From the IMG/VR virus record IMGVR_UViG_2571042653_000011: a stretch of 45,293 nt of DNA; one strand, given 5' to 3'. The stretch is from a virus. Lineage: Duplodnaviria; Heunggongvirae; Uroviricota; Caudoviricetes. The notes below the pieces were generated by a model. The model did no database searches. It was not told where the DNA came from and saw only the letters and a program-made list of their open reading frames with translations. How positions within the stretch are numbered: the first letter of the stretch is position 1; every line of letters starts with the position of its first letter. Shown piece after piece: positions 1 to 45,293 of this stretch. A program made the position numbers and the translations under genes.

Positions 1-573
1 ATGTTTTGCGAAGAAAAAGTAGCTCAAATGGCTGCATACCTACTTCTTAAGCGAGGTGGGCGCATGGCATATCTGAAATTGATGAAGCTGCTCTATCTGT
101 CTAACCGCAAGTCGATTTTGAAGCATGGCAGGATGATCGGCGAAGATAGCCTTTACTCTATGAAATTTGGTCCAGTCATGTCGAATACGCTGAACTTGAT
201 TCGTGGTAAGGCTGAAGGTATTGGTGACTACTGGTACAACCTGATAGAGACGAACGGGCATGATGTGTTGTTGCGTTCAGATCCGAGGGAAATGGATGCA
301 GACGAGGTCTTTGATGAGTTGAGCCGTGCAGATATCCGGATTTTAGATGAAATCTATTCTCTGTATGGGCATATGAACCGATTTGATCTCGCAAACATGA
401 CGCATTTAGAAAGCGTTTGTCCAGAGTGGCACAATCCTGGCAATTCTCGTAAGCCTATAGACCTGAAAGAAATGCTGATCAGTGAGGGTAAAAGCGAGGA
501 TGAGGCTAATCGTATAATTGGCAAAATGGAAGAATCTCAGAAACTTAAGGAATTTTCTTTGCAATTATCATGA
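1..573 (+). CDS. Panacea (DUF4065)-like domain protein, putative antitoxin-type component
   Basis: 190-aa ORF starting at the window edge; motifs KLMKLLYL and KFGPV resemble the DUF4065/Panacea (SocA/GepA-like) family as recalled; stop overlaps the next ORF's start (ATGA). May be 5'-truncated by the window. Confidence 0.5.
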   Translation: MFCEEKVAQMAAYLLLKRGGRMAYLKLMKLLYLSNRKSILKHGRMIGEDSLYSMKFGPVMSNTLNLIRGKAEGIGDYWYNLIETNGHDVLLRSDPREMDADEVFDELSRADIRILDEIYSLYGHMNRFDLANMTHLESVCPEWHNPGNSRKPIDLKEMLISEGKSEDEANRIIGKMEESQKLKEFSLQLS

Positions 574-989
574 CGGATTATCAGCCATACAGGAAAGGAA
601 CTGTGCTTGCCCCAACTGGGCCATGCAATCATCTTCATGTGATTTGTAATGATCCTGTTTATTACCCCGTTAACGATTGTTATTGTGTTTTAGTTGTTAA
701 TATTTCTAGTATCAAGGATGGTGTCCCCCACGATCCGTCTTGCGTCTTGAATTCTGGTGATCATCGCTTTATCAAGCATCCAAGTTATGTTGTTTACGCT
801 GAAGCTATAATTTGGCGAGTGGATAACATGGTTAGAAAGCAGCGATCGGGTGAGATTTCCGTTCATGATGATATGCCAGAAGCTACATTCAATAGAATTC
901 TGGACGGTTTTGATATATCTGATGAAGTTACGCCAAAGAACCTTAAATTTAAAAATAAATATTGCGTATCATCTATTGATGATGAGTAA
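570..989 (+). CDS. Hypothetical protein, translationally coupled partner of the Panacea-like gene (candidate toxin/effector)
   Basis: 139-aa ORF; ATG at 570 overlaps the upstream TGA; no Shine-Dalgarno of its own, consistent with coupling; AT-rich by eye; no family recognised. Confidence 0.45.
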   Translation: MTDYQPYRKGTVLAPTGPCNHLHVICNDPVYYPVNDCYCVLVVNISSIKDGVPHDPSCVLNSGDHRFIKHPSYVVYAEAIIWRVDNMVRKQRSGEISVHDDMPEATFNRILDGFDISDEVTPKNLKFKNKYCVSSIDDE

Positions 990-1028
990 ACAACAGGAAT
1001 TGTTTCGGTATAGCTTCTGGAGTTTTCT

Positions 1029-1202
1029 ATGGAAGATCAAAAAGCAACCAAGCCACAGGTTAAGTTCGACACAATGAAAGCATTCGCAGGTATGGGTGCT
1101 GCTGTTGAAGTTCTGATGAAGGCTGCTCCTAATGCGTTCACTCACGCTACTGTCTCTGGTAAAGAGCAGCAGGGTAAGCTTCGTCGTCGCAAAGCAGCAT
1201 GA
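1029..1202 (+). CDS. Small hypothetical protein (57 aa)
   Basis: ATG at 1029 preceded by GGAG; ends 20 nt before a strong intrinsic terminator; below the ORF-track length cutoff, translated by hand. Confidence 0.3.
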   Translation: MEDQKATKPQVKFDTMKAFAGMGAAVEVLMKAAPNAFTHATVSGKEQQGKLRRRKAA

Positions 1203-1223
1203 TCATAGCTGGTGCTTTTTGAA

Positions 1224-1248
1224 AACCCGCCTTTAGGCGGGTTTTTTC
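1224..1248. terminator. Bidirectional rho-independent terminator between convergent genes
   Basis: Hairpin ACCCGCC-TTTA-GGCGGGT followed by TTTTTT on the plus strand, with an A-run upstream giving a T-run on the minus strand. Confidence 0.7.
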
Positions 1249-1249
1249 T

Positions 1250-1531
1250 TTAGTGATGTTCTTTGCCCTTCTGTTTGCCTGTTCTGACCTGTTCCCACTC
1301 GATACGTCCTTCTTCTCGTCTTTTGTCTATGTATTCCGCAAGATCCTGAATATTGATGCAACGTTTTGCTTTTTGTGATGTACCGATGCGATATGTAGGT
1401 ACAGGCAACTTACAAGCGTTTGCTTTTGCTTCTGCTGTGGCTGGACTCATACCAAAGTATTTTTGACTAACTGCTGAGAGTTCAATGTTTGGGGTATTGA
1501 ATTCAGCCATCAGTAAAAACAAGGTGTTCAT
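1250..1531 (-). CDS. Excisionase-like DNA-binding protein (DUF1233/PrtN-like, tentative)
   Basis: ORF 1250-1558; start assigned to the internal ATG (MNTLFLL...) which has GGAG 6 nt upstream; family resemblance is from memory. Confidence 0.5.
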   Translation of the reverse strand: MNTLFLLMAEFNTPNIELSAVSQKYFGMSPATAEAKANACKLPVPTYRIGTSQKAKRCINIQDLAEYIDKRREEGRIEWEQVRTGKQKGKEHH

Positions 1532-1567
1532 AATTTTCTCCATCAAAACCGGCTGCACCCGGGAAAA

Positions 1568-2140
1568 TCATAATTCTGTGCTGGTGGCAGGAATTAATTT
1601 CTGCCAGATAGCGGAAACATATTTTGCCTGATGACGGGCATCAGCCAGGGCGTTGTGCCGTTCGCCATCGAAAGGCATGTCCATTTTGGGGTCGAATCCG
1701 ATGGAACGCCCAAGCGTAACGATCGTGCGTACATCGTGGTCATTCCAGTACGCCCACGGGCAGATTTGTCCTGCTCGCTCGTAAGCTCCACGTAAAATTA
1801 CGTTGTCGAAGGTGGCCCCGTTACCCCAGACTTTTAAATATTTCGTATTGGCTGCGTGCCGGTTAATGAAATGATTTAGTTCTGAGAGAGCATCGCTGAT
1901 CGACAAAGTATCATCAATACAGATTGCAGCTCGTGCTTCAGGGCTTTGTTTCAACCACCACAGGATGGTATCGCCGTCAGGTGTAGCTCCTTGCCCCATA
2001 GCACTTTCCAGGCTAACAACCGTATAGAATTCTTGTCCGATGTCTCCGGTTTCTGGAGTGAAGAACACCGCGCCAATGGAAACGATCGGTGCATCCTTAT
2101 TTTTCCCCATCGTCTCAAGGTCGATCATTAAGTTGTTCAT
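1568..2140 (-). CDS. 3'-5' exonuclease (DnaQ-like DEDD family)
   Basis: DxE motif (MIDLETMG) near the N-terminus and a C-terminal H...D motif; strong SD (GGAGGTGA) before the ATG; start overlaps the upstream gene's stop. Confidence 0.75.
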   Translation of the reverse strand: MNNLMIDLETMGKNKDAPIVSIGAVFFTPETGDIGQEFYTVVSLESAMGQGATPDGDTILWWLKQSPEARAAICIDDTLSISDALSELNHFINRHAANTKYLKVWGNGATFDNVILRGAYERAGQICPWAYWNDHDVRTIVTLGRSIGFDPKMDMPFDGERHNALADARHQAKYVSAIWQKLIPATSTEL

Positions 2141-2898
2141 CACTTCACCTCCTGCGGCGGTTCCGGTAGCGGCATCCAGTGAGTTGCTTGCTCAATACCA
2201 TTACCCGGCTTAATCGTTGCATCTCCTCTCCGAAAGGTGCTTCCGGTATAGCGTGCGGAGCATATTAGCGGTTCAACCAGAGAGCTATCGAAATTCACCG
2301 AAATAAGCACGTTCTGGCCCTTTTCAGGCATTCGATCACTACAGCTTATCCAACCATCCGGAGTTACCGGATAGTTGCCAGCCAGTGCGTTCTGCAATCG
2401 TTCCAGCTTAACGTATTCCTGAACCCTGTTTCCGTCGCACGCCTGAAGCCATTGCACAGCCTTTTGCGCATCAGTGTGAAAGGTACAAGTGCGTCCATCC
2501 TCAAATTGCATTTCGTAAAGGTCAGCAACCTGTTCAAAGTGCGTTTGTGGCAAGTTGTAAGTTTGGTTTACAGGTTGGCCTCCCTGAAGCATGGCGGCGC
2601 GGTGACACCAGATAATCCAGCCAAGCGCCATATCCCATGCCATGTATTCTCTATCACCATTTTTTGCCCTGCGGCGATCTACAGATTCCCCGAAACGCTT
2701 CTCCATAAATAATTCATAGGCTGCCCGTTCATCCGATACTGCTGCCAGCGATGCCAGTGCAATTTTAAATGCGGTAAGTATGTTGTTAACCTGACCTATT
2801 TCGAATGCTATTTCACTACATACAAACGATTTATCGTCTATTATCGACTCAATTCCGGTAATCGTGTTCTGTAACCATTCTTTGGTAATAGTATTCAT
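2140..2898 (-). CDS. DUF551-domain phage protein
   Basis: 252 aa; C-terminal segment WISCSDRMPE...HWMPLPEPP resembles DUF551; SD AAGGTGA upstream of the ATG. Confidence 0.65.
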   Translation of the reverse strand: MNTITKEWLQNTITGIESIIDDKSFVCSEIAFEIGQVNNILTAFKIALASLAAVSDERAAYELFMEKRFGESVDRRRAKNGDREYMAWDMALGWIIWCHRAAMLQGGQPVNQTYNLPQTHFEQVADLYEMQFEDGRTCTFHTDAQKAVQWLQACDGNRVQEYVKLERLQNALAGNYPVTPDGWISCSDRMPEKGQNVLISVNFDSSLVEPLICSARYTGSTFRRGDATIKPGNGIEQATHWMPLPEPPQEVK

Positions 2899-2900
2899 AA

Positions 2901-3092
2901 CTATTTCACCTTAATCTCAACATTTCGCAGCTTTAGCTCTACTGGCAGGTCTGACTTTCCTGTTAATGCTAATGCGAGATTTTCAGGAGTAATGAGAGCA
3001 GTTATTGTTTTCCCCCTCGCCAGACGAATAATCATTCGTATCTCGCAATCGTCACATGCTCCCGGTCGAACAATTGAGATTTGTCCGTTCAT
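2901..3092 (-). CDS. Hypothetical small phage protein (63 aa)
   Basis: Tightly packed between the Ea22-like and DUF551 genes in the same leftward operon. Confidence 0.4.
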   Translation of the reverse strand: MNGQISIVRPGACDDCEIRMIIRLARGKTITALITPENLALALTGKSDLPVELKLRNVEIKVK

Positions 3093-3093
3093 C

Positions 3094-3648
3094 TCACTTC
3101 CCCTTCACACCAATGTTGGCGGCGGCGCGCTCGGCTTCACTTTGTTCCCAAAACCACTTGTGAAGCGCCATAAGCTTTTCGTCAATCGGTGCATATTTGC
3201 GATTAAAGTAGGCCTGAGCATCTTTCTCAGATTCGTCCGGTAATTCGCCAGGGCCAAACAGTGTGTTATAAATCCATGCCAGTCCGCTCTCAGCGTCGCC
3301 AGTTGCCTGCCATTCGATAATGGCAGCCTGCATGACCAGAATGTTTTTCCCGATTAATAGGTCCAGTTCTTTGTACCGGTTGCGGATGTATGCATTCTCG
3401 CTTTGTAATTCAGCGTTTCGCTTCTCTGCTGCTTCCAGCTCATCCAGCAGCGCCAAGACGGTGGCAGGATTGGCGGCGGCTATGAATCGTTTATTGGCGC
3501 GATTATCTGGTCCTGAGCATGATGCTATGTAGTAATTGGCGTTCAGTCCGGCATCGGCAATTACTACATGGTAGTCATCAGCACACCATTCGCCTGGTGT
3601 TGCATTTTCTGCCGCCAGTCGCAGAGCCTGATAGTTAATCTCGCTCAC
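3094..3648 (-). CDS. Ea22-like early protein
   Basis: 184 aa with central coiled-coil; GTG start preceded by consensus SD AAGGAGG at 6 nt; N-terminus MSEINYQALR resembles Ea22-like prophage proteins (recall). Confidence 0.55.
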   Translation of the reverse strand: MSEINYQALRLAAENATPGEWCADDYHVVIADAGLNANYYIASCSGPDNRANKRFIAAANPATVLALLDELEAAEKRNAELQSENAYIRNRYKELDLLIGKNILVMQAAIIEWQATGDAESGLAWIYNTLFGPGELPDESEKDAQAYFNRKYAPIDEKLMALHKWFWEQSEAERAAANIGVKGK

Positions 3649-3884
3649 TGGTTGCCTCCTTTACGGATCTGCGCTGCGATGCGCGAAAAAAAAGACTCCC
3701 GCGTATGACTGTTAAGAGCTGGCGCGAACGCTGCGTTAAGAACGGCAGCATCACAGCCGTCATCGATATAGAGCGCAATTTTTTTCTCCAGGCGCGCTTT
3801 GGCTTCCTGCAACTGCATACCCCGGCACGCACGCGGGATATACTCAGCAATTTGAGCGATAGATTTTTCGTTCTGTTTAAACAT
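3645..3884 (-). CDS. Hypothetical phage protein (79 aa)
   Basis: ATG with SD GAGGTGA; stop overlaps the downstream start. Confidence 0.45.
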   Translation of the reverse strand: MFKQNEKSIAQIAEYIPRACRGMQLQEAKARLEKKIALYIDDGCDAAVLNAAFAPALNSHTRESFFSRIAAQIRKGGNQ

Positions 3885-4080
3885 GCTTCACCTCGATAGG
3901 CTTGATGGTGTCGATCAGTAGTCGGAGGCGCGTATTTTCTGCAAAGTGGCGGCGTCCGGTTTCTTTGTGGTAAAACTCGTTTTTGCCGACGACCCACATC
4001 CGCTCTGTCTGGTGAAGTTTTTTTACCTGCGGGCCGTCTTTGGTGATCACAATGCCGGTATGGGTTTTTACGATTGTCAT
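3877..4080 (-). CDS. Hypothetical phage protein (67 aa)
   Basis: ATG overlaps the stop of the upstream PAPS-reductase-like gene (ATGA). Confidence 0.45.
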   Translation of the reverse strand: MTIVKTHTGIVITKDGPQVKKLHQTERMWVVGKNEFYHKETGRRHFAENTRLRLLIDTIKPIEVKHV

Positions 4081-4955
4081 GCCACCACCTCTTCGAATTT
4101 CAATTCCAATTGATCACCCCAGATTTCACATGACTCTGAACACGAGCCGGTATCGAATCGCCTGGCTTGCACCATCGCTTGATACAAATTTCTGTAGTCG
4201 CTGTCGGCATACATTCTGGCAATCCCGTCAAGGCTCAGATGACCACGGTACATAACGTCTTTATTTGTCTTTCGGTGACCATCCCGGACGTGTTTACCTG
4301 TAACCAGCTCATTAAAAACTCGCATCAGACCAGGTTCGTCTTTACATGCAAGCCCCAGCTTTTGCGTGGACTTTTTGATGCAGAAAACACAGTTCCCGAG
4401 GTGCTCCGGGATTTGCAAATCAAAAGGTTGTTTATGCCACCACCGGATAACATCCGAGTTATCAAAATCAGATAGCTCGGCAAGATACCGGACGCCCGAT
4501 TTCGGTTTCAGCCTACGAGGTTCGTCTGCACGAATACCCAGCCATGTGATGTAATTCCCTCGTCCGAAATGGTCATCGCAGTATTTTGTGAAGGGGGTGA
4601 GTTTTAATCTGTCAGTGCAGAACGCGCCGCCGATGTATGGCGTGCCATATTTTTTTACCATGTCCATAAACGGTTTAAGCACCGGCATTCGTGTCTGAAT
4701 ATCCTTTGGTTCCCATTCCGTATAACCATTTGGCTGCCCAAGCTCTGGATTTATATCGACCTGCAACACAGTTAGCGGTATGCCCCAGAACTTCACAACC
4801 TCCCGAATAAAGCGGTATGTCAGCGGATGTTCGCAACCGGTATCCATAAAGATGTAGCAGACGTTATTGCCAGCCTTTCTTTGTTCTTCCATCAGGTGAA
4901 CAAGATATGCAGATGTTCTCCCGCCAGAAAAACTAACTACATGAGTTATGCACAT
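4077..4955 (-). CDS. Phosphoadenosine phosphosulfate (PAPS) reductase family protein (PP-loop ATP pyrophosphatase fold)
   Basis: 292 aa; N-terminal PP-loop motif SFSGGRTS; overlaps the 3' end of the upstream HD-domain gene by 10 nt. Confidence 0.75.
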   Translation of the reverse strand: MCITHVVSFSGGRTSAYLVHLMEEQRKAGNNVCYIFMDTGCEHPLTYRFIREVVKFWGIPLTVLQVDINPELGQPNGYTEWEPKDIQTRMPVLKPFMDMVKKYGTPYIGGAFCTDRLKLTPFTKYCDDHFGRGNYITWLGIRADEPRRLKPKSGVRYLAELSDFDNSDVIRWWHKQPFDLQIPEHLGNCVFCIKKSTQKLGLACKDEPGLMRVFNELVTGKHVRDGHRKTNKDVMYRGHLSLDGIARMYADSDYRNLYQAMVQARRFDTGSCSESCEIWGDQLELKFEEVVA

Positions 4956-5482
4956 TTGCGTAATTCCGATAACTCGTTAAAACGTTCCATAAACATCCCG
5001 TAGGCATGGCCTGGTGACAGTGGAATAACTTTGAACATCTCTGTTGCCGGGATGCCTTCCAGTACAGGCCAGAAAGAGCCATCATCAAGCCCGAGATCGC
5101 GGCGTTCGGTTGCCAGCATAATGAGATCGGCATATTTCACTGGCGTGCTCATAACAGGAGGTAACCCGTATTTCTCACGGATTACGGCGTCTATTTTTTC
5201 TTCCATCCGTTTATAGTCAGGAAGAGGTCGTTTCAGTGGCGCGGGGATGTCCTGGCAATATGCTTCTGTTGCATCATGCATTAACGCTTCGAAAGCAAAC
5301 TCCTGCGGTACCAGCTGGCTGCAAAGCACCGCATGTTGGGCGACGCTGTAGAAGTGTGAAAGATGCCCTGCAAAGCGACAGATATTTGAGAGGGAAACTG
5401 CGATATCGTTAATCACGATGTCGTCTTTATTTATCTTGTCATAATAAAAATGCTTCCCGGAAAAAGTTTTAATAAATGACAT
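4946..5482 (-). CDS. yfdR: HD-domain phosphohydrolase, YfdR-like 5'-deoxynucleotidase
   Basis: 178 aa from the ATG at 5482 (GGAG 7 nt upstream); HD motif (ALMHDATE); length and P-Q-R gene order match the CPS-53 prophage yfdPQR set as recalled. Confidence 0.65.
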   Translation of the reverse strand: MSFIKTFSGKHFYYDKINKDDIVINDIAVSLSNICRFAGHLSHFYSVAQHAVLCSQLVPQEFAFEALMHDATEAYCQDIPAPLKRPLPDYKRMEEKIDAVIREKYGLPPVMSTPVKYADLIMLATERRDLGLDDGSFWPVLEGIPATEMFKVIPLSPGHAYGMFMERFNELSELRKCA

Positions 5483-5609
5483 TTTGTTCTCCACGTATAT
5501 GCGCTGCACCGCGCTGAATTCTGGTAAAAGGAAGCTCTCACCATCCGGTGATTATTGAGTTAATTACGTTTCCATAAATGCCCCCGCAGGGGCATTTGCA
5601 GTAATGAAA

Positions 5610-6434
5610 TCAGGCGGTGAAAGTACCAATAAAGGTTTCGACTTTGCTGTCTTTGAATTTCTCAACAAGCAGATCACGAAATTCGTTAGCCATTTCTTCC
5701 TGCACCGCTTCCAGCTGAATAATGCGCAGAACCAGTACAGGACGATCGCCAGTGATAATGCTGAGGCGTAATTTAAACGGACGTTCTTTCAGGCCTTCAA
5801 ACGGAACGCATTTAAATTCAAATGCCACTGGCATAATGTCTTTGGTCTTCGCTTCGACTGACTCCATCAGGGAGCGTTTGCCGCTGAAGTCATTATCTTC
5901 AAAATCAGCTGTCTGGTTCGCTTCAATTGTGATTTTACGGATCGCCGCAGCCGCTTTGGTTGCCTGAATGGCGTCACCATTAGCATCAAAGCCCACAAGG
6001 TAGTCGGCCCAGTCTTCAATCCATTCTGCCAGTGACTTCTGGGAGTTACGCTCGCCGTTAACAGACAACAGGGCAGAGAACGGTGCTGTCTTTTTCAGTT
6101 TGAGAGTGGCGGTGTTATCTGCGTGACCTGGTTCATCGATAGTACCCAGGTTAAGTACACTGACGGCACGCATATTATCGGCGTCGATAAAGCAGCGGGT
6201 GCCTTCATCTGCAAGATCTTTAGAATAACGGGTAAAATCATCGATGCTGGCAGTGGAAAGTGCACCACGGAAACGGAAGCGATTTAAATTAAATTTTTCC
6301 AGATCATGAATGCGGAAATTCTCAGGCAATGCCACAGCATCGGCACCAATCTTACTGATAATTTCATTAACACCCTGAGCAGAAATAAGGGCATGAATTT
6401 GATTAATTGCGGTTGCGTCTAAGTTCTGAGACAT
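5610..6434 (-). CDS. yfdQ: YfdQ-like protein (DUF2303)
   Basis: 274 aa, same length as E. coli CPS-53 YfdQ (recall); sits between the yfdP-like and yfdR-like genes. Confidence 0.6.
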
Positions 6435-6499
6435 AATAAGTCCTCACTATATAAAGATATTCAATGATGAGATAAATAATCAGTTAATTAAGAACGATA

Positions 6500-6862
6500 T
6501 TAATGACCTGCTGCGCGGAGTTTTCCGTCAGGCTCACCGGCAAGAGTCAGTAATTGTCCCTGGTCTTCCTGCAGAATAGTCAGGCGACCACCGCGATTGA
6601 CATACATCGGCGTTTCGGTGGTGTCTTCTTCGGAAATTTTCCCGCGGTTAGTCGGGCGAACATATGAGAGTTTGTGTTTTATTTTCACACGGTTCTCATC
6701 AAACGGTTCGATTTCCAGGTTGAGCGAGACCTTACCTTTGGTTTTCGTGTTCATCACACCGGAAGCGACTTCACTGAGAACTGCGCCGATTTTGGTTTCA
6801 AATACGCCGCCGTCCAGCTCCCCGATAAATGCCTGCACATCAGTACTGTGTTCGCTAGCCAT
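6500..6862 (-). CDS. yfdP: YfdP-like early protein; first gene of the leftward operon
   Basis: 120 aa from the ATG at 6862 (MASEHSTD...) with SD GAGGAG 7 nt upstream; the longer track ORF to 7048 has a TTG start, no SD, and would translate the structured leader. Confidence 0.5.
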   Translation of the reverse strand: MASEHSTDVQAFIGELDGGVFETKIGAVLSEVASGVMNTKTKGKVSLNLEIEPFDENRVKIKHKLSYVRPTNRGKISEEDTTETPMYVNRGGRLTILQEDQGQLLTLAGEPDGKLRAAGH

Positions 6863-6910
6863 TTTGCTGCTCCTCATCATATCGACCCTGCAAGGTCGGT
6901 TGGTTTCTCC

Positions 6911-7009
6911 ACAAAACAGAGAAGAACACCTGCGGTGACTGCCGCCCGGATGGATTGGGTTATGAGCCCGTCGTCCGGTGATGCTCTTCTCTGTTTTGTA
7001 AAAAGAGCG
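6911..7009 (-). promoter_or_regulatory. Structured leader of the leftward transcript: boxA-like element followed by a long hairpin (nut/put-like candidate)
   Basis: On the minus strand CGCTCTTTTTA (plus 6999-7009) is immediately followed by a 15-bp inverted repeat (arms 6911-6925 and 6985-6999) around a 59-nt GC-rich loop; lies between the PL candidate and the first gene. Confidence 0.3.
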
Positions 7010-7203
7010 GTACCAGCCGGAAGCAAGTGTACAAACTGGTACCGCCAAAGCAGTGGCTGTTGTGGTGACCGGTGCTGATCTCCGGCTTGCGGTTATTTCA
7101 GACTCTCACGGGCGTTTAATTGCCCCGCCGAACAGCTCTTTTCCGCAATAGCTGCAATGTCTTTCGCGCATCAGCCTGCGCATTCACCACAACTCTAAAA
7201 ACA

Positions 7204-7257
7204 AATGTAGGATATCCAACATGTAGGTGTCAAGAGTTTATGTTGGTTATCCTACAT
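7204..7257 (-). promoter_or_regulatory. Left operator/promoter region (OL/PL candidate)
   Basis: Minus-strand TTGACA (plus 7228-7233), 18-bp spacer, TACATT (plus 7204-7209); overlapped by operator 18-mers ATGTAGGATATCCAACAT (7205-7222) and ATGTTGGTTATCCTACAT (7240-7257) sharing the half-site ATGTAGG. Confidence 0.55.
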
Positions 7258-7273
7258 AAAAAGATAGGCTCAT

Positions 7274-7299
7274 AAAAAAACCGGGGATACCCCGGTTTT
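7274..7299 (-). terminator. Intrinsic terminator downstream of the repressor gene (bidirectional shape)
   Basis: A7 then hairpin CCGGGG-ATA-CCCCGG then TTTT; on the minus strand the hairpin is followed by T7, 20 nt past the cI-like stop. Confidence 0.7.
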
Positions 7300-7319
7300 G
7301 CGATAGTGAGGAAGATGTG

Positions 7320-7973
7320 TCAAAAATCCATTATTACTTGTTTGACAAGACCAACTATTCTGCAGTTCTCACCGCATTCAATAGTTTTATAGTTAGGATT
7401 TAGTGGGACGAGATACCTGTTCGGCCAGTCCTCAACAAATTTTTTGAGTGTCGCTTCTTGCCCACCATTGATATGGGCAACAACGATTTTTCCGTTAATA
7501 CACTCTGTATCAATAATATCTGGCTCTACGATAACGATAGAACCTTCTGGTATCGATGGTGAGCCGAGGGGATTGGTCATTGAATCACCACGGACCCGTA
7601 GTGCAAATGCCATTTCTGATACAAGGGCGGTAGTATAAACCCACTCTTCAGCATCTTCTTTCCTGACACCAGGCTCCGTCATTGTCCATGAACCCGCCTG
7701 AACCCACGAGATGAGGGGGACTTTTTTAACTGCGAATATTTCAGGTTTTAGATTTATCTTTGGTTCAGGCGAGCCTTTTCCGCTAACAAGCCACAGAGGA
7801 TCGCATTTAAGTGCGTTGGCTAGGGCTTGAAGGTTGGCTCCATTTGGTTGGTAGTCGTCCTTTTCCCATCCAGTAACCGTGACACGGTTCACACCAGTCA
7901 AATCAGCCAGTGCTTGTTGTGTCAGGTTCAGTTCTTTTCGCCTTTGGCGAATACGATCACTCATGTTCATCAT
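7320..7973 (-). CDS. CI-like prophage repressor (HTH_XRE N-terminal domain plus S24 LexA-like peptidase domain)
   Basis: N-terminal HTH (RIRQRRKELNLTQQALADLTGV) and C-terminal S24 motifs (GDSM ... KK); start is ambiguous among ATGs at 7973, 7970 and 7964 because operators overlap the 5' end. Confidence 0.85.
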   Translation of the reverse strand: MMNMSDRIRQRRKELNLTQQALADLTGVNRVTVTGWEKDDYQPNGANLQALANALKCDPLWLVSGKGSPEPKINLKPEIFAVKKVPLISWVQAGSWTMTEPGVRKEDAEEWVYTTALVSEMAFALRVRGDSMTNPLGSPSIPEGSIVIVEPDIIDTECINGKIVVAHINGGQEATLKKFVEDWPNRYLVPLNPNYKTIECGENCRIVGLVKQVIMDF

Positions 7974-8037
7974 GTAGGCAATCCTACCACATGCCAATGT
8001 AGGATTCTTGACATTGGCATGTTGGATATCCTACATT
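7972..8037 (+). promoter_or_regulatory. Right operator/promoter region (OR/PR candidate, with PRM presumably interleaved)
   Basis: TTGACA (8008-8013), 18-bp spacer, TACATT (8032-8037) upstream of the cro-like ATG at 8069; operator copies at 7972-7992 and 8019-8036 (the latter is the exact reverse complement of the OL 18-mer); 10-bp inverted arms at 7991-8000 and 8011-8020. Confidence 0.55.
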
Positions 8038-8068
8038 CCTGCTTGACGTAATTTAACGGGAGACAGAA

Positions 8069-8266
8069 ATGCGGAAATCCGACGTGATTAATTATTTCGG
8101 CGGAGTTTGTAAAACCGCCGAAGCCCTAGGTATTAAGCATCCGTCTGTTTCAGAGTGGCCTGAGATTATTCCTGAAGGCCGAGCGTACCAGTTAGAAAAA
8201 ATTACTAACGGGAAACTGAAAGTTGACGTGTCTTTATATCAAAAGACTAACAGTGCTGCGGCATAA
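8069..8266 (+). CDS. Cro-like small HTH regulator
   Basis: 65 aa, divergent from the cI-like gene; GGGAG SD before the ATG; HTH-like segment GGVCKTAEALGIKHPSVSEW. Confidence 0.6.
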   Translation: MRKSDVINYFGGVCKTAEALGIKHPSVSEWPEIIPEGRAYQLEKITNGKLKVDVSLYQKTNSAAA

Positions 8267-8293
8267 AAACACCACAGAAATGAGGAATTAACC

Positions 8294-8878
8294 GTGGGTA
8301 AAGAACCTGAATGGAAAGTTGATAAACAACCAGCATGGCTGGTGGCAGCAATACGAAGAACGATTGCTGATTTACCTCATGGCTATGAGGAAGCAGCAGA
8401 AATTCTTGGTTTGTATAAATCTGATGATATCACCCCAGCAAAAGATCAATTGCATAACAGACTGCGTAGCGGTGGGGATCAAATTTTTCCACTTGAGTGG
8501 GCCATGGTTTTACAGGATGCCAGTGGTACCAGGCATGTAACAGATGCAATAGCCCGTCGTAGTAATGGGGTGTTTGTGCCGCTGGTGGTCATTGATGACA
8601 TTGACAATGGTGACATTAATCAGCGGCTGATGGAGTCAATAGAATGGATTGGCAAGCATTCCCAGTACTTACGCAAGGCAACTGCTGATGGAGTTATTGA
8701 CCAGGCTGAGCGTGAGCAAATCGAAGAGAACAGCTACCAAGTAATGGCGAAGTGGCAGGAGCATTTAACACTGTTATTTCGTGTTTTTTGTGCGCCGGAA
8801 AAGAGTAACGCCCGCGAGTGTGCAGCTCCGGGCGTCGTGGCGTCGATTGCTTCTGGTTGTGGAGAAACTAACGCATGA
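8294..8878 (+). CDS. CII-like regulatory protein (CP76/YmfL-like, tentative)
   Basis: 194 aa, GTG start with SD TGAGGA; position directly after cro; family assignment is from memory. Confidence 0.4.
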
Positions 8879-9213
8879 ACAGTTTAACAACACACTACCG
8901 TCGCTCGCAACTGATTGCGCTTCCTGTACCGGGTGGAAAAGCGAAGGTGGAGTATTGCTATGCAGTGAATGTACCAGGTGACAGGGAAATTGTAACCCAC
9001 AGCTTTGCAGAGTGGGCTGTGGGTGATTTCAACCGGCAGAAGGAGACAGTCCTTTGCGACAAGTTAACCGCTGGTTCAAAGATCACTACGGAGTGCCCGT
9101 CAGAGTCATTCGTTGGGAGCCGGAAACACAACGGGTTATCTACCTCCGTGAAGGCTATGAACATGAATGCTTCAGTCCGCTCGAACAGTTTCGTCGTAAA
9201 TTCAGGGAAATAG
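8875..9213 (+). CDS. Hypothetical early protein (YmfM-like position)
   Basis: 112 aa; ATG overlaps the upstream stop; C-terminal half is Ser/Thr-rich and overlaps an alternative-frame ORF at 9054-9266. Confidence 0.35.
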
Positions 9214-9222
9214 AGGTCGGTC

Positions 9223-10215
9223 ATGAGCCTGTTAATGACATCCCAGCCCATTGTGATAAATCGTGATCTTGCATGCCGTATTGGTCTGAATGAGGCAATT
9301 GTGTTGCAGCAGCTTCATTACTGGCTGAATGAAACGAATTCAGGCACTGAGCATGGCGGAATTCGCTGGGTTTATAACACGACAGAACAGTGGCTGGAGC
9401 AGTTTCCGTTCTGGTCAGAGTCCACTCTGAAACGCACATTTGCAAGCCTGAAATCACTTGGGGTTTTGCGACGCGAGCAACTCAATAAATCGAAGCGTGA
9501 CATGACCAACTTCTACACGATCAACTATGAAAGTGAGCTTTTAGAAGAGGTCAAAGTGAACGAATCCATCAGGTCAAAATGCACTTCTCCATCGGGTCAA
9601 AGTGACCTGATGGATGGGCGCAAAATGACACGATCCATTGGTTCAAAACGACACGCTGTCATCGGGTCAAAATGGCCCAATGATCTTACAGAGAATACAA
9701 CAGAGATTACTACAGAGAATAAAACCTCTTCTCGTCCGGACGCTTCGCAACCGGACACGCAAACGGCTGAACAGGAGTTTTTAACTCGCCATCCTGATGC
9801 GGTTGTATTCAGCCCTAAAAAGCGCCAGTGGGGAACGCAGGATGATTTGACCTGCGCACAGTGGCTCTGGAAAAAAATCATCGCCCTGTACGAGCAGGCC
9901 GCCGAATGTGACGGCGAGGTGGTTCGTCCCAAAGAACCGAACTGGACAGCATGGGCAAACGAAATTCGCCTGATGTGTGTGCAGGATGGTCGTACTCACA
10001 AACAAATCTGCGAGATGTACAGCCGCGTCAGCCGCGATCCGTTCTGGTGCCGTAACGTGCTCAGCCCGTCGAAGTTGCGGGAAAAATGGGATGAGCTTTC
10101 CCTGCGCTTATCGCCGTCCGTCAGCACGCACACAGAAAAACGTGAAGACCCGTACTTCAAAGCCAGTTACGACAACGTGGACTACAGCCAGATCCCGGCA
10201 GGATTCAGGGGGTGA
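9223..10215 (+). CDS. Replication initiation protein (O-like position; N-terminal HTH)
   Basis: 330 aa; N-terminal HTH-like segment (LACRIGLNEAIVLQQLHYW ... LKSLGVLRR); internal iteron array; SD AGAGGT before the ATG. Confidence 0.6.
   Translation: MSLLMTSQPIVINRDLACRIGLNEAIVLQQLHYWLNETNSGTEHGGIRWVYNTTEQWLEQFPFWSESTLKRTFASLKSLGVLRREQLNKSKRDMTNFYTINYESELLEEVKVNESIRSKCTSPSGQSDLMDGRKMTRSIGSKRHAVIGSKWPNDLTENTTEITTENKTSSRPDASQPDTQTAEQEFLTRHPDAVVFSPKKRQWGTQDDLTCAQWLWKKIIALYEQAAECDGEVVRPKEPNWTAWANEIRLMCVQDGRTHKQICEMYSRVSRDPFWCRNVLSPSKLREKWDELSLRLSPSVSTHTEKREDPYFKASYDNVDYSQIPAGFRG
9549..9674. repeat. Iteron array (candidate replication origin) inside the replication gene
   Basis: Direct repeats of the form CATCGGGTCAAARTG at 9567-9581, 9590-9604, 9636-9650 and 9660-9674, with degenerate copies near 9549 and 9613; spacing about 23 bp; followed by an A/T-rich stretch at 9680-9725. 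Confidence 0.55.
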
Positions 10216-10217
10216 TC

Positions 10218-10310
10218 ATGAGTCTGTTAAATGACGTTCAGAAATTCATTGAAGCCCATCCGGGCTGTACTTCCGGAGACATTGCGGATGCTTTTTACGT
10301 GGGGGCTTAA
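10218..10310 (+). CDS. Very small ORF (30 aa) bridging the replication gene and the methyltransferase
   Basis: ATG with SD AGGGGG; its stop overlaps the methyltransferase ATG; could be only a coupling spacer. Confidence 0.2.
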   Translation: MSLLNDVQKFIEAHPGCTSGDIADAFYVGA

Positions 10311-10963
10311 TGAGTAATAAATATTGCCAGGCGCTGGTAGAACTGCGGAACAAACCAGCCCATGAACTGAAGGAAGTGGGCGATCAGTGGCGCACGCCGG
10401 ACAACATTTTCTGGGGAATTAACACCTTGTTTGGTCCGTTTGTTCTGGATCTGTTCACTGACGGTGATAACGCCAAATGTGCCGCGTATTACACGGCGGA
10501 AGACAACGCGCTGGCGCATGACTGGTCAGAACGTCTTGCGGAGCTTAAAGGTGCTGCCTTTGGTAATCCCCCATACAGCCGCGCCAGTCAGCATGAGGGG
10601 CAATACATCACCGGCATGCGTTACATCATGAAACATGCCAGTGCCATGCGTGATAAGGGCGGGCGCTATGTTTTCCTGATCAAAGCTGCCACCAGCGAAG
10701 TGTGGTGGCCGGAAGATGCGGACCATATTGCTTTTATTCGCGGGCGTATTGGTTTTGAACTGCCTGCCTGGTTTATCCCGAAGGATGAGAAGCAGGTGCC
10801 GACAGGCGCTTTCTTCGCTGGTGCTATTGCTGTTTTCGACAAGACCTGGAAGGGACCGGCAATCAGCTACATCGGGCGCGATGAACTTGAGGCATGTGGT
10901 GAGGCGTTTCTGGCGCAGGTTCGCCAGCAGGCAGAAAAACTTGTCAGGGAGATGGCGGCATGA
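10310..10963 (+). CDS. Phage N6-adenine DNA methyltransferase (Dam-like, orphan)
   Basis: 217 aa with catalytic NPPY motif (FGNPPY); no adjacent restriction endonuclease. Confidence 0.8.
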   Translation: MSNKYCQALVELRNKPAHELKEVGDQWRTPDNIFWGINTLFGPFVLDLFTDGDNAKCAAYYTAEDNALAHDWSERLAELKGAAFGNPPYSRASQHEGQYITGMRYIMKHASAMRDKGGRYVFLIKAATSEVWWPEDADHIAFIRGRIGFELPAWFIPKDEKQVPTGAFFAGAIAVFDKTWKGPAISYIGRDELEACGEAFLAQVRQQAEKLVREMAA

Positions 10964-11286
10964 CGACGTTAACTCAATGCCAGCAGCAGGTGCTGGATAT
11001 GCTGATTTCTTACCAGCAAGAGCGTGGCTTTCCGCCAACCAATCAGGAGGTGGCAACCATGCTGGGATACCGTTCGGTGAATGCAGCGGTGGAGCATCTT
11101 CGCGCACTGGAGAAAAAAGGCGTCATCACGATAAAGCGTGGCGTGGCCCGGGGGATAACGCTTCATACCGCAGTGAAGGACGACGACAGCGAAGCGGTCG
11201 GTATCATCCGCGCACTGCTTGCCGGTGAGGAGAACGCCAGGCTGCGTGCAGCCCACTGGTTACATGAGAGGGGCCTGAAAGTATGA
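10960..11286 (+). CDS. LexA N-terminal-domain-like winged-helix DNA-binding protein (no peptidase domain)
   Basis: 108 aa; N-terminus resembles the LexA DNA-binding domain (LTQCQQQVLDMLISYQQERGFPPTNQEVATMLGYRS); start overlaps the upstream stop. Confidence 0.5.
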   Translation: MTTLTQCQQQVLDMLISYQQERGFPPTNQEVATMLGYRSVNAAVEHLRALEKKGVITIKRGVARGITLHTAVKDDDSEAVGIIRALLAGEENARLRAAHWLHERGLKV

Positions 11287-11672
11287 AGTTGATCCTGCCT
11301 TTCCCGCCCAGTGTGAACACGTACTGGCGACACCCCAACAAAGGGGCATTTGCTGGTAAGAGCCTGATAAGCGAGGCGGGGCGAAAATTTCAGAGCGCGG
11401 CGTGCGCAGCAATAGTTGAGCAGTTACGTCGTCTGCCGAAACCAACGTCGGCACCTGCTTCAGTGGAGATCGTGTTGTTTCCTCCGGATAACCGGATCCG
11501 CGATCTGGACAACTATAACAAGGCGCTGTTTGACGCCCTGACCCACGCGGGTGTGTGGGAAGACGACAGACAGGTGAAAAGAATGCTGGTGGAGTGGGGA
11601 CCGGTTATCCCGAAAGGGAAGGTCGAGATCACTATCAGTAAGTATGAGAAACCGGCGGGTGCAGCCGCCTGA
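11283..11672 (+). CDS. rusA: Holliday junction resolvase RusA
   Basis: 129 aa; characteristic RusA motifs (DLDNYNKALFDALT, VWEDDRQV). Confidence 0.85.
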   Translation: MKLILPFPPSVNTYWRHPNKGAFAGKSLISEAGRKFQSAACAAIVEQLRRLPKPTSAPASVEIVLFPPDNRIRDLDNYNKALFDALTHAGVWEDDRQVKRMLVEWGPVIPKGKVEITISKYEKPAGAAA

Positions 11673-11691
11673 TTAAGAGGAGAAACGAAGT

Positions 11692-12501
11692 ATGAATAAT
11701 CTGATGGTCATTGATGGTATTGAAGTTCGTCGTGATGCTTATGGGCGTTACAGCCTGAACGATCTGCATCGCGCAGCAGTAGCATCTGGTGCAAATGCCA
11801 GAACCAAGGAGCCAGGAAAGTTTCTTTCCAGCCAACAAACTGTTGAGCTTGTTCATGAATTGACCAACACCCAGAATTTGGGTGTTGACCCGGTGAGTGT
11901 GATTCATGGGGGAAATGAACGGGGAACGTATGTCTGCAAGGAACTGGTGTATGCCTATGCAATGTGGATCAGCCCGTCATTCCATCTGAAGGTGATCCGT
12001 ACTTTCGACATGGTAACCAGCGCACCGGAAAAATTATCCGGACAGGCTGCTGACAAGATGCAGGCTGGTGTGATTCTGCTGGACTTTATGCGCCGGGAAT
12101 TAAACCTGTCTAACTCTTCAGTGCTTGGTGCCTGTCAGAAACTCCAGGAGGCTGTTGGCTTACCGAATCTGGCACCGCGCTATGCCATTGATGCTCCTGC
12201 TGACGCGCCTGATGGCTCAAGTCGTCCTACGCTGTCGCTGAGTGCACTGCTGAAACAGTATGGTATCCGCCTTACGGCTAATCAGGCATATCACCAGATG
12301 GCGAAGCTGGGGATCGTTGAACAACGCGAACGATACAGCCGTACCGCGATTAACAACATCAAAAAATTCTGGTCGCTGACAGCGAAAGGTTGCATGTTCG
12401 GCAAGAACATCACCAGTCCCGCAAATGCGCGCGAGACGCAGCCGCATTTCTTCGAATCCCGATTCCCTGAGCTGTTAAAGCTGCTCGATACCGTTCATTG
12501 A
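11692..12501 (+). CDS. KilA-N domain protein (antirepressor-like)
   Basis: 269 aa; N-terminal KilA-N-like region; strong SD AGAGGAGA. Confidence 0.6.
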   Translation: MNNLMVIDGIEVRRDAYGRYSLNDLHRAAVASGANARTKEPGKFLSSQQTVELVHELTNTQNLGVDPVSVIHGGNERGTYVCKELVYAYAMWISPSFHLKVIRTFDMVTSAPEKLSGQAADKMQAGVILLDFMRRELNLSNSSVLGACQKLQEAVGLPNLAPRYAIDAPADAPDGSSRPTLSLSALLKQYGIRLTANQAYHQMAKLGIVEQRERYSRTAINNIKKFWSLTAKGCMFGKNITSPANARETQPHFFESRFPELLKLLDTVH

Positions 12502-12502
12502 G

Positions 12503-13498
12503 GTGACCGTGAGAGCACTACTGACCCCTGAAATTGCCCCGCGTATGGGGATCGTATTGTTCAGGCCAGGTTCAGAGCTGATGCCCCTGTTTATGCAGGG
12601 GCGTGTCCTGCTGGAGCCTGAGCCGGAACGTTATTCATCTTTCGCCAGTGGTGCCGTTCCGGCGGCATCACAACCGCTGGCGGATGATCCTGCCGTTCGG
12701 GCCGTGTTCCGCAATGAGGAAGTGATCCGTCGTGCTGGTGGCGTGGAATGTCTTGAAAGCTGGTTACTTCGTGAAAAAGGCTGCCAGTGGCCTCATTCCG
12801 ACTGGCACAGCGAGAACATGACAACAATGCGACACGCGCCGGGCGCAATCCGTCTGTGCTGGCACTGCGATAACCAGCTGCGCGATCAGTTCACGGAACG
12901 GCTGGAATCAATGGCAACGGATAACTGTGCCCGCTGGGTGTTGTCTGTTGTGCGTCGGGATCTCGGTTTTGATGACAGTCACGTTGTGACAATGCCGGAA
13001 CTGTGCTGGTGGCTGATTCGTAATGACCTGGCGGATGCCTTACCGGAAAGTGCAGCCCGTAAGGCACTGAGATTACCGAAGCCTGTTGTGCCGTCTGTCA
13101 CCCGGGAAAGTGACCTTGTGCCTTCGGTTCCTGCCACCAGCATCATCCAGGATAAGGCGAAAAAGGTGCTGGCGCTGAAAGTGGATCCGGAGTCGCCGGA
13201 GTCTTTTATGTTACGCCCAAAACGTCGCCGCTGGGTTAATGAAAAGTACACACGCTGGGTTAAGACACAGCCGTGTGCATGTTGTGGAAAGCCTGCTGAT
13301 GATCCCCACCACCTGATAGGCCACGGTCAGGGGGGAATGGGTACAAAAGCGCATGACCTCTTTGTGTTGCCTTTGTGCAGAAAGCATCACGACGAGCTGC
13401 ATGCGGATACCGTGGCATTTGAAGAGAAGTATGGCTCCCAGCTGGAGCTGATATTTCGTTTTATCGATCGTGCGCTGGCAATTGGCGTGCTGGCCTGA
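12503..13498 (+). CDS. DUF968 (YdfU-like) protein with HNH-like zinc-binding C-terminus
   Basis: 331 aa; C-terminal CACCGK...HHL...H...CRKHHDELH motif; GTG start at 12503 has a weak SD, true start may be downstream. Confidence 0.6.
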
Positions 13499-13515
13499 TT
13501 TTGTGGAGAACGTTG

Positions 13516-13881
13516 ATGCGTGATATTCAAATGGTTCTTGAACGTTGGGGGGCATGGGTGGCAAATAATCACGAGGATGTCACCTGGTCGTCTATTGCTG
13601 CAGGATTTAAAGGACTAATCCCTTCAAAAGTAAAATCCCGCCCGCAATGTTGTGACGATGATGCGATGATCATTTGTGGGTGCATGGCTCGCCTGAAAAA
13701 GAACAACAGCGATTTGCACGATTTATTAGTGGATTATTATGTAGGTGGTATGACGTTTATGGCGCTTGCCCGTAAACATGGGCGTTCTGATTGCTGGGTT
13801 GGGCGTTTATTGCAAAAGGCTGAAGGTGTAGTTGATGGCATGTTAATGATGTTAGAAATTGAGCTAGAGATGGATCGTTAG
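13516..13881 (+). CDS. Late-gene antitermination protein Q-like
   Basis: 121 aa from ATG 13516 (GGAGAA upstream); cysteine-rich segment ([16 protein letters not shown]); last gene of the early-right operon before the late region. Confidence 0.55.
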
Positions 13882-13965
13882 AAGACCTCTTATTGAGGGG
13901 GTAATTGAATCAGTTTAATGTGTGGGGAGTCGATTTATTCTCCCCATTTTATTTAATTAATTTAC

Positions 13966-14412
13966 TTAAGGTTTTAATTCATCAAGACGTTGTTGGATAG
14001 TGTTTTTGCTTGCGTTGTCTGTTATAGCCATTTGTTGTACTTGCCCCATTGCCATTTGAGTTTCCATCCACATATCGGCCCACACTTTTGTATCGTTATT
14101 AACTTGAGCGATAGTAAATCTGACTTTTGATACCGGGGTTGTTGAATAGGCATTGCCGATTAACATTTGTCCAAAAACAGCAGACCCGCCTTCCAGTTCT
14201 TTACCACATATAACACTGCTGTTATCAGCGTTGTAAATTATCAACCCTCTACTATTGCAGTAATTCACAAGGGCATCTTTGACTTTATCTTTTGTCGTAT
14301 TTTGATAAACCCCCTCAGGTTTTCCTGATTGAGTTTTTTTTATCAATGGTACGGAAGAAGTACAACCTGAAATGATAGTTGCGCTAAGTAATAGTACAGT
14401 CATTTTATTCAT
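13966..14412 (-). CDS. Lipoprotein (moron, unknown function)
   Basis: 148 aa; signal peptide with lipobox LLSATIISGC; opposite strand to flanking genes; AT-rich by eye. Confidence 0.6.
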   Translation of the reverse strand: MNKMTVLLLSATIISGCTSSVPLIKKTQSGKPEGVYQNTTKDKVKDALVNYCNSRGLIIYNADNSSVICGKELEGGSAVFGQMLIGNAYSTTPVSKVRFTIAQVNNDTKVWADMWMETQMAMGQVQQMAITDNASKNTIQQRLDELKP

Positions 14413-14456
14413 GTTTCTTATCCATTGTTAAGGGCATACCTACACAATTATTTTTA

Positions 14457-14485
14457 TTGGAGATGAATAATCAACCGTTTACAAT
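14457..14485 (+). promoter_or_regulatory. Late promoter candidate (PR'-like)
   Basis: TTGGAG, 17-bp spacer, TACAAT; downstream of Q and upstream of the late genes. Confidence 0.35.
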
Positions 14486-14540
14486 CGTAAAAAATCAAAT
14501 ATGCTGTTAAGAGTGGTTACTTCGCCACACAACTTAAACC

Positions 14541-14560
14541 CGCCGCTGAGCGGTTTTTTT
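14541..14560 (+). terminator. Short intrinsic terminator candidate after the late promoter (tR'-like)
   Basis: Short GC stem with TGA loop followed by T7, about 55 nt downstream of the predicted -10. Confidence 0.35.
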
Positions 14561-14658
14561 GTACCTGTAAACTTGGTGCAGTACAGTAAACACGCTGGTG
14601 GTCGTGAATACTGACCTTTTATCTTGCTGGCTTTTTAGACAAGAGTTATTGGTATGTC

Positions 14659-14886
14659 ATGTTAACCAGAAGGGAAAAAGACATGCTAAAACAGCAAGAT
14701 ATGACAGAAACCGCCGCCGCAGTCCTTCATTTCTTACCTGCTGACAAGTGGGTAACGCCACGCATGATGACGAGAACTACCGGAGTAAGCGAAGCCCGGT
14801 GCCAGTTAATACTGACTCAGTTAGTTCTGGCGGGTCTGGCGAAGGATAACGGCGGATACGGGAATAAATTCAGACGCTGCCAGTAA
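14659..14886 (+). CDS. Hypothetical small protein (75 aa)
   Basis: ORF between Q and the methyltransferase; alternative ATG at 14683 has a better SD-like purine run. Confidence 0.4.
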   Translation: MLTRREKDMLKQQDMTETAAAVLHFLPADKWVTPRMMTRTTGVSEARCQLILTQLVLAGLAKDNGGYGNKFRRCQ

Positions 14887-15036
14887 TGGCGGTTTCCTGC
14901 TGTGAAAATGGGCGGCTGGTGGGTGTTGGTAGCACCTGCCAGCCATTCGCTCATGCTTACTGGTCACAAGCGAACCACGGCCCACTGCTTTAGCGCAAAA
15001 GCAGAGTGAGCCTACCAGAGTTACGCTTACTGATCC

Positions 15037-16089
15037 ATGAAAAATACTGTAAAAATAAACAGTGTTGATTTAATCAACGCTGATTGCCTGCATTTTATTC
15101 AGTCCCTGCCTGATGATTCCATTGACCTGATTGTTACCGATCCGCCGTACTTCAAGGTGAAACCCAACGGCTGGGACAATCAGTGGAAAGGGGACGAAGA
15201 TTACCTTAAGTGGCTGGACCACTGTCTGGCCCAGTTCTGGCGGGTGTTAAAACCTGCCGGAAGCCTTTACCTGTTCTGTGGGCATCGCCTGGCATCTGAT
15301 ATTGAGATCATGATGCGTGAACGTTTCAACGTGCTTAACCATATCATCTGGGCGAAGCCGTCCGGACGTTGGAATGGGTGTAATAAAGAAAGTCTGCGCG
15401 CATATTTTCCTGCCACAGAGCGCGTTCTGTTTGCTGAACATTACCAGGGGCCATATCGCGGCAAAAGTGACGGCTATGCGGCAAAAGAAAGGGAACTCAA
15501 ACAGCACATAATGGCACCGCTGATATCGTATTTCAGGGATGCTCGTGCCGAACTGGGTATAACGGCAAAACAAATTGCCGAAGCCACAGGTAAGAAAAAT
15601 ATGGTTTCCCACTGGTTTGGTGCCAGTCAGTGGCAGTTGCCGAATGAGGCTGACTATCGGAAGTTACAGGCACTGTTTTCCCGTATAGCGGCAGAGAAGT
15701 TTCAGGAACAACAACTGGAACAACCACACCACCAGCTGGTGGCATCTTATGATTCACTGAATCGCAAATATTCTGAATTGCTGGATGAGTTTAAATCTCT
15801 CCGGCGCTATTTCTCCGTATCAGTCTCCGTGCCTTATACCGATGTCTGGATGCATAAACCCGTTCAGTTCTACCCGGGTAAACATCCGTGTGAGAAACCG
15901 GCGGATATGCTCAGGCAAATAATCAATGCCAGTAGTCGACCTGGTGATCTGGTTGCTGATTTTTTTATGGGATCCGGTTCCACAATAAAAGCAGCAATGG
16001 CGCTGGGGCGTCGGGCCTTAGGTGTTGAGCTTGAGTCAGAGCGGTTTAACCAGACAGTGAAAGAGATAAACGAGCTGGTGGGGAAATAA
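15037..16089 (+). CDS. DNA methyltransferase, beta class (N6-adenine or N4-cytosine), orphan, in the late region
   Basis: 350 aa; DPPY motif (IVTDPPYF) near the N-terminus and SAM-binding FxGxG (FFMGSGST) near the C-terminus; no cognate nuclease nearby. Confidence 0.8.
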
Positions 16090-16156
16090 TCTGGTGGCCA
16101 CGTCAGGTGGCCTTTTTATTTCCATTACACAGCACCCGCATCTGCGAGGTGGGGTT

Positions 16157-16372
16157 ATGAAATCCATGGATAAGTTAACAACGGGTGTCGCCTATGGCAC
16201 CTCCGCAGGCAGTGCTGGCTACTGGTTTTTACAGTGGCTTGATCAGGTCAGTCCGTCACAGTGGGCTGCGATTGGTGTACTGGGGAGTCTGGTTCTGGGC
16301 TTCCTGACTTATCTGACAAATCTGTACTTCAAAATCAGAGAAGACAAGCGTAAGGCTGCACGGGGAGAGTAA
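16157..16372 (+). CDS. Pinholin (phage 21 S-like class II holin)
   Basis: 71 aa from ATG 16157 with dual-start MKSM motif; two hydrophobic segments; closely resembles the phage 21 S protein as recalled. Confidence 0.8.
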
Positions 16373-16376
16373 TTCA

Positions 16377-16928
16377 ATGACTCAAAACTATGAACTGATT
16401 GTGAAAGGGATCCGCAATTTTGAGAATAAAGTTACGGTAACTTTAGCGTTACGGGACAAAAAACGCTTTGACGGTGAAATTTTTGACCTGGACATCTCGC
16501 TGGACCGTGTTGAAGGTGCCGCGCTGGAGTTTTATGAGGCAGCAGCCAGAATGAGCATCAGACAGGTCTTCCTGGATGTTGCTGCCGGGTTATGTGAAGG
16601 GGATGAGCAGTCGCCGGAAAAGCGCCCCGTAATTTTAGAGGCGCAGAATGTATGGATAACCTACAAAGGAAAGCTACCGGGAAGAATTACTGGTTCTCTG
16701 AAGACGCCACCGACGGCATTGCGGTCAGAAAAAGATGATATTGAATCGCCCATTGAAAAACTGGAGGGCAGCGTCGCTGATCTGAATAAAAAATTGTCGG
16801 TGCTGATCCCTTCTGAAGATGAAAAAAAACGCCGCGATGAGCAGTTTGCGGCGTTTTACGATTATTGCATTGAAGTTACTCGCAGGAATTTTGTGAAGAT
16901 TTTTGAGGAGGGTAAATCTCTTCAGTAA
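16377..16928 (+). CDS. Hypothetical protein inserted between holin and endolysin
   Basis: 183 aa; SD GGGGAGAG before the ATG; no family recognised; 3' end overlaps a convergent ORF by 53 nt. Confidence 0.5.
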   Translation: MTQNYELIVKGIRNFENKVTVTLALRDKKRFDGEIFDLDISLDRVEGAALEFYEAAARMSIRQVFLDVAAGLCEGDEQSPEKRPVILEAQNVWITYKGKLPGRITGSLKTPPTALRSEKDDIESPIEKLEGSVADLNKKLSVLIPSEDEKKRRDEQFAAFYDYCIEVTRRNFVKIFEEGKSLQ

Positions 16929-17136
16929 GCTTAATGGCGGACGCTGCAATTAATTCAGGAAGGTCCGCAAGGTCATCTGTCAGTGGATATGATGAAAAAT
17001 CGGCGGCAGTTCTGTTAAGAAGCGCTTTAACTAATTCCTTTTCCTTCTCCGGCAACAAGTTGATTAGAGCTACGACTGCTTGCCTGAGTGCGATTAAATC
17101 AGCAAAAGTTTGTTTTGGTAGATTTGTGTAATCCAT
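16876..17136 (-). CDS. Hypothetical protein, convergent with the inserted gene
   Basis: 86 aa from ATG 17136 with SD AGAGGTGA; acidic and Leu-rich; no family recognised. Confidence 0.35.
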   Translation of the reverse strand: MDYTNLPKQTFADLIALRQAVVALINLLPEKEKELVKALLNRTAADFSSYPLTDDLADLPELIAASAIKLTEEIYPPQKSSQNSCE

Positions 17137-17249
17137 AGTCACCTCTGTGTTTATCAGATTGACATCCTCCTCCCGCCAGTGCCCATCACTGGTGAGGTAA
17201 GATTTAACATATCCGGGGATTTGAAGCCGATAAATCCTGATAAATATCC

Positions 17250-17783
17250 ATGAACGTAAAAATCAGATACAGCCTGTCGGCTGCTGTTCTGGCACTGATT
17301 GCCGCCAGTGCTCCTGCCCCTGACATTCTCGATCAGTTTCTGGATGAAAAAGAGGGGAATCACACCACTGCATACCGCGATGGCTCCGGCATATGGACCA
17401 TCTGTCGGGGAGCAACGATGGTGGACGGTAAACCTGTTATTCCGGGAATGAAACTGTCGAAGGAAAAATGCGCCCAGGTTAACGCCATTGAGCGGGATAA
17501 GGCGCTGGCATGGGTGGAGCGCAATATAAAAGTTCCACTGACCGAGCCACAGAAAGCCGGTATCGCGTCATTCTGTCCCTATAACATTGGCCCTGGTAAG
17601 TGTTTCCCGTCGACGTTTTATAAGCGGCTGAATGCCGGTGATCGTAAGGGTGCATGTGAGGCGATTCGTTGGTGGATAAAAGATGGTGGGCGCGATTGCC
17701 GCATACGTTCAAATAACTGCTATGGGCAAGTTATTCGTCGTGACCAGGAAAGCGCATTAGCCTGTTGGGGGATAGATCAGTGA
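17250..17783 (+). CDS. SAR endolysin (T4-type lysozyme, GH24)
   Basis: 177 aa; N-terminal signal-anchor-release segment ([17 protein letters not shown]); catalytic E...D...T spacing ([18 protein letters not shown]). Confidence 0.85.
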
Positions 17784-18247
17784 GCAGAGTCGCCGCGATT
17801 ATTTATGCTCTGGTTATCTGCATCATCGTCTGCCTGTCGTGGGCGGTCAATCATTACCGTGATAACGCCATCGCCTATAAAGAACAGCGTGATAAAAAAG
17901 TCAGTGAGCTGAAGCAGGCGACCGCCACCATTACTGACATGCAGCAGCGCCAGCGTGCTGCTGATGCACTCGATGCTAAATACACGAAGGAGTTAGCTGA
18001 TGCGAAAGCTAAAAATGATGCTCTTCGGCGCAAGCTTGATAATGGTGGTCGGGTGTTCGTCAAAGGAAAATGCCCTGTGCCATCCTCAGCCGAAACCTCC
18101 AGCGCCTCCGGCATGGGCAATGATGCCACCGTCGAACTCTCTCCAGTTGCTGGACGAAACGTTCTCGGTATCCGGGACGGAATTATCCGCGACCAAACAG
18201 CACTGAGAACGCTTCAGGAATACATCAGGACGCAATGCCTTCGATGA
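17765..18247 (+). CDS. Spanin inner-membrane subunit Rz
   Basis: N-terminal TM helix then coiled-coil; likely GTG start at 17780 overlapping the endolysin stop; contains Rz1 in the +1 frame. Confidence 0.7.
18000..18206 (+). CDS. Spanin outer-membrane lipoprotein Rz1 (embedded in Rz)
   Basis: 68 aa; lipobox VVGCSS; proline-rich; SD AAGGAG 8 nt before the ATG; fully inside Rz in another frame. Confidence 0.7.
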
Positions 18248-18420
18248 TAGCGATAATTTTACTCATCATCCTTCACATCTGGCTCTGTAGACAGGATGGT
18301 GATCACTTCTGGAGTGAATCCAGATTAAACATCTCATTGCTGATGCTTGATATTGAGCATCTTGCGCGCGGTAAGGGGCTGCGTTGAGATAAGAGCCAGT
18401 CATTACAAATACCAGGATTT

Positions 18421-18482
18421 AGCCTCGCATTCGCGGGGCTTTTTATTGCCATTACAAAAGCCACTCCCTACAGAGTGGCTTT
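18421..18482 (+). terminator. Tandem hairpin terminator candidates downstream of the lysis cassette
   Basis: Hairpin at 18421-18440 followed by TTTTATT; second hairpin (stems 18460-18466 and 18473-18479) flanked by A and T runs. Confidence 0.45.
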
Positions 18483-18601
18483 GATAATGGCTTATACCCT
18501 GCACGGGATAACTTAACTGATATCCCTTTTAACGGATAAACGGAGCCAACAATGGCAGAGAATGTCGGCATTATGGCAGTGAAATTTGGATTAATCGGGG
18601 A

Positions 18602-18724
18602 TTAGAAAGATAGAGGCGAGCCGGTCAGGTAGAAATGAATCAGGCTCAAAGTGAAGCGGAAAAGGTCTGTGGCACAAACTGATGCTGCCATAATTACAGC
18701 CTGATGACTTGTGGAATGAAACAT
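18602..18724 (-). CDS. Small hydrophobic ORF (40 aa) with consensus ribosome-binding site
   Basis: Minus-strand ATG preceded by AAGGAGG at 6 nt; predicted hydrophobic core; hand-translated; no family recognised. Confidence 0.3.
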   Translation of the reverse strand: MFHSTSHQAVIMAASVCATDLFRFTLSLIHFYLTGSPLSF

Positions 18725-18803
18725 GTTGAACCTCCTTAATTGATGTTATTCGAGTGAGGAAGGCATTCTGTCCTCCTATACTGTCCAGTAAATCAAACAG
18801 GAA

Positions 18804-18827
18804 GCTTGTCTCACGTGTGAGACAAGC
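18804..18827. repeat. Perfect 11-bp inverted repeat (palindrome with 2-bp centre)
   Basis: GCTTGTCTCAC-GT-GTGAGACAAGC; candidate protein-binding site or hairpin in the gene-poor gap. Confidence 0.5.
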
Positions 18828-19269
18828 CTCTCCATTAGCGAGTTGTATTGATCACAACTCTTCAAAGAATTCATTACTGGGTAGATGAAAATAGTTTCAC
18901 GATGAATGGAGGAGGCTATGTTGGTGGCTTCTTCATTGGAGTACATATGCCCCCACGAACCCCAAAAACCTGCCGTGTTCGCGGCTACCGCAATACCACC
19001 ACAGATCCGTCAGGCTATTGCAAAAGCCACAAAAGCGAAGGCTGGAAGCAATACAAGCCGGGCCAGTCCTGTCATCAGCGCGGTTATGGTTCGCGGGGTT
19101 GTCCCTCATGCTCGCCAGTCCTGTGCGGGGGTGGAAGAAACAGGACACTCACACTAATTTGTGTGGGCATGCTGTGATGTCCTTCTGAATTATCCCCACG
19201 CCATTATGTAAAGCTCTGTTTCAGATGCTCGTCACGGTTGTCAGGCTGTCGGGTCCTCCCTGTGGGGGG

Positions 19270-19300
19270 CCCTGCCACGGGGCGGGAGCGTCGCGGAAAA
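19270..19300. other. cos-like site (cosN candidate)
   Basis: CACGGGGCGGGAGCGTCGCGG resembles the lambda cohesive-end sequence as recalled; about 170 bp upstream of the small terminase gene, followed by an A/T-rich stretch. Confidence 0.4.
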
Positions 19301-19463
19301 AGGCTAGTTTTTGCATTTCCATGGCGGCGGCAGCATGTTTGGTAATTTATTGATAATTAAAAGTTATTTCCCTTTTCACCTGTACAATATTTTTTTCTTC
19401 CTGTCATTAGACCAGTTTGCAATTAATTGAAATATATAAATAAACCTGATTTTCACCTGCCAG

Positions 19464-20003
19464 ATGGAGTTGCTTATGTCAAATGTGAGCGGGATCGGTG
19501 ATGCTTATTACTGGAGTGTTTTTAAAATCGCCGAGGCCTTTGGGCTTCACCGGGACACAGTAAAAAAACGGCTCCTCGCGGCCAACACTCCTGTGGCTGC
19601 GACTGTCAGGGGGAACCCCGTTTACGCCCTGCAGCATGTCGGGCCCGCCCTGTTTAGTGTGAAGCATGAGGCAGCAGACTCTGTTCATGATCCATCCCGT
19701 ATGGAGCCGAAAGAGAGAAAGGACTGGTACCAGTCTGAAAATGAAAGGATCAAGCTGGAAAAGGAGCAGCGAAAACTCATCCCAGTTGATGAAGTAGTCA
19801 TCGTCTATTCGTCCATGAGAAAGGCTGTCGTCCAGGTTCTGGAGACAATTCCGGATGTTCTTGAACGCGATTGCGCTCTGACTCCTCAGGCCGTCGGCGT
19901 TGTACAGCAGGCCATTGATGACCTGCGATACACTCTTCAGGAAAAATCCTACGAGGCTTGTGCTGCTGAATTAATTCCTGATGAGGAAGGAGAGAGTCTC
20001 TAG
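19464..20003 (+). CDS. Terminase small subunit (Nu1-like)
   Basis: 179 aa; N-terminal HTH-like region; directly precedes the large subunit; alternative ATG at 19476. Confidence 0.7.
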   Translation: MELLMSNVSGIGDAYYWSVFKIAEAFGLHRDTVKKRLLAANTPVAATVRGNPVYALQHVGPALFSVKHEAADSVHDPSRMEPKERKDWYQSENERIKLEKEQRKLIPVDEVVIVYSSMRKAVVQVLETIPDVLERDCALTPQAVGVVQQAIDDLRYTLQEKSYEACAAELIPDEEGESL

Positions 20004-20011
20004 GAGGAATA

Positions 20012-22111
20012 ATGGGTTTTTCATCAGCCCGAAATTTGGGAAGGGACATATCGGCAGGATTTTCCCCACCACGTCGCATGCCGATTTCGGAGGCTGTTAA
20101 AAAATTCATGCGTGTTCCCAAGGGGGCTGGTAACTCGGTGCCATGGGATCCTGAACTGACACCCTACATCATTGAGCCCATGAACTGCCTGGCATCGCGT
20201 GAATACGATGCGGTGATTTTTGTTGGTCCTGCGCGAACAGGGAAGACCATTGGTCTGATCGATGGATGGATTGTCTATACCATCGTTTGCGATCCTTCGG
20301 ACATGCTCGTTGTGCAGATGACCGAAGATAAGGCCCGCGAGCATTCTAAAAAGCGCCTCGACAGAACGTTCAGAAGCAGTGCGGCGGTAAAGAAAAGAAT
20401 GAGTCCACGTCGTAACGACAATAATGTCCATGATAAGACGTTCAGGGATGGCTCGTTCCTTAAAATTGGTTGGCCCTCGGTCAACATTATGTCGTCGTCG
20501 GATTACCGGTTTGTCGCCTTAACCGATTACGACCGTTTTCCGGAGAATATCGACAGCGAGGGTGATGGTTTCTCCCTGGCCTCAAAACGTACCACCACAT
20601 TTATGTCCGCCGGGATGACTCTGGTGGAGAGCTCGCCGGGACGTGACATCTGCGACAGCAAATGGCGACGTAAGTCGCCTCATGAAGCGCCACCGACGAC
20701 TGGTATTCTTTCCCTTTACAATCGTGGTGACCGCCGCCGCTGGTACTGGCCATGTCCGCACTGCGGTGAATATTTTCAGCCAGCTATGGATGCCATGACC
20801 GGCTACCGTAATGAACCGGATCCCTTTAAAGCCAGTGAGGCGGCGTATCTACTTTGCCCGCACTGCAGCGGCATTATCACTGCGGAGAAAAAGCGTGAGC
20901 TCAATAGTGCAGGAGTCTGGTTGCGTGAAGGTCAGGTCATTGATCGTAACGGCAACGTTTCCGGTGAACCGCGCCGCTCCCGTATCGCCAGTTTCTGGAT
21001 GGAAGGGCCAGCTGCTGCGTATCAGACCTGGGCGCAACTGGTTTACAAATTACTGACTGCAGAACAGGAGTATGAAGCGACAGGAAGCGAAGAAACACTC
21101 AGGGCGGTTATCAACACCGACTGGGGATTGCCTTATCTTCCTCGTGCCAGCATGGAGCAACGAAAAAGTGAACTGCTTGAGCAGCGGGCAGAGCCAGTTC
21201 CTTCCTGCAGTGTGCCGGATGGCGTTAATTTCCTTGTGGCGACAGTGGATGTGCAGGCGGGACGTCATCGCCGTTTTGTGGTTCAGGTAACTGGCTATGG
21301 CAGTCGTGGCGAACGCTGGATTATTGATCGTTACAATATCACGCAGTCATTGCGCAGTGACTGCGACGGGGAGAGCCAGCGAATTGATCCGGCCAGCTAT
21401 CCGGAAGACTGGGATGTCCTGCTGACGGATGTTTTTCATAAAAGCTGGCCGCTGGCCTCCGATCCTTCTCAACAAATGCGACTGATGGCAATGGCGGTGG
21501 ACTCCGGCGGTGAAGACGGGGTCACTGATAATGCCTATAAATTCTGGCGTCGTTGCCGTCGTGATGGCCTTGGTAAACGTATTTACCTGTTTAAGGGCGA
21601 CAGCATCCGGCGCGCAAAACTGATCACCCGTACATTCCCTGATAACACCGGACGAACGGGCCGACGGGCGCAGGCCGCAGGTGATGTGCCGCTCTGGCTT
21701 CTTCAGACGGATGCACTGAAAGACCGGGTGAATAACGCGTTATGGCGTGACTCGCCAGGTCCCGGCTATGTGCATTTCCCTGACTGGCTGGGGAGCTGGT
21801 TTTACGACGAACTGACGTATGAAGAGCGGAGCAGTGACGGGAAATGGAGTAAGCCGGGTCGCGGTGCCAACGAAGCTTTTGACCTGATGGTGTATGCCGA
21901 GGCTCTGGTCATTCTGCATGGATACGAAAAGATCCGCTGGCCGGATGCACCGGAGTGGGCGAGCCGGGAAACCTGGCTGGAGTGTGTCCCGGACAGTACC
22001 GAACCGTCACCCTCACCGGAACCGGTATCCACGCCTGTTAAAAAACAAAAACGGAAGAAAACAGTAACTGACGATGTTAACCCCTGGCTGACTTCCGGAG
22101 GATGGTTATGA
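20012..22111 (+). CDS. Terminase large subunit (GpA-like)
   Basis: 699 aa; Walker A VGPARTGKT; strong SD GGAGG; typical size. Confidence 0.9.
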   Translation: MGFSSARNLGRDISAGFSPPRRMPISEAVKKFMRVPKGAGNSVPWDPELTPYIIEPMNCLASREYDAVIFVGPARTGKTIGLIDGWIVYTIVCDPSDMLVVQMTEDKAREHSKKRLDRTFRSSAAVKKRMSPRRNDNNVHDKTFRDGSFLKIGWPSVNIMSSSDYRFVALTDYDRFPENIDSEGDGFSLASKRTTTFMSAGMTLVESSPGRDICDSKWRRKSPHEAPPTTGILSLYNRGDRRRWYWPCPHCGEYFQPAMDAMTGYRNEPDPFKASEAAYLLCPHCSGIITAEKKRELNSAGVWLREGQVIDRNGNVSGEPRRSRIASFWMEGPAAAYQTWAQLVYKLLTAEQEYEATGSEETLRAVINTDWGLPYLPRASMEQRKSELLEQRAEPVPSCSVPDGVNFLVATVDVQAGRHRRFVVQVTGYGSRGERWIIDRYNITQSLRSDCDGESQRIDPASYPEDWDVLLTDVFHKSWPLASDPSQQMRLMAMAVDSGGEDGVTDNAYKFWRRCRRDGLGKRIYLFKGDSIRRAKLITRTFPDNTGRTGRRAQAAGDVPLWLLQTDALKDRVNNALWRDSPGPGYVHFPDWLGSWFYDELTYEERSSDGKWSKPGRGANEAFDLMVYAEALVILHGYEKIRWPDAPEWASRETWLECVPDSTEPSPSPEPVSTPVKKQKRKKTVTDDVNPWLTSGGWL

Positions 22112-22320
22112 ACCAGAATGATATCGAAGCCATGATTCAGCGTTATACGGAAGCTGAAATGGCGGTGCTGGACGGAAAATCCGTCACCTTTAATGGTCAG
22201 CAGATGACCATGGAAAACTTATCTGAGATCCGGCAGGGACGGCAGGAGTGGGAGCGCCGCCTTGCGGCTCTGATTACACGACGACGGGGGCATCCCGGGT
22301 ACCGGCTGGCGAGGTTCTGA
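22108..22320 (+). CDS. Head-tail joining protein W-like
   Basis: 70 aa from the ATG overlapping the terminase stop; SD GGAGG; position between terminase and portal as in lambda. Confidence 0.65.
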   Translation: MNQNDIEAMIQRYTEAEMAVLDGKSVTFNGQQMTMENLSEIRQGRQEWERRLAALITRRRGHPGYRLARF

Positions 22321-23828
22321 TGGCAATTCTTGATGATGTGATTGGCGTTTTTTCACCAGGATGGAAAGCGGCAAGGCTGCGTTCCCGGGCGGTGATCCAG
22401 GCTTATGAGGCCGTAAAAACGACGCGGACACACAAAGCCCGGCGGGAAAACCGAACTGCCGACCAGTTAAGCCTCTACGGGGCCGTGTCGTTACGTGAGC
22501 AGGCCCGTTACCTTGATAACAACCACGATCTGGTCATTGGTGTATTTGACAAGCTGGAAGAACGGGTGGTGGGGAAAAACGGGATTATTGTCGAGCCACA
22601 TCCGGTATTACGCAATGGGGCCATTGCCCGTGATCTGGCAGCGGAGATACGCACCCGATGGAGTGAATGGTCTGTCAGTCCGGAAGTTACCGGGCAGTTT
22701 ACCCGTCCGATGCTGGAACGTCTGATGCTGCGTACCTGGCTGCGCGATGGTGAGGTGTTTGCCCAGATGGTTTCCGGGCGCATAAACAGCCTGACGCCTT
22801 CTGCCGGTGTTCATTTCTGGCTGGAGGCACTCGAGCCAGACTTTATTCCCATGACCAGTGATGAGAGCAACAGGCTGAATCAGGGCGTGTTTGTTGATGA
22901 CTGGGGGCGTCCCGAAAAATATCTGGTGTATAAAAGTCGTCCTGTATCCGGACGGCAGATGGAAACCAAAGAAGTGGATGCAGAGCGAATGCTGCATCTT
23001 AAATTTGTTCGCCGTCTGCACCAGATGCGCGGGACGTCTTTATTGTCCGGTGTGCTGATCCGCCTCAGTGCCCTGAAAGAATATGAAGATTCTGAGCTGA
23101 CTGCAGCAAGGATCGCTGCTGCTCTGGGGATGTACATCCGCAAAGGCGACGGACAGAGCTATGAAACGGATGGTAATGACAGCAAGGAGAATGAACGCGA
23201 GCTTACCATTCAGCCAGGCATTATTTACGACGATCTGAAACCCGGCGAAGAAATCGGAATGGTGAAGTCGGATCGCCCCAATCCTAACCTTGAAACTTTT
23301 CGTAATGGTCAGTTGCGTGCCGTGGCGGCGGGCAGTCGTCTGAGTTTTTCCAGTACAGCGCGCAACTATAACGGCACTTACAGCGCCCAGCGTCAGGAGC
23401 TGGTTGAATCCACTGATGGCTACCTGATCCTGCAGGACTGGTTTATTGGTGCCGTCACCCGCCCGATGTATCGTGCCTGGCTGAAACAGGCTGTGGCATC
23501 CGGTGTTATCAGGCTACCCCGCGATCTTGACCGTTCTTCACTGTATACCGCGGTGTATTCCGGACCGGTGATGCCGTGGATTGACCCTGTTAAGGAGGCT
23601 GAGGCCTGGAAAATTCAGATTCGTGGTGGAGCGGCGACAGAATCAGACTGGGTACGTGCAGGTGGTCGTAATCCGGATGATGTCAAACGTCGGCGCAAGG
23701 CAGAAATTGATGAAAACCGCAAGCTGGATCTGGTATTTGATACCGATCCGGCCAGTGATAAAGGAGGCAGCAGTGCCGCAACGAAACGACAGGAGCCGCA
23801 GCACACCGACGACCAGTCCGAAGAATAA
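22320..23828 (+). CDS. Portal protein (lambda family)
   Basis: About 502 aa from the ATG at 22320, which overlaps the W stop; size and position typical of lambda gpB. Confidence 0.85.
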   Translation: MAILDDVIGVFSPGWKAARLRSRAVIQAYEAVKTTRTHKARRENRTADQLSLYGAVSLREQARYLDNNHDLVIGVFDKLEERVVGKNGIIVEPHPVLRNGAIARDLAAEIRTRWSEWSVSPEVTGQFTRPMLERLMLRTWLRDGEVFAQMVSGRINSLTPSAGVHFWLEALEPDFIPMTSDESNRLNQGVFVDDWGRPEKYLVYKSRPVSGRQMETKEVDAERMLHLKFVRRLHQMRGTSLLSGVLIRLSALKEYEDSELTAARIAAALGMYIRKGDGQSYETDGNDSKENERELTIQPGIIYDDLKPGEEIGMVKSDRPNPNLETFRNGQLRAVAAGSRLSFSSTARNYNGTYSAQRQELVESTDGYLILQDWFIGAVTRPMYRAWLKQAVASGVIRLPRDLDRSSLYTAVYSGPVMPWIDPVKEAEAWKIQIRGGAATESDWVRAGGRNPDDVKRRRKAEIDENRKLDLVFDTDPASDKGGSSAATKRQEPQHTDDQSEE

Positions 23829-25800
23829 TTCCTGGTTCAGGATGCAGGCTGGTCACCAGAGTGACGCGGATATTTATATTTATGACGAGATTGGTTTCTG
23901 GGGTGTTACAGCGAAGCAGTTTATCAGTGATCTGAATGCACTGGGCGATATCACCCACATTAATCTCCATATCAATTCACCGGGTGGCGATGTCTTTGAA
24001 GGCATCGCCATTTTTAATGCGCTGAAAACACATGGTGCGTCCATTACCGTTTATGTCGACGGTGTGGCGGCGTCAATGGCGTCGGTCATTGCGATGGTGG
24101 GAAACCCGGTCATTATGCCGGAAAACACCTTCATGATGATTCATAAACCATTTGGCTTTACGGGCGGTGATGCGGAGGACATGCGCACCTATGCCGACCT
24201 GCTCGATAAAGTTGAGGCGGTTCTGTTACCCGCTTATGCACAGAAAACCGGGAAAACCACCGATGAAATTGCTGCCATGCTGGCGGATGAGACCTGGATG
24301 TCCGGTGCCGAATGTCTGGCACAGGGATTTGCTGATCAGGTGACGCCAGCCGTTAAGGCAATGGCATGTATTCAGTCAAAACGTACAGAGGAATTTAAAA
24401 AGATGCCGGAATCCATTCGAAACATGATTACTCCGCCACGTAACAGTGCTCCACGCGTACAGGATAATGAACCTGCAGCCTCCCGGACGCCAGTGCAGGC
24501 AGCAGCACCCGTGCTGGATGAAAACAGTATCCGTGCGCAGGTACTGGCAGAGCAAAAAGCGCGTGTAAACGGTATTAATGATCTGTTTGCCATGTTTGGC
24601 GGGCGTTATCAGACGCTGCAGGCTCAGTGCCTTGCCGATCCTGAATGTTCGCTGGAGCAGGCCCGCGAAAAGCTGTTGAACGAGATGGGGCGCGAGTCCA
24701 CGCCATCCAATAAAAATACCCCGGCTCATATTTATGCCGGTAACGGTAATTTTGTGGGGGACGGGATCCGCCAGGCGCTGATGGCGCGTGCCGGATTTGA
24801 AAAAACCGAACGTGATAATGTCTACAACGGGATGACTCTGCGTGAATATGCCCGTATGTCACTGACTGAACGGGGTATTGGTGTTTCCAGTTATAACCCG
24901 ATGCAGATGGTCGGTGCGGCGTTCACACACAGTACGTCTGACTTCGGTAATATTCTGCTGGATGTTGCGAACAAAGCCATTCTGCAGGGCTGGGAAGATG
25001 CCCCTGAAACCTATGAACAGTGGACGCGGAAAGGTCAGTTGTCTGATTTTAAAATTGCCCATCGTGTGGGTATGGGGGGCTTCAGTGCTCTGCGTAAGGT
25101 GCGTGAAGGGGCGGAATATAAATACGTCACCACCGGAGATAAACAGGCCACTATTGCACTGGCGACCTATGGCGAGCTGTTCAGTATCACCCGTCAGGCC
25201 ATTATCAATGATGATCTGAATATGCTGACCGATGTCCCGATGAAACTGGGCCGTGCGGCGAAATCCACTATTGCCGATCTGGTTTATGCCATTCTGACGT
25301 CTAACCCGAAAATCTCCACAGATAATGTAAGTCTGTTCGATAAAGCGAAACATGCAAACGTACTGGAGAGCGCTGCAATGGACGTGGCATCGCTGGATAA
25401 AGCCCGCCAGTTGATGCGCGTTCAGAAAGAGGGGGAGCGTCATCTGAATATTCGTCCTGCGTTCGTACTGGTACCGACGGCGATGGAGTCTGTTGCTAAC
25501 CAGGTCATTCGCTCCTCAAGTGTCAAGGGGGCTGACATTAACGCCGGTATTATTAACCCGGTGAAAGATTTTGCGACCGTTATTGCAGAGCCTCGTCTTG
25601 ATGATAACAGCCAGACCACTTTCTACCTGGCTGCGTCCAAAGGCTCCGATACGATTGAAGTGGCTTATCTCAACGGTGTGGATACGCCATATATTGATCA
25701 GATGGAGGGCTTCAGTGTGGATGGCGTGACAACGAAAGTGCGTATTGACGCCGGTGTCGCGCCAGTTGATCACCGCGGTCTGGTGAAATGTACGGCGTAA
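23773..25800 (+). CDS. Prohead protease (ClpP/S49-like) fused to major capsid protein
   Basis: N-terminal protease-like region (IYIYDEIGFWG ... SMASVIAMVG) continuous with a capsid-sized C-terminal domain; GTG at 23773 has consensus SD AAGGAGG at 5 nt; alternative ATG at 23842. Confidence 0.75.
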   Translation: MPQRNDRSRSTPTTSPKNNSWFRMQAGHQSDADIYIYDEIGFWGVTAKQFISDLNALGDITHINLHINSPGGDVFEGIAIFNALKTHGASITVYVDGVAASMASVIAMVGNPVIMPENTFMMIHKPFGFTGGDAEDMRTYADLLDKVEAVLLPAYAQKTGKTTDEIAAMLADETWMSGAECLAQGFADQVTPAVKAMACIQSKRTEEFKKMPESIRNMITPPRNSAPRVQDNEPAASRTPVQAAAPVLDENSIRAQVLAEQKARVNGINDLFAMFGGRYQTLQAQCLADPECSLEQAREKLLNEMGRESTPSNKNTPAHIYAGNGNFVGDGIRQALMARAGFEKTERDNVYNGMTLREYARMSLTERGIGVSSYNPMQMVGAAFTHSTSDFGNILLDVANKAILQGWEDAPETYEQWTRKGQLSDFKIAHRVGMGGFSALRKVREGAEYKYVTTGDKQATIALATYGELFSITRQAIINDDLNMLTDVPMKLGRAAKSTIADLVYAILTSNPKISTDNVSLFDKAKHANVLESAAMDVASLDKARQLMRVQKEGERHLNIRPAFVLVPTAMESVANQVIRSSSVKGADINAGIINPVKDFATVIAEPRLDDNSQTTFYLAASKGSDTIEVAYLNGVDTPYIDQMEGFSVDGVTTKVRIDAGVAPVDHRGLVKCTA

Positions 25801-25824
25801 ACGTCGCAGACAACAACTCTGATG

Positions 25825-25843
25825 GCCCGTAAGGGCTTTTTTT
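25825..25843 (+). terminator. Short intrinsic terminator or attenuator after the capsid gene
   Basis: GCCC-GTAA-GGGC followed by T7. Confidence 0.4.
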
Positions 25844-25886
25844 GTACCTGAAATCAGCCCCTGAACGGGGCTGTGCGGAGACAGTT

Positions 25887-26210
25887 ATGGCAAAGAATTT
25901 TGTAGAAGAAGGAAAAACGGTGGCGATTGTTGCCAGTGCAGCCATCAGCAGCGGAGATCTGGTGCAGGTGGGCGATGTTTTTGCGGTGGCGCTGACCGAT
26001 ATTCCACAGGGTGAAACAGGCGACGGCATGACCGAAGGTGTGTTTATGCTGCCTAAGCTGAAAACGGATGACATGAAAACGGGTAAGAAGGTTTATCTGA
26101 AGTCCGGAAAAGTTCAGCTGACTAACAGCGGCTCTGATCCGCTGGTCGGGGTTGTCTGGGCAGATGCCGGAACCAGTGCAGAAGAAGTGCCGGTAAAACT
26201 CAATGTCTGA
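25887..26210 (+). CDS. Small head protein (DUF2190-like, possible decoration protein)
   Basis: 107 aa from ATG 25887; immediately downstream of the capsid gene; family assignment tentative. Confidence 0.5.
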   Translation: MAKNFVEEGKTVAIVASAAISSGDLVQVGDVFAVALTDIPQGETGDGMTEGVFMLPKLKTDDMKTGKKVYLKSGKVQLTNSGSDPLVGVVWADAGTSAEEVPVKLNV

Positions 26211-26478
26211 TCCCTTTTCCCGGTTGGCAGCGCGTATGGATGCGATCACGGTCAGAAAGATGGGAAAGACAGCCTCGATTAATGATGTCGATATGGCTGT
26301 GATCCTGGGAGAAACACTGGCAGAGCTGAATGCTCTGTCCGGACCTGCGGTCTCTCTGGTGGTGTTTTCTTCGGGATACCGCCCACGGCGCGGGGATCGC
26401 GTTGTTTATGACGGACAACAATGGACGGTCACACGGCATGAACGCTTTAACGGTAAGCCAATGATCTTTATTGAGTAA
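26203..26478 (+). CDS. Head-tail attachment/head completion protein (FII-like position)
   Basis: 91 aa; ATG overlaps the upstream stop; position between head and tail genes. Confidence 0.45.
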   Translation: MSDPFSRLAARMDAITVRKMGKTASINDVDMAVILGETLAELNALSGPAVSLVVFSSGYRPRRGDRVVYDGQQWTVTRHERFNGKPMIFIE

Positions 26479-26489
26479 AGAGGTGTGGG

Positions 26490-27068
26490 ATGAAGGGGCT
26501 TGAGAATGCCATCCGCAATCTGAACAGCCTTGATACCCGTATGGTGCCACAGGCCAGCGCATGGGCGATAAACCGTGTGGCACAGAAAGCGGTCTCGGTT
26601 GCCACCCGGCAGGTTGCCGGGAATACCGTTGCGGGAGATAACCAGGTGAAAGGGATCCCCCTGAAACTGGTACGTCAGCGTGTCCGGGTGTTTAAAGCCA
26701 GTCCGTCAGGAAAAATGACGGCCAGGATCCGCGTTAACCGGGGCAATCTGCCCGCCATTAAGCTGGGGACAGCCCGGGTCAGACTGGCCCGGCGTGGTGG
26801 AAAACTGCAGTACCGTGGCAGTGTGCTGAAGGTGGGTAAATATCTTTTCCGGGATGCGTTTATTCAGCAACTGGCGAATGGTCGCTGGCATGTGATGCGG
26901 CGTATTGATGGCAAAAATCGTTACCCCATTGATGTGGTGAAAATCCCGCTGTCCGGACCGCTGACACAGGCATTTGAAGATGCCCGCGACCGCATCATTG
27001 CTGCGGAAATGCCGAAACAGCTGGGGTATGCACTGAAACAACAACTGAGGTTATGGCTGACCCGATGA
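26490..27068 (+). CDS. Minor tail protein Z-like
   Basis: 192 aa (same length as lambda gpZ by recall); SD AGAGGTG; precedes gpU. Confidence 0.55.
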   Translation: MKGLENAIRNLNSLDTRMVPQASAWAINRVAQKAVSVATRQVAGNTVAGDNQVKGIPLKLVRQRVRVFKASPSGKMTARIRVNRGNLPAIKLGTARVRLARRGGKLQYRGSVLKVGKYLFRDAFIQQLANGRWHVMRRIDGKNRYPIDVVKIPLSGPLTQAFEDARDRIIAAEMPKQLGYALKQQLRLWLTR

Positions 27069-27466
27069 ACCGACATACACAAATCCGCCAGGTCGTACTG
27101 GCACGCCTTCGGGAACAGTGTGGAGACAGCGCCACGTTTTTTGACGGGCTTCCGGCATTTGTTGATGCGCAGGAACTGCCTGCCGTGGCGGTGTGGCTGA
27201 GTGATGCTCAGTACACCGGAAAAATGACGGATGAAGATGACTGGCAGGCTGTTCTGCATATTGCTGTCTTCATCCGGGCACAGGCACCGGATTCAGAGCT
27301 GGATATGTGGATGGAGAGCACCATTTTCCCGGCCCTGAATGATGTACCGGCACTTTCCGGACTCATCGACACCCTGATCCCACTCGGTTTTAACTATCAA
27401 CGTGATAATGAGATGGCCACCTGGGCGATGGCGGAAATCACGTACCAGATCACGTACACGAATTAA
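27065..27466 (+). CDS. Tail terminator protein U
   Basis: 133 aa; strong resemblance to lambda gpU (ATFFDG ... PAVAV ... DSELD.WMES ... TY.ITY) from memory; ATGA overlap with Z. Confidence 0.8.
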   Translation: MNRHTQIRQVVLARLREQCGDSATFFDGLPAFVDAQELPAVAVWLSDAQYTGKMTDEDDWQAVLHIAVFIRAQAPDSELDMWMESTIFPALNDVPALSGLIDTLIPLGFNYQRDNEMATWAMAEITYQITYTN

Positions 27467-27476
27467 GGAGGTGGCA

Positions 27477-28220
27477 ATGACCACACCAAATCCACTGGCA
27501 AAGACGAAAGGTGCGGGGACGACGTTCTGGATGTATACCGGCAACGGCGACGCATTTGCGAACCCTTTGTCGGACACTGACTGGCTGCGTCTTGCGATGG
27601 TGAAGGATCTGCAACCTGGCGAAATGACCGCTGATGCAGAAGATGATACTTATCTCGATGATGAAGATGCAGACTGGAAAACGACAACCCAGGGGCAGAA
27701 ATCAGTCGGTGATACTTCGGCGACGCTGGCCTGGCGTCCGGGTGACAGCGGGCAGAAAAAACTGGTTCAGTTGTTCGACTCCGGTGAAGTCTGCGCGTTT
27801 CGTATCAAATATCCCAACGGTACTGTTGATGTTTTCCGTGGCTGGCTGAGTTCACTGGGTAAAACCATTGCCTCAAAAGACGTGATGACCCGCACTGTGA
27901 AAATCAGCGGTGTGGGGCGTCCGTATCTGGCAGAGGAAGGCACTGAAACAGTGAGCGTTACCGGGCTGACGGTGGCACCGGCATCTGCCAGTGTAAAAGT
28001 GGGAGCAACCACCACGCTGACCTTTACAGTAAAACCTGACGGAGCCAGTGACAAAGCGATCAGTGTGCATTCGTCAGATCCACAGACTGCCACGGTGACC
28101 CTGAACGGGCTTGTGGCCACGGTGAAAGGCGTGAAGCAGGGCAGTGTCAGCATTGTGGGCATGACCGCTGACGGGAATTTTGTGGCTGTGGCTGCGGTGA
28201 CTGTCAGCGCCGCAGGTTAA
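27477..28220 (+). CDS. Major tail protein V with C-terminal Ig-like domain
   Basis: 247 aa from ATG 27477 with SD AAGGAGG; Thr/Val-rich Ig-like C-terminus; position after U. Confidence 0.8.
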   Translation: MTTPNPLAKTKGAGTTFWMYTGNGDAFANPLSDTDWLRLAMVKDLQPGEMTADAEDDTYLDDEDADWKTTTQGQKSVGDTSATLAWRPGDSGQKKLVQLFDSGEVCAFRIKYPNGTVDVFRGWLSSLGKTIASKDVMTRTVKISGVGRPYLAEEGTETVSVTGLTVAPASASVKVGATTTLTFTVKPDGASDKAISVHSSDPQTATVTLNGLVATVKGVKQGSVSIVGMTADGNFVAVAAVTVSAAG

Positions 28221-28240
28221 CAGGACGATACTCATCATTT

Positions 28241-28264
28241 GCCCCGGTTATCCGGGGCTTTTTT
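28241..28264 (+). terminator. Intrinsic terminator or attenuator between V and G
   Basis: GCCCCGG-TTAT-CCGGGGC followed by T6. Confidence 0.5.
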
Positions 28265-28277
28265 GCAGGTGGAGAAC

Positions 28278-28667
28278 ATGATGTTTCTGAAACAGGGCAC
28301 GTTTAATTATGAAAAACAGTCCGTGGTGCTCAGTGAGCTGTCCGGGTTGCAGAGAATTGAATATCTGGCGTTTGTTCAGCAGCGAACGGCAAAGTTTGAT
28401 GCCGGTGAGGGAGAACTGCCGGAGGCTGAACGACAGATTGCTTTTCTGCGGATGGGGATGGATATCAATGCCTGGCTGGTTTCCCGCTCACTGTGGAATG
28501 CGGATCAGTCTAAGGATGTAGAGACGCTTTGCGCATCCGTTATTACAACATGGTCGTATGATGCCCTGGGTGCGGGGGCGGAGATGGTTCTGTCGCTGAG
28601 CGGTATGGGGGCCATTGATAATGCCGGGGATGATGAGCATGAGGCGCTGACGCCGGAAAAGTCCTGA
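28278..28667 (+). CDS. Tail assembly chaperone G
   Basis: 129 aa; SD GGTGGAG; resembles lambda gpG (TLSELS.LQRIE) from memory. Confidence 0.75.
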   Translation: MMFLKQGTFNYEKQSVVLSELSGLQRIEYLAFVQQRTAKFDAGEGELPEAERQIAFLRMGMDINAWLVSRSLWNADQSKDVETLCASVITTWSYDALGAGAEMVLSLSGMGAIDNAGDDEHEALTPEKS

Positions 28668-29005
28668 CGCGGGAAATGCAGTTTGTCATGCGGCTTGCCC
28701 GGGAGTTCCGGCGGGCAGACTGGCGGCGGATGCTGTCGGAAATGTCGGCCACTGAGCTTGGTGAGTGGGGCGATTATTTCCGGATGCAGAGCTTCAGTGA
28801 TGTGTGGATGGATGCGCAGTTTGCCTCGCTGAAGGCATTGATCGTGAGAATGGTGTCCGGCAGCAGTGATGCTGCGGTGGCTGATTTCAGCCTTTTACCG
28901 GAAGAGAACGGGATACCGGAGCGAACGGACGAAGAACTGATGCATCTTGGGGAAGGTATTTCCGGAGGTGTGCGTTATGGACCAGATAGCCAACCTGGTC
29001 ATTGA
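28278..29005 (+). CDS. Tail assembly chaperone G-T fusion via programmed -1 frameshift (inferred)
   Basis: The T-like reading frame (28676-29005, motifs AGGVRYG, FSLLPEE) is in the -1 frame relative to G and open across the G stop; shift inferred near 28650-28667. Confidence 0.55.
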
Positions 29006-32000
29006 TTTGGGGATTGATGCGGCAGAGTTTAAAAATGAAATCCCCCGTATCAAAAACCTTCTGAATGGTGCAGCCAGCGATGCAGAACGGTCTTCTGCCC
29101 GTATGCAGCGTTTTATGGAGCGTCAGACTCAGGCCGCCCGGCAGACAACGCAGGCGGCGTCTTCGGCTGCAACAGCCGCATCCGTCCATGCGCAGACGGT
29201 GGAGAAGAACGCACAGGCTCATGAACGCATGGCCCGCGAGGTGGAGAAAACCCGCCAGCGTATGGAGGCGCTGAGCCAGAAAATGCGCGAGGAACAGGCG
29301 CAGGCCATGGCTCTAGCGGAGGCTCAGGATAAAGCGGCTGCTGCGTTTTATCGTCAGATTGACAGTGTGAAACAGGCCAGTGCGGGTCTGCAGGAATTAC
29401 AGCGTATTCAGCAGCAGATCCGACAGGCCAGAAACAGTGGCGGGATTGGTCAGCAGGATTATCTGGCGCTGATTTCTGAGGTTACGGCGAAAACCCGTGT
29501 TCTTACACAGGCTGAGGAAGAGGCTACCCGACAGAAAGTGGCGTTTATCCGTCAGCTTAAAGAGCAGGCAACCCGCCAGAATCTTTCTTCTTCTGAGTTG
29601 CTTCGTGCCAAGGCTGCCCAGCTGGGGGTAAGCAGTGCTGCAGAAGTGTATATCCGCAAAATGGAGCAGGCAGGAAAAGCCACGCATTCGCTGGGGCTGA
29701 AAAGTGCAGCGGCCCGTCAGGAGATAGGCGTTCTGATAGGTGAACTGGCCCGCGGAAATTTAGGTGCGCTGAGGGGATCCGGAATAACGCTGGCTAACCG
29801 TGCCGGGTGGATAGACACATTGATGTCACCGAAAGGCATGATGCTTGGCGGGGTTATTGGCGGTATTGCCGCGGCTGTCTATGGCCTGGGTAAAGCCTGG
29901 TATGACGGTCAGAAGGAGGGGGAAGAATTTAACCGCCAGCTGTCGCTGACGGGGCATTATGCCGGAGTCACTGCCGGGCAGCTGTGGACGCTCAGTCGTG
30001 CTATTTCCGGGAATGGTATCACGCAACATGCTGCAGCCGGTGCGCTGGCTCAGGTGGTGGGGAGTGGTGCATTTCGTGGAAACGATATCGGTATGGTGGC
30101 GAGAGCTGCCGCACAGATGGAGCGATCGGTTGGCCAGTCGGTCAGCGATACCATAAATCAGTTTAAGCGGCTGAAGGATGATCCTGTAAATGCCGCGAAG
30201 TCTCTGGACAATGAGCTGCATTTTCTTACTGCCACTCAGCTTGAGCAGATACGCGTCCTTGGAGAGCAGGGGCGGTCCAGTGATGCGGCACGGATAGCCA
30301 TGTCTGCACTGGCAGAGGAAACCGGTCGGCGTACTGCGGATATTGATAATAACCTCAATGCGCTGGGCAGTACGCTGCAAACTTTGTCTGACTGGTGGAA
30401 GCAGTTCTGGGATGCGGCCATGAATATTGGTCGTGAAGATTCGCTGGATGCGCAGATTGCCACTTTGCAGGAGAAAGTGTCGCGGGCGAAAAGACTCCCC
30501 TGGACGGCATCATCTTCTCAGGTTGAATACGATCAGCAGCGTCTTAACGATCTTCAGGAGAAAAAACGCCAGAAGGATTTGCAGGATGCAAAAGAGCAGG
30601 CAGAGCGGAATTATCAGGAGCAACAGAAACGCCGTAATGCTGAAAATGCTGCACTGAACCGGATGAATGAAACGGAAGCTGCACGACATCAGCGTGAAAT
30701 TGCGCGTATTAATGCCATGCAGTACGCCGATCAGGCTGTCAGGGATGCGGCGATACAACGTGAAAATGAACGTTACGAGAAAGCCCTGGCATCCGGTAAG
30801 AAAAAAACACGCGAAACCCGTAATGATGAGGCCACCCGGTTATTGCTGCAGTACAGTCAGCAACAGGCACAGGTGGAAGGACAGATTGCTGCTGCAAGAC
30901 AGTCAGCAGGCATTGCCACTGAAAAGATGACAGAAGCGCATAAACAGCTTCTGGCTCTGCAGCAGCGCATCAGCGATCTGGACGGGAAAAAACTGACGGC
31001 AGATGAAAAGAGTGTGCTGGCCCGTAAAGATGAACTGATTCAGGCACTGACGCTGCTGGATGTAAAACAGCAGGAGCTTCAGAAACAGACGGCACTCAAC
31101 GATCTGAAGAAAAAAACAATTCAGCTGACCAGTCAACTGGCTGAAGAAGAGCGCGCTCAGCGTCAGCAACATGACCTGGATATCGCCACGGTGGGTATGG
31201 GTGATCAGCAGCGGCAGCGATATCAGGTACAACTGAGTCTTCGCCAGAAATACCAGCAACAGCTGGAGCAGTTGAGGCGGGATAGTGAGCAGAAAGGGAC
31301 ATATAACACGGATGACTACAGAAAGGCCGAGCAGGCGCTGACGGAGAGTCTGAACCGACAACTGAATGAGAATCGCCGTTACTGGCAACGGCTTGAAATT
31401 GCTCAGGGTAATTGGAAAAACGGAGTCCTGCGTGCACTCCAGAATGTCACTGAGAATGCGGATAACACAGCCGGGACAGTGGAACAGTTGTTCACGTCTG
31501 CGTTCAGTAGCATGAGTGACTGGCTGGCGACATTCTGTACTACAGGCAAACTCAATTTCAAATCCTTCACCTCTTCTGTGCTGTCAGATATGTCCAGAAT
31601 CATGGCTCAGATAGCTTTAATGAAAGCGGTAAAAGGCATTGCTTCCGCGCTGCCTTTTGATTTTGTAGCCAATGCTGATGGCGGTGTTTATCAGTCGGCT
31701 GATTTGAGTCGCTACAGTGGCACGGTGGTTAACCGTCCGACGTTTTTTGCTTTTGCAAAAGGCGCGGGTGTGATGGGGGAAGCTGGACCTGAAGCCATTC
31801 TGCCACTGCGTCGTGGTGCTGACGGTAAGCTGGGGGTTGTGGCGGATATTGGTGGTTCAGGTATGGCGATGTTTGCCCCGCAGTACAACATCGAGATCAA
31901 TAACGATGGCACGAACGGGCAGATAGGTCCTGCTGCCCTGAAGGTGGTTTATGACCTTGGGAAAAAAGCGGCAGCGGACTTTATGCAACAGCAGGCCCGT

Positions 32001-32033
32001 GATGGTGGTCGGTTAAGTGGAGCATATCGGTAA
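28977..32033 (+). CDS. Tail tape measure protein (H-like)
   Basis: About 1018 aa; long coiled-coil, Ala/Gln-rich, with a hydrophobic glycine-rich segment; SD GGAGG 8 nt before the ATG. Confidence 0.9.
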   Translation: MDQIANLVIDLGIDAAEFKNEIPRIKNLLNGAASDAERSSARMQRFMERQTQAARQTTQAASSAATAASVHAQTVEKNAQAHERMAREVEKTRQRMEALSQKMREEQAQAMALAEAQDKAAAAFYRQIDSVKQASAGLQELQRIQQQIRQARNSGGIGQQDYLALISEVTAKTRVLTQAEEEATRQKVAFIRQLKEQATRQNLSSSELLRAKAAQLGVSSAAEVYIRKMEQAGKATHSLGLKSAAARQEIGVLIGELARGNLGALRGSGITLANRAGWIDTLMSPKGMMLGGVIGGIAAAVYGLGKAWYDGQKEGEEFNRQLSLTGHYAGVTAGQLWTLSRAISGNGITQHAAAGALAQVVGSGAFRGNDIGMVARAAAQMERSVGQSVSDTINQFKRLKDDPVNAAKSLDNELHFLTATQLEQIRVLGEQGRSSDAARIAMSALAEETGRRTADIDNNLNALGSTLQTLSDWWKQFWDAAMNIGREDSLDAQIATLQEKVSRAKRLPWTASSSQVEYDQQRLNDLQEKKRQKDLQDAKEQAERNYQEQQKRRNAENAALNRMNETEAARHQREIARINAMQYADQAVRDAAIQRENERYEKALASGKKKTRETRNDEATRLLLQYSQQQAQVEGQIAAARQSAGIATEKMTEAHKQLLALQQRISDLDGKKLTADEKSVLARKDELIQALTLLDVKQQELQKQTALNDLKKKTIQLTSQLAEEERAQRQQHDLDIATVGMGDQQRQRYQVQLSLRQKYQQQLEQLRRDSEQKGTYNTDDYRKAEQALTESLNRQLNENRRYWQRLEIAQGNWKNGVLRALQNVTENADNTAGTVEQLFTSAFSSMSDWLATFCTTGKLNFKSFTSSVLSDMSRIMAQIALMKAVKGIASALPFDFVANADGGVYQSADLSRYSGTVVNRPTFFAFAKGAGVMGEAGPEAILPLRRGADGKLGVVADIGGSGMAMFAPQYNIEINNDGTNGQIGPAALKVVYDLGKKAAADFMQQQARDGGRLSGAYR

Positions 32034-32362
32034 TGGAGACGTTTCACTGGAAAGTGCGCCCGGATATGAATGTGGTATCAGAGCCGAAAGTGGTGACAGT
32101 GAAGCTGGGCGATGGTTATGAACAGCGTCGTGCGGCGGGACTGAATAACCAGTTGTCGACTTACAGCGTGACGATACGTGTTCGTAAATGTGAACACCCA
32201 TCTTTAAAATCCTTTCTGGAACGGCACGGTGGCGTCCGCGCATTTCAGTGGACGCCACCTTATGACTGGAAGCCGATCAGGGTGGTTTGTCGTAAATGGT
32301 CGGCAAGCGTGGGGGCGTTGTGGGTAACCATAACGGCAGATTTTGAACAGGTCGTGGCATAG
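32033..32362 (+). CDS. Minor tail protein M
   Basis: 109 aa (same as lambda gpM); ATG overlaps the H stop. Confidence 0.85.
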   Translation: METFHWKVRPDMNVVSEPKVVTVKLGDGYEQRRAAGLNNQLSTYSVTIRVRKCEHPSLKSFLERHGGVRAFQWTPPYDWKPIRVVCRKWSASVGALWVTITADFEQVVA

Positions 32363-32371
32363 GAGGCTCTG

Positions 32372-33070
32372 ATGCAGGATATTCCACAGGAAACACATCA
32401 TGAGACGACACGCCTCACTCAGTCAGCCCAGGCGGTGCTCTGGGAAATCGATCTGACAGAGGTCGGTGGTGAACGTTATTTTTTCTGTAATGAGCAGAAC
32501 GAAAAAGGTGAGCCGGTTACCTGGCAGGGGCGGCAGTATCAGGCATACCCCATTCAGGGGACGGGATTTGAACTGAACGGCAAGGGCAGTGCTGCCCGTC
32601 CGACACTGACGGTTTCTAACCTGCACGGAATGGTCACCGGGATGGCGGAAGACCTGCAGAGTCTGGTCGGCGGAACGGTGGTCAGGCGTAAGGTTTACGC
32701 CCGTTTTCTGGATGCGGTGAACTTCGTCAACGGAAACAGTGACGCCGATCCGGAGCAGGAGGTGATCAGCCGCTGGCGCATCGAGCAGTGCAGCGAACTG
32801 AGCGCGGTCAGTGCCTCTTTTGTACTGTCCACGCCGACGGAAACGGACGGTGCTGTTTTTCCGGGGCGCATCATGCTGGCTAATACCTGCACCTGGACCT
32901 ATCGCGGTGATGAGTGCGGTTATCACGGTCCGGCTGTCGCGGATGAATATGACCAGCCGACGTCCGATATCACGAAGGATAAATGCAGCAAATGCCTGAG
33001 TGGTTGTAAGTTTCGCAATAACGTCGGCAACTTTGGCGGCTTCCTTTCCATTAACAAACTTTCGCAGTAA
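32372..33070 (+). CDS. Minor tail protein L
   Basis: 232 aa (same as lambda gpL); Cys cluster near the C-terminus; SD AGGAGG. Confidence 0.85.
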   Translation: MQDIPQETHHETTRLTQSAQAVLWEIDLTEVGGERYFFCNEQNEKGEPVTWQGRQYQAYPIQGTGFELNGKGSAARPTLTVSNLHGMVTGMAEDLQSLVGGTVVRRKVYARFLDAVNFVNGNSDADPEQEVISRWRIEQCSELSAVSASFVLSTPTETDGAVFPGRIMLANTCTWTYRGDECGYHGPAVADEYDQPTSDITKDKCSKCLSGCKFRNNVGNFGGFLSINKLSQ

Positions 33071-33074
33071 TCCC

Positions 33075-33818
33075 ATGACACAGACAGAATCAGCGATTCT
33101 GGCGCACGCCCGGCGATGTGCGCCAGCGGAGTCGTGCGGCTTCGTGGTGAGAACGCCGGAGGGGGAAAGATATTTTCCCTGCGTGAATATCTCCGGTGAG
33201 CCGGAGGCGTATTTCCGGATGTCGCCGGAGGACTGGCTGCGGGCAGAGATGCAGGGTGAGATTGTGGCGCTGGTCCACAGCCACCCCGGTGGTCTGCCCT
33301 GGCTGAGTGAGGCCGACCGGCGGCTGCAGGTGCAGAGTGATTTGCTGTGGTGGCTGGTCTGCCGGGGTGAGATTCATAAATTCCGCTGTGTGCCGCATCT
33401 TACCGGGCGGCGCTTTGAGCACGGGGTGACGGACTGTTACACGCTGTTCCGGGATGCTTATCATCTGGCGGGGATTGAGATGCCGGATTTTCATCGCGGG
33501 GATGACTGGTGGCGTCACGGTCAGAATCTCTATCTGGATAATCTGGAGGCCACAGGGCTGTATCAGGTGCCGTTGTCAGCGGCGCAGCCGGGCGATGTGC
33601 TGCTGTGCTGTTTTGGTTCATCGGTGCCGAATCATGCCGCCATTTACTGTGGTGACGGCGAGCTGCTGCACCATATTCCTGAACAACTGAGCAAACGAGA
33701 GAGGTATACCGACAAATGGCAGCGACGCACACACTCCCTCTGGCGTCACCGGGCATGGCACGCATCTGCCTTTACGGGGATTTGCAACGATTTGGCCGCC
33801 GCATCGACCTTCGTGTGA
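33075..33818 (+). CDS. Tail assembly protein K (JAMM/MPN plus NlpC/P60-like)
   Basis: JAMM-like motif (ALVHSHPGG) and Cys-His peptidase-like segment; 3' end overlaps gene I by about 100 nt as in lambda. Confidence 0.8.
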   Translation: MTQTESAILAHARRCAPAESCGFVVRTPEGERYFPCVNISGEPEAYFRMSPEDWLRAEMQGEIVALVHSHPGGLPWLSEADRRLQVQSDLLWWLVCRGEIHKFRCVPHLTGRRFEHGVTDCYTLFRDAYHLAGIEMPDFHRGDDWWRHGQNLYLDNLEATGLYQVPLSAAQPGDVLLCCFGSSVPNHAAIYCGDGELLHHIPEQLSKRERYTDKWQRRTHSLWRHRAWHASAFTGICNDLAAASTFV

Positions 33819-34363
33819 AAACGGGGGCCGAAGCCATCCGGGCGCTGGCCACACAGCTCCCGGCGTTTCGTCAGAAACTGAATGACGGCTGGTATCAGGT
33901 GCGCATTGCCGGGCGTGATGCAGGTGAAACCGAATTATCTGCCCGTCTTAATGAGCCGCTGGCAAATGGTGCCGTGATCCATATCGTGCCGCGTCTGGCG
34001 GGAGCTAAAAGTGGCGGTGTATTTCAGGTGGTGCTGGGGGCGGCGTTGATTGCGGTGGCATGGTGGAACCCTGTGGGCTGGCTGGGTGCCGCGGCTGTAT
34101 CGGGCATGTATGCGGCAGGGGCCAGTATGATCCTGGGCGGTGTGGCGCAGATGCTGGCACCGAAAGCCAGGACGTCCACGGCAGCCAGTACAGATAACGG
34201 CAAACAGAACACCTATTTTTCCTCACTGGATAACATGGTTGCTCAGGGCAATGTTTTGCCTGTTCTGTACGGTGAAATGCGTGTGGGGTCGCGGGTGGTT
34301 TCTCAGGAGATCAGCACGGCAGACGAAGGGGATGGTGGTCAGGTTGTGGTGATTGGTCGCTGA
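33716..34363 (+). CDS. Tail assembly protein I
   Basis: 215 aa; hydrophobic Gly/Ala-rich C-terminal region; position between K and J. Confidence 0.8.
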   Translation: MAATHTLPLASPGMARICLYGDLQRFGRRIDLRVKTGAEAIRALATQLPAFRQKLNDGWYQVRIAGRDAGETELSARLNEPLANGAVIHIVPRLAGAKSGGVFQVVLGAALIAVAWWNPVGWLGAAAVSGMYAAGASMILGGVAQMLAPKARTSTAASTDNGKQNTYFSSLDNMVAQGNVLPVLYGEMRVGSRVVSQEISTADEGDGGQVVVIGR

Positions 34364-34423
34364 TGCAAAATGTTTTATGTGAAACCGCCTGCGGGCGGTT
34401 TTGTCGTTTATGGAGCATGACGA

Positions 34424-37400
34424 ATGGGTAAAGGCAGCAGTAAGGGGCATACCCCGCGCGAAGCGAAGGACAACCTGAAATCCACGCAGTTGCTGAGTGT
34501 GATCGATGCCATCAGCGAAGGGCCGATTGAAGGTCCGGTGGATGGATTAAAAAGCGTGCTGCTGAACAGTACGCCGGTGCTGGACAGTGAGGGGAATACC
34601 AATATCTCCGGCGTCACGGTGGTGTTCCGGACCGGTGAGCAGGAGCAGTCACCGCCGGAGGGATTTGAATCCTCCGGCTCCGAGACGGTGCTGGGTACGG
34701 AAGTGAAATATGACACGCCGATCACCCGGACCATCACGTCGGCAAACATCGACCGTCTGCGCTTTACCTTCGGTGTACAGGCACTGGTGGAAACCACCTC
34801 AAAGGGGGACCGGAATCCGTCGGAAGTCCGCCTGCTGGTTCAGATACAGCGTAATGGTGGCTGGGTGACGGAAAAAGACATCACCATTAAGGGCAAAACC
34901 ACCTCGCAGTATCTGGCCTCGGTGGTGGTGGATAACCTGCCGCCGCGCCCGTTCAATATCCGGATGCGCAGGATGACGCCGGACAGCACCACAGACCAGC
35001 TGCAGAACAAAACGCTCTGGTCGTCATACACCGAAATCATCGATGTGAAACAGTGCTACCCGAACACGGCACTGGTCGGCGTACAGGTGGATTCGGAGCA
35101 GTTCGGCAGCCAGCAGGTGAGCCGTAATTATCATCTGCGCGGGCGTATTCTGCAGGTGCCGTCGAACTATAACCCGCAGACTCGGCAATACAGCGGTATC
35201 TGGGACGGAACGTTTAAGCCAGCATACAGCAATAACATGGCCTGGTGTCTGTGGGATATGCTGACCCATCCACGCTACGGCATGGGGAAACGTCTTGGTG
35301 CGGCGGATGTGGACAAATGGGCGCTGTATGTCATCGGCCAGTACTGCGACCAGTCAGTGCCGGACGGCTTTGGCGGCACGGAGCCGCGCATCACCTGTAA
35401 TGCGTACCTGACCACACAGCGCAAGGCGTGGGATGTGCTCAGTGATTTCTGCTCGGCGATGCGCTGTATGCCGGTATGGAACGGGCAGACGCTGACGTTC
35501 GTGCAGGACCGACCGTCGGATAAGGTGTGGACCTATAACCGCAGTAATGTGGTGATGCCGGATGATGGCGCGCCGTTCCGCTACAGCTTCAGCGCCCTGA
35601 AGGACCGCCATAATGCCGTTGAGGTGAACTGGATTGACCCGGACAACGGCTGGGAGACGGCGACAGAGCTTGTTGAAGATACGCAGGCCATTGCCCGTTA
35701 CGGTCGTAATGTCACGAAGATGGATGCCTTTGGCTGTACCAGCCGGGGGCAGGCGCACCGCGCCGGGCTGTGGCTGATTAAAACGGAACTGCTGGAGACG
35801 CAGACCGTGGATTTCAGCGTGGGTGCTGAAGGGCTTCGCCATGTACCGGGCGATGTCATTGAAATCTGCGATGATGACTATGTCGGTATCAGCACCGGTG
35901 GTCGCGTGCTGGCGGTGAACAGCCAGACCCGGACGCTGACGCTCGACCGTGAAATCACGCTGCCATCCTCCGGTACCACGCTGATAAGCCTGGTTGACGG
36001 AAGTGGTAATCCGGTCAGCGTGGAGGTTCAGTCCGTCACCGACGGACTTAAGGTGAAAGTGAACCGGGTTCCTGACGGCGTTGCAGAATACAGTGTGTGG
36101 GGGCTGAAGCTGCCGACGCTGCGCCAGCGCCTGTTCCGCTGTGTGAGTATCCGTGAGAACGACGACGGCACGTATGCCATCACCGCCGTGCAGCATGTGC
36201 CGGAAAAAGAGGCCATCGTGGATAACGGGGCGCACTTTGACGGCGACCAGAGTGGCACGGTGAATGGTGTCACGCCGCCAGCGGTGCAGCACCTGACTGC
36301 CGAAGTCACCGCAGACAGCGGGGAATATCAGGTACTGGCGCGCTGGGACACGCCGAAGGTGGTGAAGGGCGTGAGCTTTATGCTTCGCCTGACCGTGGCA
36401 GCGGATGACGGCAGTGAGCGGCTGGTCAGCACGGCCCGGACGACGGAAACCACATACCGCTTCACGCAACTGGCGTTGGGAAACTACAGGCTGACAGTCC
36501 GGGCGGCAAATGCCTGGGGGCAGCAGGGCGATCCGGCGTCGGTATCGTTCCGGATTGCCGCACCGGCAGCACCGTCGCGGATTGAGCTGACACCGGGGTA
36601 TTTTCAGATAACCGCCACGCCGCATCTTGCCGTTTATGACCCGACGGTACAGTTTGAATTCTGGTTCTCGGAAAAGCGGATTGCGGATATCAGACAGGTT
36701 GAAACCACAGCGCGCTATCTTGGCACGGCGCTGTACTGGATAGCTGCCAGTATCAATATCAGGCCGGGCCATGATTATTATTTTTACATCCGCAGTGTGA
36801 ACACCGTTGGCAAATCGGCATTCGTGGAGGCTGTTGGCCAGCCGAGTGATGATGCATCCGGCTATCTGGATTTTTTCAAAGGAGAGATAGGGAAAACCCA
36901 TCTGGCTCAGGAGTTGTGGACGCAGATTGATAACGGTCAGCTTGCGCCTGACCTGGCGGAAATCAGAACGTCCATCACGGATGTCAGTAATGAAATCACG
37001 CAGACCGTCAATAAGAAACTGGAAGACCAGAGTGCAGCGATCCAGCAGATACAGAAGGTTCAGGTTGATACAAATAATAACCTGAACAGCATGTGGGCTG
37101 TGAAGCTGCAGCAGATGCAGGACGGACGCCTTTATATCGCGGGTATTGGTGCCGGTATTGAAAACACCCCTGACGGCATGCAGAGTCAGGTGCTGCTGGC
37201 GGCAGACAGGATTGCGATGATTAATCCTGCGAATGGCAACACAAAGCCGATGTTTGTTGGTCAGGGCGATCAGATATTCATGAACGAAGTGTTCCTGAAA
37301 TACCTGACGGCTCCCACCATTACCAGCGGCGGTAATCCTCCGGCATTTTCCCTGACACCGGACGGGCGGCTGACGGCGAAAAATGCCGATATCAGCGGTA

Positions 37401-37903
37401 ACGTGAATGCGAACTCCGGGACGCTCAACAATGTCACGATTAATCAGAACTGCCGGATTCTGGGAAAACTGTCAGCCAACCAGATTGAAGGCGATATTGT
37501 TAAAACGGTGGGCAAAGCTTTCCCCCGGGACTCCCGTGCACCGGAGCGGTGGCCATCAGGAACCATTACCGTCAGGGTTTATGACGATCAGCCGTTTGAC
37601 CGGCAAATTGTTATCCCGGCGGTGGCATTCAGTGGCGCTAAACATGAGCAAGATCATACTGATATCTACTCCTCATGCCGTCTGATAGTACGAAAAAACG
37701 GTGCTGAAATTTATAACCGAACGGCTCTGGATAATACGCTGATATATACGGGTGTTATTGATATGCCTGCAGGCAGTGGTGTCATGACACTGGAATTTTC
37801 TGTATCGGCATGGCTGGTAAATGGCTGGTATCCCACAGCAAGTATCAGCGATTTGCTGGTTGTGGTGATGAAGAAAGCCACCGCAGGCATCAGTATCAGC
37901 TGA
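34424..37903 (+). CDS. Tail tip/host specificity protein J
   Basis: 1159 aa; N-terminus [18 protein letters not shown] typical of lambda gpJ family (recall). Confidence 0.9.
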
Positions 37904-37922
37904 ATTTTATAACCCCAATATG

Positions 37923-37946
37923 GGCGTCAGAAATGACGCCTTTTTT
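37923..37946 (+). terminator. Intrinsic terminator downstream of J
   Basis: GGCGTCA-GAAA-TGACGCC followed by T6. Confidence 0.6.
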
Positions 37947-37970
37947 ATTGCAGAAAAGCGAGAGGTAATT

Positions 37971-38570
37971 ATGCGTAAATTATGTGCTGTTATTCTGTCC
38001 GCAGTAGTCTGGCTGGTTGCCGCTGGTACGCCAGCGAGCGCAGCAGAGCATCAGTCCACACTAAGCGCCGGGTATCTTCAGACCCATACTGATATGCCAG
38101 GCAGTGATGACCTGAAGGGCATTAACGTGAAATACCGTTATGAATTTACGGACACGCTGGGGCTGGTGACGTCATTCAGTTATGCCAATGCCAAAGATGA
38201 GCAAAAAACGCATTACAGCGATACCCGCTGGCATGAAGATTCAGTGCGTAACCGCTGGTTCAGCATGATGGCGGGGCCATCTGTACGCGTGAATGAATGG
38301 TTCAGTGCTTATGCGATGGCAGGTGTGGCTTACAGCCGTGTGTCGACCTTCTCCGGGGATTATCTCCGCGTAACTGACAACAAGGGGAAAACGCACGATG
38401 TGCTGACCGGAAGTGATGACGATCGCCACAGCAACACATCTCTGGCGTGGGGAGCTGGCGTGCAGTTTAACCCGACCGAATCCGTGGCCATTGATATTGC
38501 TTATGAAGGCTCCGGCAGTGGCGACTGGCGCACTGACGGTTTCATCGTGGGTGTCGGTTATAAATTCTGA
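37971..38570 (+). CDS. lom: Outer-membrane beta-barrel protein Lom (Ail/Lom family)
   Basis: About 199 aa with signal peptide and C-terminal aromatic residue (GYKF) typical of small outer-membrane beta-barrels; sits between J and the tail fibre as in lambda; flanked by terminators. Confidence 0.8.
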   Translation: MRKLCAVILSAVVWLVAAGTPASAAEHQSTLSAGYLQTHTDMPGSDDLKGINVKYRYEFTDTLGLVTSFSYANAKDEQKTHYSDTRWHEDSVRNRWFSMMAGPSVRVNEWFSAYAMAGVAYSRVSTFSGDYLRVTDNKGKTHDVLTGSDDDRHSNTSLAWGAGVQFNPTESVAIDIAYEGSGSGDWRTDGFIVGVGYKF

Positions 38571-38596
38571 TTAGCCAGGTAACACAGTGTTATGAC

Positions 38597-38623
38597 AGCC
38601 CGCCGGTTCAGGCGGGCTTTTTT
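38597..38623 (+). terminator. Intrinsic terminator downstream of lom
   Basis: GCCCGCC-GGTTCA-GGCGGGC followed by T6. Confidence 0.6.
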
Positions 38624-38634
38624 GTGGAGTGGAT

Positions 38635-40983
38635 ATGGCAGCAGTAAAAATCTCAGGTGTGCTGAAAGATGGTGCGGGAAAACCAATACAGAACTGCACT
38701 ATTCAACTGAAGGCAAAGCGTAACAGCACCACGGTACTGGTGAACACGGTGGCCTCTGAAAATCCTGATGAAGCCGGGCGTTACAGCATGGATGTTGAGT
38801 ATGGCCAGTACAGCGTCACCCTGCTGGTTGAAGGTTTTCCGCCTTCACATGCCGGGACCATTACCGTCTATGAAGGCTCCAGACCAGGTACGCTGAATGA
38901 TTTTCTCGGTGCCATGACGGAAGATGATGTCATGCCGGAGGCATTGCGCCGTTTTGAGGCAATGGTGGAAGAAGCGGCACGCAACGCCGAAGCCGCCTCT
39001 CAGAGCGCAGCGGCGGCAAAGAAATCCGAAACTGCAGCGGCATCATCGAAGAACGCGGCGAAAACGTCAGAAACGAATGCAGCTAATAGTGCACAGGCGG
39101 CAGCGACCTCAAAGACTGCATCGGCAAACTCCGCGACAGCAGCCAAAAAATCAGAAACCAACGCGAAAAATAGCGAGACAGCCGCAAAGACGAGCGAAAC
39201 CAACGCAAAGTCCAGCCAGACGGCAGCGATAACCAGCGAAACGAATGCTAAAGCCAGTGAAACTGCGGCAAAAAACAGCCAGGTTGCAGCAGCCGAAAGC
39301 GAGAGCGCGGCAGCCGATTCTGCGACTTCAGCAGCTGGATCAGCAACTGCTGCGGCTAACAGTCAGAAAGCAGCGAAGACGAGTGAAACTAACGCAAAGT
39401 CCAGCCAGACGGCAGCGAAGACCAGCGAAACGAATGCCAAAGCCAGCGAAACTGCGGCGAAAAACAGTCAGGATGCGGCGGCCCAAAGCGAGAGTGCTGC
39501 AGCTGGTTCTGCAAGTGCGGCGGCTTCTTCTGCCACTGCATCAGCCAACAGTCAAAAAGCTGCAAAAACCAGTGAAACCAACGCAAAGGCGAGCGAGACT
39601 GCGGCGACTAACTCGGCAAAAGCATCCGCTGCAAGCCAGATGGCTGCAAAAGCAAGTGAAGACGCAGCGAGAGAGTATGCAAGCCAGGCAGCAGAGCCGT
39701 ATAAATATGTCTTACAGCCACTGCCTGATGTGTGGATACCGTTTAACGATTCACTGGATATGCTTGCTGGCTTTTCGCCTGGTTATAAGCAAATAACTGT
39801 AGGTGATGATGTTATTAAAATGCCATCCGATAAGGTTGTTAGCTTCAAACGCGCATCAGGTGCAACATACATTAATAAATCAGGTGTATTAACCGTTGCT
39901 GAAGTTGACGAACCGCGATTTGAACGAGAAGGTTTGCTGATTGAAGGACAGAGAACAAACTATTTCAGAAATTCAAATACACCAGAAGCATGGAATAACA
40001 CGGGTAGTGTGTCTGTTGAGTCGTTCGACAGTGATAATGGGTTTAACTATGGAAGGATAACTGTTATTAATGAAAATCCGACAGCACAAGGATATCAGGC
40101 AATTGCTGTAAACACGAATGATGCTTACACCTGCCCGGCAGGTTCTTATACGACGATATCGTGTCTGACGAAAAGTGATAATTCCCGGTGTCGTGCAAGG
40201 TTCGGAAAAATGTCTGATAATGGTGCGTTTGTTTTTCATTCAGATGCAGCTCTGGATCCTGTTACGGGAAATGTTGTTCATGGAAATAATGTGACGGTGA
40301 CGGCAGAAAGAGTCGGTGAATGGTGGTTGTTTACCGCCACTCTTTTTGCAGATGAGGAAATGATAATCAGCTCAAGATTTGAAATCCTGGCGATGCCTGG
40401 AATCAGTATTATCCCCAATGGCTCTACGTTAGATATTGCGATGCCTCAGGCGGAGATTGGGTCGTACAGGACGTCATTTATCATTACTGAAGGGGCTCCT
40501 GGCACTCGCTCCAGCGACATGGTGACAATACCTGTAAGAAACAATATTCACCGATTACCATTCAGTGCTCTTGTTGAAGTTAATAAAAACTGGGATATCC
40601 CTCCCAGCAAATCACCATTAATCTTTAATGTTAAAGATTATCAGGAAAATGGTCTGTTCACGCATGGATTCCGTGGTAATAATTTCTCTGATGCCGGTTC
40701 TCCTTTTATTTCTATGGGAGGGTGTAATAAATATGTGGCAACAACCCAGAGGAAAATCATTTCAGGCTTACGTTGTGGCGCTGATGGAGATGTTCAGGCC
40801 GTATGTAATGGTGAATTATCTGTTGCGGCAAAAACAACATGGACTTCAATTGTTCCACGGGCAGTATTGCGAATTGGAGGGCAGGGCACTAATGGGGAGT
40901 ATCATCTTTTTGGTCATATCCGTAATCTGCGTATCTGGCATAAAGAATTAACTGATGCGCAAATGGGGGAGAGTATTAAATGA
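38635..40983 (+). CDS. Side tail fibre protein (Stf-like) with repeat-rich shaft and divergent C-terminal domain
   Basis: N-terminus MAAVKISGVLKDGAGKPIQNCTIQLKAK resembles lambda Stf (recall); central Ala/Ser/Thr repeats; the C-terminal third is AT-rich by eye. Confidence 0.85.
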   Translation: MAAVKISGVLKDGAGKPIQNCTIQLKAKRNSTTVLVNTVASENPDEAGRYSMDVEYGQYSVTLLVEGFPPSHAGTITVYEGSRPGTLNDFLGAMTEDDVMPEALRRFEAMVEEAARNAEAASQSAAAAKKSETAAASSKNAAKTSETNAANSAQAAATSKTASANSATAAKKSETNAKNSETAAKTSETNAKSSQTAAITSETNAKASETAAKNSQVAAAESESAAADSATSAAGSATAAANSQKAAKTSETNAKSSQTAAKTSETNAKASETAAKNSQDAAAQSESAAAGSASAAASSATASANSQKAAKTSETNAKASETAATNSAKASAASQMAAKASEDAAREYASQAAEPYKYVLQPLPDVWIPFNDSLDMLAGFSPGYKQITVGDDVIKMPSDKVVSFKRASGATYINKSGVLTVAEVDEPRFEREGLLIEGQRTNYFRNSNTPEAWNNTGSVSVESFDSDNGFNYGRITVINENPTAQGYQAIAVNTNDAYTCPAGSYTTISCLTKSDNSRCRARFGKMSDNGAFVFHSDAALDPVTGNVVHGNNVTVTAERVGEWWLFTATLFADEEMIISSRFEILAMPGISIIPNGSTLDIAMPQAEIGSYRTSFIITEGAPGTRSSDMVTIPVRNNIHRLPFSALVEVNKNWDIPPSKSPLIFNVKDYQENGLFTHGFRGNNFSDAGSPFISMGGCNKYVATTQRKIISGLRCGADGDVQAVCNGELSVAAKTTWTSIVPRAVLRIGGQGTNGEYHLFGHIRNLRIWHKELTDAQMGESIK
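39050..39620. repeat. Tandem coding repeats inside the tail fibre gene
   Basis: A ~180-bp unit (about 39190-39365) recurs at about 39370-39545 with high identity, built from shorter ~21-bp sub-repeats encoding AAKTSETNAKSSQT-like heptads. Confidence 0.6.
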
Positions 40984-41261
40984 AAGATTTAACACTCAAA
41001 TTTGCAGACAGGGCCGACTTTTCGGCCTTTATGGAGAGTATTGGCTATTATGATGACGAGTCGATGCAGGATGATATTCTTATTGACGTGATAGGTAACG
41101 TGTACAAAGAAAGCGGAGAACTGACTGAAGATGGCGAACCGGTATGTGTTAAGGAAGACGGATATTTTGTAAACGTGCGCATCATTAATGATGCAAAAAA
41201 ATCGTCAATATTCGATAAATACGCGATTGTTGTTGAGCATCAACTTCGTGGCTGGATGTGA
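40980..41261 (+). CDS. Hypothetical protein downstream of the tail fibre (possible fibre-associated factor)
   Basis: 93 aa; acidic; ATG overlaps the tail fibre stop; no family recognised. Confidence 0.4.
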   Translation: MKDLTLKFADRADFSAFMESIGYYDDESMQDDILIDVIGNVYKESGELTEDGEPVCVKEDGYFVNVRIINDAKKSSIFDKYAIVVEHQLRGWM

Positions 41262-41270
41262 GGGAGACAA

Positions 41271-41975
41271 ATGGCTACATCGACAGTAATTCCAGGAGAC
41301 ATCACCACGTTAAAGGGAGATGTCAGTAAAGCCAAGGAAGATATTTCCTCAATTAACGGAAAAGTATCAACGCTTCAGACTGATATGACCAGTGCAAAGC
41401 AGGATATCAGCACCAGATACACAAAAACTGAAGTTGATAATAAGCTGAAAAACAAAGTGGAAGTGAACGATCTGGAAAGTGGTCGTTATGGTGGAGATTT
41501 TTACCCGCTGACTGGTCGTGAAGCGTTTTATTTGTGGGGATTGGGCACGACTACAGCGGCGGCAAACCTTTATCTTAATCCTGACCCCGCAATTTCGTCT
41601 GTACTGCGGTCCACATCGTCTATCCGCTATAAACATTCAGTAGAGACGATAGATTCGGAGCACGCCGATCTCATTTTCAAGATGCGCCCTGTGTGGTACA
41701 GGTCGCAATGCGAAAATGACAGGCGCGATTGGGGATTCTATGGATTGATTGCCGAGGAAGTAGGAGAAATTGCCCCTCAGTTTGTTCACTGGCGACCAGC
41801 TAACGAGAATGATGCTCCTGAAGCTATTTCCAGCAATGGCCTTGTTGCCGAAGGTGTAATGTACGAACGTCTGGTTGTTCCACTGATTCACCATATCCAG
41901 AAACTGACTGAAAGAGTTGATGAACTTGAGTCAGAATTAAAGTTGTTATCAACTTCCCGAAGCGATATCGGATAA
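41271..41975 (+). CDS. Tail-fibre-like protein with C-terminal intramolecular chaperone (peptidase S74-like) domain
   Basis: 234 aa; N-terminal coiled-coil; C-terminal segment WGFYGLIAEEVGEIAPQFV ... YERLVVPLIHHIQKL fits the S74 chaperone pattern (recall). Confidence 0.55.
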   Translation: MATSTVIPGDITTLKGDVSKAKEDISSINGKVSTLQTDMTSAKQDISTRYTKTEVDNKLKNKVEVNDLESGRYGGDFYPLTGREAFYLWGLGTTTAAANLYLNPDPAISSVLRSTSSIRYKHSVETIDSEHADLIFKMRPVWYRSQCENDRRDWGFYGLIAEEVGEIAPQFVHWRPANENDAPEAISSNGLVAEGVMYERLVVPLIHHIQKLTERVDELESELKLLSTSRSDIG

Positions 41976-41985
41976 AGGAGGAGTA

Positions 41986-42273
41986 ATGGATATAACACCT
42001 TTCCTTCATGCACTTTGTGCTGTGGCTGCACAGGTACTGATTGGCCTTTTTACCGGAAACTGGGCTTACGGGGCGATAGCCGGTTGTACGTTCTTCATTG
42101 CGCGTGAACACACCCAGGCAGAATATCGCTGGATTGAAATGTTCGGACATGGCAAGCGTATGAATATGCCGTGGTGGGGCGGTTTTGATCCGCGCGTGTG
42201 GGATGTAGCAAGCCTGATGGATTTTGCTGTGCCGGTGATGGCGTGTCTGCTGGTCTGGCTGTTTATCCGTTAA
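41986..42273 (+). CDS. Small membrane protein (95 aa), unknown function
   Basis: Consensus SD AAGGAGG before the ATG; predicted hydrophobic helices at both ends. Confidence 0.45.
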   Translation: MDITPFLHALCAVAAQVLIGLFTGNWAYGAIAGCTFFIAREHTQAEYRWIEMFGHGKRMNMPWWGGFDPRVWDVASLMDFAVPVMACLLVWLFIR

Positions 42274-42383
42274 ACATAAAAAGCCGCAGCAACTTGTCAT
42301 GGCAGAATACTGCGGCTGGCTGGTGAACTTCCGATAGTGCGAGTATTGAATGATTTCCAGCCGTTATCGATTTTACGTATTAA

Positions 42384-42632
42384 TTAATGAACAAACCACT
42401 CGTCAGCAGACTCCCAGGTATCTTTCAGAGTTTCCTGAACAAAAGTTTTAGCTGAATCTTTATCGGCGGTGCGCGTAACAGAAAGGCCATCGTTGCTGGT
42501 GGCTTTTACGATCACCTCTACATCGTCATAACGCTTACTGATGCGTCGAGTTAATTCTTCCTTTAACGCATCCACAGCACCGTTTGGCATTTTAGTCATT
42601 TTCTCTTTGGCTATGCAGATCTCAATACGCAT
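42384..42632 (-). CDS. dinI: DinI-like DNA damage-inducible protein
   Basis: 82 aa; resembles E. coli DinI (MRIE...IAK ... [14 protein letters not shown]) from memory; tandem LexA boxes immediately upstream. Confidence 0.8.
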
Positions 42633-42645
42633 AAAAATCCCTCTA

Positions 42646-42693
42646 TACTGTGTTTGTATACAGTATTATTTTTAACTGTATGAATAAACAGTG
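42646..42693 (-). promoter_or_regulatory. Two tandem LexA (SOS) boxes in the dinI-like promoter
   Basis: TACTGTGTTTGTATACAGTA (42646-42665) and CTGTATGAATAAACAG (42676-42691), both CTGT-N8-ACAG; minus-strand TTGACA overlaps the integrase stop. Confidence 0.7.
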
Positions 42694-43791
42694 TCAAGAG
42701 GTCTTATTTCTGCTCCTTTGGAGTTCTTCAAAACGATTATGTAAAGATTTTGGATACAGTTCGGTATATACCTGCCATAGCACGTTTAATGAACGATGCC
42801 CTGTAACCTGGGCGACTTCCTCAATACTAAAACCAGCCTCAAATAAGCGACTTGCCCCTTCTCTACGCAAATCATGGTATCGCAGATCTTTAATACCTAA
42901 TTTGCTTCTTACCCTCTGAAATCCTGCGGTAACAGAAGTGCTGTTGTATGGAAAAATGAATTCAGATTTTTTGGGTTGTCGTTGGACGATATCCCAGGCT
43001 TCCCCAAGCAAGGCCACTTTCATATGGTTACCTTCCTTTTTACGTGGATCTTTCCTGTCTCTTACTAGTATAGATTTTTGTTCCTGGTCGAGATCTTCCC
43101 ATCGTAACCGGCATACTTCTCCGATTCGCATACAGGACCACACAGAAAATTTGAGGATATCAACGAACGGAATTTTTGAGCATTTATGAGTAGATCGTTG
43201 TTGAAGGCCTTCAATGAGCATGTCTAGTTCATCAGATGCTGGTCTACGATTACGACGATTTGATTTACCAATTAAACCAAGTTTAAGTAGATATGGACGA
43301 GCGGCTTTTGCTGGGTTTGATGTGTAATTAATTCCGTATACAGGTTTGGCTGCATCCAGAACACTGCCAAGATAACTAACATCGTGGCTAACAGTAGCTG
43401 GACCTGCACCGGCGTTGTTTCTCAACCTGCAATGTTCTATTACGTCATTTTCTGTTAATTCAGATAGTCTGATCGCAGAAATGTCACTATCCATAAGTAG
43501 TTCCAGCACATATCTTTTAGTACGGCCTGCTTTACCTCCGGCATTTGGGTCATTTAAATATTTGCGTAGTAAGTCACGGACTGTAAGCCCGTCAACAGCA
43601 TTTGATGATGGAATGCCATGTAGATCTAATTCCATCACTTTCTGTGTGCCCCATGTTTTGGCATGAGCATGTTTAGGGAATGTTTTGCTTTCCCTGTAAG
43701 TGATAACCCCTTTTTCTTTGATAATCACATTACAGCGATAGCGTGGTGTGCCATCGGATTTTAGTCGTTTCTCTATGTTATAGTACGCCAT
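42694..43791 (-). CDS. Tyrosine-type integrase (dusA-associated)
   Basis: 365 aa; C-terminal catalytic region with R...H.LR...Y pattern (HDLRREGASR ... LWQVY); adjacent and divergent to dusA. Confidence 0.9.
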   Translation of the reverse strand: MAYYNIEKRLKSDGTPRYRCNVIIKEKGVITYRESKTFPKHAHAKTWGTQKVMELDLHGIPSSNAVDGLTVRDLLRKYLNDPNAGGKAGRTKRYVLELLMDSDISAIRLSELTENDVIEHCRLRNNAGAGPATVSHDVSYLGSVLDAAKPVYGINYTSNPAKAARPYLLKLGLIGKSNRRNRRPASDELDMLIEGLQQRSTHKCSKIPFVDILKFSVWSCMRIGEVCRLRWEDLDQEQKSILVRDRKDPRKKEGNHMKVALLGEAWDIVQRQPKKSEFIFPYNSTSVTAGFQRVRSKLGIKDLRYHDLRREGASRLFEAGFSIEEVAQVTGHRSLNVLWQVYTELYPKSLHNRFEELQRSRNKTS

Positions 43792-43810
43792 TACACGACC
43801 TCGTTATTTC

Positions 43811-43846
43811 GGGTTCCCATAAAACGTGGGAACCTGTGCGGGAACC
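43811..43846. repeat. GGGAACC repeats between the integrase and dusA starts (candidate recombination/regulatory sites)
   Basis: Inverted pair GGGTTCCC (43811-43818) and GGGAACC (43827-43833), plus a direct copy GGGAACC (43840-43846). Confidence 0.4.
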
Positions 43847-43879
43847 TAACGCGAGAAAAATAGCCTGAAATGTTCAAAA

Positions 43880-44917
43880 ATGCACGATAATCATGAAACA
43901 CAAAAAATTAATCAAACCAGCGTGATGCCTGAAAAAAATGGTGTTTACTGGAATTCTCGGTTTAGCATTGCTCCTATGCTCGACTGGACGGACAGACATT
44001 GCCGCTATTTCTTGCGTCTGCTTTCCCGCAATACGTTGCTGTATACCGAAATGGTGACCACAGGGGCGATTATTCACGGTAAAGGTGATTATCTGGCGTA
44101 CAGTGAAGAAGAACATCCGGTAGCATTGCAACTGGGCGGTAGCGATCCGGCGGCGCTGGCGCAGTGTGCAAAGCTGGCAGAAGCGCGCGGATATGATGAG
44201 ATCAACCTGAATGTCGGCTGCCCGTCTGACCGGGTGCAGAACGGCATGTTTGGGGCGTGTCTGATGGGTAATGCGCAGCTGGTTGCCGACTGCGTGAAAG
44301 CGATGCGCGATGTGGTGTCGATTCCGGTGACGGTGAAAACGCGTATTGGCATCGACGACCAGGACAGCTATGAATTTCTCTGCGATTTCATCAACACCGT
44401 TTCCGGCAAAGGCGAGTGTGAGATGTTCATCATCCATGCTCGTAAAGCCTGGCTTTCGGGGTTAAGCCCGAAAGAAAACCGTGAAATCCCGCCGCTCGAT
44501 TATCCGCGTGTGTATCAACTGAAGCGTGACTTTCCGCATCTGACAATGTCGATTAACGGTGGTATCAAGTCGCTGGAAGAGGCTAAAGCGCATTTGCAAC
44601 ATATGGATGGCGTGATGGTCGGGCGCGAAGCGTATCAAAATCCGGGTATTCTGGCGGCGGTAGACCGAGAGATCTTTGGTTCCTCGGATACCGATGCCGA
44701 TCCGGTGGCGGTAGTGCGCGCCATGTATCCGTACATTGAGCGTGAACTCAGCCAGGGGACGTATCTTGGCCATATTACCCGGCATATGTTGGGCTTGTTC
44801 CAGGGTATTCCTGGCGCGCGGCAGTGGCGGCGTTATTTAAGTGAAAATGCCCATAAAGCGGGTGCAGACATTAATGTGCTGGAACACGCGCTCAAACTGG
44901 TGGCGGATAAGCGTTAA
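43880..44917 (+). CDS. dusA: tRNA-dihydrouridine synthase A
   Basis: 345 aa; flavin-dependent Dus TIM-barrel features with catalytic Cys (NLNVGCPS); the first ~30 codons are likely supplied by the prophage end. Confidence 0.9.
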
Positions 44918-44999
44918 CTTTTCACCAAAAAGTAGTCAAATTCACCACGCCCTGCGCACCGTCGCGGGGCGTTTTGCTGTTAAATCAATAGATTATTTT

Positions 45000-45014
45000 T
45001 GGCATGATTCTTGT
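45000..45014 (+). promoter_or_regulatory. Sigma-54-type promoter candidate upstream of pspG
   Basis: TGGCAT-N5-TTGT resembles the -24/-12 consensus TGGCAC-N5-TTGC, about 37 nt upstream of the pspG ATG; the -12 element is imperfect. Confidence 0.35.
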
Positions 45015-45050
45015 AATGCCTGCAAGAGATTTCATATTTGGGAGAGCATC

Positions 45051-45293
45051 ATGCTGGAACTACTTTTTGTGATTGGCTTTTTTGTCATGCTGATGGTCAC
45101 CGGCGTTTCGTTGCTGGGCATTATCGCCGCGCTGGTTGTGGCGACGGCCATTATGTTCCTCGGCGGTATGCTGGCATTGATGATTAAGTTGCTGCCGTGG
45201 TTACTACTGGCGGTTGCGGTGGTGTGGGTTATTAAGGCGATTAAAGCACCAAAAGTGCCGAAATATCAGCGTTATGACCGCTGGCGTTACTAA
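45051..45293 (+). CDS. pspG: Phage shock protein G
   Basis: 80-aa small membrane protein (MLELLFVIGFFVMLMV ... KYQRYDRWRY), recognised from memory; ends at the window edge with a stop codon. Confidence 0.85.
   Translation: MLELLFVIGFFVMLMVTGVSLLGIIAALVVATAIMFLGGMLALMIKLLPWLLLAVAVVWVIKAIKAPKVPKYQRYDRWRY

What the first reader, a model, noticed from the sequence alone, without database searches (positions are those of the whole stretch)
1..989. Panacea (DUF4065)-like gene translationally coupled to an unrecognised 139-aa partner: candidate toxin-antitoxin or abortive-infection module
The first ORF carries DUF4065/Panacea-type motifs (KLMKLLYL, KFGPV). Panacea domains are known as promiscuous antitoxin domains that pair with many unrelated toxins. 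The downstream ORF overlaps it by ATGA, has no SD of its own, looks lower in GC than the prophage body, and matches no family I recognise. Its position between the presumed attL and the excision gene is a typical moron/defence slot. The partner could be a new toxin or effector.
Basis: partly seen in the sequence, partly recalled or inferred. Interest (0 to 1): 0.75.

Follow-up and report, generated by a model that had tools for sequence, protein, structure and literature searches.

The report
Prophage PanA–PanT toxin-antitoxin pair
The two overlapping genes are a member of an already described family of toxin-antitoxin pairs (a Panacea antitoxin plus a MazF-shaped toxin), sitting in a swappable cargo slot at the end of an E. 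coli prophage, so the partner is not a new kind of toxin.

Summary
ORF1 (1-573) is a Panacea/DUF4065 protein (Pfam PF13274, 67.9 bits). ORF2 (570-989) starts inside an ATGA overlap, has no Shine-Dalgarno sequence of its own, and has 38.6% GC against 50.5% for the window. The pair lies about 250 bp inside attL of a dusA-integrated lambdoid prophage.

In all 26 genome loci that could be evaluated, a PanA gene sits directly upstream of the ORF2 homologue, and nothing else is conserved. The pair forms a 1.2-kb cassette with its own upstream region. Related prophages carry other cargo in the same slot, including an unrelated Panacea pair.

Toxicity of this E. coli copy and any role in phage defence are inferred, not shown.

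Verdict: a new member of a known kind, of low to moderate interest.

The parts
1..573 (+). panA: a 190-aa Panacea-domain antitoxin. It has the canonical core plus a C-terminal extension with a long helix at residues 166-189.
   Evidence: Pfam PF13274, E 1.8e-18. RefSeq WP_000458583.1, 'Panacea domain-containing protein'. AF2 model with pLDDT 92. 204 homologues, all carrying PF13274 among the 120 listed and about 185-190 aa long. pN/pS about 0.1.
570..989 (+). panT: a 139-aa member of PanT cluster T6 with the MazF/Kid/PemK fold; the presumed toxin.
570..573 (+). ATGA start/stop overlap, giving translational coupling of panT to panA.
   Evidence: Read directly from the sequence. ATGA recurs in 14 other loci, and one more has a TAATG overlap.
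1..1015 (+). The in-window part of the 1,208-bp variable cargo cassette (window -192 to 1015). Its upstream 192 bp, which hold a promoter-like site, lie outside the window.
   Evidence: Homology to O157:H7 prophages and to phage mEp460 stops at window -193 and resumes at 1016. A promoter-like TTGACC-17-TAAACT lies at L001 5846-5874, which is window -154 to -126.
1029..1202 (+). ORF3, 57 aa (phrog_2741). It is probably co-transcribed with the pair but belongs to the phage backbone, not to the module.
   Evidence: It has its own GGAG 6 nt upstream. It is present without PanAT in mEp460 and O157:H7 prophages. It is absent from all 29 other PanAT loci.
1221..1246 (.). Bidirectional intrinsic terminator. 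It ends the panA-panT-ORF3 unit and separates it from the convergent xis operon.
   Evidence: 11-bp stem with 6 GC pairs and a T run. The only Rfam matches in the region are sub-threshold hits on this hairpin.

Best explanation
This is a type II PanA-PanT toxin-antitoxin module of the T6 class. It is carried as a self-contained 1.2-kb cargo cassette at the attL-proximal end of a dusA-integrated lambdoid E. coli prophage.

panA and panT are transcribed rightwards from the cassette's own upstream region, against the phage early-left operon. The transcript ends at the terminator at 1221-1246. panT has no ribosome-binding site, so it is translated by ribosomes that terminate on panA (the ATGA overlap). 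This ties toxin synthesis to antitoxin synthesis.

PanT is a MazF/Kid-fold protein. By analogy with the tested P. moraviensis T6 homologue, it arrests growth by blocking translation, most likely as an endoribonuclease. PanA binds it directly and keeps it inactive.

- **Shown here:** domain identity, fold, family membership, strict two-gene synteny, coupling, purifying selection, and cassette boundaries.
- **Taken from the paper, for a homologue only:** toxicity, neutralisation, complex formation and translation arrest.
- **Inferred:** RNase chemistry, use of the PanA C-terminal helix for neutralisation, and a biological role in excluding other phages and/or stabilising the prophage.
For: - **ORF1 is Panacea.** PF13274 at 67.9 bits.
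- **ORF2 belongs to T6.** P0106 is WP_101821906.1, P0130 is WP_012553438.1 and P0174 is WP_025672779.1. All three are listed as T6 toxins in Dataset S1 of PMC8832971, and the intergenic spacings I measured match those listed.
- **The family has a tested member.** The T6 representative from P. moraviensis is reported as toxic, neutralised, pulled down with its PanA, and a specific inhibitor of protein synthesis.
- **A Pseudomonas-type pair links the two.** Its PanA begins MIFSEQKVAQ, the ten residues that paper added to P. moraviensis PanA. It has a 1-nt overlap, and its PanT is 40% identical to ORF2 (E 1e-28).
- **Synteny is strict.** PanA lies directly upstream in 26 of 26 evaluable loci. Only these two genes are shared across loci.
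- **Both genes are under purifying selection.** pN/pS is about 0.1.
- **It is a cassette.** Boundaries and alternative cargo in the same slot are shown.
- **It recurs at phage cargo positions.** The same pair sits next to the integrase in Yersinia phage YeP1. In the P2-like Pseudomonas phage Sirocco it sits at the left genome end next to the portal gene. That appears to match the cos-proximal defence hotspot described for E. coli P2-like phages.
Against: - No experiment exists for this E. coli pair.
- In the same paper, two PanA-associated 'mRNase' candidates from an E. coli prophage and a Salmonella phage (cluster T1) were not toxic. Toxicity therefore cannot be assumed from architecture alone.
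- No sequence-level link to MazF/PemK could be reproduced. There was no PF02452 hit at E<=1, no MazF among PDB profile hits, and hhalign to MazF gave nothing.
- The family's invariant polar residues are H21, H23, D55, C58, H65, S72 and Y76. I could not map them onto the Arg/Thr catalytic pair that I recall for MazF, so the chemistry may differ.
- PanA has no DNA-binding domain, and no inverted repeat lies upstream. Classical autoregulation is therefore not evident.
- There is no PADLOC hit.
Confidence: 0.8

Rival explanations
1. This is a sensor-effector abortive-infection system rather than a simple addiction module. PanA stays bound to PanT and acts as the sensor of an infecting phage's product. 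Sensing releases or allosterically activates the MazF-fold effector. This overlaps with the best explanation and differs only in what PanA does.
For: - The authors of PMC10440598 favour a sensory role for Panacea.
- The cassette occupies a swappable att-proximal slot that also hosts an unrelated Panacea pair.
- Homologous pairs lie next to the integrase in phage YeP1 and at the cos-proximal end of a P2-like phage.
- The cassette has its own upstream region, so it could be expressed in the lysogen.
Against: - No phage-challenge data exist for any T6 pair in the papers read.
- There is no PADLOC model hit.
- Hotspot location is guilt by association only.
Confidence: 0.35
2. The pair is non-toxic or domesticated in E. 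coli. ORF2 is a MazF-fold protein without growth-inhibiting activity, and the pair has another phage-related role.
For: - T1 'mRNase' candidates next to PanA from E. coli MOD1 and Salmonella phage Emek were not toxic when tested.
- The canonical MazF catalytic residues could not be recognised.
Against: - ORF2 is not in T1; tblastn found no match in phage Emek.
- ORF2 is in T6, whose tested member is toxic.
- There is strong purifying selection and strict pairing with PanA across three proteobacterial classes.
Confidence: 0.2
3. ORF2 acts like CcdB, poisoning DNA gyrase, rather than like MazF, cleaving RNA. The two share the same fold.
Against: - The Foldseek top 50 contain no CcdB.
- The tested T6 homologue inhibits protein synthesis specifically, not replication.
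Confidence: 0.05
4. ORF2 is a phage packaging or structural protein. Some T6 members are labelled 'terminase' in RefSeq.
For: Three Pasteurellaceae T6 entries carry the product name 'terminase' in Dataset S1.
Against: - ORF2 lies at the opposite end of the prophage from any packaging genes.
- It has no terminase Pfam hit.
- It has the MazF fold.
- It also occurs outside prophages; the validated member is flagged 'NotPhage'.
Confidence: 0.02

Closest known systems
PanAT of Pseudomonas moraviensis (PanT cluster T6; WP_083201923.1 / WP_083354365.1), Kurata et al. 2022, PMC8832971
   Same: - It is the same two-gene family, with a roughly 185-190-aa PanA that has no N-terminal domain.
- The partner is a roughly 130-140-aa MazF-like PanT.
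- The antitoxin gene comes first, and the genes overlap by 1-4 nt.
- A Pseudomonas-type pair with the same PanA N-terminus is 43% (PanA) and 40% (PanT) identical to the window's proteins.
   Different: - The E. coli copy is prophage-borne, whereas the validated one is flagged 'NotPhage'.
- It has not been tested.
- It keeps C26 and H70, which the Pseudomonas-type sequence lacks.
MazEF / Kis-Kid (PemIK) type II toxin-antitoxin systems
   Same: - The gene order is antitoxin then toxin, with overlapping genes.
- The tested homologue inhibits translation.
   Different: - No sequence similarity is detectable with HMMER or hhalign.
- The antitoxin is a globular Panacea protein, not an AbrB- or SpoVT-type MazE.
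- ORF2 has about 30 extra C-terminal residues that form two helices (104-116 and 122-131).
- The conserved polar residues are His/Asp/Cys/Ser/Tyr.
PanAT of E. coli STEC O31 (membrane-depolarising PanT, cluster T3), Kurata et al. 2022
   Same: It is an E. coli PanA-based pair.
   Different: The toxin is unrelated: a small membrane protein. In a sister prophage (NZ_OZ464527), a Panacea pair with a membrane-like 182-aa partner occupies the very slot studied here. I could not establish whether that pair is T3.
SocAB of Caulobacter crescentus (the founding DUF4065 protein)
   Same: SocA carries the Panacea domain.
   Different: From my own knowledge, SocA acts as a ClpXP adaptor that delivers SocB for degradation, and SocB blocks the replication clamp. 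Nothing here suggests that mechanism, and the partner protein is unrelated.

Membership tests
PanA / Panacea antitoxins (Pfam PF13274, DUF4065) | Match to the Panacea profile above the curated threshold | tested here: met
   67.9 bits against a cut-off of 25.7, E 1.8e-18, covering residues 27-137. All 120 listed homologues carry PF13274.
PanA / Panacea antitoxins (Pfam PF13274, DUF4065) | Conserved two-gene, co-oriented unit with a small partner gene while the flanks vary (the FlaGs-type TA criterion) | tested here: met
   PanA is directly upstream in 26 of 26 evaluable loci. Only PanA and PanT are shared by all loci.
PanA / Panacea antitoxins (Pfam PF13274, DUF4065) | Neutralises the partner's toxicity and binds it | not testable with these tools
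   This is shown only for the P. moraviensis homologue in PMC8832971.
PanT cluster T6 (Kurata et al. 2022) | Sequence homology to listed T6 members | tested here: met
   WP_101821906.1 (profile E 2.5e-52) and WP_012553438.1 (profile E 1e-36) are hits to the ORF2 family profile. WP_025672779.1 (tblastn E 2e-35) is a hit from the genome-locus search. All three were identified by accession and are listed as T6.
PanT cluster T6 (Kurata et al. 2022) | Encoded immediately downstream of PanA, with spacing as tabulated | tested here: met
   The spacings I measured match Dataset S1 for all four shared organisms: -4, -1, +1 and +15 nt for Pantoea septica, Chimaeribacter 2016-Iso4, Salinivibrio socompensis and G. 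diazotrophicus.
PanT cluster T6 (Kurata et al. 2022) | Growth inhibition through translation arrest | not testable with these tools
   Reported for the P. moraviensis member only.
MazF/PemK/Kid endoribonucleases (Pfam PF02452) | SH3-like barrel fold of MazF/Kid | tested here: met
   [not shown]
MazF/PemK/Kid endoribonucleases (Pfam PF02452) | Match to the PemK_toxin sequence profile | tested here: not met
   No PF02452 hit at E<=1. No MazF in a PDB profile search at E<=10. hhalign probability below 1% (the MazF side of that comparison was shallow). The published HHpred assignment for T6 could not be reproduced with these tools.
MazF/PemK/Kid endoribonucleases (Pfam PF02452) | Catalytic Arg/Thr pair (R29/T52 in E. 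coli MazF, recalled from memory) | tested here: inconclusive
   No residue-level structural alignment was available. The family invariants are H21, H23, D55, C58, H65, S72 and Y76, and an [ST][ST] pair at 46-47 is conserved.
MazF/PemK/Kid endoribonucleases (Pfam PF02452) | Sequence-specific RNA cleavage | not testable with these tools
   Needs an in vitro or in vivo cleavage assay.
Catalogued anti-phage defence systems (PADLOC-DB v2) | Match to a defence-system protein model | tested here: not met
   No hits for ORF1, ORF2 or ORF3 at E<=1.

The most novel reading that the evidence does not exclude
T6 PanT proteins may be a catalytically distinct branch of the MazF fold. They would use an invariant His/Asp/Cys cluster (H21, H23, D55, C58, H65), either as a new active site or as a metal site, instead of the MazF Arg/Thr pair.

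In addition, the attL-proximal slot of dusA-integrating lambdoid prophages may be a dedicated hotspot. Different Panacea-based modules would be exchanged there as anti-phage immunity cassettes, with PanA acting as the phage sensor.
Probability: 0.25. Interest if true: 0.5.

Novelty: new member of a known kind. Interest (0 to 1): 0.25.

Why it matters
The pair is carried by about 4% of complete E. coli genomes: 205 of 5,426 hold at least 80% of the 1.3-kb region. These include an O25b:H4 strain and avian pathogenic isolates.

It is an untested enterobacterial copy of a toxin family that has been validated only in Pseudomonas. It would be a convenient native-host model for two open questions. 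The first is how a Panacea antitoxin holds a MazF-fold toxin. The second is whether PanAT modules defend lysogens against other phages or stabilise the prophage.

It also corrects an annotation. RefSeq starts ORF2 33 nt too late and calls it hypothetical. None of this changes the current picture of Panacea systems.

Tried and rejected
- **Sequence-level link of ORF2 to MazF.** Pfam at E<=1, a PDB profile search at E<=10, hhalign of the family profile against E. coli MazF, and hhalign against a 5-sequence MazF alignment with a 180-sequence T6 alignment were all negative. Only the fold links them.
- **ORF2 as a T1 'mRNase' like the non-toxic E. coli and Salmonella phage candidates.** Rejected, because tblastn found no match in phage Emek.
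- **ORF3 as a third component.** Rejected. It is absent from all other PanAT loci and present without PanAT in mEp460 and O157:H7 prophages.
- **GTG 603 (the PGAP start).** Rejected in favour of ATG 570 on N-terminal conservation.
- **RNA elements.** Only sub-threshold Rfam hits on the terminator hairpin.
- **Operator-like inverted repeats upstream of panA.** None found.
- **Solved structural relative of PanA.** None is significant; the best Foldseek E is 0.12, and there is no sequence hit in the PDB.
- **Literature.** The window's accessions do not appear in the searched literature, in the stored supplements of PMC8832971, or in the NetFlax paper's stored supplements.

Full report
**What is in the sequence**

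Window bases 1-989 hold two same-strand ORFs. ORF1 runs 1-573 (190 aa) and ORF2 runs 570-989 (139 aa). The ORF2 ATG (570-572) overlaps the ORF1 TGA (571-573), giving ATGA. No Shine-Dalgarno-like run lies within 5-12 nt of that ATG; the nearest, AAGGAA at 547-552, is 17 nt away. GC content is 43.1% for ORF1 and 38.6% for ORF2, against 50.5% for the window.

The window is 100% identical to several E. coli chromosomes. At least 80% of the first 1.3 kb is present in 205 of 5,426 complete E. coli genomes.

In the identical record NZ_CP029741, a 35-codon dusA 5' fragment lies upstream. ORF1 is annotated 'Panacea domain-containing protein' (WP_000458583.1). ORF2 is annotated 'hypothetical protein', but from GTG 603 (WP_014640052.1).

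The dusA 5' duplication is 107 bp long and 82% identical to window 43877-43983. It ends 254 bp before window base 1. Integrase, an intact dusA and pspG are at the right end of the window. The pair therefore sits just inside attL of a dusA-integrated lambdoid prophage. It is followed by a 57-aa ORF3, a bidirectional terminator (1221-1246) and the convergent PrtN-type excisionase.

**ORF1**

ORF1 matches Pfam SocA_Panacea PF13274 (E 1.8e-18, 67.9 bits against a cut-off of 25.7). Its start is supported by a GAGG 8 nt upstream and by an N-terminus conserved in homologues. A search found 204 homologues, and all 120 listed are about 185-190 aa and carry PF13274.

The AF2 model (pLDDT 92) shows the helical Panacea core. 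Beyond the Pfam domain there is a conserved loop (T134, H135, E142, W143, P146, I153), then a short helix and a long C-terminal helix (166-189). No solved structure resembles it significantly.

**ORF2**

ORF2 has no Pfam or PADLOC hit. It belongs to phrog_19071, of unknown function.

Its 62 close homologues are all unannotated proteins of 130-150 aa from Enterobacterales, Vibrio and Shewanella. A profile search found 271.

Residues 1-11 are conserved, and the ATGA junction recurs in 14 other loci. The ATG at 570, not the PGAP GTG at 603, is therefore the real start.

The link is by fold only. HMMER and hhalign find no MazF similarity.

**The family is already described**

Kurata et al. 2022 (PMC8832971) catalogued the partners of Panacea antitoxins. 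Their Dataset S1 lists a cluster T6, annotated by HHpred as 'EndoA/PemK/MazF-family RNAses'.

Three of the ORF2 homologues I retrieved are exactly T6 entries: WP_101821906.1 (Chimaeribacter 2016-Iso4), WP_012553438.1 (Gluconacetobacter diazotrophicus) and WP_025672779.1 (Salinivibrio socompensis). The PanA-PanT spacings I measured in four shared organisms (-4, -1, +1 and +15 nt) equal those tabulated.

The T6 representative from P. moraviensis is reported to be toxic. It is neutralised by its PanA, is co-purified with it, and specifically inhibits protein synthesis.

A Pseudomonas-type pair supports the link. Its PanA begins with the ten residues MIFSEQKVAQ that the paper quotes, and the genes overlap by 1 nt. 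It is 43% (PanA) and 40% (PanT, E 1e-28) identical to the window's proteins.

**Synteny and selection**

A genome scan gave 29 loci across gamma-, beta- and alphaproteobacteria. In all 26 with upstream sequence available, a PanA homologue ends at or within 28 nt of the PanT start on the same strand. An all-against-all comparison of flanking ORFs found no other gene shared by more than five loci, and those few were antisense artefacts within the pair itself. ORF3 occurs only in the E. coli locus. pN/pS is about 0.1 for both genes.

**It is a cassette in a variable slot**

Homology between this prophage and the O157:H7 prophages or phage mEp460 stops at window -193 and resumes at 1016. The swapped segment is therefore 1,208 bp: 192 bp of private upstream sequence, which contains a weak promoter-like site, plus panA and panT.

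In O157:H7 and mEp460, the slot holds an unrelated 177-aa protein of unknown function. In strain ECL27977, it holds a different Panacea protein (157 aa, 20% identical to ORF1) with a 182-aa partner that gives only weak, membrane-protein-like Pfam hits.

T6-type pairs also lie next to the integrase in Yersinia phage YeP1. In the P2-like Pseudomonas phage Sirocco, one lies between the left genome end and the portal gene. This appears to match the cos-proximal defence hotspot reported for E. coli P2-like phages (PMC9122126).

**Mechanism**

- **Shown here.** This is a Panacea antitoxin gene translationally coupled to a MazF-fold T6 PanT gene. The two are inherited as a unit under purifying selection, in an autonomous cassette.
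- **From the literature, for a homologue.** The toxin arrests translation and is neutralised by direct binding.
- **Inferred.** RNase chemistry is inferred, not shown. The invariant polar residues are H21, H23, D55, C58, H65, S72 and Y76, and I could not map them onto MazF's catalytic pair. PanA's extra C-terminal helix may act as the neutralising element, by analogy with the Phd-C extension described in PMC10440598. A role in phage exclusion and/or prophage addiction is also inferred.
- **Cautions.** Two PanA-linked candidates of another cluster (T1), from E. coli and a Salmonella phage, were not toxic. No T6 pair has been challenged with phages in the papers read.

**Verdict**

This is an untested E. 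coli prophage member of a published PanAT class: a new member of a known kind, of low to moderate interest.

Noticed in passing
L038 (NZ_OZ464527.1) 1401-2445; equivalent to the window -192 to 1280 slot: In a sister dusA prophage, the same slot carries an unrelated Panacea protein (157 aa, PF13274 E 6e-18, 20% identical to ORF1). Its partner is a 182-aa protein with only weak membrane-protein-like Pfam hits. There is no ORF3. The slot therefore exchanges different Panacea modules.
   Followed up: partly
L036/L037 1784-2317 (O157:H7 prophages); L031 2284-2817 (phage mEp460 gp23): Here the same slot holds a 177-aa protein with no Pfam hit (WP_000956557.1), followed by the ORF3 homologue. Its function is unknown.
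   Followed up: partly
window 570-603: RefSeq/PGAP starts ORF2 at GTG 603 (128 aa). Conservation of residues 1-11 and of the ATGA junction shows the true start is ATG 570 (139 aa). In Pseudomonas phage Sirocco, the PanT homologue (L040 1501-1863) is not annotated at all, and a short minus-strand ORF is called there instead.
   Followed up: yes
window 1029-1202: ORF3 (57 aa, phrog_2741, E 8e-36) has its own GGAG. It travels with the PrtN-type excisionase rather than with PanAT. Its function is unknown.
   Followed up: partly
window 43877-43983 and L001 5640-5746: There is a 107-bp duplication of the dusA 5' end, 82% identical, at the two prophage ends. The phage supplies a replacement dusA 5' end beside its integrase (42694-43791, minus strand). 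The original host fragment remains at attL.
   Followed up: yes
Dataset S1 of PMC8832971, T6 rows for Histophilus, Haemophilus and Pasteurella: Three T6 PanT homologues carry the RefSeq product name 'terminase'. Given the MazF fold and the PanA pairing, this looks like a misannotation.
   Followed up: no
L017 (Brenneria izbisi) and L030 (Bathymodiolus symbiont): Both loci hold truncated or degraded copies of PanA and/or PanT. These appear to be decayed modules.
   Followed up: no
protein collection cluster that holds ORF1: The 90%-identity cluster returned for ORF1 also lists the 128-aa ORF2 protein and a 232-aa N-terminally extended 'DUF4065' annotation (E. coli O121:H19). The mixing of two unrelated proteins in one cluster is unexplained. 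It may be an artefact of a fused or mis-called gene model.
   Followed up: no

Follow-up and report, generated by a model that had tools for sequence, protein, structure and literature searches.

The minus-strand genes that fill positions 4077-6862 of the window (the whole stretch of phage DNA analysed, 45,293 nt) are the promoter-proximal part of a repressor-controlled early-left (PL) operon of a lambdoid E. coli prophage of the mEp460/SfV/CPS-53 type, and they constitute three evolutionarily separate, swappable units, yfdP-yfdQ, yfdR and a relative of lambda ninC, not one pathway. With slightly better than even confidence, we read the whole as a three-unit PL operon in which YfdQ and YfdR would be directed at DnaA and the NinC-like protein would act in counter-defence. 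Four genes, all of them already-known accessory genes, run from the ATG of yfdP to the stop codon of the PAPS-reductase-like gene: yfdP (6500..6862, 120 aa; phrog_204, E 1.8e-49), yfdQ (5610..6434, 274 aa, DUF2303; phrog_210, E 5.9e-120), yfdR (4946..5482, 178 aa, HD-domain phosphohydrolase; phrog_318, E 3.7e-110) and a NinC-family PP-loop gene (4077..4955, 292 aa; phrog_424, E 5.9e-93). An earlier note on this DNA had proposed these four families and had matched the first three genes to the yfdPQR set of CPS-53; the Pfam and PHROG searches, with matches far too strong for chance, and the comparison with K-12 MG1655 confirmed both, YfdP, YfdQ and YfdR being identical to their K-12 counterparts in order and length and 98.3, 99.6 and 97.8% identical in sequence, respectively. 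DNA identity to K-12 CPS-53 was 97% over window positions 4948-6881, and yfdPQR DNA occurs in 3094 of the 5426 complete E. coli genomes. Stx-converting phages also carry yfdPQR DNA. The annotated and conserved starts of yfdP and yfdR lie at 6862 and 5482; the longest starts in the list of open reading frames (TTG 7048 and GTG 5509, respectively) are too far upstream.

A promoter scan placed a PL-like early-left promoter (TTGACA-18-TACATT, 7233->7204, minus strand; element 7204..7257) just downstream of a cI-like repressor gene (7320-7997), and inverted-repeat analysis revealed two 18-bp palindromic operators at PL (7205-7222 and 7240-7257). A PR-like promoter at 8008->8037 mirrors PL, the same 18-bp palindromic operator overlapping both, and the PL region forms an inverted repeat with the PR-like promoter and operators (7971-8037) with 32-nt arms that are 88% complementary. 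The early-left placement put forward previously is therefore supported, because the two promoters are mirror images with common operators. The prophage looks complete, with PL and its operators kept. Between PL and yfdP lies a structured leader of ~338 nt (6863..7200, minus strand) whose predicted fold has a minimum free energy of -135 kcal/mol (z = -5.3 against shuffled sequences), and which holds two hairpins, one terminator-like with a U-run behind it, the other with arms of 25 bp (inverted repeat I2, 6911-6935 / 6975-6999). No N-like gene was found between PL and yfdP, and an Rfam scan of positions 1-14000 gave nothing relevant in the PL leader. A further terminator-like G+C hairpin, AAAUGCCCCUGCGGGGGCAUUUAU (5574..5597, minus strand), was recognised in the yfdQ-yfdR gap from the intergenic sequence and RNA folding; the terminator scan did not list it.

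Searching viral contigs for related loci gave near-identical E. coli loci only, and a scan of genome contigs was used for diversity. In 79 of the 80 loci recovered, from ~75 species, yfdP lies directly upstream of yfdQ, and the one exception ends at a contig edge, indicating that the two genes form an obligate pair, adjacent in 79 of 79 complete loci. YfdP homologues carry PF27127. YfdQ matched PF10065 (E 6e-93) almost end to end, residues 7-272 aligning with profile positions 2-269 of 269, and a search of 1.84 billion representatives with the DUF2303 profile recovered 1806 relatives, the best 150 of which are nearly all stand-alone proteins of about 250-300 aa, and which therefore offer no informative domain fusions. 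A YfdQ homologue has a structure, PDB 9o7m, titled 'YfdQ Protein' (sequence match E 8e-45), for which we found no describing paper. The AF2 model of YfdQ had no whole-fold match in the Foldseek library (releases to 2026-04-08, without 9o7m), the YfdP profile had no match in the PDB, NCBIfam gave no match for either protein, and PADLOC gave none for YfdP, YfdQ or YfdR. Macro-domain matches of YfdP alone (E 0.17-0.25) were dismissed as chance. YfdP-YfdQ may be a large-assembly host-takeover device of new fold, directed against the replication initiator.

For yfdR, the H...HD...D motif is intact, with H50, H69-D70 and D119 kept in 95% or more of the 59 homologues, and the protein matched PDB 2gz4 (E 5e-13); it fell under the gathering cut-off of the Pfam YfbR-like family PF12917 (23.7 vs 25.9 bits) and far under that of NCBIfam PRK03826 (18.8 bits vs 122), NCBIfam giving weak sub-threshold matches only for YfdR and for the PAPS-like protein. 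In K-12, YfdR binds DnaA domain I and multicopy yfdQRT or yfdQRS inhibits initiation, the block requiring both yfdQ and yfdR plus either yfdS or yfdT, and not yfdP (PMC4776307). The effect was obtained on multicopy expression only, with genes of a cryptic prophage, and deletion of yfdQRST in K-12 gave no phenotype (PMC4776307). By analogy, the best reading is that YfdQ and YfdR help to block host DnaA-dependent replication initiation: YfdR would bind DnaA domain I and, together with YfdQ and a partner of the DUF551/YfdT type, block initiation at oriC, and in the phage this would shut down initiation on the host chromosome early after induction, in a putative host-takeover role. Of the two alternative K-12 partners, YfdS is missing here, which counts against this reading. 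A 252-aa DUF551 protein encoded further along the operon (2140..2898, minus strand; Pfam DUF551 E 4.7e-22) contains a YfdT-like segment, 74% identical to K-12 YfdT over 61 aa, and is a possible stand-in for the yfdS/yfdT partners of yfdQR. [quoted passage not shown] The published DnaA and initiation data on the K-12 proteins had been overlooked at that stage.

The position of the cluster matches that of exo-bet-gam or erf, and it is present in phages with 'no Rec module' such as LLS and ST64B, so that yfdP-yfdQ(-yfdR) might instead serve, unrecognised so far, in DNA recombination, repair or end protection, in the usual place of the lambdoid Rec module. [quoted passage not shown] Weighing these points, we regard a Rec-type function as unlikely while giving it some weight, and we keep to the DnaA-directed reading of YfdQ and YfdR.

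The PAPS-reductase-like protein is a close relative of lambda NinC (Orf290), with 227 of 290 residues identical (78%), a homology that the earlier note had missed. Among 23 homologues, seven residues of the PP-loop S8-F-S-G-G-R-x-S15 were invariant and S8 was present in at least 90%; six cysteines are likewise invariant in the homologue alignment. The AF2 model (pLDDT 84) has CysH and APS reductases as its closest folds, followed by LarE, GMP synthase, TilS and NcsA. By motif and predicted fold the protein is a member of the PP-loop ATP pyrophosphatase superfamily, and it probably carries an Fe-S or metal site. Its match to Pfam PAPS_reduct (37.1 bits vs cut-off 22.5) involved residues 5-72 only. 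PADLOC gave SspD as the best profile (1.5e-15, residues 5-152 only), then BrxP (7e-5) and DndC (9e-4), the SspD and DndC matches being confined to the N-terminal half. In the PDB profile search at most ~100 N-terminal residues aligned. PDB 21fy ('PptA') was hit at E 0.61, and no describing paper was found for it.

The closest link to function comes from Vibrio phage 44E38.1: the NinC-like protein and the PAPS domain of the phage protein p0018 have 55% identity (156 of 283 residues, 96% of the query, E 1e-109). p0018 is described as a 'Dam methyltransferase with PAPS reductase domain', and moving it together with its neighbour p0019 led to escape from Dnd (Piel et al., bioRxiv 10.1101/2021.05.05.442762). 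The vibrio PAPS domain is fused to Dam and was transferred with p0019, and the effect is therefore not credited to the PAPS domain by itself. With this qualification, the similarity bears out for the PP-loop gene the earlier suggestion that the region is possibly counter-defensive. A PAPS-domain protein is used by all four known phosphorothioation systems, and for phosphorothioate synthesis a P-loop NTPase (DndD, SspC or BrxC) is required as a partner (PMC12914056); phage PAPS reductases have been treated as anti-Dnd candidates in variable hotspots (PMC13551039). No NTPase was found in the left operon, the neighbours of ninC being yfdR and small ORFs, which counts against a part in phosphorothioation. 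Rosetta-stone fusions of the PAPS module to Dam occur among the relatives, and the Dam gene of the window (PF05869) is 28% identical to the Dam domain of p0018. By analogy with the vibrio protein, the NinC-like enzyme probably serves in counter-defence and resembles DndC/SspD, as a putative ATP pyrophosphatase directed at restriction systems that rely on phosphorothioate (Dnd, possibly Ssp or BREX type 4). It may plug into the host phosphorothioation machinery, giving phage DNA the mark of self. The broader, joint proposition that the whole NinC family, including the lambda protein, consists of stand-alone phage versions of the sulfur-inserting DndC/SspD enzyme, which would hijack host partners (IscS/DndA, DndD/E or SspB/C) to mark phage DNA and thereby overcome immunity of the Dnd, Ssp or BREX type 4 kind, and that YfdP-YfdQ is a new-fold host-takeover device, we put forward only tentatively, holding it possible and rather doubtful. 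If ninC acts against phosphorothioate-based defences, a classic 'unknown' lambda gene would gain a function.

LarE, TilS and NcsA, a [4Fe-4S] tRNA thiolase, are also among the matches to the predicted fold, and with its six invariant cysteines and no DndD/SspC-type partner nearby the protein could be a PP-loop/Fe-S sulfurtransferase or another adenylating enzyme acting on tRNA, or in a DNA modification apart from phosphorothioate. We judge this improbable: the best profile match is SspD and not a tRNA enzyme, the nearest relative with experimental data has an effect on Dnd restriction, and the recurrent fusion partner is a DNA methyltransferase, all of which favour the counter-defence reading of NinC.

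The gene order beyond yfdP-yfdQ speaks for separate units. yfdR follows the pair in 57 of the 80 loci and a PAPS-family gene is found in one; across species ~30 different families occupy the position after yfdR. Among complete E. coli genomes the yfdR-yfdS junction occurs in 2282 and the yfdR-ninC junction in 283. Compared with mEp460, the cassette was exchanged exactly at its gene boundaries (window 4071 and 4947), and homology to ArgO145, in which ninC follows a non-HD gene, ends at window 4957. Behind yfdR lies a mosaic hotspot, a variable slot that normally holds yfdS and into which the NinC-family gene has recombined. Two small co-transcribed minus-strand ORFs (67 aa, 3877-4080; 79 aa, 3645-3884; a phrog_1226/phrog_1344 pair) accompany either cassette, after yfdS in mEp460 and after ninC in ArgO145.

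The four genes had previously been taken as one conserved module and the pairing of HD-domain and PP-loop enzymes as functionally meaningful. Neither view is supported by the comparison, yfdS following yfdR about eight times more often than ninC does in E. coli, and NinC lacking an HD neighbour in lambda, ArgO145 and the vibrio phage. A single pathway, in which the YfdR 5'-deoxynucleotidase and the PP-loop enzyme would, early in infection, remodel the nucleotide pool or make a modified form of a nucleotide or DNA base, is weakened by this comparative genomics, and we consider it quite improbable. yfdR and ninC do overlap by 10 nt (ninC overlaps the next ORF by 4 nt) and are co-transcribed, but yfdR-yfdS of K-12 has the same 10-nt overlap; the recurrence of the yfdR-ninC junction is to be set against the ~30 other families found in its place. 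The HD catalytic residues are conserved, and in Atlantibacter sp. [quoted passage not shown] 2008, as cited in PMC4776307).

A C-terminal ECGLH catalytic cysteine motif defines CysH. The idea that the PAPS-like gene encodes a true PAPS/APS reductase and, as an auxiliary metabolic gene, raises host sulfate assimilation, prompted by the Pfam PAPS_reduct match, by CysH and APS reductases as the closest solved folds and by database names calling the gene PAPS reductase, is highly improbable, as the Pfam model is matched over a short N-terminal segment, the ECGLH motif is absent (the C-terminus reads ...DTGSCSESCE...), and the gene lies among DNA-metabolism genes, sometimes fused to Dam. 'PAPS reductase' here is not a sulfate-assimilation enzyme, and the label is not to be taken as marking a sulfur-metabolism auxiliary gene.

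Compared with known systems, the NinC-like protein has the CysH/APS reductase fold as its closest solved relative (Foldseek E about 1e-4, probability 1.0), at ~19% identity and a TM-score of 0.35-0.47 to CysH, and it keeps the canonical SGGxxS PP-loop that CysH has lost (SSSFGIQ). YfdR has in common with YfbR, the E. coli HD 5'-deoxynucleotidase, the HD fold and the metal-binding H...HD...D motif, and differs from it in that the K-12 protein binds DnaA and has low nucleotide affinities. CPS-53 (KpLE1) of K-12 carries the same yfdP-yfdQ-yfdR genes with the same order, lengths and spacing and continues with yfdS and yfdT, whereas here a NinC-family gene replaces yfdS and the YfdT-like sequence lies inside the DUF551 protein, ~2 kb further on. 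DndC, SspD and BrxP have a PP-loop PAPS-reductase-type domain in common with the NinC-like protein, whose conserved cysteines are compatible with an Fe-S site as a further likeness; unlike them, it is a small stand-alone phage protein, and next to it there is none of the partners on which phosphorothioate synthesis depends (P-loop NTPase, cysteine desulfurase, nickase). The vibrio p0018 has the same conserved motifs across the PAPS module and stands in a nin-like neighbourhood (an O-like gene, p0019/DUF6475, NinB and NinG, with no HD gene nearby), but its Dam domain is fused at the C-terminus, whereas here Dam is a separate gene of the right operon. Lambda ninC is dispensable on K-12 and has no known phenotype, which counts against the counter-defence reading. 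It belongs to the PR-transcribed nin region, flanked by ninB and ninD, whereas the gene here follows yfdR in the PL operon; the two proteins agree in the PP-loop and in each of the six conserved cysteines.

Analyzing the prophage, we found the four genes consecutively on the minus strand at 4077-6862: yfdP (6500-6862, 120 aa), yfdQ (5610-6434, 274 aa), yfdR (4946-5482, 178 aa) and a 'PAPS-reductase-like' gene of the NinC family (4077-4955, 292 aa), the last overlapping yfdR by 10 nt and the next small ORF by 4 nt. The families named for them in the earlier note were confirmed by domain searches and by strong PHROG matches for all four genes: YfdQ matched DUF2303 (PF10065) over its full length (E 6e-93), Pfam PAPS_reduct scored above threshold in the ninC-like protein, covering residues 5-72 only, and the match of YfdR to HD/YfbR-like was weak, slightly under the Pfam cut-off. 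The order and lengths of yfdPQR are indeed those of CPS-53, the cryptic prophage of E. coli K-12 MG1655, with identities of 98.3% for YfdP, 99.6% for YfdQ and 97.8% for YfdR. The window comes from an E. coli prophage: at the DNA level it matches prophages of several complete genomes with 100% identity, e.g. that of strain KGu016, in which the prophage adjoins a dusA remnant. All four genes are already known, named and annotated, two of them with some experimental literature; the finding is ordinary, though the genes are common and under-studied. At the left end of the prophage (1-989, plus strand) lies a gene for a SocA/Panacea-domain antitoxin-like protein (190 aa; Pfam E 1.8e-18), its end overlapped by a 139-aa ORF with no family match; together, the two might form a moron, lying between int and xis, with a toxin-antitoxin or defence role.

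The early-left placement of the genes is supported by a predicted PL-like promoter of the sigma-70 type (TTGACA-18-TACATT, 7233->7204, minus strand), behind which yfdP is the first gene. This promoter lies just downstream of a cI-like repressor gene (7320-7997; S24 peptidase and HTH) and mirrors the PR-like promoter (8008->8037) that precedes cro. The mirror copies (7204-7257 and 7971-8037) have 32-nt arms that are 88% complementary, and both promoters are overlapped by a common 18-bp palindromic operator, ATGTWGGWTATCCWACAT, present in four copies in total. From the PL-like promoter to yfdP runs a 338-nt leader (6863-7200, minus strand) with strong structure (MFE -135 kcal/mol, z = -5.3), in which a terminator-like hairpin followed by a U-run and a hairpin with 25-bp arms were seen; no N-like gene was found in this leader and Rfam gave no match to it. 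Its predicted structure could be that of an attenuator or of a put-like antitermination RNA. A further terminator-like hairpin, G+C in composition (AAAUGCCCCUGCGGGGGCAUUUAU, 5574-5597, minus strand), in the yfdQ-yfdR intergenic region may attenuate expression of yfdR and of everything downstream.

The claim that the four genes make up a single conserved module was not borne out. yfdPQR DNA was present in 3094 of 5426 complete E. coli genomes and all four genes in only 272; junction-specific queries detected yfdR-yfdS in 2282 complete E. coli genomes and yfdR-ninC in 283. Homology to phage mEp460 covers 2545-4070 and 4948-7196 of the window, leaving a gap that is exactly the ninC ORF, and mEp460 carries yfdS where the window has ninC. 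Homology to phage ArgO145 covers ninC and the small ORFs downstream and ends at 4957, the start of ninC. On alignment, these boundaries are classic lambdoid gene-boundary mosaicism. Across species, with one genome per species, HMM tallies of 80 yfdQ loci from ~75 species (Enterobacterales to Marinobacter and Photobacterium) placed yfdP directly upstream of yfdQ in 79, the remaining one being interrupted by a contig end, and yfdR downstream of yfdQ in 57, while a PAPS-family gene occurred in 1 of the 80. From these tallies, yfdP-yfdQ is read as a stable unit, yfdR as a frequent add-on and ninC as an occasional cassette. In loci lacking yfdR, the gene after yfdQ encoded SSB, a DnaQ-like exonuclease, an HNH endonuclease, a C5-methyltransferase or an integrase. 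YfdP (PF27127) and YfdQ (PF10065) domains were also seen within a single ORF in a few database homologues (P0131, P0193 and P0280), which are short and near-identical to E. coli sequences and probably arose by deletion or frameshift in decayed prophages rather than being true fusions.

The earlier note had further paired the HD enzyme YfdR functionally with the PP-loop enzyme. The sole point for this pairing comes from an Atlantibacter sp. locus, where a non-orthologous 414-aa PAPS_reduct protein (7325-8569) with the PP-loop SAGKDS, matching SspD (7e-19) and BrxP (4e-14) in PADLOC, overlaps the end of the yfdR homologue. The slot after yfdR holds ~30 different gene families across species, and we regard this second, independent PP-loop gene in it as hotspot reuse instead. 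That the ninC-like gene serves sulfate assimilation was rejected on the motifs described below.

We propose instead that PL would drive the four genes as early accessory functions that are independent of one another. Experimental work on yfdP, yfdQ and yfdR covers the K-12 copies only (Noguchi and Katayama 2016, PMC4776307): multicopy yfdQRT or yfdQRS suppressed over-initiation and inhibited oriC initiation, inhibition required yfdQ and yfdR with yfdP being unnecessary, purified YfdR bound domain I of DnaA via Phe46, and gene deletion gave no phenotype. Because the window proteins are near-identical, the DnaA data apply directly to them. A 252-aa protein encoded nearby (2140-2898, minus strand) carries a YfdT-like segment (61 aa, with 74% identity to K-12 YfdT) and at its C-terminus DUF551, the family of YfdS; the K-12 yfdS and yfdT functions may be combined in one protein here. 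Extending the K-12 in vitro and multicopy results to infection, we infer that the most likely role of YfdQ and YfdR, together with such a DUF551/YfdT-type partner, is to disturb DnaA-dependent initiation in the host. Given the conservation of the HD motif among 59 YfdR homologues, YfdR catalysis probably still matters. A YfdQ homologue has been solved (PDB 9o7m, 'YfdQ Protein', 36 chains; E 8e-45) and may reveal a large YfdQ assembly; we found no publication for this entry, and the Foldseek PDB set (releases up to 2026-04-08) did not contain it. No YfdP homologue was found in the PDB. A comparative study places yfdP and yfdQ among the genes of unknown function and argues against their being a hidden recombination module (PMC12315714).

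Aligning 23 homologues of the ninC-like protein showed conservation of the PP-loop (SFSGGRxS), of a DTG motif and of six cysteines (113, 126, 189, 192, 272 and 276); an Fe-S site is possible. Its best match in a library of defence proteins was SspD (1.5e-15), followed by BrxP and DndC. The closest folds to its AlphaFold model (pLDDT 84) were CysH and APS reductases, matched weakly (E ~1e-4, TM-score 0.35-0.47), and then the PP-loop enzymes LarE, GMP synthase, TilS and NcsA. True PAPS reductases (CysH) are defined by a C-terminal ECGLH motif, which is absent from the ninC-like protein; unlike CysH, in alignments, it keeps the glycine-rich PP-loop. Given these motifs and the weak fold match, the protein is read as a putative adenylating PP-loop enzyme.

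The gene is 78% identical to lambda NinC in a translated search of phage records, in which ArgO145, Stx2a-converting phages and Shigella phage Ss-VASD reached 93% and vibrio phages matched by the hundreds. On E. coli plasmids it occurs at 74 places (~90% identity; e.g. NZ_AP040955.1 and NZ_AP018809.1), among the matches listed on plasmids of 95-130 kb and not beside yfdR; these are probably phage-plasmids. The prophage also encodes two DNA methyltransferases (10310-10963 and 15037-16089, plus strand), one of them a Dam of family PF05869 that shares 28% identity with the Dam domain to which NinC is fused in a vibrio phage; the other, an N6_N4_Mtase, is encoded downstream of the gene for the Q antiterminator.

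That vibrio phage, 44E38.1, encodes a 479-aa 'Dam methyltransferase with PAPS reductase domain' (p0018), 55% identical across the entire PAPS module. Once a sensitive sister phage had received p0018 and its neighbour p0019, the resulting recombinant escaped Dnd (phosphorothioate) restriction in Vibrio crassostreae (Piel et al., bioRxiv 10.1101/2021.05.05.442762). A 2026 paper citing this work regards the PAPS reductases of phages as homologues of DndC/SspD clustered in anti-defence hotspots (PMC13551039); the link from NinC to anti-Dnd for these enzymes is already in the literature. By homology to this genetically implicated gene, the most likely role of the NinC-like enzyme is to counter phosphorothioate-based restriction, by a mechanism that we infer. 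Phosphorothioate synthesis requires a PAPS-domain protein and a P-loop NTPase (PMC12914056), and no P-loop NTPase was found near the ninC-like gene; in the simplest model NinC would use the host's own phosphorothioation partners. That lambda-type NinC hijacks phosphorothioation seems rather doubtful. The explanation as a whole is slightly favoured: confidence is high for the anatomy of the region and its evolutionary history, and for the biochemistry it is moderate to low. Lambda ninC, dispensable and 'poorly understood', lies in the nin region with ninB on one side and ninD on the other; the PAPS gene of 44E38.1 neighbours an O-like replication gene, a DUF6475 protein, NinB and NinG, and in ArgO145 yfdP and yfdQ are followed by an unrelated non-HD gene and then ninC.

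What the first reader, a model, noticed from the sequence alone, without database searches (positions are those of the whole stretch)
16377..17136. Two unknown convergent genes inserted inside the lysis cassette between pinholin and SAR endolysin
In phage 21-type lysis cassettes the holin and endolysin genes are normally adjacent. Here about 870 bp separates them and holds a 183-aa ORF (+) and an 86-aa ORF (-) whose 3' ends overlap by 53 nt; both have credible SD sequences and neither matches a family I recognise. A late-expressed insert here could modulate lysis timing or act as a defence or anti-defence cargo.
Basis: partly seen in the sequence, partly recalled or inferred. Interest (0 to 1): 0.65.

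Follow-up and report, generated by a model that had tools for sequence, protein, structure and literature searches.

The report
YdfR gene plus reverse-facing cargo gene
The gap between the holin and endolysin genes of this E. coli prophage holds a common but poorly understood phage gene (ydfR family) and a small, oppositely oriented accessory gene of unknown function, at a position where related phages carry other small genes; the arrangement is ordinary, but the position looks like an undescribed accessory-gene slot.

Summary
A 183-aa ORF (+, 16377-16928) and an 86-aa ORF (-, 17136-16876) overlap by 53 nt in the 877-bp gap between a phage-21-type holin and a SAR lysozyme.

The claim that neither matches a family is wrong. 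The 183-aa protein is a YdfR/DUF1327 protein (141 bits against a cut-off of 25). E. coli K-12 prophage Qin has ydfR in the same slot (essQ-ydfR-rrrQ), and a 2026 paper reports that K-12 YdfR residues 1-72 bind the catalytic half of RNase E. Here that core carries a 71-residue helical tail.

The 86-aa ORF (phrog_2572, "hypothetical") is a real gene. A 40%-identical 93-aa homologue at the same position gives dN/dS of about 0.35.

It reads as a self-contained moron, with these parts:
- a conserved promoter-like TTTATC-N17-TATGTT next to the R start;
- a Shine-Dalgarno (SD) sequence;
- a 10-bp hairpin plus T8 terminator buried in the ydfR tail.

Among 105 related viral contigs, 31 have S and R adjacent and 74 carry ydfR. 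Of those 74, 42 also carry a reverse gene from at least 6 unrelated families. The promoter motif is exact in 40/42 of these, against 2/32 without a reverse gene.

The function of the 86-aa protein is unknown: no family, defence or fold match. The arrangement is common, found in 314/5426 complete E. coli genomes.

The parts
16157..16372 (+). Class II (phage 21 S-type) holin with an MKSM dual start; left border of the slot
   Evidence: PF04971 at 3.3e-35. RefSeq twin annotated as 'class II holin family protein'.
16377..16928 (+). ydfR-long: 183-aa YdfR/DUF1327 family protein, in the late operon, 4 nt after the S stop
   Evidence: PF07041 at 141 bits; phrog_2091 matched 1-183 of 183. Residues 1-74 are 80% identical to K-12 YdfR. 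PGAP annotates only codons 1-112, as a pseudogene.
16377..16595 (+). YdfR N-domain (residues 1-73): three beta-strands plus a long helix. In K-12 YdfR this is the part reported to bind RNase E residues 1-597.
   Evidence: AF2 block pLDDT 69-87. PMC13232886. Homology with K-12 ends at about codon 70.
16596..16712 (+). Conserved YdfR segment (residues 74-112), nearly invariant in the family but modelled with low confidence
   Evidence: Alignment A3. pN 0.045-0.057. pLDDT below 50. 100% identical to the 116-aa YdfR forms up to residue 112.
16713..16925 (+). Modular C-terminal tail (residues 113-183), predicted helical. It is absent from the 103-116-aa YdfR forms and continues into a further domain in the 296-aa forms.
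   Evidence: dN/dS 0.45. Codon score +0.47 bits per codon. Helices at 123-141 and 147-182, with low pLDDT.
16822..16857 (-). Intrinsic-terminator-like hairpin for the minus-strand gene. Arms are 16826-16835 and 16848-16857 (10 bp, of which 6 are G-C), the loop is 12 nt, and a run of 8 T follows on the minus strand. It starts 18 nt after the rev86 stop and lies inside ydfR codons KKRRDEQFAAFY.
   Evidence: Inverted repeat I7, 100% complementary. Minimum free energy of the 71-nt stretch -16.8 kcal/mol, z -2.4. Intact in L002 and L014, which have reverse genes. The left arm is deleted in the 296-aa form, which has no reverse gene.
16876..17136 (-). rev86: 86-aa acidic (net about -5), three-helix, cytoplasmic protein of unknown function (phrog_2572; WP_001306174.1)
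   Evidence: Homologous 93-aa genes sit in the same slot with dN/dS 0.35. An exhaustive HMM search finds only this small family.
17140..17145 (-). Shine-Dalgarno GAGGTG, 3 nt upstream of the rev86 ATG
   Evidence: Sequence.
17176..17192 (.). Inverted repeat CCAGTG-N5-CACTGG in the predicted rev86 5' UTR, which is also the R leader on the + strand. It is present upstream of several different reverse genes. Its role is unknown.
   Evidence: No covariation support.
17206..17234 (-). Promoter-like element for the reverse gene: -35 TTTATC (17234-17229), 17-nt spacer, -10 TATGTT (17211-17206). It begins 15 nt from the R start codon and points away from R.
   Evidence: Exact in 40/42 loci with a reverse gene (6 unrelated gene families) against 2/32 ydfR loci without one. 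Among 16 unique sequences, variant counts are 1 (-35), 44 (spacer), 2 (-10) and 116 (next 20 nt). Only 7/12 match to consensus, so the 9/12 scan did not report it.
17250..17783 (+). SAR-type lysozyme R; right border of the slot. It has no SD (GATAAATATCCATG) and is not coupled to ydfR here.
   Evidence: PF00959 at 2.6e-24. Sequence. In K-12 the ydfR stop overlaps the rrrQ ATG.

Best explanation
The region is the accessory slot of a phage-21-type lysis cassette. It holds two independent units, not one insert.

(1) ydfR-long is a late-operon gene transcribed with S and R from the Q-antiterminated late promoter. Its N-terminal beta3-alpha domain is the YdfR/DUF1327 core. By homology to K-12 YdfR, this core most likely binds the catalytic half of RNase E and possibly RNA, so the protein plausibly adjusts RNA decay or processing late in infection. 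A swappable helical tail is attached to it.

(2) rev86 is a classical moron placed head-on against the late operon. It has its own weak sigma-70-type promoter abutting the R start, a 5' UTR of about 60 nt, an SD, an 86-codon ORF and an intrinsic terminator embedded in the ydfR tail. The 53-nt overlap arises because the ydfR frame reads through that terminator into the 3' end of rev86. Related phages use the same promoter-bearing position for at least six unrelated small reverse genes, so this is a cargo-exchange slot. rev86 is therefore most likely made from the prophage, independently of Q, as a small soluble protein-binding factor acting in host or phage-phage conflict.

Shown: gene reality, family membership, modular mosaicism, and the association of the promoter motif and terminator with reverse genes.
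Inferred: promoter activity, expression in lysogens, RNase E binding by this YdfR variant, and any phenotype.
For: YdfR membership and slot:
- PF07041 at 141 bits and phrog_2091.
- K-12 essQ-ydfR-rrrQ in the same order.
- 80% identity to K-12 YdfR over residues 1-74.
- PMC13232886 reports that YdfR 1-72 interacts with Rne 1-597 by BACTH and co-purification, and that RNA co-purifies.
- AF2 gives a confident beta3-alpha N-domain.

The tail is coding and modular.

rev86 is a real gene:
- full-length phrog_2572 match;
- 314/5426 genomes, always annotated as a CDS;
- the exact protein on at least 1000 contigs;
- rev93 homologues with dN/dS 0.35;
- the best of six frames.

Moron anatomy:
- hairpin plus T8, 18 nt after the stop, lost in the 296-aa form without a reverse gene;
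- the TTTATC-N17-TATGTT association, 40/42 against 2/32, with variable spacers;
- the 116-aa form without a reverse gene retains a homologous remnant in which -10 is CAGGTT;
- GC 0.43-0.45 against 0.50-0.53 in the flanks.

Slot behaviour: 31 loci S-R adjacent, 74 with ydfR, 42 with reverse genes of at least 6 families. The genes assort independently of the ydfR tails.

Cassettes with rev86 work: they occur in isolated plaque-forming phages 2H10, PhiR63_1, PhiR5_1 and PhiR12_x.
Against: - No expression data of any kind.
- The promoter matches consensus at only 7/12 and fell below the scan threshold.
- Its -35 overlaps the invariant R translation-initiation region, so only the -10 conservation is independent evidence.
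- The loci are not phylogenetically independent. By arrangement class the contrast is about 10 classes against 2 of 7.
- rev86 codon usage is only neutral, +0.01 bits per codon. Within-clade dN/dS is 0.6 on 12 substitutions.
- Terminator-like hairpins are clear for only some reverse genes (window, L002, L056), not all.
- RNase E binding was shown only for the K-12 103-aa protein, and overexpressing it barely changed the transcriptome.
- rev86 has no informative family, defence or fold match, so its assigned role is inference from position alone.
Confidence: 0.6

Rival explanations
1. Lysis-timing module. One or both proteins act on the pinholin or SAR endolysin, as an antiholin, a releasin-type factor or an endolysin regulator, and change lysis time or burst size.
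For: The position is inside the lysis cassette, and ydfR is tightly packed after S (4-nt gap). The PMC13232886 discussion cites a screen linking ydfR to envelope integrity. The inserted reverse gene uncouples R from ydfR and leaves R without an SD, which could lower or delay R synthesis.
Against: There is no match to any lysis-category PHROG or Pfam lysis family. Neither protein has a transmembrane segment or signal sequence, so both are predicted soluble. 31/105 cassettes with a holin at least 90% identical work without either gene. rev86 is oriented against late transcription. The reverse genes are interchangeable and unrelated, which fits accessory genes better than a tuned lysis component.
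Confidence: 0.15
2. Decay products. The 183-aa ORF is a disrupted ydfR (PGAP's reading) and the 86-aa ORF is a non-functional or spurious ORF in leftover DNA.
For: PGAP marks ydfR as a pseudogene missing its C-terminus. rev86 has neutral codon usage and within-clade dN/dS of about 0.6. Truncated and frameshifted copies exist (P0012, P0016, P0018 and the 51-61-aa cluster members).
Against: The tail has dN/dS 0.45 and the best codon score in the region, and the same tail occurs in 183-, 211- and 296-aa proteins. rev86 and rev93 conserve the frame, position and orientation at 40% identity with dN/dS 0.35. The exact sequences recur on hundreds to over 1000 contigs and in viable phages.
Confidence: 0.1
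3. Antisense-RNA device. The function lies in the minus-strand transcript, which overlaps the ydfR 3' end and collides with late transcription, damping ydfR or R expression or leaky lysis-gene read-through. The ORF is secondary.
For: The geometry is convergent with a 53-nt overlap. The promoter motif is conserved irrespective of which ORF follows. The hairpin is bidirectional in shape, with an A-run on one side and a T-run on the other.
Against: Each reverse gene keeps an intact ORF of 70-233 codons. rev86 and rev93 show protein-level constraint. The terminator would stop the transcript inside the ydfR tail, well short of S. There is no Rfam match and no conserved RNA structure.
Confidence: 0.08
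4. Cognate pair. The YdfR tail and rev86 form a two-component system, such as effector and inhibitor or toxin and antidote, kept together by their overlap.
For: rev86 occurrences checked lie next to a long-tailed ydfR, and the intact ones overlap it by 53 nt.
Against: The rev93 homologues pair with a ydfR tail that has no detectable similarity to this one. The same KKRRDEQFAAFYDY tail pairs with the unrelated 210/233-aa and 104-aa reverse genes, or with none. The overlap is explained by read-through into the reverse-gene module.
Confidence: 0.07

Closest known systems
ydfR (b1555) of cryptic prophage Qin, E. coli K-12 (essQ-ydfR-rrrQ); Pfam DUF1327 / NCBI 'YdfR family protein'
   Same: Same family (PF07041). 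Same position and orientation between a P21-type holin and a lysozyme, with the same 4-nt spacing after the holin. The N-terminal 74 residues are 80% identical.
   Different: K-12 YdfR is 103 aa, diverges after about residue 70, and its stop overlaps the rrrQ start. Here the protein has the conserved 74-112 segment plus a 71-aa tail, ends 321 nt before R, and is followed by a reverse gene.
Morons of lambdoid phages (concept of Juhala/Hendrix et al. 2000), e.g. lambda bor, which is reverse-oriented next to the lysis genes and expressed in lysogens (own knowledge)
   Same: A single small gene that is present or absent among close relatives, lies between essential late genes, has lower GC, has its own promoter-like and terminator-like signals, and faces against late transcription. 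Bor itself is annotated in reverse orientation after Rz in relative 640R1.
   Different: rev86 sits inside the S-R gap rather than after Rz. It is soluble and cytoplasmic, whereas Bor is a lipoprotein. The same promoter-bearing position is reused by at least 6 unrelated genes. Expression is not demonstrated.
[quoted passage not shown] 2022, PMC9122126)
   Same: A fixed position flanked by conserved phage genes where unrelated small cargo genes alternate among otherwise similar elements.
   Different: None of the genes found in this slot matches a known defence family (PADLOC). They are single small proteins of 70-233 aa. A defence role is untested.
Phage proteins that act on RNase E: T4 Srd, phiKZ Dip, T7 gp0.7 (own knowledge)
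Lysis accessory genes placed beside holin and endolysin genes in other phages (P1 lydB, Mu releasin gp25, P2 lysA/lysB; own knowledge, with Mu from PMC9239132 listed)
   Same: Location within a lysis cassette.
   Different: No homology. The gene is dispensable in close relatives.

Membership tests
YdfR / DUF1327 (PF07041) | Profile match above the curated threshold | tested here: met
   141 bits against a cut-off of 25, residues 1-112. phrog_2091 matched over the full length. RefSeq names it 'YdfR family protein'.
YdfR / DUF1327 (PF07041) | Encoded between a class II holin and a lysozyme in a lambdoid prophage, co-oriented with them | tested here: met
   S 16157-16372, ydfR 16377-16928, R 17250-17783. 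Same order as K-12 Qin.
YdfR / DUF1327 (PF07041) | N-terminal ~72 residues bind the RNase E catalytic half (reported for K-12 YdfR only) | not testable with these tools
   PMC13232886. This variant is 80% identical over residues 1-74.
Phage moron (autonomous accessory gene unit) | Present in some close relatives and absent in others at the same position | tested here: met
   rev86 or rev93 is present in 8 of the 74 ydfR loci surveyed. Other reverse genes occupy the slot in 34, and 32 have none.
Phage moron (autonomous accessory gene unit) | Own promoter | tested here: inconclusive
   TTTATC-N17-TATGTT is conserved with reverse genes, 40/42 against 2/32. It matches consensus at only 7/12, was not reported by the scan, and there is no expression data.
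Phage moron (autonomous accessory gene unit) | Own terminator | tested here: met
   10-bp hairpin plus T8, 18 nt after the stop. In silico only.
Phage moron (autonomous accessory gene unit) | Expressed from the repressed prophage | not testable with these tools
   Needs RNA-seq or a reporter assay in a lysogen.
Phage-21-type pinholin / SAR-endolysin cassette | S21-family class II holin with a dual start; lysozyme with an N-terminal SAR segment and an E-8-D-5-T triad; Rz/Rz1 | tested here: met
   PF04971, MKSM start. PF00959, residues 7-24 rich in Ala/Ser/Leu, E35/D44/T50 read from the sequence. Rz PF03245 and Rz1 PF06085. Pinholin and SAR behaviour themselves are inferred from family.
Known lysis-accessory families (antiholins, releasins, spanin-like) | Sequence match to a lysis-category family | tested here: not met
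   No lysis-category PHROG or Pfam hit for either ORF.
Known anti-phage defence systems (PADLOC-DB) | Profile match to a defence protein | tested here: not met
   0 families for both ORFs and for 5 alternative reverse genes.
DUF1823 (label used for rev86 in the PhiR phage records) | Pfam PF08853 match above threshold | tested here: not met
   13.1 bits against a cut-off of 25, E 0.11. The GenBank label is not supported.

The most novel reading that the evidence does not exclude
The S-R gap of phage-21-type lysis cassettes, present in most E. coli genomes, is a dedicated promoter-equipped exchange slot. A fixed outward-facing promoter beside R drives interchangeable small effector genes (rev86/93 and the 70-, 90-, 98-, 104- and 210-aa families). 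These would be new anti-defence, exclusion or host-takeover proteins expressed from the prophage. The neighbouring YdfR would be a late-acting RNase E modulator whose tails diversify in step with this traffic.
Probability: 0.3. Interest if true: 0.6.

Novelty: new member of a known kind. Interest (0 to 1): 0.38.

Why it matters
The ydfR slot lies in one of the commonest prophage modules of E. coli, including Stx-converting phages, yet none of its occupants has an established function.

Two things follow if the reading here is right.

First, a simple sequence rule (R start, then TTTATC-N17-TATGTT, then a reverse ORF) can harvest a set of small prophage-expressed proteins from thousands of genomes. 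These are good candidates for screens for exclusion, anti-defence or host-modulating activity.

Second, the YdfR/RNase E link reported in 2026 gains a natural biological setting, late phage gene expression. It also gains natural variants with no tail, a short tail or a long tail for testing.

There is a practical point for annotation as well. PGAP calls this ydfR a pseudogene. Some Stx1 phage records annotate a 263-aa ydfR read-through ORF instead of the 210/233-aa reverse gene it overlaps.

Tried and rejected
- **NCBIfam and PADLOC** for both ORFs gave nothing.
- **Pfam hints for rev86** (ABATE at 0.074, DUF1823 at 0.11) are below threshold and were rejected.
- **PDB sequence search** with the rev86 profile gave 0 hits at E of 10 or less.
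- **The exhaustive HMM search** over 1.84 billion representatives found only the small rev86/rev93 family, plus repeat-protein matches (P0177, P0179) judged compositional.
- **The genome-contig scan** found a single E. coli locus.
- **dN/dS within the rev86 clade** was uninformative, with 12 substitutions and a ratio of 0.6. It became informative only after rev93 was found.
- **Rfam** gave no family in the region or the window.
- **RNAalifold on the R leader** gave -3.5 kcal/mol with no compensatory pairs, so a conserved RNA structure does not explain the conserved -10-like block.
- **The consensus promoter scan** found no site upstream of rev86 at its 9/12 threshold. The promoter proposal rests on comparative evidence only.
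- **Similarity between the window's ydfR tail and the tail paired with rev93** was tested and none was found, so the cognate-pair idea was rejected.
- **Literature searches** for DUF1327, the accessions, PHROG ids, and lysis-cassette hotspots found nothing specific beyond PMC13232886.
Full report
**1. What is in the sequence**

The window is a lambdoid prophage. Its 100%-identical RefSeq twin is E. coli KGu016, where the prophage sits beside a truncated tRNA-dihydrouridine synthase gene. The late region reads as follows.

| Feature | Coordinates | Evidence |
|---|---|---|
| Q antiterminator | 13501-13881 | PF06530 |
| Reverse 148-aa ORF | 13966-14412 (-) | no family |
| 75-aa ORF | 14659-14886 | no family |
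| DNA methyltransferase | 15037-16089 | PF01555 |
| Terminator-like hairpin | 16096-16112 | |
| Holin S | 16157-16372 | PF04971, MKSM dual start |
| 183-aa ORF | 16377-16928 | see section 2 |
| 86-aa ORF | 17136-16876 (-) | see section 3 |
| Lysozyme R | 17250-17783 | PF00959; Ala/Ser/Leu-rich N-terminus; E35/D44/T50 |
| Rz | 17780-18247 | PF03245 |
| Rz1 | 18000-18206 | PF06085 |

**2. The plus-strand gene is a YdfR-family gene**

- It scores 141 bits on PF07041 (DUF1327; cut-off 25) over residues 1-112, and matches phrog_2091 end to end.
- E. coli K-12 prophage Qin has essQ-ydfR-rrrQ in the same order, with the same 4-nt gap after the holin.
- The first 74 residues are 80% identical to K-12 YdfR. 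DNA homology with Qin runs through S and about 70 codons of ydfR, breaks, and resumes about 10 nt before the R start.
- The only functional literature found is PMC13232886 (RNA Biol 2026). It reports that YdfR residues 1-72 interact with RNase E 1-597 in two-hybrid assays, that Rne(1-598) co-purifies with Strep-YdfR, that DNase-resistant nucleic acid co-purifies, and that overexpression barely changes the transcriptome.
- AF2 models residues 1-73 as three strands plus a long helix (block pLDDT 69-87). The rest has low confidence, with helices at 123-141 and 147-182.

The family is modular. Lengths of 103, 114-116, 176, 183, 211, 268 and 296 aa share the core and differ in the tail.

The window's protein is 100% identical to the 116-aa forms up to residue 112. 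For this reason PGAP annotates only 112 codons and flags a pseudogene. I think that flag is wrong, for three reasons:
- the tail has dN/dS of about 0.45 against distant variants, like the N-domain;
- it has the best codon-usage score in the region;
- it recurs in several architectures.

**3. The minus-strand ORF is a real gene of a small, uncharacterised family**

- It matches phrog_2572 over the full length and is annotated "hypothetical protein" (WP_001306174.1).
- Word-indexed and exhaustive profile searches find only Escherichia sequences at 85% identity or more, a truncated Salmonella relic, and a few 89-93-aa relatives.
- Within the close clade there are too few substitutions to judge: 12 substitutions, dN/dS 0.6.
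- The IMG/VR survey turned up 93-aa homologues at 40% identity, in the same place and orientation. Against these, dN/dS is 0.33-0.36 and differences by codon position are 41/25/45.
- The ORF's frame is the only open frame and the best-scoring of six, although its codon usage is merely neutral.
- AF2 gives three helices (8-26, 30-48, 56-74; pLDDT 72).
- The protein is acidic, with no hydrophobic segment.

**4. Anatomy of a moron**

A perfect 10-bp inverted repeat starts 18 nt after the rev86 stop. Its arms are 16826-16835 and 16848-16857, with 6 G-C pairs and a 12-nt loop. On the minus strand it is followed by eight T. It lies inside ydfR codons KKRRDEQFAAFY.

The hairpin is intact in relatives where a reverse gene abuts it (L002, L014). 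Its left arm is deleted in the 296-aa YdfR form, which has no reverse gene.

Upstream of rev86, the 75 nt next to R are shared by cassettes that carry quite different reverse genes. Read on the minus strand, this stretch contains TTTATC (17234-17229), a 17-nt spacer, and TATGTT (17211-17206).

**5. Survey of related cassettes**

I examined 111 IMG/VR loci, retrieved with the holin or with a divergent YdfR N-domain. Of these, 105 include an R.

| Arrangement | Loci |
|---|---|
| S and R directly adjacent (phage-21 arrangement) | 31 |
| ydfR present | 74 |
| ydfR plus a reverse ORF of at least 60 codons starting within 200 nt of R | 42 of the 74 |

The reverse genes fall into at least six unrelated families:
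- rev86/rev93;
- 70 aa;
- 90 aa;
- 98 aa;
- 104/106 aa (phrog_1853);
- 210/233 aa.

None of the alternative proteins tested hits Pfam or PADLOC; the 70-aa family was not searched.

The motif is exact in 40/42 loci with a reverse gene and relaxed in the other two. It is exact in 2/32 ydfR loci without one.

Among 16 unique sequences, variant counts are 1 in the -35, 44 in the spacer, 2 in the -10 and 116 in the next 20 nt.

The common 116-aa form without a reverse gene keeps a recognisable remnant of this region in which TATGTT has become CAGGTT.

Caveats:
- the -35 lies in the invariant R initiation region;
- the match to consensus is only 7/12, so the scan did not report it;
- the loci are not independent;
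- nothing here measures transcription.

A conserved RNA structure in the R leader does not explain the conservation.

**6. Are the two genes a pair?**

No. rev93 pairs with a ydfR tail that has no similarity to this one. This tail pairs with unrelated reverse genes or with none. The 53-nt overlap is simply the ydfR frame running through the reverse-gene module's terminator into its 3' end.

**7. How common is it?**

- Parts of the 877-bp gap match in 4328/5426 complete E. coli genomes, and 283 have 80% or more of it.
- rev86 DNA is in 314/5426 genomes.
- The exact proteins occur on at least 1000 contigs (rev86) and 267 contigs (YdfR-long).
- rev86 cassettes occur in isolated phages 2H10, PhiR63_1, PhiR5_1 and PhiR12_x, so they support lysis.

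**8. Mechanism**

Best supported, at confidence of about 0.6:
- ydfR-long is a late-operon accessory protein whose core probably binds RNase E or RNA. This is an inference from K-12.
- rev86 is an autonomous moron driven by a promoter fixed beside R, probably expressed without Q, and encoding a small soluble binding protein. Its role in conflict or host modulation is inferred from position only.

One side effect can be read directly from the sequence. In K-12 the ydfR stop overlaps the rrrQ ATG. Here R starts 321 nt after ydfR and has no SD. S-R-adjacent cassettes instead have GAGGTGAATAATG. R translation may therefore differ between the forms.

Rivals are a lysis-timing function (0.15), decay products (0.10), an antisense device (0.08) and a cognate pair (0.07).

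**9. Novelty and score**

The ydfR gene is already known as a family and in this position. rev86 is an uncharacterised member of a known kind of element, the lambdoid moron. The promoter-equipped, multi-family slot between ydfR and R was not found described in the searchable literature. It is the only moderately new point, and it rests on comparative inference. Interest is about 0.38.

Noticed in passing
L014 2541-3242 (-) (Stx1a phage Stx1_499, LC567825.1); also L098-L111: An unannotated 210/233-aa reverse ORF fills the ydfR-R gap in Stx1-type phages. The record instead annotates a 263-aa ydfR read-through ORF that overlaps it. Relatives have 140- and 187-aa ydfR versions with the same reverse ORF intact, so the 263-aa call is probably an over-extension. 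The reverse protein has no Pfam, PHROG or PADLOC hit.
   Followed up: partly
window 17236-17252 compared with L018-type loci: R has no Shine-Dalgarno sequence in ydfR-type cassettes (GATAAATATCCATG), whereas S-R-adjacent cassettes have GAGGTGAATAATG. In K-12 Qin the ydfR stop overlaps the rrrQ ATG (ATGA). That translational coupling is lost wherever a reverse gene is present.
   Followed up: partly
window 17176-17192: A perfect inverted repeat, CCAGTG-N5-CACTGG, lies between the promoter-like element and the rev86 SD. Similar repeats sit upstream of several unrelated reverse genes, while others have a different hairpin at the same place. It could be an operator or a 5' stem-loop. There is no covariation evidence.
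   Followed up: partly
window 16096-16112 (+): A strong terminator-like hairpin (GGCCAC-N5-GTGGCC followed by a T-rich tract, TTTTTATTT) lies directly between the late-operon DNA methyltransferase gene (15037-16089) and the holin start. S, ydfR and R expression would therefore depend on Q-mediated read-through of at least this site.
   Followed up: no
window 13966-14412 (-): A reverse-oriented 148-aa ORF with no Pfam match lies just downstream of Q, at the start of the late operon. Relatives carry other reverse genes at the same place: a DUF6650 protein in L015-L017 and IraM in L012. This may be a second reverse-gene slot.
   Followed up: no
window 18000-18206 (+): An embedded Rz1 lipoprotein gene (PF06085 at 3.8e-21) lies inside Rz (17780-18247). 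It is not annotated in the identical RefSeq region, which instead lists a 50-aa hypothetical at 18235-18387.
   Followed up: partly
window 1-573 (+) (from the RefSeq twin, L004 3629-4201): The window begins with a Panacea-domain protein gene next to a truncated tRNA-dihydrouridine synthase gene (possibly dusA) in the host. This may be a toxin-antitoxin-type accessory gene at the prophage end.
   Followed up: no
L013 2468-3109 (Stx2a phage Stx2_12E129_yecE): In some Stx2a phages the ydfR tail plus the C-terminal domain of the 296-aa form exists as a separate 213-aa protein without the DUF1327 core. The tail region can therefore stand alone.
   Followed up: partly
L002 3743-4003 (PhiR5_1, PV340545.1): The GenBank label 'DUF1823 containing protein' for the rev86 homologue is not supported. 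The window's rev86 scores 13 bits against the cut-off of 25 for PF08853.
   Followed up: yes

Follow-up and report, generated by a model that had tools for sequence, protein, structure and literature searches.

What does an E. coli prophage keep between its lysis genes and its packaging genes, in an interval (18250-19260) where the ORF list holds no intact long gene? We addressed this in the IMG/VR record IMGVR_UViG_2571042653_000011, using "the window" for the whole 45,293-nt stretch analysed. The original prediction had described the interval as gene-poor, as indeed it is, and had likened it to type I toxin or small-RNA loci. All of the features that it listed lie where it had placed them, and their identity was missed. 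The interval from Rz to the terminase gene is mostly recombination debris, within which a single coherent cassette occupies the minus strand from 18850 to 18602. We read the gap as the record of at least three module exchanges and one probable functional cassette.

The left border of the interval is formed by the Rz i-spanin gene (17765..18247, plus strand; PF03245, E = 2.5e-28), which RefSeq annotates as 'lysis protein' in an identical prophage and in which the ORF list places an embedded Rz1 o-spanin ORF with the lipobox LIMVVGC (18000-18206, plus strand). On the right it is flanked by a DUF1441 Nu1-like small terminase gene (19464-20003). The gap had been placed between Rz and cos: Rz and the small terminase stand as its flanks, but cos itself was not located, because a scan for the lambda cosN pattern with up to three mismatches allowed did not find it. 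We presume that cos lies within 19088..19470, a plus-strand segment of lambda type upstream of the terminase gene, with 95.8% identity to the DNA upstream of the terminase genes of phage HannyBb.

Read from left to right, the interval opens with the Rz end and a 50-aa ORF; a terminator, what is left of a DUF2560 gene, the 3'-terminal piece of a LysC-type o-spanin gene and an HNH remnant follow, and then lambda-type packaging DNA. The 50-aa ORF (18235..18387, plus strand; annotated as WP_001139675.1) overlaps the Rz stop codon, begins with a hydrophobic segment (best 19-aa Kyte-Doolittle window 2.07) and belongs to phrog_11822 (E = 9e-38), a conserved family without an assigned function. The segment 18485..18561 (plus strand) is 98-100% identical to P22-like and HK022-like phages and carries the upstream region and first ~10 nt of a DUF2560-family gene, with its ATG at ~18552, the position equivalent to the start of the DUF2560 gene of Sf6; the identity ends at 18561 and the rest of the gene is missing. 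The next segment, 18563..18650 (plus strand), aligns with SfIV and Klebsiella phage Kp4864-1 as the broken, stop-interrupted 3' end of a LysC-type (SfIV gp53-like) o-spanin gene. In both of those phages the gene is intact; the assignment also draws on tblastn of the contexts.

Further right, at 18947..19096 (plus strand), lie the first 50 codons of an HK97 gp74-type HNH endonuclease gene, matching phrog_144 at residues 1-49 only. This remnant lacks the catalytic domain: it has no Pfam match, and in the intact homologue from SfIV the PF01844 domain spans residues 66-112. RefSeq records it in the identical prophage as a pseudogene ('HNH endonuclease, incomplete, missing C-terminus'). Three overlapping ORFs in the interval had been dismissed as low-complexity, which is wrong for the 109-aa ORF at 18848-19177, since that ORF contains, from the ATG at 18947 onwards, the HNH N-terminal remnant (phrog_144, E = 2e-8). 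Alongside the DUF2560, o-spanin and HNH stubs, a presence/absence indel and a tandem duplication mark the interval as mosaic. The 50-aa ORF, the HNH and o-spanin remnants and two promoters for phage RNA polymerases had all been overlooked.

Tandem terminators had been proposed at 18421-18482, and this was half right. The left-hand element (18421..18446, plus strand) is a canonical intrinsic terminator with an 8-bp G+C-rich stem, a 4-nt loop and U5; its hairpin (18421-18440) folds at -14.1 kcal/mol (z -2.7), and it carries a 'terminator' annotation in phage Ayreon. The second element (18448..18491) is a very stable 17-bp interrupted hairpin on either strand (-26.8 kcal/mol, z -8.2, on the plus strand; -25.6 kcal/mol on the minus strand), but it has no clean U tract on the plus strand. 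On the minus strand its inner stem is followed by UUUUGU.

The cassette ends in a 40-codon ORF (18602..18724, minus strand; product MFHSTSHQAVIMAASVCATDLFRFTLSLIHFYLTGSPLSF) that is exactly as predicted, with the Shine-Dalgarno sequence AAGGAGG at 18731..18737, 6 nt 5' of the ATG. An alignment with related prophages had been suggested as a check; we ran it, and both the small ORF and the palindrome described below are conserved. In all ~120 copies examined the ORF is intact and has a strong Shine-Dalgarno sequence, which is AAGGAGG in every E. coli-type copy and AAGGAG or GGAGG in Klebsiella and distant copies. Relatives of 37-38 aa occur in Klebsiella and in two more distant lineages, and although the DNA of their N-terminal halves cannot be aligned, the Shine-Dalgarno sequence, the ATG and the length of the ORF are preserved.

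The N-terminal half of the peptide is variable and its C-terminal part, DLFRFTLSLIHFYLTGSPLSF, is conserved. Over the last 17 codons, 15 synonymous and 10 nonsynonymous substitutions were counted in the ORF's own frame, where a synonymous fraction of 0.26 would be expected (p = 3e-4). The o-spanin remnant lies opposite the C-terminal half of the ORF and its 3' flank, in antisense orientation, and when the same substitutions are read in that overlapping frame they become 3 synonymous versus 21 nonsynonymous. Purifying selection thus acts on the C-terminal 17 codons of the 40-aa ORF and not on the o-spanin frame. No purifying selection was detected in the N-terminal half, where 24 of the variable alleles are nonsynonymous and 3 are synonymous. 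The possibility that the ORF arose by accident, as an open frame opposite the end of the o-spanin gene, is rejected by the own-frame synonymous bias. It is also contradicted by the retention of the cassette beside spanin remnants truncated at three different points, and by the absence of the ORF cassette from the LysC-type spanin loci of 16 other species.

The peptide is predicted to form a single long helix (AlphaFold, residues 2-34, pLDDT 83). Its best 19-aa Kyte-Doolittle window is 1.53 in this prophage, 0.90 in the SfIV type and 1.83 in Klebsiella. Given that the ORF is intact with its ribosome-binding site, has distant relatives, shows frame-specific synonymous bias and is predicted to be one helix, it is very probably a real gene, as the original prediction implied; the hydrophobic character ascribed to it reaches transmembrane level in the Klebsiella form only. 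The ORF had no match in Pfam, PHROGs, NCBIfam or PADLOC, and three forms of the peptide and the 50-aa ORF gave zero matches at E <= 1 in PADLOC-DB 2.0. It has no homologue in the lytic phages LL11 or 285P and would therefore not have been imported together with the promoters. A search of full-text literature, in a collection that included neither the SP6 genome paper nor the two papers by Chen & Schneider, found no paper on the peptide or on a natural defence triggered through phage-polymerase promoters.

We evaluated the DNA upstream of the ORF with PWMs built from 15 promoters of phage 285P (for P1) and 10 promoters of phage LL11 (for P2). Each matrix returned one sole outlier in 45 kb on both strands. 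P2 (18771..18793, minus strand; ATTTACTGGACAGTATA-GGAGGA, -17 to +6) is of the SP6/K1E type (Vectrevirus) and scores 28.7 bits, with a next best match of 10.2 and a maximum of 23.8 in 200 shuffles; its predicted start at 18776 leaves a 52-nt leader before the ORF. P1 (18828..18850, minus strand; CAATACAACTCGCTAAT-GGAGAG, -17 to +6) is T7-like (Berlinvirus type) and scores 22.1 bits, with a next best match of 7.6 and a shuffle maximum of 20.1; its predicted start is 18833, and 57 nt separate the two promoters. The annotation of the prophage includes no RNA polymerase gene. By these matches, P1 and P2 appear to be of the kind that only T7-like and SP6-like phage RNA polymerases read.

Related copies resemble lytic-phage promoters more closely still. 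The common prophage variant of P2 scores 35.8 bits and is identical at 23/23 positions to the LL11 promoter at 13325, one of 10 such sites in LL11, all on the plus strand. The consensus P2 matches an annotated K1E promoter at 22/22 positions and its sequence occurs 7-8 times per genome among the Vectrevirus genomes listed by BLAST. In place of the K1E-type promoter SfIV has an SP6/Zindervirus variant with 31/32 identity to a promoter of UAB_Phi78. The consensus P1 is identical to the 285P promoter at 12823 from -17 to +2, and BLAST matches to P1 land on annotated promoters of T7-like phages. The copy in this prophage has extra mismatches (C-5G and A+2G in P2, A-6G in P1) and may be weakened, since with these both promoters rank at the low end of natural scores: 28.7 bits for P2 against 28.9-35.8 for real LL11 promoters, and 22.1 bits for P1 against 21.1-35.7 for real 285P promoters, with 32.2 for the P1 of SfIV. 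Natural-range scores are kept by 117/119 copies for P1 and 96/119 for P2. In 1.57 Mb of prophage DNA, 241 of the 258 strong promoter matches fall in this cassette. A sigma-70 scan of the window and of a consensus copy found no such promoter for the ORF or for an antisense RNA, and a search by eye upstream of the ORF for sigma-70, sigma-54 and sigma-E promoters gave nothing convincing.

Between the two promoters lies the perfect 11-bp inverted repeat that had been noted at 18804-18827 (GCTTGTCTCAC-GT-GTGAGACAAGC, 11+2+11). With its flanks (18797-18833) it corresponds to +1..+37 of the P1 transcript and is followed by the U-rich CUUCCUGUUUGAUUU. It folds at -22.4 kcal/mol and is terminator-like on the minus strand only. 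LL11 has four full copies of this hairpin, three intergenic and one inside the primase gene, as well as two partial ones; five of the six stand just after stop codons and two directly before a promoter. Lytic podophages of Klebsiella, Proteus and Salmonella carry a CCAAC-type variant at 2-4 sites in each genome. Seven of the 11 base pairs show compensatory change, a level of covariation reached by 0/500 shuffles. By sequence, the palindrome reproduces a hairpin that recurs within K1E/SP6-like lytic phage genomes. An RNA hairpin is favoured over a protein operator by symmetric compensatory changes and by the G·U pairs of the lytic-phage copies; by eye, the palindrome does not fit the CRP, FNR, LexA, LacI-family or 434-type consensus. 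An integron attC-like site was also considered, and one hairpin variant does fit RYYYAAC/GTTRRRY, but the variant of this prophage does not.

On the minus strand the cassette thus runs P1, palindrome, P2, 52-nt leader, AAGGAGG and the 40-aa ORF. Besides E. coli, the same layout is found in Shigella, Klebsiella and two more distant lineages; the variants of promoter and hairpin differ between them, and the promoter variants match other lytic phages. At least five promoter variants were seen; several share their type with promoters of a sequenced lytic phage, and they do not form a decay series of one sequence. The cassette is present in 632/5,426 complete E. coli genomes, where it is nearly always unannotated. 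As a 334-bp unit it is precisely missing from 13 related prophage contigs, so it is dispensable for the prophage.

The closest likeness of the promoters is to those of the Autographiviridae (SP6/K1E group, Molineuxvirinae; T7 group, Studiervirinae, Berlinvirus type). The 23-bp sequences match LL11, K1E, UAB_Phi78 and 285P, some of them exactly, and the initiating G and its flanks match as well. In lytic Klebsiella phages a hairpin and then a promoter follow the RNA polymerase gene, and the Klebsiella prophage cassette copies both this arrangement and the promoter type. Unlike those of the Autographiviridae, however, the prophage promoters sit in temperate lambdoid or HK97-like prophages without such a polymerase, occur once each rather than 10-15 times per genome, and are oriented against the late operon of the prophage.

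These data allow us to propose a role for the cassette. The sequence demonstrates that the promoters and the hairpin match those of real lytic phages, that the architecture is conserved and that the peptide is under purifying selection. The arrangement looks like a tripwire because a conserved 40-codon gene is preceded by exact-type copies of the promoters of virulent T7-like and SP6/K1E-like phages. We put a probability of about 0.45 on the reading that the minus-strand unit is a mini-gene that would be silent in the lysogen, be switched on by T7-like or SP6/K1E-like infection and act against the invader. In an uninfected lysogen the gene would be silent, both for want of a host-type promoter and because the hairpin would stop host polymerase arriving from upstream. 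Upon infection by a virulent T7-like or SP6/K1E-like phage, the RNA polymerase that the phage makes early would recognise the mimic promoters and transcribe the mini-gene at a high level. The small helical peptide would then hit the invader, most likely by damaging the cell membrane (abortive infection) or by blocking a phage function. We infer from sequence that the phage polymerase would transcribe the gene, that the gene would otherwise be off and that the peptide is probably anti-phage. Should the hairpin terminate phage polymerases too, P1 would be unable to drive the ORF, and one chromosomal copy of so small a gene may or may not respond quickly enough to counter a T7-like phage. Djordjevic and colleagues reportedly engineered a 'triggered suicide' in Lactococcus in 1997, by fusing a phage-inducible promoter to a lethal gene. 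The logic would be shared, with a gene silent until the transcription machinery of the invading phage activates it. That system is man-made, however, and its promoter is read by host polymerase once a phage factor has activated it, whereas the cassette described here would be natural and would mimic phage-polymerase promoters directly.

The same promoters could instead be hitch-hiking, in the manner of a satellite, exploiting the invader's polymerase for the benefit of the prophage, for example by long leftward transcripts through the prophage or bor/iss. We consider this unlikely. It would suit tandem promoters in a prophage that has no RNA polymerase gene, as well as the commonest context of the cassette, in which bor/iss lies ~180 nt beyond the ORF on the same strand. 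There is also a precedent: judging by the title of Chen & Schneider (Nucleic Acids Res 2006, 34:1133), enterobacterial islands are already known to carry T7-like promoters in tandem, and a review connects those islands with the sitABCD island. However, it is the small ORF and not bor that accompanies the promoters in every lineage, bor being absent from this prophage window, SfIV, Klebsiella and the distant loci, and leftward transcripts past the ORF would be antisense to the lysis genes. Those islands and the present locus are alike in having tandem T7-group promoters in prophage-like DNA without a cognate polymerase gene. In contrast, the promoters here lie 57 nt apart, represent two polymerase groups (T7-like and SP6/K1E-like), flank a lytic-phage hairpin, precede a conserved 37-40-aa ORF and belong to full-size lambdoid prophages. 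Chen and Schneider reportedly described 12 clusters in nine enteropathogens, within prophage-like islands of 4-13 kb carrying 2-3 promoters in 150-620 bp, and are said to have proposed something like a hitch-hiking use of the invader's polymerase. The locus may or may not be among their clusters.

It is similarly improbable, in our view, that the cassette is a neutral relic, in which an SP6/K1E-like hairpin and promoter and later a T7-like promoter were gained by illegitimate recombination and the ORF is fortuitous. The recombination scars of the interval (the DUF2560, o-spanin and HNH stubs, the indel and the tandem duplication) are what such a history would leave, and both the N-terminal half of the ORF, which evolves as if unconstrained, and the promoter mismatches in this prophage's copy point the same way. 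A relic would not explain why synonymous-biased change is confined to the ORF frame, nor why the Shine-Dalgarno sequence, ATG and length persist across lineages whose N-terminal DNA is unalignable. The promoter variants, at least five in number and several of them matched by lytic phages, are not decayed forms of one, and nearly all copies score in the natural range. Moreover, the ORF has no homologue in LL11 or 285P.

A type I toxin-antitoxin or small-RNA locus, in which a membrane toxin would be checked by an antisense RNA made by host polymerase, was the earlier reading of this interval, and we now regard it as decidedly improbable. Like hok/sok, ldr/rdl, ibs/sib and tisB/istR, the cassette lies on a mobile element and codes, behind a strong ribosome-binding site, for a small peptide (37-40 aa) that is helical and in part hydrophobic. 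Its 5' leader is also conserved, although the P2 transcript from +1 to +52 accounts exactly for this leader. A CCUUCCU motif in the leader, resembling an anti-Shine-Dalgarno sequence, pairs with the Shine-Dalgarno sequence in the MFE fold, but not in the centroid, and the fold of the mRNA is unexceptional (P2 transcript -34.1 kcal/mol, shuffled sequences -36.4 on average, z +0.61). On the plus strand, the Klebsiella copy has one 9/12 sigma-70-like site antisense to the start codon, which is within chance expectation (0.8 per region), and the E. coli copies have no sigma-70-like promoter on either strand. An Rfam search over 17000-20500 yielded sub-threshold chance matches only, and the plus-strand hairpin has no U tract. 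Unlike the known systems, the locus therefore lacks an antisense RNA gene, an Rfam match, a highly structured mRNA and sequence similarity to them, and its palindrome is a copy of a lytic-phage hairpin, neither an operator nor an sRNA terminator belonging to the prophage itself; control would apparently come from foreign-polymerase promoters and not from an antitoxin RNA.

A regulatory role towards bor/iss, with the ORF acting as a leader peptide or upstream ORF, is highly improbable: in ~60 related loci bor/iss does follow the ORF by ~180 nt in the same orientation, and the variable N-terminus and conserved C-terminus of the peptide form a pattern known from regulatory nascent peptides, but the ORF is conserved without any downstream bor/iss in this prophage, SfIV, Klebsiella and the distant loci. 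The cassette does share the slot of the bor/iss morons of lambda-like phages, 3' of the lysis cassette and oriented against the late operon, and often adjoins them. Morons, however, are expressed in the lysogen from a host-type promoter of their own, whereas no such promoter is detectable in the cassette.

Returning to an infection-triggered peptide, we offer more tentatively the general model that temperate phages of the Enterobacteriaceae carry a natural 'promoter-mimic tripwire', in which a silent mini-gene would stand behind copies of the promoters and terminator-like hairpin of virulent T7-like and SP6/K1E-like phages of the same host, the invader's own polymerase would turn on an infection-aborting peptide and promoter variants would co-evolve with the local lytic phages; this sensing principle, a direct capture of the phage polymerase at the level of transcription, would be previously undescribed. 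The triggers of known defence systems are phage proteins, nucleic acids or host shut-off; direct wiring to the RNA polymerase of the invader would, if true, be a different and very simple sensor. This would matter for phage therapy, where K1E/K1-5, SP6-like and T7-like phages are common candidates, and for T7, SP6 and K1E expression systems in strains that may carry such cassettes. It would also offer a testable function for the 'tandem T7-like promoters' of enterobacterial genomes, as the title of the 2006 paper has them. If true, it would account for the exact K1E-, SP6- and T7-type promoters that stand at an annotation-empty spot in ~12% of complete E. coli genomes, including O157:H7.

The minus-strand 40-codon ORF at 18602-18724, with AAGGAGG six nucleotides from its ATG, is present as described in the original prediction and probably constitutes a genuine gene. 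Among 5.8 billion proteins searched, only 40-aa E. coli and 38-aa Klebsiella forms were found, all named 'hypothetical', and a profile search of 1.84 billion representatives added two remoter members, 37 and 38 aa long. All members share the C-terminus (F/R)F(T/I)LS(L/V)(I/A/T)H(F/Y)(Y/F)LTG(S/Y)PL(S/T)F, while their N-terminal halves vary freely; the N-terminal DNA of the Klebsiella and distant loci does not align with that of E. coli, but a strong Shine-Dalgarno sequence (SD), the ATG and the length are retained. The peptide was predicted by AlphaFold to form a single helix (residues 2-34, mean pLDDT 83), hydropathy reached transmembrane level in the Klebsiella form only, and no match to defence or toxin families was obtained.

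We evaluated selection on the last 17 codons using loci re-sampled with an anchor outside the conserved block, which yielded 25 distinct substitutions. In the ORF frame 15 were synonymous and 10 nonsynonymous (expected synonymous fraction 0.26, p = 3e-4); in the o-spanin frame the same substitutions gave 3 synonymous versus 21 nonsynonymous. The ORF and its flanks are retained beside o-spanin remnants cut at three different points, and elsewhere beside intact spanin genes. In 16 other enterobacterial species the LysC-type spanin gene ends earlier, and neither the ORF nor the hairpin is there. No purifying selection was seen in the N-terminal half, where the E. coli variants have 24 nonsynonymous versus 3 synonymous variable alleles. 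Codons 2-20 (18668-18720, minus strand) show fewer synonymous changes among E. coli variants than random expectation, a deficit that could reflect diversifying selection or constraint from another element on the plus strand. In an alignment of five sequences the plus-strand motif ATAATTACAG (18690-18699) does not vary.

Inspection of the minus strand ahead of the ORF revealed SP6- and T7-like promoter candidates, which we tested with weight matrices built from the promoters of the K1E-like lytic phage LL11 and the T7-like lytic phage 285P, using 200 shuffles as control. Each matrix found exactly one outlier in the window, both on the minus strand. P2, of the SP6/K1E type (18771-18793, -17 at 18793), scored 28.7 bits against the LL11 matrix (next best 10.2, shuffle maximum 23.8, natural range 28.9-35.8), and P1, of the T7-like type (18828-18850, -17 at 18850), scored 22.1 bits against the 285P matrix (next best 7.6, shuffle maximum 20.1, natural range 21.1-35.7). 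Transcripts are predicted to start at 18776 and 18833, respectively, and the highly conserved block that precedes the ATG (18718-18777) corresponds to the P2 leader. Promoters of these phage polymerases are short, highly conserved and present in many copies in their own genomes (12 in SP6, 18 in T7), with K1E and SP6 clustering separately (PMC11880802).

The commonest E. coli P2, ATTTACTGGACACTATAGAAGGA, is identical at 23/23 positions to one of the ten plus-strand promoters of LL11 and at 22/22 to an annotated K1E promoter, and occurs at 7-8 sites each in most Vectrevirus genomes among the matches listed. In Shigella phage SfIV, a 44-mer containing P2 agrees at 31/32 positions with an intergenic promoter of the SP6-like phage UAB_Phi78 and matches SP6-like Salmonella and Klebsiella phages at 4-5 sites per genome. 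P1, CAATACAACTCACTAAT followed by GG and lying upstream of the palindrome, equals a 285P promoter from -17 to +2 and also matches annotated promoters of other T7-like phages. Of 258 strong promoter matches in the 1.57 Mb of prophage DNA retrieved, 241 fell inside this cassette. P1 was within its natural range in 117 of 119 E. coli-type copies and a Vectrevirus-type P2 in 96, most of the other 23 carrying SP6-type or other variants. The window's own copy may be weakened, as extra mismatches (one in P1, two in P2) bring both promoters down to the low end of what natural promoters score. An isolated SP6/K1E-like site (TTTTACATTACACTATAGAAG, 20.6 bits) lies on the minus strand at offset ~3697 of another HK97-like viral contig (L081), outside the cassette and with no hairpin or small ORF noted behind it. 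A second inverted repeat at 18841-18861 (GAGTTGT-ATTGATC-ACAACTC) has P1 positions -12 to -6 as its right arm; at LL11 14926 the layout is comparable, the upstream half of a promoter pairing with an inverted copy (TGTCCGGTATTTACTGGACA).

Between P1 and P2 lies the predicted perfect 11+2+11 inverted repeat (18804-18827), whose sequence (TGTCTCAC..GTGAGACA) recurs in LL11 as four full and two partial copies (5942, 7357, 8768, 9912, 14903 and 31232), in many cases lengthened by AAGG/CCUU flanks that include G·U pairs. Since these G·U pairs are present in the mRNA sense, an RNA hairpin is indicated. Five of the six LL11 copies fall within ~75 nt after a stop codon and two sit immediately 5' of a promoter. 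One of these two lies directly behind the RNA polymerase gene, as hairpin, UUAUUU and promoter, and looks like an early terminator followed by the first phage promoter. The repeated element may be a terminator, an attenuator or an RNA-stabilising element; no description of its function was found in the accessible literature. The arms are of an alternative type (TGTCCAAC..GTTGGACA) in other prophages, and lytic podophages of Klebsiella, Proteus, Salmonella and Citrobacter each carry 2-4 copies of this version. In ZK1 and H01, which are lytic Klebsiella phages, it lies right behind the polymerase gene with a promoter directly after it (..TGTGGCGAGTATA then GAAC), and both hairpin and promoter type are shared by the Klebsiella prophage cassette. 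A third arm variant (TGTCCAGC..GCTGGACA) was seen in one distant locus.

Among 16 copies from prophages and lytic phages, 89% of cells are paired and both sides have changed in 7 of the 11 pairs, values reached by 0 of 500 shuffles. The prophage hairpin would occupy +1 to +37 of the predicted P1 transcript (-22.4 kcal/mol) and, with its U-rich tail, has a terminator-like score on the minus strand. Klebsiella phage Kp4864-1 has an additional upstream hairpin at 2838-2862 of the fetched locus (TTGTCTCTCATAAGAGACAA), preceded by GGATGGGC, which resembles the P1 transcript start; no recognisable promoter was found there, and this may be a third unit for another polymerase.

Conservation of the small ORF and hairpin in related prophages was borne out across E. 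coli, Shigella, Klebsiella and distant loci. A hairpin, one or more SP6-type promoters, a short leader, an SD and a 37-40-aa ORF occur in this order in E. coli (three hairpin/promoter combinations), SfIV, Klebsiella prophages and two distant loci (L225 and L226), the E. coli, Shigella and Klebsiella forms having an extra T7-like promoter upstream. Promoter variants differ from lineage to lineage; four match the type of a sequenced lytic phage (K1E, SP6, Klebsiella phage and Berlinvirus), and those of the two distant loci are SP6-group-like and matched to no particular phage. Of 5,426 complete E. coli genomes, 632 carry the cassette region (18600-18945), O157:H7 strains included, and no annotated feature lies beneath the match in 35 of the 40 records listed.

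The interval 18250-19260 belongs to a lambdoid E. coli prophage whose insertion site adjoins zur/dinF, and strain FDAARGOS_1304 holds an annotated, 100% identical copy. It is bordered on the left by the Rz spanin gene (PF03245) with embedded Rz1, and on the right by a lambda-type small terminase gene (DUF1441, 19464-20003), then the large terminase gene. BLAST against phage and E. coli collections divided it into three sharp-bordered segments, and on this comparison it is a mosaic. The first, up to 18561, is common to P22-like, HK022-like and Stx phages and stops ten nucleotides inside a DUF2560-family gene (whose start in Sf6 corresponds to ~18552). The second, from 18563 to ~19093, is common to SfIV and HK97-like E. 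coli prophages; its left border falls within the 3' end of a LysC-type o-spanin gene, interrupted by stop codons here and intact in SfIV and Kp4864-1, and its right border 50 codons into a gp74-type HNH gene, leaving only the N-terminal non-catalytic part. HK97-like terminases require this gene. The third, from ~19088, is lambda-type DNA up to the Nu1-like gene.

In 13 related viral contigs (including L062, L067-L069, L072, L073, L076-L078, L082, L084 and L085), 18605 is fused to 18940 with AG microhomology at the join, removing 334 bp (18606-18939) and with it the entire cassette, which by this alignment is a presence/absence polymorphism among related contigs. DNA of a quite different kind precedes most HNH genes. 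A tandem duplication of 18724-19010, comprising promoters, hairpin and HNH start, occurs at two loci (L005 ~3046-3980; L044 ~1829-2647); the second copy has a decayed SD (ACGGAGC) and start codon (ACG), and its P2 reads ...GTATAGGGGGG. In a decayed prophage of E. coli SHP24 (L181, 2501-2649), the small ORF and SD are fused, at the equivalent of 18748, to a truncated tail-sheath gene; promoters and hairpin are lost, and iss lies just downstream on the same strand.

Of the predicted tandem terminators, 18421-18440 plus U5 is canonical and annotated as such in phage Ayreon; the hairpin at 18448-18491 is very stable but lacks a clean U tract. The ORFs regarded as low-complexity are present, but the 109-aa one opens with the first 50 codons of the HNH endonuclease. 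This HNH start, the two phage-polymerase promoters and a 50-aa plus-strand ORF (18235-18387) had been overlooked. The 50-aa ORF, annotated in RefSeq, overlaps the Rz stop and belongs to phrog_11822, a family of unknown function. Its N-terminus is strongly hydrophobic, and it is kept behind Rz in P22-like, HK022-like and lambdoid phages with the canonical terminator next; its product could be a membrane protein or an additional member of the lysis cassette. The Rz1 o-spanin ORF embedded in Rz (18000-18206, plus strand; lipobox LIMVVGC, proline-rich) is unannotated in RefSeq copies of the prophage. At the prophage's left edge (~1-575; 1762-2334 of locus L222), RefSeq places a Panacea-domain protein ahead of small hypothetical genes, a possible defence or toxin-antitoxin module.

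No sigma-70-like promoter was detectable for the small ORF, and no single-subunit polymerase gene is annotated in the prophage. The simplest reading of the sequence is that the ORF would be off in a lysogen without infection, where the hairpin could insulate it from read-through, and would be turned on when a T7-like or SP6/K1E-like phage infects and supplies its polymerase. Alternatively, the prophage may exploit the invader's polymerase for its own purposes, as has reportedly been suggested for islands with tandem T7-like promoters. A neutral relic of recombination fits less well, as lineage-specific promoter variants matching different lytic-phage types are not as expected from decay of one captured fragment. 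A bor/iss leader peptide is a further rival. The original interpretation is partly supported, for the small gene and not for a type I toxin-antitoxin or small-RNA locus, which fails on antisense RNA, mRNA structure and Rfam. For a gene induced by an infecting phage's polymerase, the most economical guess, held with moderate confidence, is a membrane-active or phage-inhibiting peptide that protects the lysogen population.

Tandem T7-like promoters in enterobacterial genomes were reportedly described by Chen and Schneider in 2006, work that a review ties to the sitABCD island. Leaving those clusters aside, full-text literature searches found neither the peptide nor the hairpin/promoter/mini-gene architecture, and no naturally occurring defence that a phage-polymerase promoter sets off. 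Both prophage-encoded defence and T7-like promoters in prophage-like DNA are already known. The point of interest is a small gene wired to lytic-phage promoters, and there is a substantial chance that the cassette represents a new sensing principle.

Follow-up and report, generated by a model that had tools for sequence, protein, structure and literature searches.

The side tail fibre locus in the stretch of DNA analysed here (the window, 45,293 nucleotides) has an AT-rich distal part followed by a small gene whose product ends in an S74 chaperone domain, which raises the question of whether the receptor-binding region has been exchanged between phages and whether the element carries a second fibre. 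The prophage sequence matches E. coli FDAARGOS_497 at 100%, and the genes J, lom, stf, int and dusA occur in that order. The host of the element is E. coli, and the element is a lambdoid prophage integrated at dusA. The region is a distal host-range module that consists of stf with an exchangeable head, a 93-aa gene and a candidate second small fibre, of a kind that is common and already catalogued. For this module we established by computation which domains it codes for, where the mosaic boundaries lie, which parts are allelic, that its genes are under purifying selection and how its composition varies. We consider it probable, though well short of certain, that the locus codes for a side fibre with an exchangeable head, a 93-aa assembly partner and a docked S74 mini-fibre, together giving a branched side fibre with two specificities. 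What we infer in this reading is that the head binds a glycan and that the S74 domain cleaves itself, together with the docking site of the mini-fibre and the function given to the 93-aa protein.

The side tail fibre has a lambda-type anchor and a repeated shaft

The stf gene follows J and lom in the late operon (ORF order and RefSeq annotation). The features of its upstream interval, anchor and shaft are as follows:

38597..38618, + strand: terminator-like hairpin in the lom/stf interval, about 10 nt 5' of the stf start (8 pairs, 7 of them G-C, and a T-run; a consensus match only)
38629..40983, + strand: side tail fibre gene stf, 784 aa, with a GTG start at 38629 (RefSeq WP_022646430.1 begins at the ATG at 38635); full-length match to phrog_1419
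38641..39030, + strand: N-terminal domain of the fibre (aa 5-134), matching lambda Stf (PF08400, 9e7m_Ta, lambda DNA identity)
38989..39693, + strand: Ala/Ser-rich heptad-repeat shaft, aa 121-355, about 34 heptads (heptad register; AT skew 0.5-0.7; GC 0.55)
39113..39607, + strand: higher-order tandem duplication of 189 bp (63 aa, 9 heptads), about 2.3 copies, 77-81% identical (TRF, repeat alignment)

The preliminary description of this locus had called the fibre N-terminus lambda Stf-like, and this is borne out by a match to PF08400 (E 9.9e-67, 223.5 bits vs a cutoff of 26.6) and by the alignment of residues 5-97 to a solved 'Tail fiber protein' chain (PDB 9e7m_Ta, E 7.5e-49). This lambda-type domain would fix the side fibre to the tail tip. 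Alignment with lambda stf/tfa, suggested earlier as a way to locate the breakpoint, gave 84% DNA identity as far as 38987, where the similarity ends. BLAST found no match between the fibre and lambda orf-314 or tfa, and tblastn found none between the three downstream proteins and the lambda stf-tfa region. The locus resembles lambda Stf in its N-terminal domain and DNA identity, in its place after J and lom, and in its Ala-rich repeat shaft, which is 59% identical to orf-401 over residues 5-331. It differs from lambda Stf-Tfa in that the distal part is unrelated to orf-314 and there is no Tfa (Caudo_TAP) homologue; a lectin-like double-domain head, the 93-aa protein and the S74 mini-fibre are present instead.

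The shaft heptads are perfect, with a 7-residue pattern in the protein that runs from residue 121 to about 355, and the shaft probably forms a trimeric coiled coil. Within it TRF reports a 189-bp unit in 2.3 copies with 81% matches (39176-39607), and a direct comparison of 39113-39301 with 39302-39490 gave 77% identity. Tandem duplications of about 180 bp had been described as part of a region starting at 39700; the duplication exists, but its unit is 189 bp and it sits upstream of that position. Variation in repeat copy number, also anticipated, occurs but is uncommon among the 78 loci compared: the N-terminus and shaft amount to 360 aa in 69 of them, one variant (L003) is shorter by 63 aa, which is exactly one 189-bp unit, another (L015) is shorter by 49 aa, or seven heptads, and a separate shaft class of 255-257 aa is also found.

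The fibre head is exchanged as a cassette

The distal part of stf and the conserved genes around the S74 slot comprise:

39694..39999, + strand: conserved head 'neck' (EPY..PLPDVWIPFNDSLDM..), where low GC starts; 72-84% DNA identity to other alleles, many invariant residues
40000..40900, + strand: hypervariable head core, aa ~457-757, spanning most of two concanavalin-A-like domains
40980..41261, + strand: gene for a 93-aa acidic protein (pI 4.3), its start overlapping the stf stop (ATGA); phrog_1361
41986..42273, + strand: gene for a 95-aa hydrophobic protein on the right flank of the slot (GC 0.52; phrog_1443; 89-99% identical in related loci; dN/dS 0.20)

We compared 80 related loci, with allele composition and shaft length analysed on 78. 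The N-terminus and shaft are 94-99% identical across these loci, whereas the C-terminal 409 aa are just 38-48% identical in most. DNA identity is about 45% across 40000-40900 and is back to 96-100% in the next gene. At least 14 alleles or clusters of the head core exist, about 45% identical in DNA, and in P0185 the head allele of the present locus (95%) is joined to another, shorter shaft. This comparison shows the putative receptor-binding region to be a mosaic that is swapped as a cassette. The head core would be swapped between phages by homologous recombination, with the neck as the likely left homology arm and, as the right arm, the 3' end of stf together with the 93-aa gene.

Fibre switching of the invertible (Gin/Cin/Min) or diversity-generating type was also considered and rejected. 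No inverted repeats of at least 18 nt were found in 38600-42700, and none of the ORFs between 38600 and the integrase codes for an invertase or a reverse transcriptase.

Analysis of base composition revealed that GC is 0.547 in 38629-39699 and 0.423 in the remainder of stf (39700-40983), followed by 0.404 in the 93-aa gene, 0.451 in the 234-aa gene and 0.517 in the 95-aa gene. Specifically, low GC begins at the shaft/head junction near 39700 and recovers from about 41500, and the value for 39700-41499 (0.419) is the minimum over all 1800-bp windows of the prophage, of which a fraction of 0.001 are as low or lower; for the late-gene region the mean is 0.545 and the standard deviation 0.023. The preliminary description had reported that the distal third of the fibre and the next three genes are AT-rich, and had taken this as a sign of recent mosaic exchange. 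The drop in GC is real, but it covers the distal 55% of stf and only two of the three downstream genes. Likewise, exchange is evident across the 80 loci, but AT-richness is a weak sign of its recency: the 78 head alleles examined are all equally AT-rich (GC 0.39-0.45), and the conserved 93-aa gene and the homologous locus of a virulent T1-like phage are likewise low. Since every head allele is low in GC, low GC alone does not date the exchange. Recency itself is better backed by the head core, which is at least 99% identical in 149 of 149 E. coli genomes with this allele, as opposed to mostly 95-99% for the adjacent S74 gene. This result suggests that the present head allele spread recently.

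That head alleles and the 93-aa gene share this low range irrespective of history would also be expected if low GC were no mark of foreign origin and instead reflected the amino-acid composition, or a local mutational or selective bias, of fibre heads. We regard this explanation as very improbable. The fall is steepest at third codon positions (GC3 from 0.49 to 0.34), so amino-acid content is no explanation, and the composition boundary coincides with the shaft/head junction. Furthermore, the homologous locus in the virulent T1-like phage KarlJaspers has a GC of 0.42-0.43 that equals its surrounding genome region, which fits a cassette pool common to lower-GC virulent phages.

The head is predicted to contain two lectin-like domains and is accompanied by a 93-aa protein

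Structure prediction of the C-terminal domains, as proposed earlier, gave an all-beta AF2 model of the head (pLDDT 82.7, pTM 0.81) that fold comparison identifies as a lectin-type jelly-roll beta-sandwich, and also recovered an S74 chaperone fold in the 234-aa protein. The head is predicted to comprise two concanavalin-A-like (lectin/LamG-like) beta-sandwich domains. Residues 347-403 of the head, numbered within the head, gave a match to PF13385 (Laminin_G_3) that lies below the cutoff (16.4 vs 27.6 bits; E 0.011; family precomputed on a few homologues). Residues 437-628 of the fibre match NF048003, the GTA head-spike-fibre domain, at 64.9 bits vs a cutoff of 36 over profile positions 1-181 of 182. 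By this profile match, the first head domain is a member of the RcGTA head-spike fibre family, and the RcGTA fibre binds capsular polysaccharide (PMC10218006). The likeness to this fibre and to concanavalin-A-like carbohydrate-binding modules lies in the NF048003 match and the lectin-type beta-sandwich; unlike in RcGTA, the domain here is at a tail-fibre tip and in tandem with a second LamG-like domain. Judging from the model, the most likely ligand of the head is a glycan of the cell surface (O-antigen, LPS or capsule), bound in a first, reversible adsorption step. Only the fold points to a glycan, and concanavalin-A-like domains bind proteins too.

The 93-aa and 95-aa genes are conserved across related loci, where they flank the S74 slot, and neither protein gave a match in the Pfam profile search. 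The phage 21 homologue of the 95-aa protein is annotated as a 2-TMD membrane protein. Homologues of the 93-aa gene are preceded by a fibre gene in lambdoid, T1-like, Nonagvirus, Dhillonvirus, T5-like and rV5-like phages, and the protein is always stand-alone (dN/dS 0.30). It is probably a cognate accessory of this head type, acting as an assembly factor, chaperone or adaptor. This translationally coupled acidic protein, which always accompanies the head type, would take the place of lambda Tfa.

A candidate S74 mini-fibre occupies a two-allele slot

Between the two conserved genes lies the third downstream gene, with the following features:

41271..41975, + strand: gene for the 234-aa candidate mini-fibre, which ends in an S74 intramolecular chaperone; shorter of the slot's two alleles; RBS GAGGGAG 6 nt upstream
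41271..41318, + strand: conserved N-terminal peptide, aa 1-16, MATSTVIPGDITTLKG, common to the 234-aa and 346-aa alleles and to Drexlerviridae and JenP2 homologues
41616..41972, + strand: S74 chaperone domain, aa 116-234, with Ser116/Ser117, Lys121 and Glu125 (PF13884, conservation, fold match)

The S74 domain noted in the preliminary description was found by three routes: PF13884 matches residues 116-172 at 27.5 bits vs a cutoff of 22 (profile positions 1-57 of 58), the sequence matches the C-terminus of DT57C LtfA (chain 8hqz_d, E 8.5e-7), and Foldseek places the domain with 7dc3 (MyRF ICA, E 1.2e-5) and then with the phage chaperone domains 3gud and 3gw6. At the domain start there is a Ser-x4-Lys motif in which Lys121 and Glu125 are invariant and Ser116/Ser117 at least 90% conserved among 42 homologues. 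The AF2 monomer model has helices at 12-47 and 52-60 and a domain at 120-233 (pLDDT 82-91). The protein lacks PF08400, unlike the adjoining fibre, and has its own conserved N-terminal motif; in distant short forms no segment is better conserved than the peptide at aa 1-16, which may be a docking motif. Known S74 chaperones (K1F endosialidase, GA-1 neck appendage, T5 pb1, MyRF ICA) share the Pfam match, the Ser-x4-Lys motif, the fold and the C-terminal position after a stalk that would be trimeric here too, but here the passenger, a coiled coil followed by about 55 residues, is unusually short and has a small gene to itself. The mini-fibre would consist of a 16-residue docking peptide, a short coiled coil, a tip of about 55 residues and the chaperone, which would drive trimerisation and then cut itself off at Ser116 using Lys121.

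The slot alternatively holds a 346-aa S74 protein that has only the N-terminal 16-27 residues in common with the 234-aa form and carries an S74 domain of its own (E 8.8e-14). Each allele is found together with several head clusters, and the slot reassorts independently of the head. All genes of the module are under purifying selection as judged by dN/dS, the two S74 alleles included (0.18-0.22). Stand-alone S74 homologues also follow a fibre gene and a 93-aa-type gene in Drexlerviridae (57-62% identity) and JenP2 (41%). The earlier proposal of a second, shorter fibre gains support from the 346-aa allele, the purifying selection and these homologues, and it stands as a candidate.

Two properties of the protein count against this reading. 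The remnant after self-cleavage would be only about 115 residues, and the tip (aa 61-115) is conserved, at about 54% identity between lambdoid and distant (mostly T1-like) short forms, where a receptor-binding tip would usually be hypervariable. In the monomer prediction this tip has a pLDDT below 50, and the stretch from the coiled coil to the cleavage site contains no globular domain.

The conserved tip and the lack of such a domain would suit a reduced derivative of a longer fibre, one that docks and trimerises as a structural placeholder with no receptor binding and no second specificity. Consistent with such a stub, the entire 234-aa protein aligns to C-terminal positions 1147-1384 of the 1385-position tail-fibre-like phrog_3299, and its tip and chaperone domain recur in longer proteins of 276-405 aa. 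We nevertheless consider a stub unlikely, given a median dN/dS of 0.18, the retention of a stand-alone 221-234-aa format in lambdoid and T1-like phages alike (57-62% identity), and the occurrence of the gene in 746 of the 5426 complete genomes of E. coli. A small tip can also bind: in T5 pb1 the receptor site lies in a short tip just before the chaperone domain.

Related loci in lambdoid and virulent phages

Phage 21 (OL657228) and the prophage-derived phages IdasGreatGrand, PhiR49_1 and PhiR55_1 share the fibre architecture, the 92/93-aa gene and the 95/97-aa membrane-protein gene, and in the latter three the 234-aa gene is present too, 92-97% identical. IdasGreatGrand differs in a missing 63-aa shaft unit and a head that is 40% identical. 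Phage 21 differs in a shorter shaft (255 aa), a head that is 38% identical and the absence of an S74 gene next to the same fibre type and 92-aa gene. This absence indicates that the mini-fibre is dispensable.

Among virulent phages, Drexlerviridae such as KarlJaspers, SECphi27 and PeterMerian and the Nonagvirus JenP2 have the same gene order of fibre, overlapping 92-aa gene (42-53%) and stand-alone S74 protein, with fibre heads of the same family (41-45% identity) and S74 proteins that start with the same N-terminal motif. The 41% identity of JenP2 is between its 348-aa form and the 346-aa allele. For lateral fibre loci of this type the O-antigen has been proposed as primary receptor (PMC8594841). 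Differences are the virulent lifestyle and the lack of a downstream 95-aa membrane-protein gene; the KarlJaspers fibre also has another N-terminal anchor, while that of JenP2 has PF08400.

The KarlJaspers homologue of the 234-aa protein is annotated by the Harms laboratory as 'putative lateral tail fiber chaperone', which raises the possibility that the protein folds the main fibre in trans and is not a virion component. The very short mature part and the conserved tip are compatible with such a role, as is a main fibre with neither its own chaperone domain nor a Tfa homologue. Several observations make a trans-acting chaperone quite improbable. Copies that are 100% identical (loci L038 and L068) lie beside heads just 40-44% identical to the present one, the two alleles, short and long, combine freely with the head clusters, and the same fibre type in phage 21 does without any S74 gene. 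The alleles are alike only in the N-terminal peptide, a pattern typical of fibres that can replace one another at a single docking site. S74 domains, such as those of endosialidase and T5 pb1, act in cis, and the 93-aa protein, being always present, is the better chaperone candidate.

On these comparisons the locus is best read, though short of proof, as coding for a second fibre in a possibly branched arrangement. The second fibre would attach distally to the main fibre, giving a side fibre that is branched and has two specificities. A precedent is found in DT57C, where LtfA and LtfB form branched L-shaped fibres in which the second attaches by way of the first (PMC4728585, PMC10713586). Unlike the large LtfA and LtfB with their substantial receptor-binding parts, the protein here would retain about 115 residues once processed, and its attachment to the main fibre is presumptive. 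As in DT57C, two fibre genes lie side by side, and the chaperone domain of the 234-aa protein is the part that matches LtfA.

Position and gene order of the fibre module

The window region is a 100% match to E. coli FDAARGOS_497, where the RefSeq gene order is J, Ail/Lom protein, 'prophage tail fiber N-terminal domain-containing protein', hypothetical, 'tail fiber domain-containing protein', a second hypothetical, DinI-like, tyrosine integrase and dusA. This match and gene order indicate that the module is the distal late-operon end of a lambdoid prophage integrated at dusA. Four open reading frames make up the module:

38629-40983, + strand: stf, the side tail fibre gene (784-aa ORF)
40980-41261, + strand: 93-aa gene (ORF)
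41271-41975, + strand: 234-aa gene (ORF)
41986-42273, + strand: 95-aa gene (ORF)

The integrase (42694-43791, -) sits beside the tail-fibre end of the prophage, with dusA (43880-44917, +) immediately beyond it, and the phage is therefore a dusA-integrating lambdoid. The same integrase (98%) and the same dusA junction are present in L060, a related IMG/VR locus. A strong terminator-like hairpin (7 G-C pairs and a T-run) lies between lom and stf (38597-38618, +), and the fibre module would thus be expressed only by late-transcription read-through. Just before the DinI-like gene (42384-42632, -; PF06183, E 1.2e-19) RefSeq annotates, on the opposite strand, an 81-nt incomplete 'capsid protein' pseudogene (42307-42387, +).

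A lambda-like N-terminus is followed by a heptad-repeat shaft

Alignment with the lambda stf-tfa region supports an earlier assignment of the fibre N-terminus as lambda Stf-like. Specifically, DNA similarity (84%) runs from the lom end only to 38987, Stf residues 5-331 share 59% protein identity with lambda orf-401, and one solved structure, the 'Tail fiber protein' chain 9e7m_Ta, is a match for the N-terminal domain. Lambda orf-314 and tfa had no match in the locus by BLAST against this region, and with the Pfam search this excludes a lambda Tfa-type chaperone.

Between residue 121 and about residue 355 the shaft follows a strict 7-residue repeat. The tandem duplications of ~180 bp noted in the preliminary description are real, although the unit is 189 bp (nine heptads, copies 77-81% identical) and occupies 39113-39607, just outside the interval (39700-42300) to which they had been assigned. 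The predicted copy-number variation among relatives is also seen, with the IdasGreatGrand shaft shorter by exactly 63 aa (one 189-bp unit) and that of the related locus L015 by 49 aa (seven heptads). However, such unit-length changes are infrequent in this sample, in which relatives of the query are over-represented: 69 of 78 loci have 360 aa up to the PLPDVW junction and four have 347 aa. A distinct 255-257-aa shaft is found in phage 21 and 13 database proteins. Long Arg/Lys/Gln-rich ORFs overlap the shaft in other frames (38924-39232, +; 39245-39796, +; 39000-39203, -) and recur in related loci; RefSeq has no gene in these intervals, and the ORFs look like by-products of the 21-nt repeat rather than genes.

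The fibre head behaves as an exchangeable cassette

Within the head, Stf residues 437-628 have a match to the GTA head-spike-fibre domain (NCBIfam NF048003), and the model of residues 376-784, for which 84 homologues were used, is all beta (pLDDT 82.7, pTM 0.81). Together these predict that the head is composed of two concanavalin-A-like domains. Capsular polysaccharide is the ligand of the RcGTA head-spike fibre (PMC10218006), and O-antigen has been proposed as the target of lateral fibres in small siphoviruses (PMC8594841), so by analogy the most likely function of the head is glycan binding.

Across 80 IMG/VR loci encoding full-length relatives of the fibre, amino acid identity is mostly 96-99% in the N-terminal domain (about 90% in a few), about 95% in the shaft and 82-99% in the 93-aa protein, with the C-terminal 409 aa at 38-48% in most loci and 99% in 12. 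At the DNA level, identity is at least 95% up to 39650, 72-84% over 39700-40000, about 45% over 40000-40900, 96-100% over 40900-41270 and 93-97% over 41986-42270, past which the sequences are unrelated between loci. The sample contains at least 14 head clusters (85% identity cut), and one protein carries a 95% identical head on a short phage-21-type shaft. The conserved flanks, the divergent core, the number of clusters and this change of shaft indicate, from sequence comparison, that the head core is a cassette flanked by conserved arms.

This head allele was present in 149 of 5426 complete E. coli genomes, always with at least 99% identity, and the adjacent S74 gene (the 234-aa gene) was present in 746, mostly at 95-99%. 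The head allele thus looks more recent than the sequence on either side of it, and this supports its recent spread. We propose that the fibre is anchored by its N-terminal domain and extended by the coiled-coil shaft, that its lectin-like heads would bind a variable surface glycan, and that the head core is swapped by homologous recombination in the conserved arms. Such recombination at stf, involving lambdoid phages and resident prophages, has been demonstrated in experiments (PMC3945230). The locus has no inverted repeats, invertase or reverse transcriptase, and invertible-segment or DGR-type variation was rejected.

Low GC content is a property of the cassette pool

GC content drops at 39650-39700, from 0.547 in the stf N-terminus and shaft to 0.423 in the remainder of stf, and the interval 39700-41499 (0.419) is the lowest of the 1800-bp windows in the prophage, where the late genes average 0.545 (sd 0.023). 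The low-GC region reported for the fibre C-terminus is thus borne out. Its extension over the next three genes applies to the 93-aa (0.404) and 234-aa (0.451) genes but not to the 95-aa gene (0.517). A compositional artefact could in principle give such a step, but the change is greatest at third codon positions (0.49 to 0.34), which argues against it. Low GC is seen in all 78 head alleles (0.39-0.45) and in the conserved 93-aa gene, and the homologous locus in KarlJaspers, a virulent phage, is no different (0.42-0.43). Since every allele shares it, low GC marks the cassette pool and not a recent event in this prophage. Thus, the earlier proposal of recent mosaic exchange is supported by the conserved arms around a ~45% identical core and by the near-identity of the allele in 149 genomes, and not by base composition. 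Two further low-GC islands (0.36-0.42) lie at 13500-14500 and 500-1000; a 148-aa ORF in the former (13966-14412, -) has no Pfam or PADLOC match.

Small proteins linked to the fibre

The 93-aa gene, whose start codon overlaps the stf stop codon, codes for an acidic protein (pI 4.3), and a fibre with this overlapping gene recurs in lambdoid, T1-like, Nonagvirus, Dhillonvirus, T5-like and rV5-like phages. An exhaustive search of 1.84 billion representatives recovered 48 clusters, all small stand-alone proteins save two low-complexity matches, with no fused forms. The protein had no Pfam, NCBIfam or PADLOC match and no meaningful relative among solved structures (best E 0.11). From its linkage we infer that it is a cognate assembly factor or adaptor of this head type. 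The hydrophobic 95-aa protein (41986-42273, +; phrog_1443; GC 0.52) is conserved and ends the module in almost every lambdoid locus. Phage 21 is among these, with the homologue annotated as a 2-TMD membrane protein; the gene is absent from the Drexlerviridae and JenP2 loci. It also had no PADLOC hit, and an anti-phage defence role for the small genes was rejected on the PADLOC results. Median dN/dS values, calculated with an in-house Nei-Gojobori script, were 0.13 for the fibre N-terminus and shaft, 0.30 for the 93-aa gene, 0.20 for the 95-aa gene, and 0.18 and 0.22 for the short and long forms of the S74 gene, respectively.

An optional S74 protein, probably a mini-fibre

The 234-aa protein had been described as a second fibre-like protein with an S74 chaperone-type C-terminus. 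This domain is evident from a score above the Pfam threshold for Peptidase_S74 and from a match to the C-terminus of the DT57C lateral fibre LtfA; across 42 homologues Lys121 and Glu125 never vary, and conservation of Ser116/Ser117 is at least 90%. The AlphaFold model has an N-terminal helix (12-47 and 52-60) followed by a C-terminal domain predicted with confidence (pLDDT 82-91), whose structural matches include the MyRF ICA domain and two intramolecular chaperones of phages, 3gud and 3gw6.

Between the 93-aa and 95-aa genes is a slot occupied by one of two forms, a 227-234-aa protein, as here, or a 345-346-aa protein. The two share only their first 27 residues (74% identity), and each ends in its own S74 domain (long form, PF13884 E 8.8e-14). 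In many Drexlerviridae the lateral fibre and a 92-aa gene are followed by a stand-alone short form (221-231 aa, 57-62% identity), and in Nonagvirus JenP2 the position after this pair is taken by a 348-aa form. All of these proteins have the motif M-x-T-x-T-x-I-P-x-D-I-x-x-L-K, which in distant short forms is conserved better than any other segment (averaging 62%, and 75% in Drexlerviridae forms, versus 32% for the coiled coil, 54% for the tip and 59% for the chaperone domain). A common N-terminal peptide on differing bodies is the usual signature of interchangeable fibres sharing one docking site.

The literature annotation 'putative lateral tail fiber chaperone' would instead make the S74 protein a trans-acting chaperone. 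However, both slot forms occur with several head clusters, reassorting freely with head alleles, and phage 21 has the fibre and 92-aa gene without an S74 gene. From this distribution the mini-fibre is optional and is unlikely to be a chaperone of the main fibre. A dead remnant is ruled out by purifying selection and conservation across phage families. It is possible that the mini-fibre is a receptor-less stub, as its mature part is tiny and its tip conserved. As a mini-fibre in its own right, the protein would trimerise with the help of its C-terminal chaperone, which would then cleave itself off, and would dock through its N-terminal peptide, probably on the distal fibre, giving a branched fibre resembling DT57C LtfA/LtfB (PMC4728585, PMC10713586).

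The mini-fibre coiled coil varies by whole heptads (41271-41450 and homologues P0003, P0011, P0014 and L079): the 227- and 234-aa forms differ by one heptad (DVSKAKE), and 245- and 269-aa forms have extra DVSTLKQ-type units. In L060 the 346-aa allele is broken by a frameshift (194 + 148 aa).

Relation to known modules and potential exchange points

The preliminary description was largely right in its interpretation of exchange, repeats and the S74 domain, and its observations hold; its step from low GC to a recent exchange does not. The module is already in PHROGs (phrog_1419, 1361, 3299, 4563 and 1443) and NCBIfam, and in hundreds of E. coli genomes and several isolated phages, and the locus is a well-resolved but ordinary member of a known module type. 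For the mini-fibre or 93-aa gene in lambdoid and T1-like phages, including virion proteomics, the literature gave only general statements on variable lateral fibres and the chaperone annotation, and our search found no paper testing either protein. A broader reading, which we hold only tentatively and think rather doubtful, is of a branched side fibre undescribed in lambdoids, with a self-processing mini-fibre of ~115 mature residues whose conserved 16-residue N-terminal peptide plugs into either the lectin head or the 93-aa protein, the latter being a new assembly factor or adaptor class replacing Tfa, and with head, 93-aa gene and mini-fibre travelling together, as one cassette, between lambdoids, which are temperate, and the virulent T1-like and Nonagvirus phages. 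The locus is of value as a neat example that raises testable hypotheses, not as a discovery.

The E. coli surface types accessible to a temperate phage or a lambda-based delivery particle are determined by its side-fibre heads. The clean exchange points, namely the shaft/head junction, the 93-aa gene together with the stf 3' end, and the initial ~20 codons of the mini-fibre gene, could guide chimeric-fibre engineering, in which a transplanted head may need the 93-aa protein (always present) and/or the S74 mini-fibre (optional, allelic). Finally, the FDAARGOS_497 chromosome (NZ_CP033850.1) has two matching places each for the head core (40000-40900) and the 234-aa gene. A second resident prophage, outside the window, thus probably carries the same alleles and would be a ready recombination partner.

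What the first reader, a model, noticed from the sequence alone, without database searches (positions are those of the whole stretch)
42384..42700. Prophage-borne DinI-like gene behind two tandem LexA boxes, abutting the integrase 3' end
Two CTGT-N8-ACAG boxes lie within and just downstream of a TTGACA-containing promoter for the dinI-like gene, and the -35 overlaps the integrase stop codon. DinI homologues modulate RecA coprotease activity, so an SOS-induced prophage DinI could tune repressor cleavage and induction.
Basis: partly seen in the sequence, partly recalled or inferred. Interest (0 to 1): 0.5.

Follow-up and report, generated by a model that had tools for sequence, protein, structure and literature searches.

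The report
SOS-controlled DinI gene cassette in prophage
A small prophage gene for a DinI-type RecA-binding protein sits behind a promoter carrying two strong binding sites for the host DNA-damage repressor LexA; it is real and well conserved, but it is an ordinary, very common cassette of a kind already known in Salmonella prophages.

Summary
ORF 42384-42632(-) encodes an 82-aa DinI-family protein (Pfam E=1e-19; fold matches 1GHH/7YWA). All eight residues shown to contact RecA are identical or conservatively replaced. Two perfect CTGT-N8-ACAG boxes (42674-42693, 42646-42665) score like proven LexA operators and bracket the -10 of a TTGACA promoter. The -35 contains the integrase stop codon.

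Both boxes are kept in all 64 related loci, in at least five unrelated upstream contexts. Homology breaks at the -35 on one side and about 3-8 nt after the stop codon on the other. There a conserved lambdoid stem-loop begins that also occurs without dinI, for example in lambda's b region. The unit is therefore a ~315-bp SOS-controlled moron, present in at least 1512 of 5426 complete E. coli genomes.

LexA-controlled prophage dinI genes are already documented in the Gifsy prophages. The idea that phage DinI limits induction is already published as speculation. The two-operator layout is the only apparently undescribed detail.

An effect on repressor cleavage is plausible, because the prophage repressor is an S24 autocleavable type. 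It is untested, and Gifsy dinI deletions had no phenotype.

Side finds are a LexA-DNA-binding-domain-only gene and a third LexA box at a methyltransferase gene.

The parts
42384..42632 (-). dinI-like coding sequence (82 aa)
   Evidence: Pfam DinI E=1.2e-19. Sequence match to PDB 1GHH E=8e-13. AlphaFold model pLDDT 77; Foldseek top hits are 1GHH and 7YWA at probability 1.0 and TM 0.65-0.68. dN/dS is 0.10-0.23 against homologues of 60-70% identity.
42639..42643 (-). Shine-Dalgarno GAGGG, 6 nt upstream of the ATG
   Evidence: Read directly from the sequence. Conserved in related loci.
42646..42665 (-). Proximal LexA operator TACTGTATACAAACACAGTA. It lies just downstream of the -10 and covers the predicted transcription start.
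   Evidence: Matrix score 23.1 bits. Found at -33 relative to the ATG in all 64 related loci. The CTG and CAG arms are invariant across the 27 distinct sequences.
42668..42674 (-). -10 region TAAAAAT. It can be read as AAAAAT with an 18-nt spacer or TAAAAA with a 17-nt spacer.
   Evidence: Consensus scan gave 10 of 12 positions. Nearly invariant in 27 distinct upstream variants.
42674..42693 (-). Distal LexA operator CACTGTTTATTCATACAGTT. It fills the spacer between the -35 and the -10.
   Evidence: Matrix score 23.6 bits. Found at -61 in all 64 loci. Variation is concentrated in the central AT-rich spacer.
42692..42697 (-). -35 hexamer TTGACA. It contains the integrase stop codon TGA (42696-42694) and marks the left edge of the cassette.
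   Evidence: Homology between the different upstream contexts breaks immediately 5' of this hexamer.
42276..42380 (-). 3' UTR. It is a conserved lambdoid element of about 65 nt plus a GC-rich stem-loop (arms at 42316-42310 and 42289-42283), followed here by a T-run at 42282-42276 that would act as the dinI terminator.
   Evidence: RNA fold -31.1 kcal/mol, z=-2.8. The same element occurs without dinI in lambda at 24190-24261, after int in HK633, and at other prophage ends. It is therefore pre-existing and not part of the inserted gene.
42694..43791 (-). Tyrosine integrase of a prophage inserted at the 5' end of dusA. It lies directly upstream of the cassette on the same strand.
   Evidence: Pfam Phage_integrase E=1e-20. 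dusA lies at 43880-44917.
7320..7973 (-). Prophage CI-type repressor (HTH_3 plus Peptidase_S24, with VQAGSW, GDSM and LKKF motifs). It is the candidate RecA*-dependent substrate.
   Evidence: Pfam Peptidase_S24 E=4e-25 and HTH_3 E=1e-15. Motifs read from the translation.

Best explanation
This is a compact (~315 bp) SOS-controlled moron, a self-contained extra gene in a prophage.

A sigma-70 promoter has its -10 sandwiched between two high-affinity LexA operators. It drives an 82-aa DinI-family protein. The unit sits between the integrase stop codon and a pre-existing conserved lambdoid stem-loop that serves as its terminator.

Proposed mechanism, step by step:
- In the lysogen, host LexA occupies both operators. 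One fills the -35/-10 spacer and the other covers the transcription start. The gene is off, and this is independent of the prophage repressor. (Inferred from sequence.)
- After DNA damage, RecA* drives LexA autocleavage and the promoter fires. Two strong operators must both be vacant, so firing probably comes only at deep or sustained SOS. (Inferred.)
- The protein binds the groove of RecA* filaments through the same hydrophobic pocket and acidic patch as E. coli DinI. (Contact residues shown conserved; binding itself inferred.)
- It thereby changes RecA* filament stability and competes with S24 substrates for the same site. Those substrates are UmuD, LexA and the prophage's own CI-type repressor. 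(Established for host DinI; inferred here.)
- The net result is a modulation of SOS output and of the timing or commitment of prophage induction. The sign of the effect is unknown.

My estimates for the individual steps are: LexA-repressed DinI homologue about 0.9; binds RecA* about 0.75; measurably alters induction of this prophage about 0.35.
For: DinI identity:
- Pfam DinI match above the curated cut-off, sequence match to PDB 1GHH, and fold match to 1GHH and 7YWA.
- The E. coli DinI residues that contact RecA are L13, L21, W71, W77 and F78 plus E24, E69 and D76 (PMC9926225). In the alignment they correspond to M15, L23, W73, W79, F80, E26, D71 and E78.
- The protein is under purifying selection, dN/dS 0.10-0.23.

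Operators:
- Perfect CTGT-N8-ACAG boxes, 3 in the window against 0.57 expected.
- They score 23.1 and 23.6 bits, against 22.6 for K-12 dinI and 24.0 for the Gifsy-2 operator, which lies in a segment shown to be required for induction. The next-best site in the window scores 11.0.
- They overlap a promoter that matches 10 of 12 consensus positions.

Conservation:
- Both boxes are present in 64 of 64 loci, across at least five unrelated upstream contexts.
- PhiR12_5 differs at only 4 of 68 promoter-operator positions, while synonymous divergence in the coding sequence is dS=0.8.

Modularity:
- The left edge is at the -35.
- The right edge is about 3-8 nt after the stop codon, where an element shared with lambda, HK633 and other phages begins.

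Precedent:
- Gifsy-1, -2 and -3 dinI homologues sit behind a LexA box, and DinI accumulates after mitomycin C (PMC3121763).

Substrate:
- The prophage repressor carries a Peptidase_S24 domain.
Against: - No expression, LexA-binding or RecA-binding data exist for this cassette.
- The promoter and transcription start are predictions only.
- The matrix was built from recalled operators.
- Most of the 64 related loci encode 98-100% identical proteins, so they are not independent samples.
- In the Gifsy prophages, non-polar dinI deletions did not change induction levels or rates (PMC3121763).
- Host dinI is already present in E. coli, so the added effect of one more copy may be small.
- The box centres are 28 bp apart, about 2.7 helical turns. 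That does not favour cooperative binding between the two LexA dimers.
Confidence: 0.6

Rival explanations
1. Same molecular mechanism, but the beneficiary is the host. On this reading the cassette is a lysogenic-conversion gene. It adds DinI dosage during SOS to restrain UmuD cleavage and mutagenesis, or to stabilise RecA filaments for repair. This improves lysogen survival rather than tuning induction.
For: - The cassette is controlled by host LexA rather than by the phage repressor.
- It is a free-standing moron at the prophage end.
- It occurs in up to 8 places per genome, which suggests dosage effects.
- Gifsy dinI deletions did not alter induction (PMC3121763).
- Citrobacter rodentium prophage annotators list a DinI-like gene as fitness cargo (PMC6456863).
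Against: - Every E. coli already has chromosomal dinI with its own LexA box.
- No survival or mutagenesis data exist for the prophage copies.
- A RecA* groove binder cannot avoid also affecting the resident S24 repressor.
Confidence: 0.3
2. The boxes also serve the phage's own uncleavable LexA-like protein, the 108-aa product of 10960-11286 that consists of a LexA DNA-binding domain only. On this reading, once early genes are expressed, that protein re-occupies SOS boxes after host LexA has been destroyed. It would then shut off or re-time dinI, the methyltransferase and perhaps host SOS genes.
For: - Pfam LexA_DNA_bind E=2.6e-19 over the full domain, with no S24 domain.
- PDB LexA match at E of about 1e-15. 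The recognition helix is nearly identical: RSVNAAVEHL against RSPNAAEEHL.
- The window holds exactly three strong boxes, all at moron-type genes.
- It co-occurs with the dinI cassette in cdtI, mEp460, 2H10 and the Stx2c phages.
- Phage GIL01 sets a precedent. Its gp6 is a truncated LexA homologue acting at a promoter that also carries tandem LexA boxes (PMC6182141).
Against: - Co-occurrence is loose. Many Stx1a and Stx2a phages have dinI without this gene, and SfII, SfIV and SfV have the gene without dinI.
- In LexA, dimerisation resides in the missing C-terminal domain, so tight box binding is uncertain.
- No experimental data were found.
Confidence: 0.15
3. The DinI-like protein is an antirepressor, like Tum of phage 186 or as part of a Gifsy-type dinI-antirepressor operon. 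It would inactivate the prophage repressor by binding it.
For: Tum is LexA-controlled and its C-terminal half is DinI-like. In the Gifsy prophages dinI leads a LexA-regulated operon that encodes an antirepressor (PMC3121763).
Against: - The protein is 82 aa and the DinI domain spans residues 16-80, so there is no extra domain.
- No second ORF lies between the stop codon and the conserved stem-loop.
- In PSP3 the antirepressor activity maps to the non-DinI half (PMC3121763).
- This prophage's repressor is of the self-cleaving S24 type, which does not need an antirepressor.
Confidence: 0.03
4. The transcript acts mainly as RNA. On this reading a fragment from the 3' end works as a small regulatory RNA, like Klebsiella DinR, which is cut from dinI mRNA and represses ftsZ.
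For: - The 3' UTR is highly conserved and structured, z=-2.8.
- DinR sets a precedent (PMC10907235).
Against: - The conserved 3' element is not specific to dinI. It occurs in lambda's b region and after unrelated integrases.
- There is no Rfam match.
- The coding sequence is under clear purifying selection at the protein level.
- DinR depends on a Klebsiella-specific insert.
Confidence: 0.05
5. The boxes are chance palindromes or relics, and the gene is silent or constitutive.
For: None beyond the absence of direct expression data.
Against: - Chance expectation is 0.57 boxes per 45 kb.
- The two boxes sit exactly on the core promoter of a gene whose host and Gifsy homologues are LexA-regulated.
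- The CTG and CAG arms are invariant across contexts, while the spacers vary.
Confidence: 0.02

Closest known systems
Chromosomal dinI of E. coli K-12 (b1061; structures 1GHH and 7YWA)
   Same: - Small single-domain DinI protein with the same fold.
- All eight RecA-contact residues are identical or conservative.
- The promoter is repressed through a LexA box.
   Different: - About 40% protein identity.
- The host gene has one operator, ACCTGTATAAATAACCAGTA at -39, whereas this cassette has two operators bracketing the -10.
- The cassette is mobile, prophage-borne and often present in several copies.
dinI homologues of Salmonella prophages Gifsy-1, -2 and -3 (Lemire et al. 2011, PMC3121763)
   Same: - Prophage-borne DinI homologue behind a LexA operator.
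- Independent of the phage repressor.
- Accumulates after mitomycin C.
   Different: - The Gifsy gene has a single box overlapping the -10.
- It is the first gene of an operon that continues into an antirepressor (gfoA or gftA) and irsA.
- It lies in the nin region, and Gifsy repressors are not cleaved.
- Here the gene is monocistronic, sits at the int/att end, has about 42% identity to the Gifsy gene, and the prophage repressor is of the S24 type.
Tum of coliphage 186, and the split tum genes of PSP3 and Fels-2
   Same: A LexA-controlled phage gene containing a DinI-like segment.
   Different: Tum is 146 aa, and an N-terminal half supplies the antirepressor activity. The protein here is the DinI domain alone.
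Promoters with two LexA operators: GIL01 P3 (PMC6182141); also E. coli lexA, recN and colicin promoters (from general knowledge, not checked here)
   Same: Two LexA boxes within one core promoter. This arrangement is generally associated with tight repression and delayed induction.
   Different: - Here the boxes are separated by 8 bp with the -10 between them, and their centres are 28 bp apart.
- No co-repressor such as GIL01 gp7 is known here.
Phage morons (self-contained extra genes in lambdoid phages)
   Same: - It has its own promoter.
- It is inserted between elements that are adjacent in related phages. In HK633 the integrase is followed directly by the conserved stem-loop.
- It is predicted to be expressed from the repressed prophage.
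   Different: It uses a pre-existing downstream stem-loop as terminator rather than carrying its own. Its control is by host LexA.

Membership tests
DinI family (Pfam PF06183) | Sequence matches the family profile above the curated threshold | tested here: met
   E=1.2e-19, 70.8 bits against a cut-off of 24.2, covering profile positions 1-63 of 63. phmmer against 1GHH gives E=7.9e-13.
DinI family (Pfam PF06183) | Single-domain alpha/beta fold of about 80 aa, as in the solved DinI structures | tested here: met
   The AlphaFold model has pLDDT 77. The Foldseek top hits are 1GHH and 7YWA at probability 1.00 and TM 0.65-0.68. The next hits have E above 0.04. The model was built from a single sequence, so confidence is moderate.
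DinI family (Pfam PF06183) | RecA-contact residues are present: hydrophobic pocket L13, L21, W71, W77 and F78, and acidic patch E24, E69 and D76 | tested here: met
   The residue list comes from PMC9926225. In the alignment they map to M15, L23, W73, W79 and F80, and to E26, D71 and E78. Five are identical and three are conservative.
DinI family (Pfam PF06183) | Binds RecA nucleoprotein filaments and modulates coprotease activity | not testable with these tools
   This needs biochemistry.
LexA (SOS) regulon member | Operator matches the CTGT-N8-ACAG consensus with a score in the range of proven operators | tested here: met
   The boxes score 23.1 and 23.6 bits. My set of recalled operators spans 13-27 bits. 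K-12 dinI scores 22.6 and Gifsy-2 scores 24.0 on real sequence.
LexA (SOS) regulon member | The operator overlaps the core promoter | tested here: met
   The distal box fills the -35/-10 spacer. The proximal box starts 2 nt after the -10 and covers the predicted start site. The promoter is predicted and has not been mapped.
LexA (SOS) regulon member | The operator is conserved in diverged relatives beyond neutral expectation | tested here: met
   Both boxes are present in 64 of 64 loci. PhiR12_5 has 4 changes in 68 nt against dS=0.8 in the coding sequence. BP-4795 keeps the layout but its distal box is weakened.
LexA (SOS) regulon member | LexA binding and induction by DNA damage | not testable with these tools
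   No expression or ChIP data for this cassette were found in the searchable literature.
LexA-controlled antirepressor module (186 Tum; Gifsy dinI-gfoA/gftA) | An antirepressor domain fused to the DinI-like gene, or an antirepressor ORF co-transcribed with it | tested here: not met
   The protein is 82 aa and the DinI domain spans residues 16-80. There is no ORF between the stop codon and the conserved stem-loop.
LexA-controlled antirepressor module (186 Tum; Gifsy dinI-gfoA/gftA) | The cognate prophage repressor lacks a self-cleavage domain | tested here: not met
   The repressor at 7320-7973 has Peptidase_S24 at E=3.7e-25.
Phage moron | A self-contained transcription unit inserted between elements that are adjacent in related phages | tested here: met
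   The cassette edges are at the -35 and about 3-8 nt after the stop codon. HK633, lambda and other prophages carry the flanking stem-loop element without dinI. The terminator is shared, not carried by the insert.
DinR-type sRNA derived from the dinI mRNA 3' end | A stable Hfq-bound 3' fragment with a seed that pairs to a target such as ftsZ | tested here: inconclusive
   There is no Rfam match. The 3' UTR is structured but is a general lambdoid element. No target search was done.

The most novel reading that the evidence does not exclude
The prophage may run its own 'SOS-box regulon'. Host LexA would keep three box-bearing promoters silent in the lysogen: the two boxes at dinI and one at the methyltransferase gene between Q and the lysis genes. 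After induction, the phage's uncleavable protein consisting of a LexA DNA-binding domain only (10960-11286) would take over these boxes and possibly the host's SOS boxes. That would re-time phage DinI and switch the host SOS response off or over to phage control while RecA* is still active.
Probability: 0.12. Interest if true: 0.65.

Novelty: new member of a known kind. Interest (0 to 1): 0.27.

Why it matters
The cassette is present in at least a quarter of complete E. coli genomes, often in several copies. It is also carried by many Shiga-toxin, cdt and other lambdoid phages. If the protein shifts the RecA* threshold for repressor cleavage, it would influence toxin-phage induction by SOS-inducing antibiotics and cross-talk between co-resident prophages. 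As it stands, it is a well-annotated gene family with a predictable regulator. The practical value of this analysis is a precise map of the unit (promoter, two operators, edges) for anyone who wants to delete or reporter-tag it.

Tried and rejected
- I first assumed the whole window was colinear with E. coli FDAARGOS_497 and used that record's gene names. A blastn check showed that only 32369-45293 is colinear. The window does not contain host lexA or dinF. I re-annotated the left part from strain BEN5202 and with Pfam.
- The simple terminator scan found nothing downstream of dinI because the loop exceeds its limit. RNA folding does show the stem-loop and T-run.
- Rfam gave no match in 41900-43000.
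- Literature searches for SOS boxes at Stx-phage dinI, for 'DinI-like', and for phage LexA-domain proteins in lambdoids found no experimental work on this cassette.
- A preprint reporting 'loss of lexA and dinI' together with Stx prophages may have been detecting the phage-borne homologues. It gives chromosomal coordinates, so I did not use it as evidence.
- I looked for an upstream terminator insulating the cassette in a non-integrase context (L031). The scan was inconclusive, so I make no claim.
- The Tum-like antirepressor and DinR-like sRNA readings were considered and ranked low, for the reasons given under the rival explanations.
Full report
**What the window is**

The right third of the window (32369-45293) is 98.9-100% identical to E. 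coli chromosomes such as FDAARGOS_497. The left part matches a mosaic relative in strain BEN5202. The window is essentially one lambdoid prophage inserted at the 5' end of dusA. It contains:
- a Panacea-domain gene at the left end;
- a leftward early operon;
- a CI-type repressor at 7320-7973(-), with a P22-Cro-like gene and a CII-like gene;
- replication and nin-type genes, Q, lysis genes, a lambda-type head and tail, J, lom and tail fibres;
- then, on the minus strand, the dinI-like gene (42384-42632) and a tyrosine integrase (42694-43791);
- followed by host dusA (43880-44917) and pspG.

An early assumption that the window began in host lexA was wrong and was corrected.

**Checking the observation**

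- The 82-aa ORF has an ATG and a GAGGG ribosome-binding site.
- Read on the minus strand, the upstream sequence is TTGACA-CTGTTTATTCATACAGTT-AAAAAT-AA-TACTGTATACAAACACAGTA-TAGAGGGATTTTT-ATG.
- The consensus scan calls TTGACA, an 18-nt spacer and AAAAAT a 10-of-12 promoter.
- CTGT-N8-ACAG occurs three times in 45 kb against 0.57 expected by shuffling. Two of the three are here.
- On a LexA weight matrix the two 20-mers score 23.6 and 23.1 bits. The best non-box site in the window scores 11.0, and the best site in 30 shuffled windows scores 17.5.
- I built the matrix from operators recalled from memory, so I checked it on real sequence. It finds the single K-12 dinI operator at 22.6 bits as the only site in 7 kb. 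It also finds the Gifsy-2 dinI operator at 24.0 bits. Replacing the Gifsy-2 segment containing that box abolished mitomycin C induction (PMC3121763).
- The integrase stop codon TGA (42696-42694) lies inside the -35 hexamer (42697-42692).
- The distal box (42674-42693) begins at the next base.

**The protein**
- It matches Pfam DinI at E=1.2e-19 over the whole profile.
- It aligns end to end with E. coli DinI, PDB 1GHH and 7YWA.
- A single-sequence AlphaFold model (pLDDT 77) retrieves only DinI structures with significance, at TM 0.65-0.68.
- The cryo-EM study of RecA-DinI names the contact residues: a hydrophobic pocket (L13, L21, W71, W77, F78) that receives RecA F203, and an acidic patch (E24, E69, D76) (PMC9926225).
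- In the alignment these positions are M, L, W, W, F and E, D, E. All are identical or conservative.
- Against homologues of 60-70% identity, dN/dS is 0.10-0.23.

It is a real, constrained DinI-family gene.

**Conservation of the control region**

I examined 64 loci from IMG/VR and genomes that have at least 150 nt upstream.
- Every one keeps both boxes, at -61 and -33 from the ATG.
- Across 27 distinct sequences, the CTG and CAG arms and the TAAAAAT -10 region are essentially invariant. Changes cluster in the central spacers of the boxes.
- These loci mostly encode 98-100% identical proteins, so they are weak as independent samples. Two observations are stronger.
- First, the sequence upstream of the -35 falls into at least five unrelated classes: the integrase 3' end as here, putative att-arm repeats, and others. 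Homology breaks immediately 5' of TTGACA.
- Second, phage PhiR12_5, whose coding sequence differs at dS=0.8, differs at only 4 of 68 promoter-operator positions.
- BP-4795 (60% identity) keeps the layout, with a weakened distal box.
- More distant homologues have a single box: Klebsiella P18-100 and Kp4884-1, Gifsy-2 and K-12 dinI.

The two-operator layout is therefore a feature of the E. coli lambdoid clade.

**Edges of the unit**
- Downstream of the stop codon lies a conserved stretch of about 65 nt and a GC-rich stem-loop, followed here by TTTTTAT.
- The element is not specific to dinI. It occurs at 85-95% identity in lambda's b region (24190-24261), 71 nt after the unrelated integrase of HK633, after intS in one E. 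coli strain, and at the attR side of a lambda-site prophage in E24377A.
- Aligned, the shared element starts at about ATAYGTAAAATCG, 3-8 nt after the dinI stop. Its stem shows compensatory changes.
- Relative to the HK633-type arrangement, about 315 bp (the -35 through the stop codon) has been dropped between the integrase or att end and this pre-existing element.
- The integrase reading frame now ends in the TGA supplied by the cassette's -35.
- This is the anatomy of a moron. The abutment with the integrase is a consequence of the insertion site, not a functional coupling that I can demonstrate.

**How common it is**
- The 427-nt unit matches in 3379 of 5426 complete E. coli genomes. Some of those are matches to the stem-loop element alone.
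- 1512 genomes have at least 80% coverage, with up to 8 places per genome.
- The protein is encoded in 133 phage records, including many Stx1a, Stx2a and Stx2c phages, cdtI and mEp460, usually annotated as DinI.

**Likely mechanism**
- Shown by sequence: two operators of proven-operator quality occupy the -35/-10 spacer and the start-site region. Bound LexA would therefore exclude RNA polymerase.
- Inferred: the gene is silent in the undamaged lysogen regardless of the phage repressor. It is derepressed when RecA* has depleted LexA.
- Inferred: because two strong sites must both be empty, derepression probably comes later and more steeply than for host dinI.
- The box centres are 28 bp apart, which does not suggest cooperativity. 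The effect would be multiplicative occupancy.
- With no terminator visible between int and the promoter, bound LexA may also block read-through from int. This is inference only.
- The protein should occupy the RecA* groove as DinI does.
- The prophage repressor carries an S24 self-cleavage domain with VQAGSW, GDSM and LKKF motifs.
- An effect on its cleavage is therefore mechanistically reasonable. Its sign is open: it could stabilise the filament or compete for the groove.

**Comparison with what is known**
- LexA-controlled prophage dinI homologues were characterised in Gifsy-1, -2 and -3. They have one LexA box, dinI is the first gene of an operon that continues into an antirepressor and irsA, and DinI accumulates after mitomycin C. 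Non-polar dinI deletions there had no effect on induction (PMC3121763).
- The same paper explains that 186 Tum is an antirepressor fused to a DinI-like half, and that these halves are separate genes in PSP3.
- Here there is no second domain or ORF, and the repressor is cleavable, so the antirepressor reading fails two defining features.
- The proposal that a Stx-phage DinI would limit induction has already been printed as speculation (PMC8456039).
- Klebsiella dinI mRNA yields the sRNA DinR (PMC10907235). Here the 3' UTR is a generic lambdoid element and has no Rfam match, so I rank an RNA role low.
- I found no experimental paper on this E. coli cassette or its two operators.

**Other findings that bear on the boxes**
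- The third strong LexA box in the window (15045-15064, 23.4 bits) overlaps codons 3-9 of an N6/N4 DNA methyltransferase gene (15037-16089) that lies between Q and the holin gene.
- The exact 32-mer spanning its start recurs in more than 120 viral contigs and in phage SfV.
- The nin region encodes a 108-aa protein (10960-11286) that is a LexA DNA-binding domain without the S24 domain. Its recognition helix is nearly identical to LexA's.
- That gene is found in 61 phage records and overlaps only partly with the dinI carriers.
- The only precedent I found is GIL01 gp6, a truncated LexA homologue acting at a promoter that also carries tandem LexA boxes (PMC6182141).
- This raises the possibility that the boxes are shared between host LexA and a phage LexA mimic. 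I give that low probability.

**Verdict**

SOS control is strongly predicted. The proposed effect on induction is plausible but unproven and not new as an idea. The unit is a very common SOS-controlled moron of a known kind. Its two-operator promoter and exact boundaries are the only additions.

Noticed in passing
window 10960-11286 (+): A 108-aa ORF consists of a LexA DNA-binding domain only. It matches Pfam LexA_DNA_bind at E=2.6e-19 and LexA structures at E of about 1e-15. The recognition helix is RSVNAAVEHL against LexA's RSPNAAEEHL. It keeps an 'LLAGE' motif aligned to LexA's cleavage site 'VAAGE' but has no S24 domain. It sits in a dam / LexA-like / rusA module and occurs in 61 phage records (cdtI, mEp460, Stx2c phages, SfII, SfIV, SfV). 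No study of it was found.
   Followed up: partly
window 15045-15064, within ORF 15037-16089 (+): A third strong LexA box (TACTGTAAAAATAAACAGTG, 23.4 bits) overlaps codons 3-9 of an N6/N4 DNA methyltransferase gene located between Q and the holin gene. The exact 32-mer is in more than 120 IMG/VR contigs and in phage SfV orf48. It suggests a second LexA-controlled moron.
   Followed up: partly
window about 42283-42380 (-): A conserved element of about 65 nt plus a stem-loop with compensatory changes lies downstream of dinI. It also occurs without dinI in lambda's b region (J02459 24190-24261), after int in HK633, after intS, and at other prophage ends. A T-run follows it only in some contexts. 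NCBI's PGAP annotation pipeline calls the opposite strand a 'capsid protein' pseudogene fragment (42307-42387). Its function is unknown.
   Followed up: partly
window 1-573 (+) and the next ORF, about 603-989 (+): A Panacea-domain gene with a small partner ORF lies at the prophage left end, next to attL. It may be a toxin-antitoxin or defence pair. The annotation comes from homologous E. coli records.
   Followed up: no
window 42694-44917: The prophage is integrated at the 5' end of dusA. The integrase start (43791) lies 88 bp from the dusA start (43880), on the opposite strand. A related genome carries a dusA 5' fragment at the other prophage end (L001 4536-4640).
   Followed up: no
window 39176-39607 (+), within tail-fibre ORF 38629-40983: There are internal direct repeats of about 243 bp at 82% identity. 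They encode an Ala/Ser/Thr-rich repetitive segment of the side tail fibre.
   Followed up: no
L089 (phage BP-4795), dinI at 248-496: In this 60%-identical homologue the RecA-contact tryptophan (W71 in E. coli DinI) is replaced by Arg, and the distal LexA box is degenerate (TACAAC arm). It may be a decaying or diverging copy.
   Followed up: no
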